DNA from: an uncultured bacterium
GTDB taxonomy: Bacteria; Hinthialibacterota; Hinthialibacteria; Hinthialibacterales; Hinthialibacteraceae
Assembly: GCA_964449065.1 (NCBI GenBank)
Contig: CAYVAZ010000004.1
Span: 1 to 44,620, forward strand
Direction of reading: 5' to 3'
DNA: 44,620 nucleotides
Positions 1 through 44,620 of the stretch are shown here, piece after piece. Made by a program: the position numbers and the translations under genes. Each line of letters starts with the position of its first letter. The stretch's first letter is position 1. The notes beneath the pieces are model-generated. The model searched no databases. It saw only the letters and a program-made list of their open reading frames with translations, and had not been told where the DNA came from.

Positions 1-86
1 GGAGGGCGAGGCTCCCGCCGAGCCAGGTTTAGGAGGGCGAGGCTCCCGCCGAGCCAGGTTTAGGAGGGCGAGGCTCCCGCCGAGCC
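1..86 (+). repeat. Tandem array (31-bp period, about 2.8 copies, may extend left of the window) of REP-like unit GGAGGGCGAGGCTCCCGCCGAGCC (family A)
   Basis: Identical units at 1-31 and 32-62, core again at 63-86; the same core recurs near 9500 (rc), at 39553 and near 43473. Confidence 0.9.
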
Positions 87-116
87 GGAAGTTCAGTACA
101 TCCTAAAAACAGAGAT

Positions 117-222
117 TAGAGCAATTCAAGGTTGGATTGACAGAAAATTAGTATTGCACTTGCCGTAGGGGCACATTGCAATGTGCCCTTACACAACGTC
201 TACGCAAACCTGAAATGCTCTA
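117..222. mobile_element. MITE-like element family 1, copy 1, carrying a GTAG-type REP palindrome
   Basis: Imperfect TIRs TAGAGCAATTCAAGGTTGGATTGA ... TCTACGCAAACCTGAAATGCTCTA; both ends recur at 17829-17935. Confidence 0.7.
160..192 (+). repeat. GTAG-type REP palindrome GTAGGGGCACATTGCAATGTGCCCTTAC (family B)
   Basis: Near-perfect palindrome; inverted copy at 2814-2845, partial copy at 2858-2876, degenerate copy at 43552-43585. Confidence 0.85.
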
Positions 223-315
223 GTGATTAGAGTACCTTATCAATATCCTTTGCCGATCTACTGCTTTTTTTAAGTTCCTATATCAGAACGTATTTTTTCA
301 AGCCCAAGAATGCCG

Positions 316-372
316 TTGTCTCCCCCAAAAGGTTCGGGGGAGATGTCCGACGCCAGGAGGACAGAGGGGGTG
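316..372 (+). repeat. Dispersed hairpin repeat (family C) TCTCCCCCAAA..GGGGGAGATGTCCGACGC..GGAGGACAGAGGGGGTG
   Basis: Near-identical reverse-complement copy at 9313-9369. Confidence 0.85.
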
Positions 373-428
373 GCGATGAGAGAACTAAAATCCTTGCATT
401 GATAATTCTGTTTAATAGAAGGCAATCC

Positions 429-1598
429 TCACTGTCGCGGCACATAATCATACATATTCAACTCCGGAAAATTCTTCTCAAAGATCGCTTGGATGTACGG
501 GTGCATTTCCGATTGAAGCATTAAATACTCATCCCGTGACATATCGATAATTCGTCTATTCCCCTCCCTTACCATCGGACGCACAACTTGAATTCTCATA
601 CGCGGATTCGCGTACCGAATATCCCCTTTTCTAATTTGATCTGCTGAAAGGCCCAAATATTGCAAGTTTGGCGAATTGGAAACATCAATCGTTCGAACGG
701 GATTCCCGCTCAATTCTAAAGATTGCAAATTAATATTTTGCGAGAGATCAATTGACTCAATATTGTTGTATGCAAGCGTCAATATTTCTAAGTTTTCACA
801 CATAGAGATATCAATTTCTTCCAATTGGTTAAAATCCAAATGTAATTGCTGTAACCTATTTTCTTCCGGCAGTTTTATTTCTTTAAGTTGATTCATCATT
901 CCATCTATAAAACTCAAAACTGAATTGCTATTGAAATCAATTGATGTCACTTGGTTAAAACTAAAATCAATCGTATGGAGTAATGGATTCCCGGATAAAT
1001 CTATGTGTTGTAATATTGGCTGTTGATTAGGTTGCTGTGAGCCTCTTATCCCTACACTAACTAATTTTGGATGATTAGAAAATTCGATGGATTCAGAAGG
1101 GTAATTGTGGAAACTGAATTCCTCCAATTGGTCCAAATGCGAAAAATCAAGATTCTTGAAAGAGTTATTAAAAATTTTCAACTCAACGATATTCGGAGTT
1201 TTGGATACATCCAGAGTTTCAAACATCTCACCGATTACAACGAGTTCCTTTAATTTCGGTAAAGCAGGCAGTTCAATCGCAACCGGCGTTTCCGTTGGCG
1301 ACTCACTTCTGATTACGATTTCTTTTATGGATTTCAGATGCTGCAATCCCTCAACGTTATGGCTGTTTCGAATTTCCAGCCGCCCTCCTTTTTCTTCCAA
1401 CTCCTTGCGGGTAAACGGCTCAAACGTCCCCACGCCCATCAACCGCTCCACTGACGCGCGCATGTAGTCATCGGGAAACACGTCCGGCGTGTTCATGTTC
1501 TGCGATGCCAAAAACTTCGGCACCATCACCCACAACAGCAAAAAGATTACCGCCGCCGCAATGCCAATCTCAATCAGCAAAAACCTGTGTGACTTCAT
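429..1598 (-). CDS. Leucine-rich repeat protein (internalin-like LRR) with pilin-like N-terminal TM helix
   Basis: 389-aa ORF; repeated LxxLxLxxNxLxxIDLS units; hydrophobic N-terminus. Confidence 0.85.
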   Translation of the reverse strand: MKSHRFLLIEIGIAAAVIFLLLWVMVPKFLASQNMNTPDVFPDDYMRASVERLMGVGTFEPFTRKELEEKGGRLEIRNSHNVEGLQHLKSIKEIVIRSESPTETPVAIELPALPKLKELVVIGEMFETLDVSKTPNIVELKIFNNSFKNLDFSHLDQLEEFSFHNYPSESIEFSNHPKLVSVGIRGSQQPNQQPILQHIDLSGNPLLHTIDFSFNQVTSIDFNSNSVLSFIDGMMNQLKEIKLPEENRLQQLHLDFNQLEEIDISMCENLEILTLAYNNIESIDLSQNINLQSLELSGNPVRTIDVSNSPNLQYLGLSADQIRKGDIRYANPRMRIQVVRPMVREGNRRIIDMSRDEYLMLQSEMHPYIQAIFEKNFPELNMYDYVPRQ

Positions 1599-2737
1599 AA
1601 CGAATTCCTTACACGAAGATTGATCGATTCATTCGGGTTTAAATCCGGGAAGTTTTTTGTAAATTCTTCCATTAATTTTTCTACAATTTCTTGGCTTGAA
1701 AGAACATGATAGGGCGGCGTAACTGTGATAAGCATGTTTGTATTGGAGTATCGAAGAGTTAGATTTATCACTTGCGATTCGTAAATCGATAAGAGTTCCA
1801 TATCCGGTTGGTTTCTTAAATCGAAGGAATCAATGGGGCATTTGTAACACAACAACCGCTTTAGTTTCGGATTGTTAGATACATCCAAAGTATGAATATC
1901 ATTATGAACAATATCCAAACTTTCTAAATTCGTACAAGCCGAGACATCAAGATGAGTCAATTTGTTCGCCCCCACATCCAAATCAATCAAGTTTTTGTTC
2001 CGGCTTAAATCCAATTCATGCAATTGATTGATTCCCGCTTTGAGTTCAACCAATTCCGGATTGTTTCGAATATCCAATTCTTTGATTTGATTCACGCGGA
2101 CATTCAGTTTTTTCAATTTTGGATTCTTAGAAAGATTTACTTCCTCCAATACTGCATTCTTGTTTGTAGGATGACTATGACTTAAATCGGCTTCTTCCAA
2201 TTCAGGATGATGGGACAAATCAATAGATCGGTATGGATATCCTCTCAGCCTTAATTTTTTCAGTTTGGATAAGCGGCTAAGATCAATCGAGGATAGCGTG
2301 CAATGATAGGTTTCGAGAGATTCAAGATTCGAAACCTTTGTAACATCCAACGTTCGATACATTCTCCCAATAATGGTGAGTTTCTTTAAATTCGGCAACG
2401 CCGGCAGTTTGATATGAACAGGCGTTTCGGTAGGGGACTCGCTGTGTATCACCAGTGAATCGATTTGCCTGAGATGTTGCAGTCCCTCAATATTATGGCT
2501 GTTTGAAATATACAGTTCACCACGTTTTTGTGCCAACTCAGACCGCCGTATCGGTTCAAACGTCCCCACGCCCATCAACCGTTCCACCGACGCGCGCATG
2601 TAGTCATCGGGAAACACGTCCGGCGTGTTCATATTCTGCGATGCCAAAAACTTCGGCACCATCACCCACAACAGCAAAAAGATTACCGCTGCCGCAATGC
2701 CGAGTTCGATCAACAATACCCTGCGTGATTTCATCAT
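1595..2737 (-). CDS. Leucine-rich repeat protein, tandem paralogue of 429-1598
   Basis: 380-aa ORF; LRR units; first ~60 aa almost identical to the downstream paralogue; 4-nt overlap with it. Confidence 0.85.
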   Translation of the reverse strand: MMKSRRVLLIELGIAAAVIFLLLWVMVPKFLASQNMNTPDVFPDDYMRASVERLMGVGTFEPIRRSELAQKRGELYISNSHNIEGLQHLRQIDSLVIHSESPTETPVHIKLPALPNLKKLTIIGRMYRTLDVTKVSNLESLETYHCTLSSIDLSRLSKLKKLRLRGYPYRSIDLSHHPELEEADLSHSHPTNKNAVLEEVNLSKNPKLKKLNVRVNQIKELDIRNNPELVELKAGINQLHELDLSRNKNLIDLDVGANKLTHLDVSACTNLESLDIVHNDIHTLDVSNNPKLKRLLCYKCPIDSFDLRNQPDMELLSIYESQVINLTLRYSNTNMLITVTPPYHVLSSQEIVEKLMEEFTKNFPDLNPNESINLRVRNSL

Positions 2738-2813
2738 CCCCCTCCTATAAACGTGGGCGCGCTGTTATGCCCCGCTCTGCCAAGAACGCTCATATTTTTT
2801 ACAACGGCTTAAA

Positions 2814-2876
2814 TAAGGGCACATTGCAATGTGCCCCTACGGCAATATTCCCCCCAGGCAATGTGCCCCTACACAA
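2814..2876 (-). repeat. REP family B, one full inverted copy plus one partial copy
   Basis: 2814-2845 is the reverse complement of 160-191; GCAATGTGCCCCTACACAA at 2858-2876. Confidence 0.8.
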
Positions 2877-2955
2877 TATAACGGATGAGGTATTTCGTTA
2901 GTTAGATATTTTTTTCCGAAAAGAAAAATAACACGGTAAGTCTAAGGAAATAAGG

Positions 2956-4230
2956 CTACTTCAGGGATTGCAATTTTTGATATTTCTGACGGAAGGATGG
3001 ATTATCCGGGGCCAATTCCATCGCCATGCGCATGGCTTCAAGGCTGCCCGTCAAATCTTGGTTCACATAATAGGCCCGGCTTAACAGGTCATAATTGCGC
3101 GAGTCGGGCTGCACCCGCACAACTTCCTGCATCAGCTGCAATCCCCGGCCGGGGTCGGCCATGCTTAAAATCAGCGCCTGCGCCAGTGTCCGCTTCACAT
3201 TGGGATTGGGCTCAATCGATAACGCATCCTCCAGCATGGGGATCGATTCGTTCCACTTTTGTTTGGCATTCAATATCTCACCCAACTTGGCGGTAAACTC
3301 TACATTACCCGGCCGCAGTGTGTGCAGTTCACGCAGCATGTGTTCCATCTGCTGCAAGTTGCGGTTCGCGGTATACAGTTGCAGTAGGTTGACACGCGCC
3401 TGCACATGTTTCGGATCGAGATCAATTACTTTACGCAAATGCCGTTTCGATTCCTCGTCCTGCCGGTGTTGGTAATAAATCACCCCCGCCAAGAGATGCG
3501 CTTGCACCATAACGTTTTCGGTATCGTTTTCCGTACTATGCCCCTGCGGAACGTAATCCTGCTCTTTGGCCTTCTTTTCCCGGAACAGCGTCAAATACTC
3601 TTTCGCCTTTTCCTGCTCCCCCTGTTCCCGCGCGATCGTCGCCAGCAGATACACCGGTTCCGGGTAACGTTTGTCCAGCTCCATACAGCGTTTGGCATGA
3701 CTTTTTGCGTCATCCCATTTTTCCTGCTCTACCAACTGCTGCGCCAGATAATAATGCGCCGATGCGTTTTCCGGATACGCTTCCACTTCTTTGCGAAAGG
3801 CGTTTACCGCTGAATCCGTTTGGTTCAGTTGCGCAAACGCCAGCCCAATTCGTTCATACACACCTTGTTGTTCAAGCCCGCGTTCTAATACAGATTGGTA
3901 CCATTCAATAGCCTTTTCGTATTCATAAGTCTTTTCATAGATTTGCGCAATCGATAGCGTCGATTCCGTTTGAGCATCATCCAGCGAAAGGGACTTCTTC
4001 AGCGCTTCCACCGCATCATCCCACTGCGACAAGCCCTGATGCACCTTTCCCTTCAGCACATAGCTCAACGGTTCATCCGGAAAATCCTCAACCACCTGTT
4101 CCGCAACGGCAAGCGCGTCTTGACCATGCTTACCGGCTTCCATCTCTTCTTGAGAGAAGGAAACGTTTTCCGCCGGAATAAGCAGTCCAATCAAAACCGC
4201 TGCCGAAATACAAAGACGCTGTCCAAACAT
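2956..4230 (-). CDS. Secreted tetratricopeptide repeat protein
   Basis: 424 aa; signal-peptide-like N-terminus; many TPR units (e.g. AIEWYQSVLE, HLRKVIDLDPKH); GGAG SD upstream. Confidence 0.85.
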   Translation of the reverse strand: MFGQRLCISAAVLIGLLIPAENVSFSQEEMEAGKHGQDALAVAEQVVEDFPDEPLSYVLKGKVHQGLSQWDDAVEALKKSLSLDDAQTESTLSIAQIYEKTYEYEKAIEWYQSVLERGLEQQGVYERIGLAFAQLNQTDSAVNAFRKEVEAYPENASAHYYLAQQLVEQEKWDDAKSHAKRCMELDKRYPEPVYLLATIAREQGEQEKAKEYLTLFREKKAKEQDYVPQGHSTENDTENVMVQAHLLAGVIYYQHRQDEESKRHLRKVIDLDPKHVQARVNLLQLYTANRNLQQMEHMLRELHTLRPGNVEFTAKLGEILNAKQKWNESIPMLEDALSIEPNPNVKRTLAQALILSMADPGRGLQLMQEVVRVQPDSRNYDLLSRAYYVNQDLTGSLEAMRMAMELAPDNPSFRQKYQKLQSLK

Positions 4231-4238
4231 AAACGCTC

Positions 4239-4613
4239 CTATCCGCCGCGCTGTCCGGTAAACTGGTCATCCTTAAACTTAAACAATACATTGAAGGTGG
4301 TCAACGTTCCGTAAATCCCGGTGATGTATTGCTGCAAGTTCACTTTACTTTCTTCACTCAATGCTTTATCGGCATTGATCTTTTGCTCCATGACCCGCAG
4401 TTTGTCGCGCAGCATCACGATCTTATGGAAGAACACTTCCACGGGGATTTCTTTGCCCTGCTGATTGGGATCGCGCGGTTCAAAATACAGCCGGCCGCCC
4501 TTCCACTTATCCGCAATCATGGTGTGGCCCAAAACACCTTCCTCGTGCAGCACTTCCCGTACCGCTTCTTTGACATCTTCGATGGTCATATCCATAGCAA
4601 TCCTCCATGACAT
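4239..4613 (-). CDS. Hypothetical protein (true start probably 4595 or 4589)
   Basis: 124-aa ORF with protein-like composition; GGAGG upstream of the internal ATG; lies 8 bp upstream of the TPR gene. Confidence 0.7.
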   Translation of the reverse strand: MSWRIAMDMTIEDVKEAVREVLHEEGVLGHTMIADKWKGGRLYFEPRDPNQQGKEIPVEVFFHKIVMLRDKLRVMEQKINADKALSEESKVNLQQYITGIYGTLTTFNVLFKFKDDQFTGQRGG

Positions 4614-4693
4614 ATCATTGATTGTACTATTATTTCCTGAATAGAAATTTCGTCTAGTTTCGTCTAATAAAGTGTTAGAATGATGATGTGGGT

Positions 4694-5494
4694 TTACGAG
4701 ACAGGCCGCAGTTGATCCATCAGTTTGATTTGCAGGTAGGATGCATACGACATCAACAGATACGAAAGCCCCCAGCCCGGATTGATCAGCAAGTAGGGGT
4801 GATACAAACCCAACACCTCATAATAGGCATACGCAGTGTCGGTAATGAAGAAGGCCATGAATGCCAACACAATCACCAGCCAGGGTTTGGATACCGGAGA
4901 AAATCCCATCACCGAAAACGCCAGCAGTAAATGGAATGAATACCACGCCAAAAAAATATCGATCACCGGATAGATTTGATAGGCTAACCGCAGCCACAGC
5001 GGCTCGGAATCATCTACCATGACCGGATACACAATGAAATAAGCGGTCAACACCACAATAACCAGTGTAATGATATTGGCAATCAATTTTCGGTGGCTGT
5101 CGGGGAACAACTGCAAGCGGTTGATCTCGTGCAAAAACAAATGCAGGCTGTATATATAAAATCCCGCCCCGATAATTATCAAAACATCCGCCACATTCGG
5201 AAATGTTAAATACGTGTTGTAGGCAAATTCCTGCACGGAATAGATGACGTGGCCAATGCCTTCACACAACAGCCCCAAACTGAACAAAAACCAGCAAAAC
5301 CCCGTGCGTTCTCCTTTTTCAAACTGCTTGGAAACGCGCCAAAGATTGTAAAACCCAAACAAACAGGCTACCGAGATAAACGCGTCATTACTGGCTTCCA
5401 CCCGTTCTTCCGGCAACAGCCGAAACACATATACCATGATTACAACGGCAATGTAAATAAAAATTCCATAAAGCGGCACAGTCGTTCTCCACAA
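4694..5494 (-). CDS. Multi-pass (about 7-8 TM) membrane protein resembling sensor-type membrane domains, without an output domain; start uncertain
   Basis: Hydrophobic segments; FPNVAD and YPVIDI motifs like those in kinase/GGDEF membrane sensor domains. Confidence 0.7.
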   Translation of the reverse strand: MWRTTVPLYGIFIYIAVVIMVYVFRLLPEERVEASNDAFISVACLFGFYNLWRVSKQFEKGERTGFCWFLFSLGLLCEGIGHVIYSVQEFAYNTYLTFPNVADVLIIIGAGFYIYSLHLFLHEINRLQLFPDSHRKLIANIITLVIVVLTAYFIVYPVMVDDSEPLWLRLAYQIYPVIDIFLAWYSFHLLLAFSVMGFSPVSKPWLVIVLAFMAFFITDTAYAYYEVLGLYHPYLLINPGWGLSYLLMSYASYLQIKLMDQLRPVS

Positions 5495-5537
5495 CCTTTT
5501 ATAGAAACAGGGCTGGTATTGGGGTATGCGATTCCGT

Positions 5538-5759
5538 TCATGACGGTTTCAATTGCTTCATGATCGCTTCCGCCTGCTCTTTTCCCACAAAAACAGTCAG
5601 ATGCTCCCGCAGAAACGAACCCAGCTGCGGCAAATCCTCATTGGAAATGTCATCCGGCTGTTTGTTAAAGTTCGCGCAATACGCCAAGATCAGCCGGCGG
5701 GCACCCCCGCCGCCCAACATGGGCTGCAAAAACATTTCAATCCCTCTCGCAAGCGACAC
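5538..5759 (-). CDS. Small helical hypothetical protein (about 73 aa, GTG start)
   Basis: ORF track gives 5538-5786; GAGGT SD precedes the GTG at 5759. Confidence 0.6.
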   Translation of the reverse strand: MSLARGIEMFLQPMLGGGGARRLILAYCANFNKQPDDISNEDLPQLGSFLREHLTVFVGKEQAEAIMKQLKPS

Positions 5760-5848
5760 ATTTAACCTCAGTCTACGAAAATTCACCGAACCAGCTTACG
5801 ATACATCTAACTCGCTTAGTATAGTATACTTTTTTTAGTTTGGAGACC

Positions 5849-6634
5849 ATGCTGATGAAAATCGTGGAAAACTTATGGTTGTCAATTTTAATTGTTATCG
5901 CCATACAACTGAATGCCACGGCACAATCCTGGCGTGAAGATTTGTCCGCCACCTTAGACTTCACCTACGGTTCCCGGTATATGTGGCACGGCTTTGATGT
6001 ATTCGATGACCACGGTTCCTTTCAACCCAGCCTCACTCTGCAATACCAAAACCTGTACGTCGGAATCTGGGCTGCCCTCCCTGATTCCAGCGGATTTGAA
6101 GAGGTGACAGAATTGGACTACTATCTTGGCTATGACCACTCCTTTTTTGAAGAAAACCGCTATGCCATGGAAGTTTCCTTGCTCTACACCTACTTCGACT
6201 TCCCCAACGATAGCAGCGATGTCGAAGCACAAGAAATCGCATTCGGGGTTTCTTTCCCCCAGTTGATCCCAATAGGGCCATCGTTTCTTGTTCCTGGATA
6301 TATGGCCTATTTCAACGCGGAAGGCTTTTCTTCCAACAATCTAACCGATGAGGGATGGTTTCACGATTTCGGTCTTTCCTATAGTTATCCATTGCCGGAG
6401 ATACCGGTTACGCAGGAAGAACAAAGTTTAGATTTGGAATGGGTCACAACCTACAACGATGGCGCTTTCGGCACCGACGCGGGTTTCAGCCACACCACGG
6501 TAAGTGTTTCAACAACATGGGAATGGAGGACTTTATATTTCTCACCTTTACTCGCGTATCAATGGTCGTTTGAAGATACGGTGAATGATGAGGATGAGTT
6601 TTATGCACTCATCAGCACGGGGATTTCGTTTTAG
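5849..6634 (+). CDS. Outer-membrane beta-barrel protein, TorF-like (TIGR02001-type) putative porin
   Basis: Signal peptide; SRYMWHG, QPSL and ELDYYLGY motifs; C-terminal Phe. Confidence 0.7.
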   Translation: MLMKIVENLWLSILIVIAIQLNATAQSWREDLSATLDFTYGSRYMWHGFDVFDDHGSFQPSLTLQYQNLYVGIWAALPDSSGFEEVTELDYYLGYDHSFFEENRYAMEVSLLYTYFDFPNDSSDVEAQEIAFGVSFPQLIPIGPSFLVPGYMAYFNAEGFSSNNLTDEGWFHDFGLSYSYPLPEIPVTQEEQSLDLEWVTTYNDGAFGTDAGFSHTTVSVSTTWEWRTLYFSPLLAYQWSFEDTVNDEDEFYALISTGISF

Positions 6635-6637
6635 CTA

Positions 6638-8287
6638 TCAAACGGCTACCGCTTCCGGTTGGGTCGCCCTTTTGGGAGATGAAGATGGTTGTCCTTCCAA
6701 ATCATCGCCGCTGCCGTTCAATTCCGCGCGGTTGGTCAGCATATCCAAAATCAGGTTAAAGAAAATTTCACGCTGCTTACGGGCCTGAAAGTTGCGGCTT
6801 TGAAAATCAACCGTCCCGGCACTGTCGCAATTAAAACGATTGTAGATTTTATAAGGCATCACTTCAAACAATTTAAATGCCTCCGGATGATTATCGCTAA
6901 TTGGAATGTTCACGATCCATCCTTTCTTTTCCGCGGTATCTTCCGTTAAATTCCTCTCTTTGTTCAAAATTCTTTTCTGATAATCCAACAACTTGGTCAG
7001 TTTCCCGACATCGAACGATTCATCACTCTGTTTAATACCTTTGATATTCGAGTATTTCACCAATTCTTTGCTTTTGGCGGTCTCTTCCTTCATGACGTTA
7101 TTAAAATCGCTTAATGAGACTTGCACCAATGCCGGTTCCTCATGATCCACGCCAAACAACGGGGCAAAGGCTTCCAGCATCCGGCGGAAATGGACTTGAT
7201 AAATTTCCGAAGCAAACGCCCGCGCGTCTTTGTTTTTGCCATGAAAGATCACCGAACGGGGAAATACCTTGAGCAACTGCATTGCGGTTTTAAAATCCGG
7301 CTTGATGCTGTCGATAATGATTTCACGAAACCGTCCGGCCAATTCTTTGTTGCACAACAATTTGCGGATACGCTTGTGATCCACCAAATTCATCGGGACG
7401 CCTTCGGTAAACTGCCATTTGTAGAAGATCGATTCAATCCGCTCAATCTCTTCTATTTCACACTCCAGCGTCTTTTCTTGCATTTCTTTTTCCAGCATGT
7501 CGATGAATTTTTGGTACAGGATAACATCGTCTTCATAATCGTTCAGCACCCCCTCTGTCAGCTGCCGCTCGATGGAAAGGAAGGTGTTTGATTTCATGCC
7601 GCGTGTAAGTTTCCCCACCTGCTTTTGCGTTTCATCAACATACATGTTCAGCAGGGTTTTCCAAGAAGCCATCCCCAGCATTTTATGAAGAATACCACCT
7701 TTTTCATTCTGTATAGAAAAGCCTTTTGCTTCGTACCCCAATACATCGCTGCCGAGTGAAGCCAGTTTTTGCCGAATATGATAGGTTCCATACCGGCTCA
7801 TGACCAAATGTTCATCCACATGAATGCCTTTGCCTTCGAGTGCGGTTTTTGCATCCGTAAGAGTGGTGTTTTGTATCCGTTGCATCACCTCACGTACTTG
7901 GTTTGCCACAGTCATACGAAGGGCATCCATACGGTCGGTAATGGATTTTACCCGTTGGATAATTTTCTCGTCATTGGGCTTTTTTCCCTGGGCATGCAAT
8001 TTACAGGCGGCTTCAAAAAATTTCAGGTCTTCCGCTGAAAGCCATATCTTCGCTTTACGGAACGCTTCTTTTACAATATTCTCAGCCCAAACCCGTTCGG
8101 CACTTTGTTTTCGCCATCCCCATTTGTAAAACGGCGCCTGAACCTTCCCCCCGACTCCCGGCTGAAGACCCAAATCGATCAATATTTGACGGTAAGATTG
8201 ATGTCCATTCGCAAAGAAGATGTACAACGCAATTGCGCTCCCCCCAAAGCAAAGTAATATAGATAAAAATACCCACATTGGAATCAC
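6638..8287 (-). CDS. Hypothetical protein with an N-terminal membrane anchor
   Basis: 549-aa ORF; no family recognised. Confidence 0.65.
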   Translation of the reverse strand: MIPMWVFLSILLCFGGSAIALYIFFANGHQSYRQILIDLGLQPGVGGKVQAPFYKWGWRKQSAERVWAENIVKEAFRKAKIWLSAEDLKFFEAACKLHAQGKKPNDEKIIQRVKSITDRMDALRMTVANQVREVMQRIQNTTLTDAKTALEGKGIHVDEHLVMSRYGTYHIRQKLASLGSDVLGYEAKGFSIQNEKGGILHKMLGMASWKTLLNMYVDETQKQVGKLTRGMKSNTFLSIERQLTEGVLNDYEDDVILYQKFIDMLEKEMQEKTLECEIEEIERIESIFYKWQFTEGVPMNLVDHKRIRKLLCNKELAGRFREIIIDSIKPDFKTAMQLLKVFPRSVIFHGKNKDARAFASEIYQVHFRRMLEAFAPLFGVDHEEPALVQVSLSDFNNVMKEETAKSKELVKYSNIKGIKQSDESFDVGKLTKLLDYQKRILNKERNLTEDTAEKKGWIVNIPISDNHPEAFKLFEVMPYKIYNRFNCDSAGTVDFQSRNFQARKQREIFFNLILDMLTNRAELNGSGDDLEGQPSSSPKRATQPEAVAV

Positions 8288-8612
8288 GATCTCTTTTCAA
8301 TGTAAAAAAATGTTAAATAAGTATCGGTCGCATCTGCGCAAAACATAAACAAAAAGTAAATATAGAATCAAAATCATTATGTATTACAACACATTTTTGA
8401 TAATGTAATGTATAAAATATATCAGTTTTTTAGCCCGTTTCAACCCATCACCTTAGTATCGGCTAAACGGAAAATATAGACTAGGGTTTTTCCTGATATT
8501 TTCAATCCTTTTTATCTACTTTTTTTCGTCTGCATTGATTCCTATGGCGATGGATTTATCATGCCCGAAATTCTTGATTGTTAAAAACTGATCTGTAGAG
8601 AGGAAACCGCTA

Positions 8613-9269
8613 GTGTTAGACGCGATTAAAGATTGGATACACGGTCTAAAAGAATGGACAATTTCATTGGTGATCAATGACGGTGAATTCACCGAAAACG
8701 CTGTTTTGGCGTTAGGCCTTATCGCATTTGTTGAATCGTCTTTCTTCCCCATCCCTCCCGATATCCCATTTATTATGATGGGGGTAACGCAACCGAGTAT
8801 TTCTCTTTATCTAGCCCTTGTTCTTTCGATTGGATCTGTTTTGGGCGGTGCTTTGGGGTATCTCATCGGTTATGCCGGGGGAAGGCCGTTTGTAGAGTGG
8901 CTGGTCACCAAGCGTTTTATGCGCCCTATTTTCAGCCATGAAAAGTTTGAAATGGTCGAAGCCTATTATAAACGCTACGACTCGTGGGCGGTGTTGATTG
9001 CCGCGTTCACCCCCATTCCCTATAAGGTATTTACCATCGCAGGAGGTCTCTGCAAGATCAATTTCTGGCGCTTTATGCTGTTTTCATTCATAGGCCGCTC
9101 CGCCCGTTTCTTTATCGTCGGAACCATTCTCTATATCTGGGGAGAAAGTGCGCAAGTCCTTATCAAACGCCTCGATTTGTTCTTGATTGTTATGGCTGTG
9201 ATCGGTATTTTAGGATTTGTCGCCATTGGTTTTCTGAAAATCCGAAAAGAAAAAGAATCAACAGAATAA
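8613..9269 (+). CDS. YqaA/DedA (VTT domain) membrane protein
   Basis: ESSFFPIPPD, FTPIPYKVF and GRSARFF motifs; GAGG SD before GTG. Confidence 0.9.
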   Translation: MLDAIKDWIHGLKEWTISLVINDGEFTENAVLALGLIAFVESSFFPIPPDIPFIMMGVTQPSISLYLALVLSIGSVLGGALGYLIGYAGGRPFVEWLVTKRFMRPIFSHEKFEMVEAYYKRYDSWAVLIAAFTPIPYKVFTIAGGLCKINFWRFMLFSFIGRSARFFIVGTILYIWGESAQVLIKRLDLFLIVMAVIGILGFVAIGFLKIRKEKESTE

Positions 9270-9312
9270 AGCGCAACGGTTTCCGCCGCAGCCTTCGTTG
9301 CGGTTTTCTTCG

Positions 9313-9369
9313 CACCCCCTCTGTCCTCCTTGCGTCGGACATCTCCCCCAAATGCTTTGGGGGAGACAA
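9313..9369 (-). repeat. Repeat family C copy
   Basis: Reverse complement of 316-372. Confidence 0.85.
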
Positions 9370-9494
9370 AGGCTTTTGCAGACTGAGGCCTGCACCACAT
9401 TATGAAACCGCGAATGCGTGCGAATAACAACAGGGGCATTACCAGTTCGTAGAGTTTCATACCGTTATTATTTTGGATGATTGAGGAGGAAAGT

Positions 9495-9529
9495 GTGCTT
9501 CCGGCTCGGCGGGAGCCTCGCCCTTCCAA
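9495..9529 (-). repeat. REP family A copy
   Basis: Reverse complement matches 43471-43505 with one mismatch. Confidence 0.85.
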
Positions 9530-9558
9530 GGCTTGGTTCACTGAAGCGCGCCTTCATA

Positions 9559-9584
9559 TACCGGCTGGAAGCCGATGCTACCCA
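9559..9584 (-). repeat. GTAG-type REP family D (GGTAGCAYCGGCTTCCAGCCGGTA)
   Basis: Reverse complement matches 39482-39507 with one mismatch. Confidence 0.8.
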
Positions 9585-9819
9585 GTATAATAAAGGTAAG
9601 GCCGTAAGGCAGCCGGTAGGATGAGTTGAGGCTTTTTACGAACCCCATCTATTACGCTGCCCTTGGCTATCCTCTTTTATTCCGTTGGGGTGCATTCGTC
9701 CCAGATTTGTGAGTACAGATCAACCCGGAGAGTGAGGGCGGTAGATACAGCGAACAAAGAGAAGAATAACTTGTATATCATAACGCTTGCGTTAGGTCAG
9801 TAAAAAAGTGCACGTATCT

Positions 9820-10803
9820 TTACATCGTAAACAAAATTTTCCCGCTGCGGCCGCTTTGCTTGGCGTGTTCAATCGCTTCTGGATATTTCTCTAACGGATA
9901 GGTCTTTTCTACAGGGATTTCAAATTGATCTTCCATGAATATCTCAAATAACTTCTCAAACATGGTCGAGATCTCATACTGCATTGCGTGCTTATACCAC
10001 TGCGTTAGCCAGAAGCCGTGGAACGAAATGTTTTTGAAGATCAACAACCCGTTCGGGATTTCCATCGGCTGCATACCCATCGCCCCAAACGTAACCAAAC
10101 AGCCTTGGGGGGAAAGAGACTTTGCAATTTCACGGGCACTGTTTCCGCCTACTGCGTTTAAACCCAGTTTGAGGTTGGCATTATTCACGGCTTCGCTCAC
10201 CTTTTTCGAAAATTTTTCCTCTTCCACAATCACCACATCCGCCCCGTCGCGTTTGAGCGGTTCGATCAGTTCTTCACGCCGCACAATGTTGATTGTGCGC
10301 AGTCCGAGTTTTTTCGCAATATGAATCGCCGAACGGCCTACAACAGAATTCGCCGCGTTTTGAATGATCCAATCGCCTGGCATCAGTGCGGCAAAATCAT
10401 GAATCATCCGCCAGGCTGTTGGAGGGTTCACCGTGATCATCGCGGCGGTTTCGGGTGGAATCGCATCGGGTACGACAACCACTTCATTCGCACTGACAAT
10501 CCGCCGCTCGCACCAAGACCCCAATTTCGCTTGGGTGACAACCCGCTGCCCCGGTTGGATTGCTTCAACGCCCTTCCCTACTTCCATAACCGTCCCCGTC
10601 CCTTCATTGCCGATGGTGCAGGGCAGTTCAAGTGGAATGGGATAGTTGCCTTCTATCAAGTTGATATCGGCGGGATTGATGGGCGCGCAGTCCATCTTGA
10701 CCCGGATTTGCCCGGGGTCTAATCGTTGCTCATTTTCTTCCACCAAAAAAAGCGCGTCTTCTATCCGGCCATGCCGGTTTAATTGAAGCGATTTCACCAT
10801 CAT
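9820..10803 (-). CDS. 2-enoyl thioester reductase (MECR/ETR-like, MDR superfamily)
   Basis: PINPADIN, GNEG, VNPPTA, QNAANSVVG and GKIL motifs. Confidence 0.9.
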   Translation of the reverse strand: MMVKSLQLNRHGRIEDALFLVEENEQRLDPGQIRVKMDCAPINPADINLIEGNYPIPLELPCTIGNEGTGTVMEVGKGVEAIQPGQRVVTQAKLGSWCERRIVSANEVVVVPDAIPPETAAMITVNPPTAWRMIHDFAALMPGDWIIQNAANSVVGRSAIHIAKKLGLRTINIVRREELIEPLKRDGADVVIVEEEKFSKKVSEAVNNANLKLGLNAVGGNSAREIAKSLSPQGCLVTFGAMGMQPMEIPNGLLIFKNISFHGFWLTQWYKHAMQYEISTMFEKLFEIFMEDQFEIPVEKTYPLEKYPEAIEHAKQSGRSGKILFTM

Positions 10804-12197
10804 TACTCTCCCTTTTGAAGTTGTACCGTGAAATGAAAGGCGCTGCCGCTTTGAATCTCTCCGCTTTCCGGATCGATCCAGGGGCTTTCAACTTCGACCG
10901 TGCCGTTCATCATCAAAACCAATTGGCGAACGATTGACAACCCCAATCCCGTTCCTACATACGAACGCGACATCGAGGGGTCAACCTGTTCAAATTTCTG
11001 AAAAATGATCTGTTGCTTATCCGGTGGAATTCCGATACCATGATCGCGCACACTGCATTGCAATTGAATGACGCCGCCGTCCACCTCTTGAAAGCGCGCG
11101 GCAACCCAAATGTCTCCTTCATCGGAAAATTTAATCGCATTTCCGGTTAGGTTGGTGAGGATTTGTTGAATTCTGGTTTCATCTCCCCGTACCGTTTGAG
11201 AGCAATTCCCCGAAACCGTCAACACGATTGACATTCCCTTTTGCTGCGCTTGTGCTTGTAAGGTATCGACGACGGATTGAATAGAAGATTGCATGTCAAA
11301 CGGAACGTCCACCAATTGCAGTTTCCCCGATTCGATTTTCGCAATATCCAACACATCGTTGATGATATTCATTAGCAGCATAGCGGACCGTTGGATAGTA
11401 CCCAGTTTTTCTTTTTGCATCGAATTCAGTCTTGTTTGTAACAACACATCCGTCATTCCAATGATACCATGCATGGGTGTGCGTATCTCATGACTCATAT
11501 TGGCCAAAAACTGGCTTTTGGCCTGGTCGGCAAACTCCGCTTCTTCTTTGGCATGACGTAAATTTTGTTCCAACACTTTGTATTGCTCCAATGTAAGAAC
11601 CAAGTAACAAAACATTTGATACCGCGTATAAAAGACCAGCGCGGACAATACAAGGGCGGTAAACTGCATGATTCCATAATGAAGCCAGTCTTCCCACCCG
11701 GCAACCGTCATCATCAGGATTATCCAACTCAGCAAAATCGCAAAAACACTCAATACATACCAAAATGGGGAAAGAAAAAAACAACCAATTGCGATAATCA
11801 GAAGAGTTGTATTCGGGGTTTGATGGGCGTCACCCCGCAAAAAAATTAACGTGATACTGTCAATCCATAAAACAGCTGCCATGAAAGTCAATACAATATG
11901 TATCGACCAAGAGGGGAATACGTTCTTCCAATGCAAAACGGCAACGCTGAACATCATAACAGTACCGGTCATAGCGATTCCGGTCATGATGAAGTCTTGA
12001 GTGTTACTTTGTAAATACACTTGTAGGCAAGCCATTACACCGTAATAAACACCCATCACAACGGCAACCGTAATTAACTGAGAATCAATTAATTGGTTCA
12101 TGCGCAGTTTGATGAGTGACTGCGCTTCCTTCTTTCCAATGGGATGGAGAAGCGTAGGGAACGGTGAATGAATTCGGTCGGGCTGAATTGCAGCCAT
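10803..12197 (-). CDS. Membrane-bound sensor histidine kinase (HisKA + HATPase, no receiver domain)
   Basis: [14 protein letters not shown]-box; [15 protein letters not shown] and GTGLGL; several TM helices. Confidence 0.9.
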
Positions 12198-12230
12198 AAG
12201 TTAAGTCCGGAAATATCAGAGTGATTCTAT

Positions 12231-12263
12231 AAAAAAAGAGGATGGGTTTTGACCATCCTCTTT
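12231..12263 (-). terminator. Rho-independent terminator of the bacilliredoxin gene
   Basis: Stem AAAGAGGATGG/CCATCCTCTTT with a U-run on the minus strand. Confidence 0.75.
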
Positions 12264-12289
12264 CATTATCGAGCAAAATAAAATAATTC

Positions 12290-12802
12290 TCAACCTTGCC
12301 CATACACCGGAATGGAAGAGCCACATTTTTTGACGGGGTTAATCTTTTCGTATTCTTCTGCCGGGATGGAAGGGCCTTGGCGGCTGCATTTTTCATCAAA
12401 GGCCTTTGCCAGGGTGTCGGCGATCATATCGGCGTTCATTTGCTCGATTTGATACCGTTCCAAGACAAACACAGGCTTGCCCCCTTCAAACAGCGCAATG
12501 CAGGGGGATGATGGAGAAACATCGCTCATGTGCTCACGGGCGCGCTGCACGGCATCACGGTCAACACCAGCGAATACGGTCCCCAAATGATCCGGGATTT
12601 TATTGTGCTGCAACGCTTTCATCACGCCGGGACGTGCTCCGCCCGCCGCGCAACCGCAAACAGAATTCACTACCACCATTGCGGTGCCTTCGTTTTTCAA
12701 TAAATCATCAACCATATCGGGAGTGGTCAACGGCTCTACGCCAACCGCTTTTAGTTCTTCCCACATTGGCTTTACGGCTTCTGGATCGTATAATGGCTGC
12801 AT
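12290..12802 (-). CDS. BrxA/BrxB family bacilliredoxin
   Basis: VNSVCGCAAGGARP, TVFAGVD and SSPCIALF motifs; AGGAG SD. Confidence 0.9.
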   Translation of the reverse strand: MQPLYDPEAVKPMWEELKAVGVEPLTTPDMVDDLLKNEGTAMVVVNSVCGCAAGGARPGVMKALQHNKIPDHLGTVFAGVDRDAVQRAREHMSDVSPSSPCIALFEGGKPVFVLERYQIEQMNADMIADTLAKAFDEKCSRQGPSIPAEEYEKINPVKKCGSSIPVYGQG

Positions 12803-12991
12803 GTTTTTCTCCTATATATCGTATATTTTGGCTGCCTTTTAATATTTACAATTTCGGTAAAGTTTATTGAACGCCAAATTGATGTCAAGATGATTCGATT
12901 TGAAAGTGAATTTGTCTGAAATTTCATTACCTTTTTCTGATATCTTACTACTATAATAAGTATATTGCGTTGTATCTTTTATGAGGAGAGC

Positions 12992-13645
12992 ATGAAGATG
13001 AATAAGCAAAAAGCCTTTACCTTAATTGAATTGTTGATCGTTGTTGCCATCATCGGTGTCTTAGCCGCCATCGCTGTTCCCAACTTCTTAAACGCGCAGG
13101 TTCGGGCCAAAATCTCCCGCTGTTATGCCGATATGCGCTCCGTTGGCATGGGTATCGAAATGCTGCGGATGGACAAAGGCGTCCTGCCCGTCGATTGGTG
13201 GGATGACGACGACGATTGGGGACACGAACGCCTGCGCAAAGTATTTAACATGGTCGGTGCCGGACCCGATTTTGAAGCGCGGGGACGAGCCGCCGTTTTG
13301 GCTCCACTCACCAGCCCGGTCAACTATATGGCTTCCATTCCCAAAGACCCTTTTCAGGATGATCCCGAACTCAATCAGGGCGCGTACTATTATGTAGACA
13401 ATGACCCCGAACACTCCCGCGAAGACCACGATTTCCCGGTATACAAATTCGCCACTGCTCACCAGTATGGTGTGGAACCGCTGCATGAAGGCGACTGGGC
13501 TTTAGGGGGCATTGGGCCGGACCGTGCCTGGTACTCTACAACGGGTGGACAGGATGTAAGAGAGTTTCGGGGCAGCCGATTTGATATCAGCAATGGACTC
13601 GACAGCCGCGGGGATATCATGCTGACCAGCCGGGGGATACAATAA
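12992..13645 (+). CDS. Prepilin-type N-terminal cleavage/methylation domain protein
   Basis: KA|FTLIELLIVVAIIGVLAAIAVPNF; GAGGAG SD before ATG 12992/12998. Confidence 0.9.
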   Translation: MKMNKQKAFTLIELLIVVAIIGVLAAIAVPNFLNAQVRAKISRCYADMRSVGMGIEMLRMDKGVLPVDWWDDDDDWGHERLRKVFNMVGAGPDFEARGRAAVLAPLTSPVNYMASIPKDPFQDDPELNQGAYYYVDNDPEHSREDHDFPVYKFATAHQYGVEPLHEGDWALGGIGPDRAWYSTTGGQDVREFRGSRFDISNGLDSRGDIMLTSRGIQ

Positions 13646-13737
13646 CGGCGTGTGAGTTGTGCTTTTATTTTTTGTATAAAAGAGAATTTCTTCAACGGAA
13701 AAAGTAATCAGATTAGACGATACGCTGGTTTCCGATT

Positions 13738-14232
13738 GGATGTTCCATTCAAGAATTAATCCCTGATGTTCGGAACCGGTTCTTTCTGATGATGCCGCTT
13801 CAGAAGATGAAAGCCTGCCTTCACGATAGGAATCCGTCACCAAAGCATTTCGTGATGCAGGATATTCTTCCATCCCGGATCAACCGCAATAGGCGGATTA
13901 ATTGTTCCCCCGTATGATGATTTTTCACCCACAATCGGTATTTGGGTTATGCCGGATAATGAAAAGACGGGAATGCTGGAAGATTTTACCCAATTTTTGT
14001 CTCGGCTGGTGATGATCTCATCGGATACGCCAATCCATGTGTGAACAATATTGAGAATCCAAGATTCAAAACTGTTTATGCTTCAAAAGCAATCATTCAT
14101 ACCTAGCTCGCGTGGCAAGATGACCCTGGGAAACCACTGGGACAAGCCGTGTTACAAAAATACTGGGATTCGGATTGTCCCCAAGCCAGTTAGTTTGTCC
14201 AGTGGATCAAAACTCTCTTCGCAATACCAATA
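13738..14232 (+). pseudogene. DUF3226-like pseudogene
   Basis: Manual translation across frameshifts gives R*ESV..AGYSSIPDQP / IGIWVMPDNEKTGMLEDF / SKAIIHT*LAWQDDPGKPLGQAV..PQAS*FVQWIKTLF; TAG stops at 13827, 14104 and 14191. Confidence 0.75.
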
Positions 14233-14248
14233 GCGAACGGAAAAATCG

Positions 14249-14300
14249 AATGCAATTAAAATACAATTAAAATACAATTAAAATGCAATTAAAATGCAAT
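14249..14300 (+). repeat. 11-bp tandem repeat AATRCAATTAA, about 4.7 copies
   Basis: Read directly from the sequence. Confidence 0.9.
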
Positions 14301-14517
14301 CGAACTGAATCGGCCTCGGCTGAATAAATAAAACAGTCTCTTATTTCTTCCAGTTCGAATCTATTCGGAAGACATCACAAATATAGTGTCAGAGCAAAAC
14401 GAATATCCACACATGATCTGTTCCCTTATGGGCTACATCCGAATTCATTTCCTAGCCTCTATACAGGTGGTTGTGGGTACAAGTTCCACCTCCAAACGCA
14501 AACCGTCTTCCAGCAAC

Positions 14518-15822
14518 TTAAAATGAAATAGTCGCCATCAAATAGCCCCAATCCGCATCCGAATCATCACCGGTATCGCTGACAAAATCTCCGGTAAAAA
14601 AGTGTGAATACCCCACTTCAGCCGTGAACCAATCCGTCGGTTTGTAGTTAGCCCGTAAGTCGATTTCCGTTCCCACATAGCTATCCGGATCGGTACCGGG
14701 CGCGGCACGGCGCACAACCCCGCCGCCGGCGTTGTACCAGGCATCGGTGGTTTCATCCAAAAAGACAAAATGCGCTTCGGCGAACAGGGTAACCTTTTCT
14801 ATTGGATTGGCTTTCACATCGATTTCAATCTGATGCGAGTTGCGCCATGAAAATAAATCCATTTGCCCATAGTGAATGTGATTGGTCGGAAACAGGTTAT
14901 CAAACGTTTCATTGTCACCATCATTTGGGTCTTCATCGCCCGGAGAGAAGTCATACCCTAACGCGAGACGGGGTGTCCAGGGGGTGTTTTGAAAGGTGTA
15001 GCCGGCTTCACCGTGAATGGCAAATGAAGCGTGATCCAGCGGGCCTACTTCCCCCAGCTGGCCGGCACCTTCAAATTCCCAATCCCAGCCGGAATCGTAT
15101 TGGTTACCGGTCCGCAAACCGAATGTGGTGATATCGATATCGGCGTTATCGTTGTGTTTGTGGATGACGTACGGTTCCAAAAATCCAACGTATTCAATCT
15201 GATTCCAAACCGAATACACACCATACAATTGATTGTCGTTATCCAGAAAATCATTAAACTCTCCATAGGTGCGGTTGACCGGCTCGGCAGCGAAGACATC
15301 AATTGAACCGCCGTATTCATCTAAATCCACCGTCAGCTTCGCGGCATCAAACGCCCGTCCGGTGTTGACCCACAACAGGTGACCGATTAAACGCTGTTTC
15401 CCGTACGCTAAAATCTGCCGCCCAACACGGAAGGAGACCGGAGAACCGCCAATGTTCTTTAAATCGGCATACGCCAAAAACAGATCAATATCATCTTCGA
15501 ACAAATTGTTTACCGGTGCGCGTGAAATGATATCCGAACCGAATTCACGCGAATCCATTAGTTCTGCAAAGAGCGTAAAGGATTCGTTCGGATGATAGTC
15601 TGCATGAAACCGGTTGCGCAGCAATGCGCGGGTATCATCCAAATCGCTCAAGCCGTTTGCTGTTGGAAAATCGCTGAACGATTCAAACCGCAACCGGCTT
15701 TCCCCGCCAAAGCTAAGCGTATCGTCGAATACCGATATCCGGTCCGCCGCTATTGATGGCAATACACTGAATCCTCCCACAACTGCTGCAACACCCCACT
15801 GAATAAACCGTTTTCCTTTCAT
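14518..15822 (-). CDS. Alginate-export (AlgE-like) family outer-membrane porin
   Basis: Signal peptide; GRQILAYGKQRL, FDNLFPTNH and GTEIDL motifs; C-terminal Phe; GGAGG SD. Confidence 0.85.
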   Translation of the reverse strand: MKGKRFIQWGVAAVVGGFSVLPSIAADRISVFDDTLSFGGESRLRFESFSDFPTANGLSDLDDTRALLRNRFHADYHPNESFTLFAELMDSREFGSDIISRAPVNNLFEDDIDLFLAYADLKNIGGSPVSFRVGRQILAYGKQRLIGHLLWVNTGRAFDAAKLTVDLDEYGGSIDVFAAEPVNRTYGEFNDFLDNDNQLYGVYSVWNQIEYVGFLEPYVIHKHNDNADIDITTFGLRTGNQYDSGWDWEFEGAGQLGEVGPLDHASFAIHGEAGYTFQNTPWTPRLALGYDFSPGDEDPNDGDNETFDNLFPTNHIHYGQMDLFSWRNSHQIEIDVKANPIEKVTLFAEAHFVFLDETTDAWYNAGGGVVRRAAPGTDPDSYVGTEIDLRANYKPTDWFTAEVGYSHFFTGDFVSDTGDDSDADWGYLMATISF

Positions 15823-15960
15823 GCTGCCCTCCTGCTCTTTGATAGTTACTCCATATTTAAAACCGGTATCTTGAATACATAATTTTAAGTCTCTTTATAT
15901 CTTTATAAAGATTGCTATTCAATTATTTCTGATGTTTACTGAAGTCATTACCGGATAAAG

Positions 15961-15978
15961 ATGCAATCTCAATACCAG
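15961..15978 (-). promoter_or_regulatory. Sigma54 -24/-12 promoter of the porin gene
   Basis: Minus strand CTGGTATTGAGATTGCAT = GG-N10-GC. Confidence 0.7.
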
Positions 15979-16184
15979 TTTTAAAAAAAAACAACAAACC
16001 ATGAAAAGAAAATGGTAAAACGTTTGTTTTCCAGTAAATGATTATAAAAAATCCTCATTTGGCAGGACAAAATAATGAGGATTCGGTTGGAGAAAACGTT
16101 CAACTTTTTAATAATGTTGCTATTTGCATACAGGTTTCTGAACAGATTGTTCAGATATATATTCGGTTTCCAAATGGTAAAAAG

Positions 16185-16284
16185 NNNNNNNNNNNNNNNN
16201 NNNNNNNNNNNNNNNNNNNNNNNNNNNNNNNNNNNNNNNNNNNNNNNNNNNNNNNNNNNNNNNNNNNNNNNNNNNNNNNNNNNN
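16185..16284. other. Assembly gap (100 N)
   Basis: Run of N. Confidence 1.
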
Positions 16285-16303
16285 AAGCCATTTGAAATTG
16301 AGA

Positions 16304-16320
16304 TTGGTACTCATATTGCT
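16304..16320 (+). promoter_or_regulatory. Sigma54 -24/-12 promoter of the cyanate operon
   Basis: TTGGTACTCATATTGCT = GG-N10-GC, about 50 bp before the ATG. Confidence 0.75.
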
Positions 16321-16370
16321 CTCTTTTCGGCTATTCGAAATAAACCAATCTGCCCAACAAGGAGAGGCCT

Positions 16371-17831
16371 ATGAGTCTGTTTAAAGATCCCTTTGATCCC
16401 AACGTAAACATTTGGAATGAGTGTGGAGAGACCGGCGTCTCGGATGACACGCAAGCCGATGCGCCTGCCCGTGAATTTATCGACATGGTGCAATCTCCAA
16501 AAGAAAACGAAACGCAAGAGTTTTTGGAAGACCGTGAACTGAACCGAAAATGCTCCGGCTCGGTACTGCAACGGATGATGGAGAGCACGGTTCTGCAAAG
16601 CATGTTTAAAACCGATCAAAACCGCCGGCGCTTTTTAAAGGCCGTGGGTGCCGGCGCGGCCTATTCCGCCATCAGTTCCATCGTGCCGTTCAATCAGTTG
16701 CAGGCGATGGTGGAAGATGCCAAAAAGAATATTGAAAAGAAGGAACTCAAAGTGGGCTTTGTTCCCATTACGTGTGCCACACCGATTATCGGCGGCCGCG
16801 CGTTAGGGTTCTTTGAAAAGTATGGGCTGAAGGTGGATATTGTCAAAACGGCAGGCTGGGCGGTCGCGCGCGACAAATGCATGAATGGTGAATACGATGC
16901 CTCTCACTTGCTTGCCCCAATGCCGGCGGCAATGTCGCTTGGATTGGGGTCCGCTTCTCAAGATTGGCGCATGGTGACCAACGTGAACACCAACGGCCAG
17001 GCAATTGTATTGGCGAACAAGCATAAGGATAAAAACGACCCGAAACTTTGGAAAGGGTTTAAATTCGGCGTTCCATTCGAATACTCGATGCACAACCTGC
17101 TGCTGCGTTTGTATGTCGCCGAACACGGCATCGATCCCGATAAAGACATTCAAATCCGCGTGATTCCACCGCCCGAAATGGTTGCCAACCTGCGCGCCGA
17201 AAACGTAGACGGTTACTTAGCGCCGGATCCATTCAACCAACGCGCGGTATATGATGGCGTCGGGTTTATCCACAAATTAACCAAAGACATTTGGGATCAG
17301 CACCCATGTTGCTGCTTTGCCATCAGCCAAAAGTTCATCGATGAAAATCCCAACACGTTCATCGTTCTCCTTACCTCTATCTTGGATTCGACCAACACCG
17401 TTGAATTGATGGAAAACCGCGCCGTATTCGCGGAAGCCATGGCCCCCCGGAACTACCTCAACCAGCCGGAAGCGGTTTTGAAACAAATTCTCACCGGGGT
17501 GTATCCGGACGGACTGGGCAATATCCGTAAAGTGCCGGACCGCATTTCCTTTATGCCCTATCCAACGCAATCCATGGGAGTGTGGATTCTATCGCAGATG
17601 AAGCGGTGGGATTACATCAAAGACGATATCAACTACAAAACGATTTCCGATCAAATCTTTTTATCGACCGAAGCGGAAAAAGCGATGGTCTCCATGTCGG
17701 AAGCCAACAAAAACGTAAAATGGTCAGACATTCCGCAAGAGAAATATCCAGAGTATGACGTGTATGGCAAGAAATTCGACCCCGATAATATCGAATCGTA
17801 TCTTGATTCGTTTGCCATTAAACGTTCCTAG
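16371..17831 (+). CDS. cynA: CmpA/NrtA-family ABC substrate-binding protein, probably for cyanate
   Basis: GFVPITCATP, PFEYSMHN, APDPFNQRA and HPCC motifs; internal twin-Arg RRRFLK; in an operon with cyanase. Confidence 0.85.
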   Translation: MSLFKDPFDPNVNIWNECGETGVSDDTQADAPAREFIDMVQSPKENETQEFLEDRELNRKCSGSVLQRMMESTVLQSMFKTDQNRRRFLKAVGAGAAYSAISSIVPFNQLQAMVEDAKKNIEKKELKVGFVPITCATPIIGGRALGFFEKYGLKVDIVKTAGWAVARDKCMNGEYDASHLLAPMPAAMSLGLGSASQDWRMVTNVNTNGQAIVLANKHKDKNDPKLWKGFKFGVPFEYSMHNLLLRLYVAEHGIDPDKDIQIRVIPPPEMVANLRAENVDGYLAPDPFNQRAVYDGVGFIHKLTKDIWDQHPCCCFAISQKFIDENPNTFIVLLTSILDSTNTVELMENRAVFAEAMAPRNYLNQPEAVLKQILTGVYPDGLGNIRKVPDRISFMPYPTQSMGVWILSQMKRWDYIKDDINYKTISDQIFLSTEAEKAMVSMSEANKNVKWSDIPQEKYPEYDVYGKKFDPDNIESYLDSFAIKRS

Positions 17832-17935
17832 AGCGTTTTAGAGTTGGATAGACAGAATCTTTTGTTCCCCCCTTATTGGGGGGTAGAGGGATCAAAGACG
17901 ATCTCTTTCAATCTACGCAAACCTGAATTGCTCTA
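17829..17935. mobile_element. MITE-like element family 1, copy 2, carrying a CCCCCC/GGGGGG hairpin
   Basis: Ends match 117-145 and 199-222; length 107 bp versus 106 bp. Confidence 0.7.
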
Positions 17936-17965
17936 ACGGAATTTCAAAACTCAAATCATTAATCA

Positions 17966-17992
17966 GGGTGGCGGTGTAACACACCGCCACCC
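17966..17992. promoter_or_regulatory. Perfect 12-bp stem-loop before the permease gene
   Basis: GGGTGGCGGTGT-AAC-ACACCGCCACCC. Confidence 0.6.
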
Positions 17993-18000
17993 AAGGGAAA

Positions 18001-19005
18001 TTGATCTTGATCACCAAAATAAACTTACAAGCAGGAATTCTGTCTATTGTAATATTTGTCGTCTTCGTGATGATCTGGCATATCCTCACCGCCAAAACAT
18101 CATTGGATGCCGACAGCACAAACATCAAACCGGAACAGGTAACCGAACTCACGGAAATGGGGATGGCGGAGAATGATATCGAAATTTACGCGGAAACCGG
18201 ATTGGACTTTGATCAGATCAAACAAATTGCCGGTCTCGGTCTAAGTTACGATGACATTCAAATGGCAGGCGGGATTGAATCGTTCGGCTTTACGACCGGC
18301 GGTGCCGCCGAAGAAGCGGATACCGGCTTTCCACATCCCGCCCAAGTTTTGGCCCGCTCGTATGAATTATTAAAAGACCCGTTTTATGACAGGGGCCCGA
18401 ATGATAAGGGGATCGGCATTCAATTGTATTACTCGATCATCCGGGTGGGAATCGGATTTGGACTGGCGGTTTTAATTGCCGTACCCATCGGGTTTTTGGT
18501 GGGGATGTCTCCCATCGTCAATTTGGCTCTCATGCCGTTTATTCAGATTTTAAAGCCCATCTCGCCGCTGGCTTGGCTGCCCTTGGCTTTGTTTGCCTTG
18601 AAGGATTCCGAGATGGCATCCATTTTTGTCATCTTCATCTGTTCCATTTGGCCAATGCTGATCAACACAGCATTTGGCGTGGCCAGTGTGAACAAAGACT
18701 ACATCAACATCGCCCGCACGTTGGAACTCAGCAGTCTGCGGACCGCCTTTACGGTGATTCTTCCCGCCGCCGCTCCCACCATTTTCACCGGGATGAAAAT
18801 CTCGCTGGGGATCGCCTGGCTGGTTATCGTCGCGGCTGAAATGCTGGTCGGCGGGATCGGCATGGGGTACTTCGTCTGGAACGAGTGGAACGGTTTAAAC
18901 CTGGACACCATGATTTACGCGATCCTTGTGATTGGCATTGTTGGCTTGATCTTAGACCAGATGATCGGTCTATGCATTCGGATGGTTGATTATCAAGAGT
19001 TATAA
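18001..19005 (+). CDS. cynB: Nitrate/cyanate ABC permease (NtrB family)
   Basis: PFYDRGPNDKGIG, LKPISPLAWLP and WLVIVAAEM motifs; exact start uncertain. Confidence 0.85.
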   Translation: MILITKINLQAGILSIVIFVVFVMIWHILTAKTSLDADSTNIKPEQVTELTEMGMAENDIEIYAETGLDFDQIKQIAGLGLSYDDIQMAGGIESFGFTTGGAAEEADTGFPHPAQVLARSYELLKDPFYDRGPNDKGIGIQLYYSIIRVGIGFGLAVLIAVPIGFLVGMSPIVNLALMPFIQILKPISPLAWLPLALFALKDSEMASIFVIFICSIWPMLINTAFGVASVNKDYINIARTLELSSLRTAFTVILPAAAPTIFTGMKISLGIAWLVIVAAEMLVGGIGMGYFVWNEWNGLNLDTMIYAILVIGIVGLILDQMIGLCIRMVDYQEL

Positions 19006-19019
19006 GTTGGGATACCACC

Positions 19020-19934
19020 ATGAAACCATTTATCAAAACAGAACTGTTAACCAAATCCTTCCCGCCCGAAAAACGGGGACAACCGGATTTTGTCGTATTT
19101 GAACATGTCAATATGTATATTGAAAAAGGGGAATACATCACCTGTATCGGCCATTCCGGCTGCGGAAAATCTACCATCCTCAATATTCTGGCCGGACTGG
19201 AACCCGCGTCTTCCGGCGGTGCGTTTATGAATGGCAATGAAATCGTCAAAACCAGCATCGAACGGGCTGTTGTCTTTCAAAACCACAGTTTGCTGCCCTG
19301 GCAATCGGCGATTAAAAATGTCATGTTTGCCGTACGCGCCAAGTGGCCGGGATGGTCCAAAGAAAAAATATACAAGCATAGTATGGATTATTTAGAGATG
19401 GTTGGGCTGGACAAAAGCAAGGATAAAAAACCCTACCAACTCTCCGGGGGAATGAGGCAGCGTGTGGGTATCGCCCGCGCATTCGCGATTCAATCCGATT
19501 TGCTGCTTATGGATGAACCCTTCGGCGCATTGGATGCGTTAACCCGCGGCGTGATTCAAGAAGAACTGATAAAAATTTGGAGCCGGTATCAACAAACGGT
19601 ATTTATGATCACGCATGATGTGGATGAGGCGATCCTGCTCTCAGACCGCATCTTCTTAATGACCAACGGTCCCCGCGCCAACATCGCGGAAGCGGTGGTT
19701 GTTGATATCCCCAGACCCCGAGACCGAAGCACCATTGTGCATCACCCCAACTACTACAAAATTCGAAATTACTTAGTCGATTTCTTAGTGGAACGTTCGC
19801 ATGAATTATCCGGTTCAAATCCAACCATTATAAAAATGAAAGAAAAAACAACCCCCGACTTTCAATTTCCACCCAATATTAATCCCAGTATCGAAAACAA
19901 CGAAACCCAAAATGTCGTACGGGTTAATTCATAA
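19020..19934 (+). CDS. cynD: Nitrate/cyanate ABC ATP-binding protein
   Basis: GHSGCGKST, LSGGMRQR and DEPFGALD motifs. Confidence 0.9.
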   Translation: MKPFIKTELLTKSFPPEKRGQPDFVVFEHVNMYIEKGEYITCIGHSGCGKSTILNILAGLEPASSGGAFMNGNEIVKTSIERAVVFQNHSLLPWQSAIKNVMFAVRAKWPGWSKEKIYKHSMDYLEMVGLDKSKDKKPYQLSGGMRQRVGIARAFAIQSDLLLMDEPFGALDALTRGVIQEELIKIWSRYQQTVFMITHDVDEAILLSDRIFLMTNGPRANIAEAVVVDIPRPRDRSTIVHHPNYYKIRNYLVDFLVERSHELSGSNPTIIKMKEKTTPDFQFPPNINPSIENNETQNVVRVNS

Positions 19935-19954
19935 TTGTTACGAAAGGAACGACC

Positions 19955-20398
19955 ATGAAAAAAATTGAGATGACAGAAGCCATTCTTGCCGCCAAAGCCG
20001 GGAAAGGATGCGGCTGGGCCGACATAGCCGGCGCGGTGGGCTTATCCGAAGTGTTTATCACTTCGGTTTGTTTGGGGCAAAACAGCGTGAGTGCGGAGGA
20101 TGCCGAAAAATTATCCTCCTATTTAGGTCTGCCGTCAGAGGTTACCGCGGCCTTGCAGGTCTGCCCGTTGAAGGCGGAAGGAGTGGATTTGGTTTCCAAA
20201 GACCCTCTGATCTACCGTTTCTTTGAAATAGCTTATGTATACGGTTCCAGCCTGAAAGAAGTGATACATGAGAAATTCGGAGACGGCATCATGAGCGCGA
20301 TTGACTTCACCATGGATGTGGATAAAGAAGAAGACCCAAAAGGAGACCGGGTCGTGATTACAATGAACGGGAAGTTTTTGCCCTACAAGAAATGGTAA
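19955..20398 (+). CDS. cynS: Cyanase (cyanate hydratase)
   Basis: DPLIYRFFE, EKFGDGIMSAIDF and GKFLPYKKW motifs. Confidence 0.97.
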   Translation: MKKIEMTEAILAAKAGKGCGWADIAGAVGLSEVFITSVCLGQNSVSAEDAEKLSSYLGLPSEVTAALQVCPLKAEGVDLVSKDPLIYRFFEIAYVYGSSLKEVIHEKFGDGIMSAIDFTMDVDKEEDPKGDRVVITMNGKFLPYKKW

Positions 20399-20835
20399 AT
20401 CCGGTCGTACAAGTAATATCCGGTTTGTATTTATGTTTAGCCTTCGCTGGCTGCATGCACACAAATCAACAAGATACGAATCCGCTGGTTCGTTTCGATA
20501 ATTTGAATGAATATATGGCTGAGATGGAGGTGGATTTAACGTATATCTACCTTCATCTTGGCGATGAGGATGAATGGGAAAATTGTATAGCCAAAACAAA
20601 ACGGTTGATTGTTTACTTGCAGGATAGCAAGCGTTTTATTCCGAAGTCAATTCAAGAATTGCCGGAAAATGAGCGTCATCAAAAACATGCTTTATATATT
20701 CGTTTCGCGGATAAAACAATCTGTCTCTTACAACAATTATATTTGTCATTAGTGGAGAAAGAAACAAAGGTAAGCGAAGAAATATTAAACGCAATCGATC
20801 AAAGCCGTCGCGATTGCCATGTTGCATTTGGATGA
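20392..20835 (+). CDS. Putative lipoprotein, cytochrome b562/c'-like four-helix bundle with RxxCH
   Basis: Lipobox-like AFAGC; LNEYM near the N-terminus and RRDCH near the C-terminus; overlaps the cynS stop. Confidence 0.55.
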   Translation: MVNPVVQVISGLYLCLAFAGCMHTNQQDTNPLVRFDNLNEYMAEMEVDLTYIYLHLGDEDEWENCIAKTKRLIVYLQDSKRFIPKSIQELPENERHQKHALYIRFADKTICLLQQLYLSLVEKETKVSEEILNAIDQSRRDCHVAFG

Positions 20836-20886
20836 GAAATTCTGTTCGGGAAAAGAAATTTGCCAAATCATAATAGGAGAAACACT

Positions 20887-21207
20887 ATGAAAGTTCATTA
20901 TGCTTTATTACCCATCCTCTGCTTAGCGAGCATATCCTGCAAGACGGCTGAACGAACCACTTCCACTGAATCCCCTTCCCCCATGGAAAGCGAACGGCCC
21001 TCTCAAGAAGAATTGCGCAGCAAAATTCATATCCCAAGCGAAGCGCAACCGCAAGGAACGACAGACCTACGCGGTAAAATATTTATTCCCAGTGAAAGCA
21101 ATACTCCTTCCAAGACCACATCGCTAAAATCAAAAATCTATATTCCCAGCGAGGATGATTCCTCAAGTGATTTAAAGTCAAAAATCTACATCCCCAGCGA
21201 AAGTTAA
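20887..21207 (+). CDS. Small putative lipoprotein with four L(R/K)(S/G)KI(H/F/Y)IPSE repeats
   Basis: AGGAG SD; LASISC lipobox-like motif; Ser/Thr-rich linkers. Confidence 0.7.
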   Translation: MKVHYALLPILCLASISCKTAERTTSTESPSPMESERPSQEELRSKIHIPSEAQPQGTTDLRGKIFIPSESNTPSKTTSLKSKIYIPSEDDSSSDLKSKIYIPSES

Positions 21208-21224
21208 AAGCAGATACACTCCAT

Positions 21225-21265
21225 AAAAAAGAGGCTCGTTTCTCACGACAGGAGCCTCTTTTTTT
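21225..21265. terminator. Bidirectional rho-independent terminator
   Basis: AAAAAAGAGGCTC ... GAGCCTCTTTTTTT between convergent operons. Confidence 0.8.
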
Positions 21266-21330
21266 GTATTCATACGCAACAAGTTATACCGATTGCAAAT
21301 AGAAAAACCAAGTAAATTAAGCCAATATGT

Positions 21331-21440
21331 GTGCAGCAAGGATGCCTGCACCACAACGATTTCCAGGCTGAATTGTAGTGCAGGCGACCTGCCTGCTAAT
21401 GTTGTATTGTAGTACAAGCGTTCCGCCTGCTAATGTTGTT
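21331..21440. repeat. Cluster of GTRGTGCAGGC-type REPs: one inverted copy plus two tandem 34-bp copies
   Basis: 21373-21406 and 21407-21440 are direct copies; 21331-21356 is an inverted relative. Confidence 0.7.
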
Positions 21441-21626
21441 TTCTCAGAAACTCAACCATACGGGATCATGAAACGGTGGGGTGATACGGTAGGATAGGCT
21501 CAAAGCGAAGCCTAGCCCACCATGACCAACTCTGCACACTCGATTTGAACCGGCATTCTTACTGCTACTTGATATTCTTTACCAAAAATTCGCCATTTAT
21601 CGCTCACCTTTCCCCACCCTCTTCCA

Positions 21627-23390
21627 TCAATATACATCGCGTTGATAGCGTTTTTCCGCCTGCAAGCGTTGGATATAATCGGCGGCTTCTTCTTCACTCA
21701 TGCCGCCCGCGGTTTGCGCGATGGTGTGGAGCGCTTCATGGACATCCTTGGCCATCCGTTTTGCATCTCCACATACATAGAAATAGCCCCCTTCTTCCAG
21801 CCATTCATAGATTTCCCGCGCGCGCTCGACCATACGGTTTTGCACATACAGCTTTTGATCTTGATCCCGCGAAAACGCGGTATCCATTTTGGTGAGGACG
21901 CCTTCATTCATCATACGCTCAATTTCTTCGCGGTAGAGAAAGTCAGAATCTTGATGAGGATTGCCGAAGAACAACCAGTTCTTTCCGGGATTGCCGGACA
22001 TGCGTCTCTCTTCTAAAAAGGCACGGAACGGGGCAATCCCGGTTCCCGGCCCCACCATGATGATAGGTTTTTCGTGATCCTCAGGCAGACCAAAGTTTTT
22101 GGATGGAGAGATATATACCGGGACAGTTGAGCCTTCTTCGACCAAGCGGGCTAAGAAGCCGGAGCATACACCGTGATGCAAGCGGCCTTCGGTTTCATAT
22201 TTCACGACACCAACAGTAATATGCACTTCTTCCGGATGAGCGTTGGGACTGGATGAGATCGAATACAAACGGGGTTGCAGCGGTTTGAGCTGTTCGATCC
22301 ATTCTTCGGCCGTTGTGTCAACGGTTGGAAGTTCGTTCAGTACATCCAATATTTCCTTGCCCCAAATATACTCGTTGTATTTTTCTTTGTTTTCCGCTTG
22401 CAGCAATTCTTCTACCCACTCGCTGCCGGTTTTGTCATGCAGCCATTGCATTAGGCTTTTGGTTGGTTTGGATACATCCAACTTGTGGATCAACGCTTCC
22501 CGCAGGGGCATACTGCCTTCCTTGGGGATGGTGACCGCCGCGCTGCCGTCTAAATTTAACACATTGATTAACGCGTCCACTTCATCCGGACAGTTTTGGG
22601 GAACCACGCCCAAGGCATCGCCCACTTTGTATTCCATTCCCGATCCTTGCAGCGAAATTTCCACATGGCGGGTATCTTTCTCCGAACCCTCCGCGTTGAG
22701 TTTTACCACACGTTTGATGGTTGCCGGAAACGGATTGCGTTTGGAATAGCCTTCCTCTTCGGCCGCCGCTTTTCCGTTAGTGGAAGCCGCGGCCGCAAGC
22801 ACGTTTTGATCTTCGGATTGTATCGCCGGGATAACACCGGCAGCCCATTCTTCATACACATCATCATAGTCCACATCGCAATCCATGCGTTGAAAAACCC
22901 GTTGGGCGCCGAGTTGTTCCAAGCGGGTATCGACATCTTTGCCGAATTGACAGAACTGTTCGTAGTTGGTGTCACCCAATGCCAAGACGGAATATTCCAG
23001 GTGGGAAAGTGATGGGGCCGAATCGGCGGAAAGTTCTTCCCAAAAACGTTGCGCGTTATCAGGCGGGTCTCCATCGCCATAGGTGCTGGTGATGATGAGA
23101 ACTTTTTTATCGGATTTTAGATTGTTGATGGGATATTCCGCCATGTCATACACCGTCGGGGCGAATCCGTTTTTGCCGGCTTGTTTGGAAAGCATTTTCG
23201 CCAAGGCCTCCGCGTTGCCGGTTTGCGAACCAAACAGGATCGACAACGGCGTGAGCGACGCGGATGCCGCCTGCCCAATTTGGGGTGCTTCCTGCCGGGA
23301 AAACACACCGGCCAAAAAGCCGTTTAGCCACGCGCGCTGTTCCGGCGAGAACGGCGCGTGGTCCGGTATGGATGGGATCTGATTCGCCAT
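21627..23390 (-). CDS. CysJ-like diflavin (FMN/FAD) NADPH oxidoreductase, probable electron donor for nitrate/nitrite reduction
   Basis: GSQTGNAE, STYGDGDPPDN, PRLYSISS, GPGTGIAPF, YVCGDA and RYQRDVY motifs. Confidence 0.92.
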   Translation of the reverse strand: MANQIPSIPDHAPFSPEQRAWLNGFLAGVFSRQEAPQIGQAASASLTPLSILFGSQTGNAEALAKMLSKQAGKNGFAPTVYDMAEYPINNLKSDKKVLIITSTYGDGDPPDNAQRFWEELSADSAPSLSHLEYSVLALGDTNYEQFCQFGKDVDTRLEQLGAQRVFQRMDCDVDYDDVYEEWAAGVIPAIQSEDQNVLAAAASTNGKAAAEEEGYSKRNPFPATIKRVVKLNAEGSEKDTRHVEISLQGSGMEYKVGDALGVVPQNCPDEVDALINVLNLDGSAAVTIPKEGSMPLREALIHKLDVSKPTKSLMQWLHDKTGSEWVEELLQAENKEKYNEYIWGKEILDVLNELPTVDTTAEEWIEQLKPLQPRLYSISSSPNAHPEEVHITVGVVKYETEGRLHHGVCSGFLARLVEEGSTVPVYISPSKNFGLPEDHEKPIIMVGPGTGIAPFRAFLEERRMSGNPGKNWLFFGNPHQDSDFLYREEIERMMNEGVLTKMDTAFSRDQDQKLYVQNRMVERAREIYEWLEEGGYFYVCGDAKRMAKDVHEALHTIAQTAGGMSEEEAADYIQRLQAEKRYQRDVY

Positions 23391-23401
23391 AGTCAATTCC
23401 C

Positions 23402-26400
23402 TTAATTCGAAAAGAGTTCTTGCAGTTCACCGGCGTCATGACGGCGGGTAAACGCCGCAAACGATTCGCCTTTGTTTCGGTTTTCGAGGTACACATTCAG
23501 CACCTGTTCAAGCAATTTCGGGACGCGGGAAAATGGGATGCCTTTAAATACCTCTTGGGCGATGCCTTGGTCTTGATCGACTCCACCACCGAAGACGATG
23601 TTGTAGCCTTCGACCTGTTCGCCGTTTTCGGTAACCTTGGTGCCAAGCAAGCCGATATCGCCGCAATAGTGCTGCGCGCACGAATGCGGGCAGCCGGTAA
23701 GATGAATGTTGATGGGTTGATCGAGATTCACGCGCCCGTCTAGGTAACTCGCTAGTTCGACCGCTTGGCCTTTGGTGTTTGTCGATGAAAACTTGCAGCC
23801 GGTATTGCCCGTGCAGGCAATGAAGCCGCCGGTAATCGCGCTGGCTTTGATATCGAAGCCGGCGTTTTTTATCATCCGTTCAACGGATTGCAAATGGGTT
23901 TCATTTATATTGGGGATAATCACGTTCTGCCAAACGGTCAGCCGCAACTCACCCGAACCGTATGCTTCCGCCGTTTCGGCAAGGATTCGCATTTGTTTGG
24001 TGGTCATATGGCCAACTGGAACCGCCACACCGGCATAATTCAATCCCGCTTGTTTCTGTTTAAAGATTCCGATATGTCCGTGACGGATGGTGTGTCTGTT
24101 GGGGTTACAATCTTCAACAGGAAACCTTCTCAGTTCGAACGAAAGTTTCTTTTGCACCTCTTCGATATACTTCTCAAGACCCCACTCATCCAAAAGGTAC
24201 TTCAAGCGCGCCTTTTTGCGGTTCATCCGGTTCCCGTTTTCGATGAAGACTTTCAGAATCGCTACCGCGACCGAAATACACTCATTGGGGTGAATAAGAA
24301 TACCGGAATCGCGCGCGAAATCGCCATGGCCGGTGATGCCCCCGAGTTCGACGCGGAAATAGACACCGGGTTTAACCGCATGACCTTCGCCAACCCGTAC
24401 CGCTACAAATGCGATGTCGTTGGTATCGGATACCACGCTGATTGAACCGCCGCTGTCAAACGCGATGTTGAATTTCCGCGGCAAACCATACAACTCACGG
24501 TGATTGAGAATATAGTGATGCATGGCTTTGGCCAGCGGCCGCACGTCATAGACCTCACTGGTGTCAATCCCGGACGTGGGCGTTGCGGTGATATTGCGAA
24601 TGTTATCCGCACCGGAACCTTTTGAAGTTAAGCCGATATCCGATAGTTTCATCAAAACATTGACTGTATCGTTTGGTTGAATTTCTCGGATTTGAATATT
24701 GGCGCGGGTGGTGATACTGGCATACTTCCCGCCCCAGCGTTCGGCGATATCCGCCAAGCCGCGCATCTGGTTGGTGGTGAGTATTCCGGCTGGAATACGG
24801 CAGCGCAGCATGAAAGCCTCTTGCGCGGGGGATACATAAAACAAGCCGTGAAACTTAAAACGAAAAACATCGCCGCCTTCGGGAAACTTGTTTTCTTCCG
24901 CGTGATGCATGATTTTTCCCCATACATCCAAGCCGTTCAGTTCATGCTTTACTTTCTCTTCCTTGCTCAAATCTTCGAGAGGCGTGCCGTATACCGTGTC
25001 CGGTTCTTGCGTGCCGCTTTGGGTTTCCGAACCCGGCAACGATATCCCTTGAATGCGCGAACCGGCGAATAAGCCTTCTAAAAATTCTTTTTGTTCTTTC
25101 GTAAAGGATTCATCTTTGGTGTTGGCATCGGCAATCATATTGGTACTCCCTTTTTGCGGATTGGATTCCTGTTTCGATAATTTCACCGCGCTGAGTTTGA
25201 ATTCGGGCTGCCAAGATACGGGATCCACTTCATCGGAAGTCGCCGCGTTGACGGCATGATCCCCGTCGTTCCAATGAAAGGGGGCAAAGCAAACATCCGG
25301 GGCGATACGGTCTTCGATCTTTGCCGGATAAGACGCAATCCCTTGTTCGGATTCGATCTGAACAATATCGCCTTCTTGAATGCCGTATTGTTCCGCGGTG
25401 CGGGGATGAATCTGCAAAAATGGACCGGGATTAAGCCGGTTGAGTGTGGCGATGGTTCCGGTTTTGGTGCGGGTATGCCACTGGTGAGGCAGTCTTCCGT
25501 TGGTGAATGATAGTGTGTATTTCTCATTCGGCTCATTGGGGGAAGGCAAATCATCGTGCACACAAAATTTCGCTTTGCCGGAATCGGTGGCAAATTTCAT
25601 GATCGTGGGATTGTAGGTCTGATACCGGCGTTTGCTGATACATTCGCTATCGGATGTTGACGGCCATGAAACCGCTTCATTGCGCAGGCGTTCGTAACTC
25701 ATACCATCCAATACATACCCGGTTTTGGGATTGGCGGTTCGCTTAATTTCTTCAAACACGTCCGAAGTGGAGGCAAACGGAAACGCGTCGGTGAATCCCA
25801 TGCGCTTGGCAACTTCGGCAATCATTTTCCAATCGGCCATGGCATCGCCAGGCGGATCAACCGCGTTCTGCATGAGCGTGATCCGGCGTTCGGAATTCGT
25901 CATGGTACCCTCGGCTTCCGCCCACAGCGCGCCGGGCAGCAGAATGTCGGCATATTCGGTGGTCTCCGTGGGATGATAGGCATCTTGCACGATGACCAAC
26001 TCAGCGTTTTGCAATCCCGCGATGACATGCTTGCGGTTGGCAACGCTGGCTACCGGATTGGTCGCGATGATCCACACCGCTTTTACGCGGCCTTCTTCCA
26101 GCGCTTTAAATAACGAAACCGTATGCAATCCTGGTTTGGGTGAGATGGTACCTGCTTCAATTCCCCATACCTCTTCGATGAACCGTCTATCTTCTTCTTC
26201 GTTCACTGCGCGTTGACCTGGAAGTGTGTTGCAAAGATAGCCCACTTCGCGGCCGCCCATCGCGTTGGGTTGCCCTGTAAGTGAAAACGGACCTGCCCCG
26301 TGAATGCCGATGGCTCCGGTGGCCAGATGCAGATTGCATAGCGCGTTGGTATTGGCGGTGCCTTTGGTGCTTTGGTTAAGCCCCATGGTCCAAAAACTCA

Positions 26401-27265
26401 TCCAGCGTTTGGTGGAGGCGATCCATTGCGCGGCGGTATGGATTTGCTCCACTGGAATACCGGTCCGTTCCGAGACACGTTCCGGTGTATATTGCGCCAT
26501 GTGTTGTTTGGCTTCTTCCCAGCCTTCGCTATTATTCTCAATAAACTCTTCATCAACCGCGTTGTCCTTGATCAGAAGATGAAGCAATCCGTTCAACAAA
26601 GTTAAATCGGTACCAGGTTTGATTTGCATGAAGAGACCGGCTTTATCGGCGGTCGCGGTCTTGCGGGGGTCAACAACGATCAACTTGGCGTTGGCTTTCT
26701 TGACCCGGTCCATCATGCGTAAAAACAAAATCGGATGGCAGTCCGCCATGTTGGAACCGGTGACAAAAAACAATTCCGCATGCTCAATGTCTTCGTAACA
26801 TCCCGGCGGGGCATCGGCGCCGAAAGACGTTTTGTAGCCGCTGGCCGCGCTGGCCATGCAAAGGCGCGAGTTGGAATCAATATTATTGGTCCCGATGAAC
26901 CCTTTGCACAGTTTGGTGGCAAGATACTGCGCTTCGGTCGACATCTGGCCGGAGACATACATCGCGACCGCATCTTTGCCATGCTCTCTAATGATTCGGC
27001 TGAGTTGTTCAGCGGTTTGCTGTAACGCGTTGTCTACCGGGATGGTTTTAAAGTCTTCCTTGCGCGCGGTACGCGACATGGCATGTTTCAAACGGGTATC
27101 AACATCAATGGCTTGATGGGCAGTCAATCCTTTGGTGCACAGTTTGCCGAAGTTGGCGGGATGATCGGCATCCCCTGCAACGTGAACCACACGATTCTCT
27201 TCCACGGATAACATCATCCCGCATCCGACACCGCAATATGGGCATACTGATTTAACTTGCTTCAT
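23402..27265 (-). CDS. Fused assimilatory nitrate reductase (NasA/NarB-type Mo-bisPGD) and siroheme nitrite reductase (NirA)
   Basis: CPYCGVGC..LCTKG, NSRLCMASA, TGQPNAMGGRE and PEFK in aa 1-~700; LPRKFNIAF, CTGNTGC and TGCPHSC in aa 710-1287. Confidence 0.92.
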   Translation of the reverse strand: MKQVKSVCPYCGVGCGMMLSVEENRVVHVAGDADHPANFGKLCTKGLTAHQAIDVDTRLKHAMSRTARKEDFKTIPVDNALQQTAEQLSRIIREHGKDAVAMYVSGQMSTEAQYLATKLCKGFIGTNNIDSNSRLCMASAASGYKTSFGADAPPGCYEDIEHAELFFVTGSNMADCHPILFLRMMDRVKKANAKLIVVDPRKTATADKAGLFMQIKPGTDLTLLNGLLHLLIKDNAVDEEFIENNSEGWEEAKQHMAQYTPERVSERTGIPVEQIHTAAQWIASTKRWMSFWTMGLNQSTKGTANTNALCNLHLATGAIGIHGAGPFSLTGQPNAMGGREVGYLCNTLPGQRAVNEEEDRRFIEEVWGIEAGTISPKPGLHTVSLFKALEEGRVKAVWIIATNPVASVANRKHVIAGLQNAELVIVQDAYHPTETTEYADILLPGALWAEAEGTMTNSERRITLMQNAVDPPGDAMADWKMIAEVAKRMGFTDAFPFASTSDVFEEIKRTANPKTGYVLDGMSYERLRNEAVSWPSTSDSECISKRRYQTYNPTIMKFATDSGKAKFCVHDDLPSPNEPNEKYTLSFTNGRLPHQWHTRTKTGTIATLNRLNPGPFLQIHPRTAEQYGIQEGDIVQIESEQGIASYPAKIEDRIAPDVCFAPFHWNDGDHAVNAATSDEVDPVSWQPEFKLSAVKLSKQESNPQKGSTNMIADANTKDESFTKEQKEFLEGLFAGSRIQGISLPGSETQSGTQEPDTVYGTPLEDLSKEEKVKHELNGLDVWGKIMHHAEENKFPEGGDVFRFKFHGLFYVSPAQEAFMLRCRIPAGILTTNQMRGLADIAERWGGKYASITTRANIQIREIQPNDTVNVLMKLSDIGLTSKGSGADNIRNITATPTSGIDTSEVYDVRPLAKAMHHYILNHRELYGLPRKFNIAFDSGGSISVVSDTNDIAFVAVRVGEGHAVKPGVYFRVELGGITGHGDFARDSGILIHPNECISVAVAILKVFIENGNRMNRKKARLKYLLDEWGLEKYIEEVQKKLSFELRRFPVEDCNPNRHTIRHGHIGIFKQKQAGLNYAGVAVPVGHMTTKQMRILAETAEAYGSGELRLTVWQNVIIPNINETHLQSVERMIKNAGFDIKASAITGGFIACTGNTGCKFSSTNTKGQAVELASYLDGRVNLDQPINIHLTGCPHSCAQHYCGDIGLLGTKVTENGEQVEGYNIVFGGGVDQDQGIAQEVFKGIPFSRVPKLLEQVLNVYLENRNKGESFAAFTRRHDAGELQELFSN

Positions 27266-27371
27266 AGGAACGTTTTCTTGTTCGTTCTTTGAGCGTTAGG
27301 ATTGAACTGCAAGAGTCCGTCGTCCTTCCCTCCCCCGTGTTACGGGAATGGAAGGATTGACCTGAATCGCT

Positions 27372-28166
27372 CTAATTTTCATTCGGCATATCTTTTTGCT
27401 GATACAAAAACTTTAAAACTTCGGCGCGGTATTGGTTGTAATTTGGATTGTCGGCCAACTCCACACGGTTGCGGGGGCGCGGCAGATCGATATCCAAAAT
27501 TTGCGCGATGGTAGCCGCCGGGCCGTTGCTCATCATGACAATGCGGTCAGACAACAAGACGGCTTCGTCAACATCGTGTGTGATCATGATGACGGTGGAT
27601 TCTTGTTGTCCATGTATTTCCAAAATCGAATCCTGCAAGCTGGCGCGGGTAAGGGCGTCCAGTGCCCCCATCGGCTCATCCAACAAAAGAACCTTGGGTT
27701 TCATCGCCAACGCGCGGGCAATGCCGACACGCTGCTTCATCCCGCCGGATATCTCCGCGGGGCGTTTGTCTTTCGCGTGCTCCATGTGCACGAGTTCCAA
27801 ATTGTGCAGAATCCAATCATGGCGATCTTTCTTGTTCATCTCACCGCGAAACACCTTATCAACCGCCAACTGCACATTGCCATAGACGGTAAACCAAGGC
27901 AGCAGTGAATGGTTTTGAAACACCACCGCGCGGTCGGGGCCGGGTTCATACACTTCTTTCTCTTCCAAAATCACGCCGCCGCCGGTGGCGCGGTTTAATC
28001 CCGCAATGATGTTCAACAGGGTTGATTTGCCGCAGCCGGAATGGCCTATGATTGAGATGAATTCATGCTGCCCGATATTCAAGTCGATATCGCGAATGGC
28101 GCAAAAGGGGCCTTTATTGGTCGGGAACGACATTTCCACATTTTCAACAGTTAAAAATCCATGCAT
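27372..28166 (-). CDS. nrtD: Nitrate ABC ATP-binding protein
   Basis: GHSGCGKST, ISGGMKQR and DEPMGALD motifs. Confidence 0.9.
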   Translation of the reverse strand: MHGFLTVENVEMSFPTNKGPFCAIRDIDLNIGQHEFISIIGHSGCGKSTLLNIIAGLNRATGGGVILEEKEVYEPGPDRAVVFQNHSLLPWFTVYGNVQLAVDKVFRGEMNKKDRHDWILHNLELVHMEHAKDKRPAEISGGMKQRVGIARALAMKPKVLLLDEPMGALDALTRASLQDSILEIHGQQESTVIMITHDVDEAVLLSDRIVMMSNGPAATIAQILDIDLPRPRNRVELADNPNYNQYRAEVLKFLYQQKDMPNEN

Positions 28167-28177
28167 GACCTATCTCC

Positions 28178-29308
28178 TTACCGGACTTCCAAGTTCGGTT
28201 CGTAACTGGCGAATTTTTGCAGTGAGATCATGACGCGGTCGAGCATAAAACCGATGATACCGATGGTAAACACGGCCACCATGATTTGCGCCAAGGTTTG
28301 GCTGCTGCCGTTTTGAAACATATCCCACACAAACTTACCGAGGCCGGGGTTTTGCGCGAGCATCTCGGCGGCAATGAGCACCATCCACCCGATACTCAGC
28401 GACAGGCGCAATCCGGTGAAGATATACGGCAATGCCGCGGGAATCACAATTTTAAAGGTTTTTTCAAACCACCCGAGTTTTAACACTTTCGCCACGTTGA
28501 GATGGTCTTGATCCATATTTACGACACCGTTGGCGGTATTGATGAGCGTGGGCCAAAGCGAACACAACGCGACCACAATCGCCGAACTTAAAAACGCTTT
28601 TTCAAACATCGGTTCTTCGGGGTTGTACCACGCGCTCACCAAGATCATAACAATCGGCAGCCACGCGAGCGGAGACACCGGTTTAAATATTTGAATCAAG
28701 GGATTAATCGAATGGTAAACGGTTTGACTCATCCCGCAGATCAACCCCATAGGCACGGCAATCACGGAAGCGATCAGAAACCCAAAAAAGACGGTATACA
28801 AACTGGTGAATATTTGATCGATAAAGGTATCTTTCCCCGCGTACGCGCGGTCTTTCCACTCTTTATCCGGAAACCGTTCCAGCATCTTCGCCTTAATGGC
28901 CGCTTGTTTGGCATAAAACTCTTTTTCTTTTTCGCCTTCTTGAACATATTCATCCCACAACGCTTTGGCCTCTTGCGCGACTTGAATCGGGCCGGGCAAG
29001 GTTCCGGTACGCACAACCGCGTTTTTGGCCACAATCTGCCAAACCACCAAAAACAAGAAGAACGCGATCAAGGGCAGCAGATATGCCCGGGTGATGATGG
29101 TGAAGTTTTCTTGCACATGATATCCGGCAAACAAGCACAAAAAGGGACTGAGCCAGCTCAGACCGGTTTGATCCAAGCGTGTTAACAGCAGATCAAACGC
29201 GGGCTTGTTGTTCTTCGGCGTTTCATTTCCCGGTTGATCAGCAGAAGCCATGCGCTCTAAATACTCCTTCCGGTTTGCGGTATAGGCTTCAATGGATTTT
29301 TGCAGCAT
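28178..29308 (-). CDS. nrtB: Nitrate ABC permease
   Basis: FKPVSPLAWLP and WMVLIAAEMLAQNPGLGKFVWD motifs. Confidence 0.9.
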   Translation of the reverse strand: MLQKSIEAYTANRKEYLERMASADQPGNETPKNNKPAFDLLLTRLDQTGLSWLSPFLCLFAGYHVQENFTIITRAYLLPLIAFFLFLVVWQIVAKNAVVRTGTLPGPIQVAQEAKALWDEYVQEGEKEKEFYAKQAAIKAKMLERFPDKEWKDRAYAGKDTFIDQIFTSLYTVFFGFLIASVIAVPMGLICGMSQTVYHSINPLIQIFKPVSPLAWLPIVMILVSAWYNPEEPMFEKAFLSSAIVVALCSLWPTLINTANGVVNMDQDHLNVAKVLKLGWFEKTFKIVIPAALPYIFTGLRLSLSIGWMVLIAAEMLAQNPGLGKFVWDMFQNGSSQTLAQIMVAVFTIGIIGFMLDRVMISLQKFASYEPNLEVR

Positions 29309-29336
29309 AGAAAATTCTCCTTATCTTCTCCCCCTA

Positions 29337-29378
29337 TCATTTCATTCAATCATTCAATCAATCAATCATTCATTCATT
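29337..29378. repeat. (TCAW)n microsatellite overlapping the nrtA stop
   Basis: tcatttcattcaatcattcaatcaatcaatcattcattcatt. Confidence 0.7.
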
Positions 29379-30728
29379 TTTGAGACCAACTGGAAACGAG
29401 TTAATGTATTCATTTGGCTTTTTGGCATCGAACACGATCCCGTCAATGAATCCGTTATCGGGCGCCTTATAGCCGCTGGTCTTGGGCAAATCGTCTTTGG
29501 TTAGAACCCCGTCGTCGATGAGTTCAACCGCGGCCTTACGCCATATACCGGGACGGTAAACCTCTTCGGCGGTCTTAAAGTACCAGTCATCCGGTTTGGG
29601 TTCATCAATCTGTCCCCAGCGGCGCATTTGGGTTAAAAACCAAATGCAATGAGAGTAAAAGGGATAGGTTGCGTCATAGCGGTAAAACACGTTGAAGTCG
29701 GGATAGTCGCGGACATCGCCTTTTTCAAATTCAAAGGTGCCGGTCATGCTGTTGGCGATCACTTCGGCATCCGCCCCGACATATTCACTGCGGGATAAAA
29801 TCTCAACCGCTTGTTTGCGGTTCTCAATACTTTCATCCAACCACTTGCCCGCGCGAATTAACGCTTTCACAACTGCAATGTGAGTGTTTGGATGTTGATC
29901 GTTCCATTCTTTGGTCACCCCGAATACTTTTTCCGGATTGTTTTTCCAAATGTCATAGTTGGTCGTCACCGGTACACCAATCCCTTTAAACACCGCTTGC
30001 TGGTTCCACGGTTCGCCCACGCAATAGCCTTGGATGGTTCCCTGCTCAAGAGTGGCCGGCATTTGCGGCGGCGGAGTGACAGAAAGTAATACATCCGCGT
30101 CGGTGGTTCCGGTCGTGTCCCCGCCTGTGTAATAGCCCGGGCTGATGCCGGATGCCGCCAGCCAGTAGCGGATTTCGTAGTTGTGCGTGGAAACCGGAAA
30201 CACCATCCCCATGCGTAGTGGATCACCCGCCACTTTAAACTCTTCCACAATCGGTTTGAGAGAATCAGCGGATATGGGATGCGGCGGTTTATCCTGCTGT
30301 AACTTGGGATCATTCTCCTGCATCTTCTCCCAAATTTCATTCGATACCGTGATCCCGTTGCCGTTTAAATCCATACTAAACGCCGTGATGATGTGTGCCT
30401 GCGAACCGATACCGACATACGCGCCGATGGGCTGCCCGGCCAGCATGTGGGCTCCATCCAACTCTCCACTGATGACACGGTCCAGCAGCACCTTCCAGTT
30501 CGCTTGCGCTTCCACTTCCACAAACAAACCTTCTTCGAGGAAATAGCCCAGCTCCTTCGCGATCACAATAGGCGCGCAATCGGTCAGTTTAATGAAGCCG
30601 AACTTCAAATCACTTTTTTCGACGTCCAATAAGTCCGCTTGCGTTGGGTATGTCAGAAATAAAAAAGAAAAGAATACAATTCCAATCTTTAACAAACACG
30701 GTTTATTTGTCCGCTTGGATGACCACAT
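29370..30728 (-). CDS. nrtA: Nitrate ABC substrate-binding protein
   Basis: [21 protein letters not shown] and [11 protein letters not shown] motifs; AGGAG SD 7 nt before ATG 30728. Confidence 0.92.
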
Positions 30729-30769
30729 AGCCATTCTCCTTTTTGTTTTAAGCAATCAAACTGAAAAGG

Positions 30770-30786
30770 TGCAATATGCATACCAC
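30770..30786 (-). promoter_or_regulatory. Sigma54 -24/-12 promoter of the nrt-nas-nir operon
   Basis: Minus strand GTGGTATGCATATTGCA = GG-N10-GC. Confidence 0.75.
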
Positions 30787-31224
30787 TTTAAAGATAACGC
30801 ATATAAGGTTTTTGATTTTCAAGAGTTACAGTTTGTATAAATTTGTCATGACCGGCTTCATGAAGAGGCGGTTGATCAAAAATCAGCAACGATTTGCATT
30901 ACCGCGTATGAAGTCCAGCACTTTCCTATCCATGGTTTTTGACTGTACACAAACTTTCCTCATTCCATTCGCTTAATCTTTTCATTTCATTGTTGAATCT
31001 CTAACATAGTTTGTTCGAATATAAACCATAATTCATTCCTTATTACGATGGGATCCTCTCCCGTGGGTTCACTACTATGTTCCGCGTTTACGTTCGGATC
31101 ATTTCTTCTATCGCCGTGATTTCGGATTTAAATAGAATAAAACACATATTTTACATGCATCTTTACCGCTTCCGGCATCAGCAAAAACGAATTCAAACGT
31201 GTATAGAATTGGCAATAGCGTCTA

Positions 31225-31241
31225 TTGGAATCGAAATTGCT
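31225..31241 (+). promoter_or_regulatory. Sigma54 -24/-12 promoter of the flavoprotein/multiheme pair
   Basis: TTGGAATCGAAATTGCT = GG-N10-GC. Confidence 0.65.
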
Positions 31242-31253
31242 TATGCAGCCATC

Positions 31254-33245
31254 ATGATGAATATGCCGGAAACCGCAAATGTACATACCGCCGCAAAACG
31301 CCGAATGGTTATCGTCGGCAACGGCATGGTGAGCTATAAGCTGTGCGAACGCTTGGTTTTTTATGATGTTGCAAAGTTATATCAAATCGATGTGTTTGGC
31401 GAAGAACCCCGGCCCGCCTACGATCGGGTTCATCTCACGACATTGTTTCAAGACCGGTCCCCAAAAGATTTATTGCTGGCAGACAGCCAATGGTATCAAC
31501 AGCACGGCATTCAACTCCACACCAACATGCCGGTGGAAAAAATTGACCGCACCCGCAACGTAATCTTTACGGGTGGGAATCGAACCGTCCCGTATGACAT
31601 ATTAATCTTAGCGACAGGTTCGCATCCCTTTGTTCCCCCCTTTCCCGGAAACGACCGTAACGGTGTGTTTGTCTACCGCACGGTTGAAGATGTGCAAGTC
31701 ATTCAAGCCTACGCGTCAACCAAAAAACGGGTTGCGGTCCTAGGCGGTGGATTGTTGGGGCTGGAAGCCGCCAAGGCGCTGCGCGATATGGGATTGAAAA
31801 CCCACATTGTAGAGCGCGCGGATTTTTTAATGCCGCAACAGTTAGACAAATCGGGCGCGCGTTTATTGCAGCGCGGGATTGAAAAGTTGGGGATCAAAAT
31901 CTATACCGGACGCTCTACCAAAGCGATTGAACCGCATGAAGATGAACTGTTGCTGCGCTTTCAGGATGGCGACTGCTTGGCGGTGGATATGGTCGTAATC
32001 TCAGCCGGAATCCGCCCCCGCGATGAATTGGCGAAAGAATGCGGCTTGTTGTGCGGTACACACGGCGGAGTCATCGTTAATTCAGCCCTGCAATGTTCTG
32101 ATAAAAATATCCACGCCATCGGTGAGTGTGCTTGCTATGAAGGGGCTGTATATGGGTTAATCTCGCCCGGATACGAAATGGCGAATGTATTGGCCCAGCG
32201 TTTGGCCGGGGATTCGGCTGAATTTACGGGCGGTGATTCATCCGCCCGCTTAAAGCTTATGGGTGTGGAAGTCAGCCATTTAGGGGCAGGATTACAGCCC
32301 GGCGACTTCTACACATATCAAGATCAACATTCCTACCGACGCTGCGTGTTAGAGCATGGCCGCTTAATCGGCGCGATTGCGGTCGGAACTTGGAGCGAAT
32401 TGCCCCGCGTCCAAGAAGCCATTACCAACCATGAAGTAATTTCCCCACGATCCACAGAGCGGTTTACAAAAACAGGAAATCTATTTGTTGAGGACGAATC
32501 GCTTTCGTGGTTAGACCGCCTCCCCACTACAGCCCGTATATGCAATTGCATGAATGTTACCAAAGGAGAATTACTAACCGCTTATGCGGCCGGGTACACC
32601 TCTGCCGATACGCTTTCCGAATATACCGGGGCCTCCACGGTATGCGGTTCATGCCGCCCGCAACTTGAAGAGTTGGCAGGCAGCCAGTCTACGGTTTCCG
32701 CTAATGTATGGAGCAGCCGCGTGCTGTTGGGGATATCGCTGGTTTCATTGCTGATGGCGGCCGCGTTATTTTTGGCGCCGCCGGTACCGGTTTCTCAAAC
32801 CGTTCAATCCACACTGCATACGATTGAAATCTTGTGGCGGGATGGTTTTTATAAGCAACTCACCGGCTATACGATTTTATCGCTCTCCATCATCTCATTG
32901 ATCTTTTCACTTCGAAAACGGATTCGCTCGTTCTCGTTTGGTAAATACAATTATTGGCGAATTGTACACACTTCCGGCGGGCTGTTGGCTTTGATCATGA
33001 TTCCCGTGCATACCGGGTTTCACTGGGGCAGCAATTTAAATAGGTGGCTGCTTGTCAGTTTCATCTGTTTCGCGTTGATCGGAACGGTTGCCGGAATTTG
33101 CGCCGCGCTGGAAGTATCTCCGGCCGAAAAGATTAAGCAAACCGCGTTTCGGCTTCGGCCGTATTTGGTATACATCCATATTCTTTTGTTTTGGCCTGTT
33201 CCTATCTTACTCGCGTTTCATATCCTTAAAATTTATTACTATTAA
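31254..33245 (+). CDS. NirB-like FAD/NAD(P)H oxidoreductase with BFD-like [2Fe-2S] and a C-terminal di-heme-b-type membrane domain; no siroheme domain
   Basis: GNGMVS, GGGLLGLE and AIGEC; ICNC..CGSC; about 5 TM helices with two H-x13-H pairs; start set downstream of the sigma54 motif (31254-31263). Confidence 0.85.
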   Translation: MMNMPETANVHTAAKRRMVIVGNGMVSYKLCERLVFYDVAKLYQIDVFGEEPRPAYDRVHLTTLFQDRSPKDLLLADSQWYQQHGIQLHTNMPVEKIDRTRNVIFTGGNRTVPYDILILATGSHPFVPPFPGNDRNGVFVYRTVEDVQVIQAYASTKKRVAVLGGGLLGLEAAKALRDMGLKTHIVERADFLMPQQLDKSGARLLQRGIEKLGIKIYTGRSTKAIEPHEDELLLRFQDGDCLAVDMVVISAGIRPRDELAKECGLLCGTHGGVIVNSALQCSDKNIHAIGECACYEGAVYGLISPGYEMANVLAQRLAGDSAEFTGGDSSARLKLMGVEVSHLGAGLQPGDFYTYQDQHSYRRCVLEHGRLIGAIAVGTWSELPRVQEAITNHEVISPRSTERFTKTGNLFVEDESLSWLDRLPTTARICNCMNVTKGELLTAYAAGYTSADTLSEYTGASTVCGSCRPQLEELAGSQSTVSANVWSSRVLLGISLVSLLMAAALFLAPPVPVSQTVQSTLHTIEILWRDGFYKQLTGYTILSLSIISLIFSLRKRIRSFSFGKYNYWRIVHTSGGLLALIMIPVHTGFHWGSNLNRWLLVSFICFALIGTVAGICAALEVSPAEKIKQTAFRLRPYLVYIHILLFWPVPILLAFHILKIYYY

Positions 33246-33263
33246 AGGCTGCGTTTTTCCCGC

Positions 33264-34577
33264 ATGAAAACATCAAGCATTTGGATACTTTGGATATTGG
33301 CCACCCTGGCAGGAGGGGGGACGCTGGCAGTTTTGATGTTTTATGAAGTGCGGCATGATGTGTTTATGCCCGGCATGACCAGCGTGGGGCATTATCAAAT
33401 CGAACTGGCCTGCAACGAATGCCACACCCCGTTTATGGGAGTGAAGCAGGATTCTTGCTTAAAGTGCCACGAAAAAGAATTGAATGAGGCTCAGGATTCG
33501 CACCCGGAAAAAAAGTTTCGCGATCCGCGCAATGCCGACCGGGTTGCCAAGTTGGACGCGCGCTATTGCATTACCTGTCATCAAGAACATGTCCCGGACC
33601 GCACGCATGTCATGGGGGTGACTTTACCCACGGATTATTGCTACCACTGCCATCAAACCATCGCGGAAGAACGCCCCAGCCATGAAGGGATGGGCTTCAA
33701 TACCTGCGCGACAGCGGGCTGCCATAATTTTCACGACAACCGCGCGTTGTATGAAGACTTTTTGCTGAAACACGCCGATCAACCCGACTTGGTCCAGCCT
33801 GCCCGTATCCCATCAATCGTTCGCCAAATCTCCGAAGGCGGTTTTTTGGCAAAACAAGACGCGGATGTGCCAACCGAAATTGAAGTGGATGATATCGTCT
33901 ATCAACAATGGGAAAATGATATCCACGCGCAAGCCGGGATAAACTGTATGGATTGCCACAGCCAAACGCGCGGCGGTGAGTGGATTGCCGACCCGGACCA
34001 TACCGTATGCAAACAATGCCATGAATATCAAACCGAAGGCTTTCTGGCTGGAAGACACGGAATGAGGCTCGCGCAAGATATGTCTCCCATGCAGCCGCAT
34101 ATGGCGCGATTGCCCTTCAAAGAAACCGCCATGCACAAAACCATGGACTGCAACGCGTGCCACTCCGCGCACGATTACAATACCCAAACCGCGGCGGTTC
34201 ACGCCTGCCTAACCTGCCATGACGATCAACACAGCTTGGCGTTTGTCGATTCCCCCCACTACAAAACCTGGTTTGACGCGCGTACCACGGAAAATATCGA
34301 GTCAGGCGTATCCTGCGCGACTTGCCACATGCCGCGAACGGAAACCGCCATCGCTGGAGAAAAAAGCATTGCTGTACAGCACAATCAAAACGATAACCTG
34401 CGCCCGAATGAAAAAATGATCCGCAGCGTATGCCTGCATTGCCACGGGTTAGGATTTTCGATTGATGCATTGGCCGATCCCGCCTTGATCTTAAATAACT
34501 TTACCGGCAAGCCATCGATTCAAATTGATAGCATCGAAATGGCGGTCAAACGCGATCAAGAGTTAAGCAAAAACTAA
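33264..34577 (+). CDS. Membrane-anchored multiheme cytochrome c (10 CxxCH + 1 Cx4CH)
   Basis: Motifs counted in the translation; N-terminal TM/signal segment. Confidence 0.92.
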   Translation: MKTSSIWILWILATLAGGGTLAVLMFYEVRHDVFMPGMTSVGHYQIELACNECHTPFMGVKQDSCLKCHEKELNEAQDSHPEKKFRDPRNADRVAKLDARYCITCHQEHVPDRTHVMGVTLPTDYCYHCHQTIAEERPSHEGMGFNTCATAGCHNFHDNRALYEDFLLKHADQPDLVQPARIPSIVRQISEGGFLAKQDADVPTEIEVDDIVYQQWENDIHAQAGINCMDCHSQTRGGEWIADPDHTVCKQCHEYQTEGFLAGRHGMRLAQDMSPMQPHMARLPFKETAMHKTMDCNACHSAHDYNTQTAAVHACLTCHDDQHSLAFVDSPHYKTWFDARTTENIESGVSCATCHMPRTETAIAGEKSIAVQHNQNDNLRPNEKMIRSVCLHCHGLGFSIDALADPALILNNFTGKPSIQIDSIEMAVKRDQELSKN

Positions 34578-34688
34578 ACCGGCAAGTGTTCATATCCTTG
34601 CCGGTTGCATGGATATGAACAAAACCATCCAAAAATATCAACAGAAATCATCCCGCAACTGCATCAATCCGGTTTGAATATCTACTGA

Positions 34689-34701
34689 AATCAATCACTT
34701 A
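34689..34701 (+). promoter_or_regulatory. IHF-consensus site
   Basis: AATCAATCACTTA matches WATCAANNNNTTR, just upstream of a sigma54 -24 box. Confidence 0.45.
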
Positions 34702-34717
34702 GCATCAGTTCAAGAAA

Positions 34718-34734
34718 TTGGTACTTTAATTGCA
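34718..34734 (+). promoter_or_regulatory. Sigma54 -24/-12 promoter of the DUF3365-c5-globin unit
   Basis: TTGGTACTTTAATTGCA = GG-N10-GC. Confidence 0.75.
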
Positions 34735-34788
34735 TTTCATCTACATGTTTAAAACAGCCGAAAAATAAAATGGATGAAGGAGGCAGTT

Positions 34789-35382
34789 ATGACACACAAA
34801 GGAATCGTACAAGGATTGGGATTTGGATTGTGCGCGCTCATGGGAATTTTTTTGGTGACCGCTTGCGGCAAAACAGAAGTCGTACAAGGGGGAATCACTC
34901 CTCAGAAAATGGCGGATGCGCTGCACGCTGTGATGGAGTCAGACCGCACCGTCTATACGCGCAATGTCGTAAACCGGTTGGTCAAAGAAGAAGGGGTCAT
35001 CAAAGCCAGCGAGCATTGGGTGGATGAAAAGGCACTGCCGTTGCCCGCGCAGATGTTCCGCATGGGGTCGGAAATGGTTTCCGAAAAAACACAGGATTTT
35101 TCGTACACCCTGCAATCGCTATGGCCGATCAATAAACAGAACGCCCCCAAGACCGGTGTCGAAAAAGAAGGACTGCAATACATCGCCGACAATCCCGGTG
35201 AGAATTTTTATAAAGAAGAAACCTTGGGCGGAACAAAATATTTTACGGCTGTATATCCCGATGTAGCCGTTGCTCCGGCATGCATCGACTGCCACAACGA
35301 CCATAAAGACAGCCCCCGCTCTGACTTTAAGATGGGTGAAGTCATGGGCGGCGTTGTGATTCGTATCCCATTGGGCTCATAA
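34789..35382 (+). CDS. DUF3365 (Tll0287-like) monoheme c lipoprotein
   Basis: LVTAC lipobox; LPLPAQMFR, SLWPINKQNAP and CIDCH..GEVMGGVVIRIP; AGGAGG SD. Confidence 0.85.
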   Translation: MTHKGIVQGLGFGLCALMGIFLVTACGKTEVVQGGITPQKMADALHAVMESDRTVYTRNVVNRLVKEEGVIKASEHWVDEKALPLPAQMFRMGSEMVSEKTQDFSYTLQSLWPINKQNAPKTGVEKEGLQYIADNPGENFYKEETLGGTKYFTAVYPDVAVAPACIDCHNDHKDSPRSDFKMGEVMGGVVIRIPLGS

Positions 35383-35386
35383 CGTC

Positions 35387-35794
35387 ATGAATACCTATCA
35401 GACAATAGTGATTGCCGCGGCAGTGGGAATCACCGGATGGTTTACGGGGTGCGGCGAGAGTTCCACAACCACCGCACCCCGGACAACTCCAACGCAATCC
35501 GGTTTGCCCGAAGCGGTATCGGAAGCAGCGTTTTTGGGCCGGGAAACGGTAAAAACAGTATGCGCAAGTTGCCATCTTCCCGGTTTGGCGGGCGCGCCAA
35601 AAATCGGCGATCAAGAAGCATGGAGCGTTCGTGTAAAAAAGGGATTTGAAACATTGGCAACTCATGCCCTAAACGGATATGAAGGAACCGGCGGGACAGT
35701 CATGCCTCCGCGCGGCGGCGAACCGTCATTAACCGATGAAGAAGTAAAAAACGCTGTTCATTATTTTATGGAAATTCATTCGGACAACAGGTAA
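35387..35794 (+). CDS. Cytochrome c5-family lipoprotein
   Basis: FTGC lipobox; CASCH, GAPKIGD and MPPRGG motifs. Confidence 0.9.
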   Translation: MNTYQTIVIAAAVGITGWFTGCGESSTTTAPRTTPTQSGLPEAVSEAAFLGRETVKTVCASCHLPGLAGAPKIGDQEAWSVRVKKGFETLATHALNGYEGTGGTVMPPRGGEPSLTDEEVKNAVHYFMEIHSDNR

Positions 35795-35807
35795 AGGAGA
35801 ATACATC

Positions 35808-36227
35808 GTGAGCGTAACCGAACAACAAATCGCATTGGTACAACATTCATGGGAGAAAGTCGTACCGATTTCCGGCCAAGCCGCGGAACTGTTTTATGGA
35901 CGGCTGTTTGAACTGGATCCAAACCTCAAACCGTTGTTTAAAGGTGACATGAAAGAGCAAGGCGCCAAGTTGATGAAGATGATAAACACAGCCGTTCGCG
36001 GTTTAAACAATCTGGAAGGCATTGTACCGGCCGTGCAGGATTTAGGCCGCCGTCATGTGGATTACGGCGTACAAGATGAACATTACGACACCGTTGGAGA
36101 AGCGCTGATATGGACATTAAACAAAGGATTGGGGGATGAGTTTACGCCCGAAACCAAAGAAGCGTGGACAAATGTCTATGGCGTGCTTGCTGTTACCATG
36201 AAAGAAGCCGCTGCTACGAAAGTCTAA
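35808..36227 (+). CDS. Single-domain globin (flavohemoglobin globin-like)
   Basis: FYGRLFELDP, LGRRHVDYGV and HYDTVGEAL motifs; AGGAG SD. Confidence 0.93.
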   Translation: MSVTEQQIALVQHSWEKVVPISGQAAELFYGRLFELDPNLKPLFKGDMKEQGAKLMKMINTAVRGLNNLEGIVPAVQDLGRRHVDYGVQDEHYDTVGEALIWTLNKGLGDEFTPETKEAWTNVYGVLAVTMKEAAATKV

Positions 36228-36391
36228 CACCACTGCGTCTCCCTTTCGCTGAGTCATAACAGCTCGCTGACCCGGCAAATCAATTGGCAAGTACTTTCAA
36301 CACAAACCGCTTCAGTTTGGGTAAAAATAATGGACAATACGATATAAATTAATCATACAGCCTGTGTTCTTCGAAAAAACTCGAGCGCGTC

Positions 36392-37345
36392 ATGGAAAAA
36401 ATCTGGAACCTGCCGGTTGTTGAATACCAACCGATTCAAGAAATTGATGAACCGGCTGATGCGGCTTTGATCTTCACTAAAACCGCTTTGGATGCGGTAG
36501 AGAGCAAACTTCCTTTCACCCCGGTTTGGAAAGCGGAAGTGACGCTGGCGGAAGAAGAACACTGGCAGCAAGTGATGCGTGGTATAGAGGGTGAGGTAGT
36601 CTATTCTATTGGAGGAGGGCTGGCGGTAGACGCGGCAAAGTATATCGCGCACCAAAAAAATATGCCGCTGAAATGCATCCCCACCGCCATGTCGGTCGAT
36701 GCCTTTTTTACCTGGGCATCCGGTTACCGCCTGGATGGATGCGTGAAATACCTCGAAACCAAACCCCCGAATGTCACCTATATTGATTTGGACGTATTGG
36801 CGCAGGCGCCGCAAACCATTAAGGCGGCGGGCATTTGTGATGTATTATCGATCGCGACCGGTAATTGGGACTGGAAGTACGCGCACGAAACCAACCGGCT
36901 GGACGAAGAAACCCGTTTTATCCCGTATGTGTATGACAATGCGCAAAGCATTTTAGCTGGCACGTTGGATTGCGCCGAAGCCGCTGGCCGGGGAGACCGC
37001 GCGGGCATGAAACAACTCATCGATTGCCTTGCGCTGGAAGTTCAACTCTGCAATCAAATCGGCCATTCCCGCCCGGAAGAGGGAAGCGAACACTACTTCG
37101 CCTATTCGGTCGAGAATGCGATGGGCAAAGGGCTGCCCCACGGCGATTTAGTCGGGCCGGGAATACTGAAAATGGCGGAGATTCAAGGGCAGCGGGTAAA
37201 GCCTCTTGAAGATGCGTTACGGGCTTGTAATATTCCACTCAATTCCATACCGAACGATATCATACAACAAACACTGAAAGATCTGCCCGCGTATTGCCAA
37301 ACGCATCACCTGCCTTTTGGAATCGCGCATACCCTTAATTCATAA
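36392..37345 (+). CDS. Glycerol-1-phosphate dehydrogenase-like enzyme (EgsA/AraM; DHQS-FeADH superfamily)
   Basis: GGGLAVDAAKY, PTAMSVDA, SRPEEGSEH and HGDLVG motifs. Confidence 0.75.
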   Translation: MEKIWNLPVVEYQPIQEIDEPADAALIFTKTALDAVESKLPFTPVWKAEVTLAEEEHWQQVMRGIEGEVVYSIGGGLAVDAAKYIAHQKNMPLKCIPTAMSVDAFFTWASGYRLDGCVKYLETKPPNVTYIDLDVLAQAPQTIKAAGICDVLSIATGNWDWKYAHETNRLDEETRFIPYVYDNAQSILAGTLDCAEAAGRGDRAGMKQLIDCLALEVQLCNQIGHSRPEEGSEHYFAYSVENAMGKGLPHGDLVGPGILKMAEIQGQRVKPLEDALRACNIPLNSIPNDIIQQTLKDLPAYCQTHHLPFGIAHTLNS

Positions 37346-39369
37346 TGGAAATGACGATGAAACAAATAATTCGTTCTATGTTGGTTCTCATTCCACTTGC
37401 GCTTTTCATTCATACCGCATATTGCGGAGACTTGATACTCAACGGCCTATCTGTTATCCCGCACGTTCAATCGCATGAAATGAAATATCGGCAAGAAGCC
37501 GATTTCAGCCTTGGAGCGCGGGTACAGGTTTATTTGCGGAATTCTTCACAAGAGACCGTATCATTGGATGCCGGTTCCATGATCCGCTTACGAAATGAAA
37601 CCCCACAACAGTTATTGGAAAAAGGGGAATGGTCTTGGCATGATTTGCCTTCGGCCTATGAAAACCATCCGTTAGAATTGCCTCTGCAAGCACTCACGGT
37701 TTGGTCATGGAACGGAAACGATGCCCAATGGGGTGAAGGTACAAAAGTAGATCTATCCATCCAAAACCATTTTGAGGATACCATCCAAATTCAAACACCG
37801 GATGTTTATCTTTCTTCCGTCACATTTACCGGAGAGGATCCCACTCCTAACGCCATGATTTTCCACATCACGAATGATTCCGCGTCAGAAATATCCCTTG
37901 AGTCATGCCGGTTATGGCTGCCCAAATCCAACGCGGAATGGCGAACTCTGTACGCGCAATCTTGGTTTGAAGATAGAAAAACGTTCCCGGAAAATGGCAT
38001 GATTCCCGCCAAAGAAAAGGGAATCGCAATCGTAAAAACCGGAGAATTACCACTCACCTATACAGCGCTTGAATTACGCGTGAAAGATGGGCAAGGCAAT
38101 CAAACCTCAATCTGGGCACATCTCCGCATTAAGCGTGAAGTATTTGACATCAGCGGCGGATGGGTCGCTTCCAACATCAACGGCAAGAATTCCCTCACGT
38201 TTGAGCCATACCTTAAAACCTTAAAACGAATGCACATCAACACCGGCCATATTGCGGATGTTCCCGGTTATACCGACAATCCGAAGTTGTATGAGAAATA
38301 CCCGCTCAAATATTTCAATAAACTGGATAATTTTGAGCGGTACGATACAGAGGAAATGCTGCCCCGCATTCATGCCGTTGAGTTTTTAGGTGAACCGCAA
38401 TACGGCGGCGGCACCCCTGTTCCCCCAATGGATGTTTGGAAAGCCCTCGTCCCATACCAATCTACGCGCCTGCCGACCAGCGTCACCCATAGCGAAGAAC
38501 GCATCTGGCGTTTTTATGCCGGGCTCTCCGATTACCCGCATTACGATGCCTACCGCGTAACAGCGCCTTCTGCCGATCAATGGAGTAAATATGACCGCTG
38601 GGACGGTGAACGCATCCGCTGGGCTGCCCCGTTAGAAACCATCGGCGTGATGACCCGCAGTCTACGCGACTTAAACCGCCCCATGCCCATTGCGTATTGG
38701 TCGCAGGGTGCCCATCACGACTGGGGCCATTACGGCGGGCGTGAACGGACATCCCCTACACCAGATGAACTGCGCGCGCAGGCCTATCACGCGCTGGCTG
38801 CAAGAATCACGTCACTCTATTGGTTTAATCTCAGTTTAAAATCCATTGTCAAATTCCCTGACCTCATTCAGCCAATAACCGAAATCGGACGTGAAATGAA
38901 GATGCTGGAAGACTTTTTTATTCTTGGTGATTCCTATCACTACGAACGCATCCGCGAAGACAACTCTCCCCGATGGGATGTATCCGTCATCAACGCACCG
39001 CATGGCGCCTTATTATTCGCGCTGGATTTGGATTACAAAGCCGATTTGGATCATAAAGTGTTCCGGTTTCAAGATTCACGCAAGGCTTCTATTGCATTTC
39101 CACTTCCCCCCTATCTGCATGAACCCAAACGTGTTCTTCGGGTTAGCGCGAATGGTGTTGAACCCATTGCTTTCCAAATCACCGATGAAGGTATTGAAGT
39201 CGAACAGGCATTCAATCCTTTCAATATACTTGTTGTCACCCATGATCCCGAAATGCGGGACAAGTTAGAAAGCAAACGGCAAACGCTGATTGAATATGAA
39301 AACTCGTTTGACTTTGATCCGGCTAATGATCCGGATGATTTGGCGGCGCTTCGGGAACAATTGCAATAA
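37345..39369 (+). CDS. Secreted hypothetical protein; C-terminal half possibly a glycoside hydrolase-like barrel
   Basis: 674-aa ORF; signal peptide from MKQII; Trp/Tyr-rich; PTPDELRAQAYHAL motif. Confidence 0.65.
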   Translation: MEMTMKQIIRSMLVLIPLALFIHTAYCGDLILNGLSVIPHVQSHEMKYRQEADFSLGARVQVYLRNSSQETVSLDAGSMIRLRNETPQQLLEKGEWSWHDLPSAYENHPLELPLQALTVWSWNGNDAQWGEGTKVDLSIQNHFEDTIQIQTPDVYLSSVTFTGEDPTPNAMIFHITNDSASEISLESCRLWLPKSNAEWRTLYAQSWFEDRKTFPENGMIPAKEKGIAIVKTGELPLTYTALELRVKDGQGNQTSIWAHLRIKREVFDISGGWVASNINGKNSLTFEPYLKTLKRMHINTGHIADVPGYTDNPKLYEKYPLKYFNKLDNFERYDTEEMLPRIHAVEFLGEPQYGGGTPVPPMDVWKALVPYQSTRLPTSVTHSEERIWRFYAGLSDYPHYDAYRVTAPSADQWSKYDRWDGERIRWAAPLETIGVMTRSLRDLNRPMPIAYWSQGAHHDWGHYGGRERTSPTPDELRAQAYHALAARITSLYWFNLSLKSIVKFPDLIQPITEIGREMKMLEDFFILGDSYHYERIREDNSPRWDVSVINAPHGALLFALDLDYKADLDHKVFRFQDSRKASIAFPLPPYLHEPKRVLRVSANGVEPIAFQITDEGIEVEQAFNPFNILVVTHDPEMRDKLESKRQTLIEYENSFDFDPANDPDDLAALREQLQ

Positions 39370-39454
39370 AATATTGAAATTATAGTAATAGGTCAGCCGT
39401 TTGAAGAGTGACTTCCCCTCCCAAATCAGCTGATCTTTACTCAAAAATTCAGTA

Positions 39455-39624
39455 AAGCATTTGCCAACGATATGTTCATTATGGGTAGCACCGGCTTCCA
39501 GCCGGTACGTCTATCCGTACAACTTTATGTGTTTTAGAAGGGCGGTTTTTTAGGAGGGCGAGGCTCCCGCCGAGCCAGAAGGACCGTTCATTTCAATCCA
39601 AACGTATTTTTGGCAACACCGCTA
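39455..39624. mobile_element. MITE-like element family 2, degenerate copy containing REP D and REP A
   Basis: Ends TTGCCAACGATATGTT ... AACGTATTTTTGGCAAC resemble the ends of 43443-43543. Confidence 0.55.
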
Positions 39625-39648
39625 TAAATAAGAAAAGAGAGGCGTAAC

Positions 39649-40467
39649 ATGAAAAAAACCGTAGTGATGCTATTTTATCTAGTTATTTGTGTAGCTGAAA
39701 CAAATGCCAACGAATGGCAGTTAATCTGGTCGGATGAGTTCAACAAACCCGGTCTTGCCGACCCGGCGAAATGGTCGTATGAGGTGGGAAAAATCCGCAA
39801 TAACGAAGCCCAATATTACACCAAAGCCCGCAAAGAAAACGCGCGCGTGGAAGACGGCTGTTTGGTCATTGAATCCAAAAAAGAAGACTACAAAGGCGCC
39901 AAATATACCTCCGCCAGTTTGCACACCTGGGGCAAAGCGCATGTGCTGTACGGCCGGGTGGAAGTCCGCGCGAAAATCCCGACAGGCCGGGGGATGTGGC
40001 CCGCCATTTGGATGCTGGGAGTGAACCGCAACGAAGTCGGTTGGCCTGAATGCGGTGAAATCGATATATTGGAAAACGTGGGCTTCAATCCGGATGTGAT
40101 TCACGCCAATGTGCATACCGAAAAATACAACCACACCAAAGGCACAGGGCGGGGAGACAAAATCAAAGCCGACGCTCCGTATGAAGACTTTCACATCTAC
40201 GCGATTGAGTGGTTCCCGGACCGCATCGATTTCTTTTACGACGATCAGAAATACTTTTCCGTAAACAATGACGGCGGCGGCAAAGCCAGCTGGCCTTTTG
40301 ACGCGGAACATTACTTAATTCTTAACGCAGCCATCGGCGGCGCATGGGGCGGCAAGGAGGGAATCGACGATTCCATTTTCCCGCAGATCTATAAGATCGA
40401 TTACGTCCGCGTCTACAAACAGGTTACGGAAAACGGGGAGGTTGGGTCGGTAAGGACAATAGACTAA
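39649..40467 (+). CDS. Glycoside hydrolase family 16 (laminarinase/beta-glucanase-like)
   Basis: WSDEF, WPAIWML, catalytic EIDILE and IDYVRVY; signal peptide. Confidence 0.93.
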   Translation: MKKTVVMLFYLVICVAETNANEWQLIWSDEFNKPGLADPAKWSYEVGKIRNNEAQYYTKARKENARVEDGCLVIESKKEDYKGAKYTSASLHTWGKAHVLYGRVEVRAKIPTGRGMWPAIWMLGVNRNEVGWPECGEIDILENVGFNPDVIHANVHTEKYNHTKGTGRGDKIKADAPYEDFHIYAIEWFPDRIDFFYDDQKYFSVNNDGGGKASWPFDAEHYLILNAAIGGAWGGKEGIDDSIFPQIYKIDYVRVYKQVTENGEVGSVRTID

Positions 40468-40493
40468 ACCAACACCGCTTCTTCTGTTTATCT

Positions 40494-43343
40494 TTACCCC
40501 GTGCTTTGCATGGCGGCGGCAATCCCCGTCAAACTCAGCAGGATGGATTCCCTCCACCGTTCATCGTCATGGTTTCCGTCCTCGGACATCCGGTCGCTTT
40601 GCATCAAGAGCGCCACCTGAATTTGATTGAGCACTGCAACAATTGGGTTCCGTAAATCGATGGTACGCTTCACCACGCTGGAATGCGTTTGCTGCTCTTC
40701 GCCGATAATCTTATAAATCCATTCATGCGTTTTTTCAAATTCCGTTTCAATCGCTCCATGAATTTGGTTACGCACTTCTTCCGATTGCGTCCGCGATGCA
40801 TACCAGGCGGCGGTGGGGATGTGCGTGCGCAGCAACTCCACCTTCGCGTTATCCACAATCAGGCGGAACAAATTCCATTGACGGTACATCTCTTGCAGCA
40901 AAGCAAGGTTTTTGTCACTGTCCCCCACAAAATGCTCGATCGCGCTGCCCACGCCATACCAGCCCGGTACAAGATACCGGCTTTGCACCCAGGAAAAATT
41001 CCATGGAATCGCGCGCAGGTCATCCAGCCCCGACATTTTTTTGCCCGAGCGCGAAACCGGTCGGGACGCAATGGAAAGATGGCTGATGTGCCGAATGGGA
41101 GTGGCTTCGACGAAAAATGGAAAGAAGTTGTCGTTGTCATAGATGAGTGACCGGTAGGTGGTTCGCGAAAAATCCGCCATCACCTTCATCGTGCCGGTCC
41201 ATTCATCCCGCACGGAAACGGTTTCTTCTTCGGTCGAAGCCAACAGCACCGCGCCGATGATTTGCTCCAGGTGGCGGTGAGCGATCGGCGAAAAACTATA
41301 ACGAAACGAGATGATCTCGCCCTGTTCCGTAAAGCGGATCTTGCCGTTCATGCTTTGCGGGGGCTGCGAGCGTATCGCCAAATACGCGCGGCCGCCGCCG
41401 CGTCCCACGGTTCCGCCCCGGCCATGAAAGAGACGCATTTCAATCCCATGCTCATTGAACACGTTCGCCAGCCGTTCTTGGGTATCGTGCAAATACCAGT
41501 TGGCCGTCATATACCCGCCGTCTTTGCTGCTGTCCGAATACCCCAGCATGATCTCCTGAAAATTCCCGCGTCCTTTCAAGACCTTTGAATACAGTGGATT
41601 GTTGAACAGGGATGCCATCAACCCTTCGCTGCGCTCTAAGTCATCAATCGTTTCGAACAATGGAACCACATCCAAATCGCTCTCAATAACTTGATTGCCG
41701 CCATTTGTATTTAACCGCACCAAACCGGCCTCTTTGCCCAAAACCAGCACTTCCAAAATATCGCTGATGCTGTGCGTCATGCTAATGATGTATGCTTGTA
41801 CCGATTCCGGCGCAATAATATGCTGCCCATGCCGAATCACTTCAAACACCCGCAACAAGTTCATGGCTTTGTCGGATCCGCTCCAAAAGCGCGGCAGCAG
41901 CGGGCGCGGGTCGCTTAATTCATTGCTCAAGACTTCAATCTTTTCTTCTTCGGATAATTCTTGATAGGGTCTGTCATCCGGCAAACGGTTTGCGGCGTTG
42001 AACATCTCGTTCAATACCTCTTCATGCACCGAACTATGCTGGCGAATATCCAGCGAGGCCAAATGAAACCCAAAGGTTTTCACCTGAATAATCAAATCGC
42101 CCAACGACCCATCCAACGCCAGCGATTCCACACGGCTGTCCAAAAAACTATCCTGAATCAATTCCAAATCATGCAGCAATTCCTGCCATTGCGCGTAGGC
42201 GGAGGAAGGCGGTGAAACGTATTCGCCCACACTGTCCATACTTTCCAAATCATCCAAATGGCGGAGGGTGGACCGCAATTTCGCGCGGATGCAGATCAAC
42301 TTCTGCGCGTACGGCTCATCCTGATAGCGCTCCAATAATTTCGAAGAAAGCCGCAGGGTTTGCTGATCGTCTTTTAACGAATCCCACAACGCCCGGCTGG
42401 CGGTGATTAGGCGCTCGCTTTGGGTGTATTTCCGCAGCAGGCGGTTGACCCGTTTGATGTAGATGTTGAGAACTTTTTGTTTATGATACAACAAAGTCTG
42501 CCAGGTCACTTCCGGGGTCACATTCGGGTTTCCATCCCGGTCCCCCCCCACCCAAGACCGGTAGCGCAAAAACACCGGAACCGTGAATTCCTGTTCGGGA
42601 TACACTTTTTTCAGCGCGTACTTCACATCCCGGTACAGCCACACCACCAATTCAAAAATGGTGTGCTCCACAAAATACATGGCGTTTTGCCGTTCATCTT
42701 TTACGGTGATTTCCGTCCGGTTCAATTCTTCCGTAAACCAAAGGGATGTGAGCTGCCTCTCCAAATCGTCATGCAGATATTGGGTATAGTTTAAAGGTTC
42801 ATCCAACTCACCAACCACATCGGCTTTGTTGAGATCAACCAGAATCTGCGCGATGGTTTCCAGTTTATCCAACACCGCGCGCCGCCGGGCTTCCGTGGGA
42901 TGCGCGGTTAGGGTCGGGCAAATATCCAGCCGGTTCAGCAACTCTTGAATGGAGTCCGCCGAGACCCCGTTTTGCCGAAGCTGAGTGAAAGTATCCAATA
43001 TCGATTCCGACCGCGGCTTCTCATCCGCGTTCAGTTGGCGGATGCGGTTCACCCGGATGATCTCTTTTTGTTCGGCCAAATTGAGCAATTGAAACAAAAC
43101 GGTATACGCCCGCAATATCTTTTGCAGCAATTTCGGATCTTGCAATTTCTTGATGCGCGTAAACAATTCCGCGGGAGGAACCGGTTCGGATTGTTGAAAC
43201 AGCGTTTGCGCCAATTCGGTCAGCCCTTCTTCATCATGCTGCTTCAATATCGAACCCAGCATCGTATCAACGGTTCGAATATCCCGGCAGTGGGCTTCGG
43301 ATAGCCCATACCGTTCGGGATTCAAATCCAAAAACGCCTTCAT
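40494..43343 (-). CDS. ppc: Phosphoenolpyruvate carboxylase
   Basis: TAHPTE, WVGGDRDGNP, MLGYSDSSKDGG, FHGRGGTVGRGG, LRAIPW and AAMQSTG motifs. Confidence 0.96.
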   Translation of the reverse strand: MKAFLDLNPERYGLSEAHCRDIRTVDTMLGSILKQHDEEGLTELAQTLFQQSEPVPPAELFTRIKKLQDPKLLQKILRAYTVLFQLLNLAEQKEIIRVNRIRQLNADEKPRSESILDTFTQLRQNGVSADSIQELLNRLDICPTLTAHPTEARRRAVLDKLETIAQILVDLNKADVVGELDEPLNYTQYLHDDLERQLTSLWFTEELNRTEITVKDERQNAMYFVEHTIFELVVWLYRDVKYALKKVYPEQEFTVPVFLRYRSWVGGDRDGNPNVTPEVTWQTLLYHKQKVLNIYIKRVNRLLRKYTQSERLITASRALWDSLKDDQQTLRLSSKLLERYQDEPYAQKLICIRAKLRSTLRHLDDLESMDSVGEYVSPPSSAYAQWQELLHDLELIQDSFLDSRVESLALDGSLGDLIIQVKTFGFHLASLDIRQHSSVHEEVLNEMFNAANRLPDDRPYQELSEEEKIEVLSNELSDPRPLLPRFWSGSDKAMNLLRVFEVIRHGQHIIAPESVQAYIISMTHSISDILEVLVLGKEAGLVRLNTNGGNQVIESDLDVVPLFETIDDLERSEGLMASLFNNPLYSKVLKGRGNFQEIMLGYSDSSKDGGYMTANWYLHDTQERLANVFNEHGIEMRLFHGRGGTVGRGGGRAYLAIRSQPPQSMNGKIRFTEQGEIISFRYSFSPIAHRHLEQIIGAVLLASTEEETVSVRDEWTGTMKVMADFSRTTYRSLIYDNDNFFPFFVEATPIRHISHLSIASRPVSRSGKKMSGLDDLRAIPWNFSWVQSRYLVPGWYGVGSAIEHFVGDSDKNLALLQEMYRQWNLFRLIVDNAKVELLRTHIPTAAWYASRTQSEEVRNQIHGAIETEFEKTHEWIYKIIGEEQQTHSSVVKRTIDLRNPIVAVLNQIQVALLMQSDRMSEDGNHDDERWRESILLSLTGIAAAMQSTG

Positions 43344-43442
43344 ACCTATACCCTCCACATTCCGGTGAAAGTCCTATTTTACCAGCATGTTAAAGAAATA
43401 TAGGGCACAGAGAAAGTCCAGGCTGCATGGATGGTAACGTTT

Positions 43443-43543
43443 TAGAGGAGTTGCCAAATACATGTTCGTTTTGGAAGGGCGAGGTTCCCGCCGAGCCGGA
43501 AGCACCGTTCACCTCAATCAAAACATATTTTTGACAACCCCTA
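43443..43543. mobile_element. MITE-like element family 2 carrying REP A
   Basis: 21-bp imperfect TIR at 43446-43466 and 43522-43542 (17/21 match), with TA at both flanks. Confidence 0.65.
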
Positions 43544-43551
43544 TAAAAGGC

Positions 43552-43623
43552 TGCCGTAGTGGCACATTGCATTGCGCCCCCACAACCAATACAAAAACTT
43601 CTATCCAATCCTGAAACCCTCTA
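43552..43623. mobile_element. Truncated MITE family 1 remnant (degenerate REP B plus one TIR)
   Basis: TCTATCCAATCCTGAAACCCTCTA at 43600-43623 resembles the family 1 TIR. Confidence 0.5.
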
Positions 43624-43651
43624 AAAAAACGCAGAAAACAAGAAAATAATG

Positions 43652-44332
43652 TCATTTGTCTTCCAACCGCTGCCGCTCCCGGGTCGTCGATGCGGTTGAA
43701 ATACGCTTTTCCACTTCCTTCGCGCCGGTGCGTCCCGCGGTGGTCATGCCCGGTTTATTCCGCTTCAGTTTCACGTCATTGGTATCAATATTCTGATACA
43801 GTTTCGAAGGCCCTTGCTCCAGTTCACCCTGTTTGGTAAACATCCCGGCCGTTTCCACCGGCTCCAGTTCGCCCTCCGCAATCATACGTTTCAGCAGCTG
43901 CTTCAGGATTTCTACCGCTTCTTTCAGTTTGTCTTCCCGTTCGAGGTTGGTGGATTCAAACAAATCTTCCCCTTCTTCCTGCACCCGGCCGGGGATTTCA
44001 ATCCGCTTAAAGTTATCGATCGTCAAATAGCCAACCCGTAAACACCACTCCAAATAATCTTTCTTTTTAGCGACGTATTCTTCCCATTCATATTCAAATA
44101 TCAAATGAGCGATGGTGACGCTGTTGTTGAGCGAGTGAAGATAGGTCAACAAACGCAATAGTTGCTCATAGACCCTATCCTCACAAGGAGGCATTTCTTC
44201 TTTGGGAGCAACAAGATGAAACGGCTTGAATTCCTTGAAACCGGCATCATACGTTGCGGCGAATGTACCCCCGCAGATGACGCATGGCATGTGTTTATGC
44301 GTTTGAACCTTTTGTTTTTTTGGCGGCAGCAT
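43652..44332 (-). CDS. Hypothetical protein
   Basis: 226-aa ORF; CxxC near the N-terminus. Confidence 0.65.
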   Translation of the reverse strand: MLPPKKQKVQTHKHMPCVICGGTFAATYDAGFKEFKPFHLVAPKEEMPPCEDRVYEQLLRLLTYLHSLNNSVTIAHLIFEYEWEEYVAKKKDYLEWCLRVGYLTIDNFKRIEIPGRVQEEGEDLFESTNLEREDKLKEAVEILKQLLKRMIAEGELEPVETAGMFTKQGELEQGPSKLYQNIDTNDVKLKRNKPGMTTAGRTGAKEVEKRISTASTTRERQRLEDK

Positions 44333-44467
44333 ACTGTTTATTCAAACCATTTCGTTTTGGCTAACAATATATCTATAATGGCACAAAAAACCAACAGAAT
44401 CCGTCAAATTTAATGCACTTTGTATGTTGTCATATTGCTTTACACTAAATCAAAAGGATATTTCCAA

Positions 44468-44620
44468 ATGAAAATTGAACGCATAGACACATTCCCCGTA
44501 CGCTATCCCACCAGAGGCCGCTTCAAATTTTTCGAATCACTCGACGGCAAACCACTGGGGCGCCCTGCCGTGTTAATCCGCATGACCGCCGACAACGGCA
44601 TCACCAGCTGGGGCGAGGCG
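44468..44620 (+). CDS. Mandelate racemase/muconate lactonizing enzyme family protein, partial (5' end only)
   Basis: MKIERIDTFPVRYP...VLIRMTADNGITSWGEA; AAGGA SD; runs off the window. Confidence 0.75.
   Translation, partial: MKIERIDTFPVRYPTRGRFKFFESLDGKPLGRPAVLIRMTADNGITSWGEA

Follow-up and report, generated by a model that had tools for sequence, protein, structure and literature searches.

A conserved NasA-NirA fusion and its likely electron donor, a neighbouring CysJ-like flavoprotein

Nitrate and nitrite reductases are usually regarded as distinct enzymes, each with its own donor. In the first, electrons pass from a [4Fe-4S] cluster to Mo-bisPGD, where nitrate is reduced to nitrite (2 e-); in the second, a [4Fe-4S]-siroheme site reduces nitrite to ammonium (6 e-). 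In a 44,620-nucleotide stretch of DNA from an uncultured bacterium of the Hinthialibacterota (GCA_964449065.1, contig CAYVAZ010000004.1; the window hereafter), a single reading frame was proposed to encode both enzymes. This raises the question of whether such a fusion is natural and, if so, how its two sites receive electrons and whether nitrite passes directly between them.

The frame is indeed uninterrupted over 1287 residues, and we add here that it lies on the minus strand (Table 1). Its N-terminal Pfam domains are Molybdop_Fe4S4 (1-53), Molybdopterin (58-488) and Molydop_binding (585-691); two NIR_SIR_ferr and two NIR_SIR domains occupy the C-terminal half. The NirA-family model NF007126 (PRK09567; NCBIfam) covers residues 717-1286, over model positions 3-588 of 595, with 853.8 bits against a cut-off of 523. 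The original prediction of a complete Mo-bisPGD nitrate reductase and a siroheme NirA in one chain is borne out, both ligand sets being intact and invariant in every alignment row covering them. The "short linker" that it described, KQESNPQKGSTN, corresponds to residues 698-709 and covers just the beginning of a linker that extends over about 57 residues.

Table 1. Features of the fusion locus (positions in the window)
Feature	Position	Strand	Basis or remark
CysJ-like diflavin flavoprotein, stand-alone	21627..23390	minus	flavodoxin + FAD + NAD(P) domains
Helix B, N-terminus of CysJ-like protein	23307..23351	minus	homologous to helix A
nasA-nirA fused ORF	23402..27265	minus	1287 aa, 141.9 kDa, single open frame
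NirA module, residues 756-1287	23402..25000	minus	NF007126, PDB match, ligands
Inter-domain linker, residues 699-755	25001..25171	minus	predicted disordered except one helix
Helix A, F721-G735, candidate docking/assembly helix	25061..25105	minus	profiles, model
In-frame Met710, candidate internal start	25136..25138	minus	would give free 63.8 kDa NirA
Shine-Dalgarno-like site	25146..25152	minus	7 nt upstream of in-frame ATG
Nitrate reductase module, residues 1-698	25172..27265	minus	Pfam, PDB match, ligands
Nitrate ABC transporter ATPase, NrtC/D type	27372..28166	minus	TIGR01184 above cut-off
ABC permease, NrtB-like	28178..29308	minus	TIGR01183 best match, below cut-off
NrtA/CmpA-like periplasmic binding protein	29370..30755	minus	NMT1_2
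NirB-like FAD protein, divergent	31077-33245		possible second donor

In the NasA half, the [4Fe-4S] motif C8/C11/C15/C43 (CxxCxxxC...C) is followed by K45, then by the Mo ligand C136 with M137 and by GQPNAMGGRE at 331-340. C136-M137 and G331-R339 align with Desulfovibrio desulfuricans NapA and are invariant in 7/7 covering rows; formate dehydrogenases have His after the Mo-ligand Cys, whereas nitrate reductases have Met. An assimilatory, cytoplasmic enzyme is indicated by the position of the first Cys, at residue 8 without a leader peptide, and by the nrt genes upstream of the fusion. The top PDB match is D. desulfuricans NapA (1.6e-138), and the NCBIfam equivalog models all score under their cut-offs (NasC 542.8/1100, halophile NasA 480.7/1000, NapA 447.5/904). 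This NapA and the tobacco/spinach ferredoxin-nitrite reductases are the best matches of the two halves in sequence and fold (TM-scores to the target of 0.84 and 0.83). The solved NapA and nitrite reductases are separate proteins, and no listed PDB match spans both halves.

The fusion is a genuine, conserved, natural gene joining an assimilatory nitrate reductase to NirA. It is present as an open frame in 3/35 genomes of the phylum (G000, G012 and G003, which belong to three genera and show 62-66% identity) and in eight clusters at 90%, being open also in P0004-P0009 and P0011. In the NirA tree (SH-aLRT 99) and in the NasA tree (93), a single branch separates the core clade from all other sequences; both are quick trees built with half of the unfused NirA rows and one in five NasA-CysJ rows. 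The two halves are co-inherited. Both trees also show that other nitrate reductase-NirA fusions arose separately, with more than one origin. In one protein, P0117, a NirA piece precedes a NasA piece.

The architecture is new, while the pathway chemistry itself is already known. As first proposed, it is unusual: rare in sequence data and not found described in the available literature. A junction-peptide scan found NasA-NirA fusions in 0/80 of the closest metagenome loci listed, and a degenerate DNA pattern of the junction gave no match in metagenome contigs; neither is a frequency measure. Among the same 80 loci, 66 carry a NasA-flavodoxin/CysJ fusion, making CysJ the partner usually seen in fusions of this NasA clade, the one that the original prediction named. 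A triple fusion was not found, the proteins longer than 2253 residues being three fungal sulfite reductases (weak evidence). In the literature outside subscription journals, as far as its available text goes, no nitrate-nitrite reductase fusion, channelling between the two or NirA-flavoprotein link was found, and the available parts of PMC11237513, PMC6400420, PMC4013037, PMC9324843 and PMC13381448 describe other fusions or none.

Where, then, do the electrons come from? The chain holds both sites needed for the full 8-electron reduction that had been envisaged, but it is not self-sufficient: since it has no NAD(P)H or flavin module, the eight electrons must come from another protein. Flavodoxin and FNR domains, which would place it in the NasA-CysJ class, are absent from the chain and encoded by the next gene, which begins 11 nt past the fusion stop codon. 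The product of this gene scores 685.5 bits with TIGR01931 (cut-off 668.15), and no other CysJ was found in G000; in 3/3 genomes cysJ follows the fusion. This CysJ-like neighbour is likely the electron donor. As for the wider context, the fusion has an operon position with nitrate ABC transporter genes on one side and cysJ on the other; the NrtA/CmpA-like gene is kept upstream in G012 and lies divergently in G003. Siroheme synthase, MoaC and MoeA are present in G000, where mobA matches below cut-off; moaA was found in G012 and not in G000 or G003 (86-87% complete). recA was not found in G000 either, a sign of gaps in this genome.

A linker helix gives a further indication of the donor. Earlier reading of the fusion had overlooked this helix A, as well as the internal start signal discussed below. 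Its profile matches that of helix B, at the N-terminus of the CysJ-like protein, at 98%, and in G000 the helix profile matches at E <0.1 only the fusion and the CysJ-like protein. Among core-clade members the linker varies in length and sequence, with 9-52% identity before the helix against 73-87% in the helix. Among the matches listed, helix A precedes NirA in at least 81, helix B precedes flavodoxin in at least 73, and both hold in at least 70. Helix A also ends 5/5 unfused NasAs (L068, L114, L115, L119, L164) forming one clade inside the sister group of the fusion. It is absent from the close unfused NasAs L073 and L089, is represented by a diverged helix-like tail in L041 and L112, and is missing from most unfused NasAs beside NirA-CysJ pairs (present in 0/41 distant ones). 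Because NasA ends, and NirA begins, with the helix in unfused relatives, one helix could serve both enzymes. In NasA-CysJ linkers (n=65), helix B was scored in 57 and helix A in 34, with A before B in 34/34. These patterns suggest that a single helix likely tethers NasA and NirA to the NADPH diflavin donor. A complex prediction with two copies each of helices A and B (69-row alignments) reached 0.14 against a mark of 0.32, and its controls were unfolded.

The helix can be compared with known systems. Helix B matches residues 25-51 of E. coli CysJ (hhalign 89%, E 2.2e-6); helix A matches the same segment weakly (18%). Both align to the second helix of the E. coli helix-turn-helix, so the thought that A and B each represent one of its halves was given up. 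In the CysJ8-CysI4 enzyme, too, a diflavin reductase feeds a siroheme-[4Fe-4S] protein. However, CysI does not begin with a helix of this kind, its substrate is sulfite and no Mo enzyme takes part. Moreover, according to the available text, the CysJ helix, which contains Tyr39/Phe40, makes the homo-octamer, whose stability requires these two residues (10.64898/2026.04.08.717228), and the hemoprotein binds the FNR domain, not the N-terminal helix (PMC11195156); the latter speaks against docking by the helix.

Further likenesses are found in two families. The NasA-CysJ bifunctional nitrate reductase/sulfite reductase flavoprotein subunit alpha of Proteobacteria and Actinobacteria, known by sequence in the part available of PMC4013037, has the same NasA clade (52-59% identity), no BFD domain, the helix family after the Mo domain and a CysJ-like donor. 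In that protein the donor is part of the NasA chain and nitrite is passed on to another enzyme, whereas here NasA and NirA are fused and the donor is separate. The unfused NirA family (PRK09567/NF007126), accompanied by a sulfite-reductase-alpha-like flavoprotein in Verrucomicrobiota, Acidobacteriota and Methylocystis MJC1, is 50-60% identical to the NirA half and has an N-terminal helix A and a cysJ-like neighbour with helix B. It is without fusion in 80/80 loci, and the nearby nitrate reductase is usually of a more distant clade (30-40%).

In diflavin reductases, electrons pass from NADPH to FAD and FMN, and a mobile flavodoxin domain hands them to an Fe-S acceptor, as in E. coli SiRFP. We consider it fairly probable that the conserved fusion reduces nitrate to ammonium at two sites, with NADPH electrons from the CysJ-like protein and the linker helix as predicted tether. 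The flavoprotein would pass electrons through FAD and FMN to the fusion; in the NasA half they would flow from the [4Fe-4S] cluster to Mo-bisPGD for nitrate reduction (2 e-), and in the NirA half the [4Fe-4S]-siroheme site would take nitrite to ammonium (6 e-). A single helix would recruit both enzymes to one donor, with at least one NirA per NasA, and nitrite would diffuse between the two sites, aided at best by local clustering. As a Rosetta-stone protein, the fusion suggests that NasA, NirA and the CysJ-like flavoprotein probably act in one complex, and it gives a lead to what feeds electrons to the NirA family. A fuller version remains tentative and is, taken whole, rather doubtful: the full-length chain and additional free NirA, assembled by their helices on a CysJ-like oligomer, would form an NADPH-driven nitrate-to-ammonium machine. 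Such a plug-and-socket helix would explain the NasA-CysJ, NirA-CysJ, NasA-NirA and all-separate arrangements, and the large NirA family would be fed by flavoproteins, not by ferredoxin.

Alternatively, both halves may be active while the helix serves self-association or is a relic, ferredoxin, flavodoxin or a NirB-like FAD protein donates the electrons, and the fusion fixes co-expression only. The octamer driven by the homologous E. coli segment speaks for self-association; the presence of the helix on donor and acceptors alike, its conservation amid a divergent linker and the A-then-B pair of NasA-CysJ fusions speak against it and against a relic. With regard to other donors, Bradyrhizobium NirA, which presumably belongs to PRK09567, is of interest. 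PMC4724949 reports, in its available text, that B. japonicum NirA depends on ferredoxin and does not need Flp. Knockouts show that NasC-Flp and NirA assimilate nitrate and nitrite, and as here a Mo nitrate reductase is paired with a NirA that lacks NAD(P)H domains of its own and a globin gene is nearby; however, the two genes lie about 2 Mb apart and separate donors are proposed (PMC4724949, same text). A NirB-like FAD/BFD protein adjoins the cluster in G000, G012, L052 and L068, and such a gene often adjoins NasA-CysJ loci among the matches listed; it is, however, absent from the 15.8 kb contig of G003. Moreover, the BFD domain is the usual relay for NirB-like donors, and no C-terminal BFD domain (Fer2_BFD, PF04324) was found by Pfam in the fusion protein P0001. 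Altogether, we regard this alternative as unlikely.

The second question is that of the gene products. A Met lies 10-20 residues before helix A in 8/8 core clusters, and the corresponding ATG is preceded by SD energies of -8.1 (G000), -6.0 (G012) and -9.3 kcal/mol (G003), ranking 1/32, 3/32 and 2/21 among in-frame ATGs; it lies in weakly folded RNA. The 5' start of the fusion has no SD in 3/3 genomes (0.4 to -0.5 kcal/mol). From these signals, the gene may also make free NirA, and such an internal ribosome site could, more tentatively, provide surplus nitrite-reducing capacity. It could even be proposed that two overlapping genes exist in effect, with free NirA as the main product and the full-length chain as a minor one. 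The contrast between linker ATG and 5' start in all three genomes fits this proposal, as does the rarity of equally strong SDs after synonymous recoding in G000 (1.6% of trials) and G003 (0.2%). Nevertheless, the G012 signal does not exceed chance (26%), the genomes are related to one another, scoring used a generic anti-SD motif and not the organism's own, and SD-less A/U-rich leaders are common among genes of the window. Moreover, the full-length chain, being the sole route to nitrate reductase, must be made if the NasA half is used. An SD-driven main product is thus quite improbable. Scans for promoters and terminators found no more matches than in shuffled sequence.

Direct channelling of nitrite between the Mo and siroheme sites, as suggested in the original prediction, would suit two enzymes that act in succession within a single chain and share a toxic intermediate, and it is in keeping with the repeated origin of nitrate reductase-NirA fusions. 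The predicted structure gives it no support: the halves fold as separate modules, without fixed orientation or confident interface (pTM 0.57), and are joined by a long linker, variable in length and sequence and predicted to be flexible, with low confidence over residues 702-755 (pLDDT <50) and a helix at 723-738. This model was built without cofactors, partner, residues 1-59 and 1260-1287, and may therefore miss an interface. Furthermore, in a reviewed case, fusion of two enzymes did not by itself produce channelling, in the available text of PMC5976638. We give this idea little credence. Comparing the fusion with its split halves offers a direct way to ask whether covalent linkage cuts nitrite leakage.

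Could the C-terminal half instead be a sulfite reductase or a CobG-type enzyme, the chain coupling nitrate reduction to another reaction? TIGR02435 (CobG) does exceed its cut-off (358 vs 234.8), and the CysJ-like partner is the sole CysJ found in G000, with cysI elsewhere in the genome. The NirA-family score is, however, far above its threshold, plant nitrite reductases (about 1e-74; tobacco on top, 1.9e-74) are far ahead of CysI (1e-21) among solved structures, and the gene context is that of nitrate transport. The siroheme-[4Fe-4S] ligands are C1151/C1157/C1192/C1196, and the distal pocket (R890, K931, N933) aligns with tobacco Nii3. The Asn in LPRKFN also occurs in tobacco NiR, whereas E. 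coli CysI carries Lys at this position, which we take to determine nitrite versus sulfite specificity; no paper on it was found in our literature search. The second distal Arg of plant GLFHRR is missing (GLFYVSP), as it is from common variants of the unfused NirA family. Another activity is thus very improbable.

Finally, the junction DNA, with its SD-like GGGAG plus ATGA, resembles a coupled stop/start and first suggested a one-base assembly error; the assembly of G000 is also 87% complete. That the frame is open through such an error or through recent loss of a stop codon is nevertheless scarcely credible. In G012 and G003, from two other genera, the fusion is likewise free of stops and the DNA at the junction is unrelated; five further clusters with different junction DNA also have it, and the trees of the two halves have the same shape. 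In addition, one contig of run X1 spans 25005-25243 with no gaps, no stop and 3 substitutions (a single study at a depth of about 4, which may be the source sample). Run X2 gave no junction-spanning piece among the matches listed, and run X3 gave no match.

The fusion is natural, old and repeatedly evolved, and it probably gives a single-gene route from nitrate to ammonium. A public database names one of its members just "NirA family protein"; because annotation reads so, the NasA half is missed in metabolic surveys.

The NasA-NirA fusion is genuine. Its single uninterrupted ORF, as originally predicted, is borne out by full-length, stop-free matches in 3 of the 35 genomes of the phylum, namely that of the window (G000), G012 (66%) and G003 (62%), which represent three genera within one family and have junction DNA sequences unrelated to one another. 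An SD-like site and an ATGA in the junction DNA first raised the suspicion of a one-base assembly error, which is ruled out by the other genomes and by a bridging contig. The latter, from sequencing run X1 (one study, perhaps the source sample), spans positions 25005-25243; a stop or a frameshift was looked for over this interval, and only three substitutions, with no gap and no stop, were found. For the PEP carboxylase of the window, the best match bearing a name is Ca. Hinthialibacter antarcticus (54%); judging from this single gene, the host is likely a member of Hinthialibacterota.

Features of the fusion locus and of the rest of the window
Feature	Position	Strand	Remarks
NasA-NirA fusion	23402-27265	minus	single open frame, 1287 aa
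Nitrate reductase half	residues 1-698	minus	Mo-bisPGD type (Pfam)
NirA half	residues 756-1287	minus	siroheme type (Pfam); NF007126 853.8 bits, cut-off 523
Linker ATG (in-frame Met710)	25136-25138	minus	7 nt after SD-like site
Helix A (linker, F721-G735)	25061-25105	minus	
nrtA-, nrtB-, nrtD-like genes	upstream of fusion	minus (same strand)	
CysJ-like flavoprotein, stand-alone	start 11 nt downstream of fusion		TIGR01931 above cut-off
Helix B (N-terminal, CysJ-like protein)	23307-23351	minus	
Promoter-like matches	21372-21433	minus	after cysJ; two, identical, 34 nt apart
Second nitrogen cluster	14518-20398		
Conserved module	31077-36227	plus	divergent, opposite to fusion
Leucine-rich-repeat proteins	429-2737	minus	two in tandem, similar size, after TPR protein

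Both halves belong to known families or are close working analogues of their members. Among solved structures, D. desulfuricans NapA (1.6e-138) is the best match for the nitrate reductase half and tobacco nitrite reductase (1.9e-74) for the NirA half, and the predicted model aligns to each with TM values of 0.83-0.84 to the target; no solved chain spanning both halves is among the structure matches listed for this model. Alignments show that the ligands are preserved in the nitrate reductase half (C8/C11/C15/C43, K45, C136-M137, GQPNAMGGRE) and in the NirA half (C1151/C1157/C1192/C1196, R890, K931, N933). The second distal Arg of plant nitrite reductases is absent from the NirA half, as it is from the unfused NirA family. 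The novelty lies in the architecture, in the helix shared at the junction and in a candidate second product. A NasA-CysJ fusion was described from sequence (PMC4013037, available part), and the accessible text of the paper naming the likely phylum mentions only Nar and Nrf (PMC9324843). No description of a nitrate reductase-NirA fusion was found in the openly available main-text literature. The fusion is apparently an undescribed permutation of a textbook pathway whose chemistry is not new; it makes electron-donor identity and nitrite leakage directly testable.

The architecture is rare. Among the matches listed (120 of 654 long NirA relatives), 9 proteins join NasA directly to NirA (two of them partial), 5 are giants of some 2,000 aa that string together NasA, two cNMP domains, BFD, an FNR-like part and NirA, and one is a NasA-BFD-NirA protein. 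Among the matches listed in further scans, the fusion is absent from the 80 genome loci whose NirAs are closest, from the 80 metagenome loci whose NasA ends are closest and from 25 plasmid rows (of 847); of the best 150 clusters built at 50% identity, 2 extend across the junction. All these counts hold among the matches listed only and give no frequency. In quick trees, the eight core clusters (90% identity) form one clade for NirA (SH-aLRT 99), the six full-length ones form one for NasA (SH-aLRT 93), and the shape of this clade agrees between both trees. The core-clade NasA halves are only 58-75% identical to that of the window, which argues that the fusion has long been inherited. Cluster P0012 falls outside; joining it to the core is rejected by the AU test (p 4e-7 for NirA; p 0.03 for NasA, subject to a long-branch warning). 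The giants, one of whose clusters holds fragments named Methylocystis sp., and cluster P0029 lie on further separate branches of the quick NirA tree. These placements make it likely that nitrate reductase and NirA were joined repeatedly, at least three times.

An AlphaFold2 model (residues 60-1259, 70-row alignment) comprises two confident modules (mean pLDDT 85). Over the linker (702-755) the pLDDT stays under 50, a single helix is modelled at 723-738, and the whole-model pTM is 0.57; the linker thus looks like a tether, with no interface predicted. Helix A (F-[ST]-x-E-Q-K-E-[FY]-L-x-G-L-x-A-G) shows 73-87% identity within the core clade, versus 9-52% for the stretch preceding it. The motif is also N-terminal in the neighbouring CysJ-like protein and in unfused NirAs: it precedes NirA in 81 loci, flavodoxin in 73 and both in 70. 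Profiles of helices A and B match at 98%, and across G000 they hit the fusion and the CysJ-like protein only. Methylocystis MJC1 has both helices. Five unfused NasAs, one clade inside the fusion's sister group, terminate in helix A, which is absent from the ends of two more basal unfused NasAs and of the distant NasAs examined. In NasA-CysJ linkers, both helices scored in 34 of 65 cases, always with A before B. Helix B aligns at 89% with E. coli CysJ 25-51, within the 52-residue segment described, in the part of the source available, as necessary and sufficient for the octamer, Tyr39/Phe40 being among its key residues (10.64898/2026.04.08.717228); helix A aligns weakly there. Two variants should be mentioned. 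The unfused NasA at L106:3895-6396 ends with helix A, helix B and a stop, resembling a NasA-CysJ fusion minus the flavoprotein. In eleven Luteolibacter/Akkermansiaceae-type loci (L048, L066, L070, L078, L079, L082, L083, L091, L092, L096, L102), nirA is followed by helix B and a flavodoxin domain only (~200 aa), and both helices diverged together.

A Met lies 10-20 residues ahead of helix A in 8 of 8 core clusters. In G000, G012 and G003, which are kin, SD pairing of the linker ATG (-8.1, -6.0 and -9.3 kcal/mol, with a generic anti-SD and not the host's own) ranks 1/32, 3/32 and 2/21 among in-frame ATGs; such low scores are reached by about 1%, 5% and 0.3% of the 2,628 internal ATGs of G000. 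The surrounding RNA is weakly folded in all three, and no SD was found at the 5' start of the fusion in any of them. Synonymous recodings with fixed amino acids match the linker SD in 1.6%, 26% and 0.2% of cases, so the signal goes beyond composition in two of the three genomes. If used, this ATG would yield a 64 kDa NirA carrying its own helix. Alternatively, the SD and ATG are possibly a relic of a former nirA start.

Concerning electron supply, nitrate would most likely enter through the ABC transporter. The CysJ-like protein would relay NADPH electrons via FAD, then FMN, and its flavodoxin domain would deliver two electrons to the Mo module, at its [4Fe-4S] cluster, and six to the siroheme cluster. 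Co-occurrence and homology are the sole basis on which we infer that the helix tethers the fusion to this protein; each enzyme of unfused systems may bear its own helix, where the fusion would share one and guarantee one NirA beside each NasA. Against such tethering, E. coli CysI binds via the FNR domain (PMC11195156, available part). Against a CysJ-like donor, the accessible text of PMC4724949 presents the NirA of B. japonicum as dependent on ferredoxin; the nearby NirB-like FAD protein could be an alternative donor. The direct nitrite channelling originally proposed is unlikely, given the disordered-scoring linker, the pTM of 0.57 and the view, in the accessible part of PMC5976638, that proximity or fusion alone makes no channel, although clusters can raise local capture; nitrite would likely pass by diffusion. 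Genes for cofactor supply are in part present: G000 encodes siroheme synthase, MoaC and MoeA; MoaA was found in G012 and not in G000 or G003, both ~86% complete. No second CysJ-like gene turned up in G000, whose cysI (G000:C15:11076-12809) lies beside 2-oxoglutarate dehydrogenase-like genes with no cysJ there; the CysJ-like protein may be shared, or CysI may have another donor.

Other NirA fusions were also observed. The giants (P0022, P0023, P0025, P0028, P0030; 1,960-2,093 aa; clusters of up to 13 members) include three scoring FAD and NAD domains, which may perform NAD(P)H-to-ammonium reduction in one chain; P0020 and P0024 have this layout without nitrate reductase. In P0019, P0021, P0010, P0013, P0015 and P0026, NirA is joined to CysJ, an MFS transporter, NirB-like flavoproteins or a formate/nitrite transporter domain; these are mostly single records, some of which may be assembly read-throughs.

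In the window, the divergent module comprises a NirB-like FAD and BFD protein (no siroheme half, hydrophobic His-bearing C-terminal tail), a multiheme cytochrome (10 CxxCH and one longer motif), a Tll0287-like protein, a monoheme cytochrome c and a single-domain globin. Outside the window it is seen again next to nirA-cysJ, in G012 and at two Opitutaceae loci (handles L022, L052 and L068), and its role may lie in dealing with NO or in offering electrons another path. The second nitrogen cluster encodes an alginate-export-type porin, an NrtA/B/D-like ABC transporter bearing a long N-terminal leader, and cyanase; it is likely a cyanate uptake system convergent on the nitrate operon. Finally, the promoter-like matches point to a short repeat in tandem after cysJ, at a place where contigs from the sequencing runs are deep and have loose ends.
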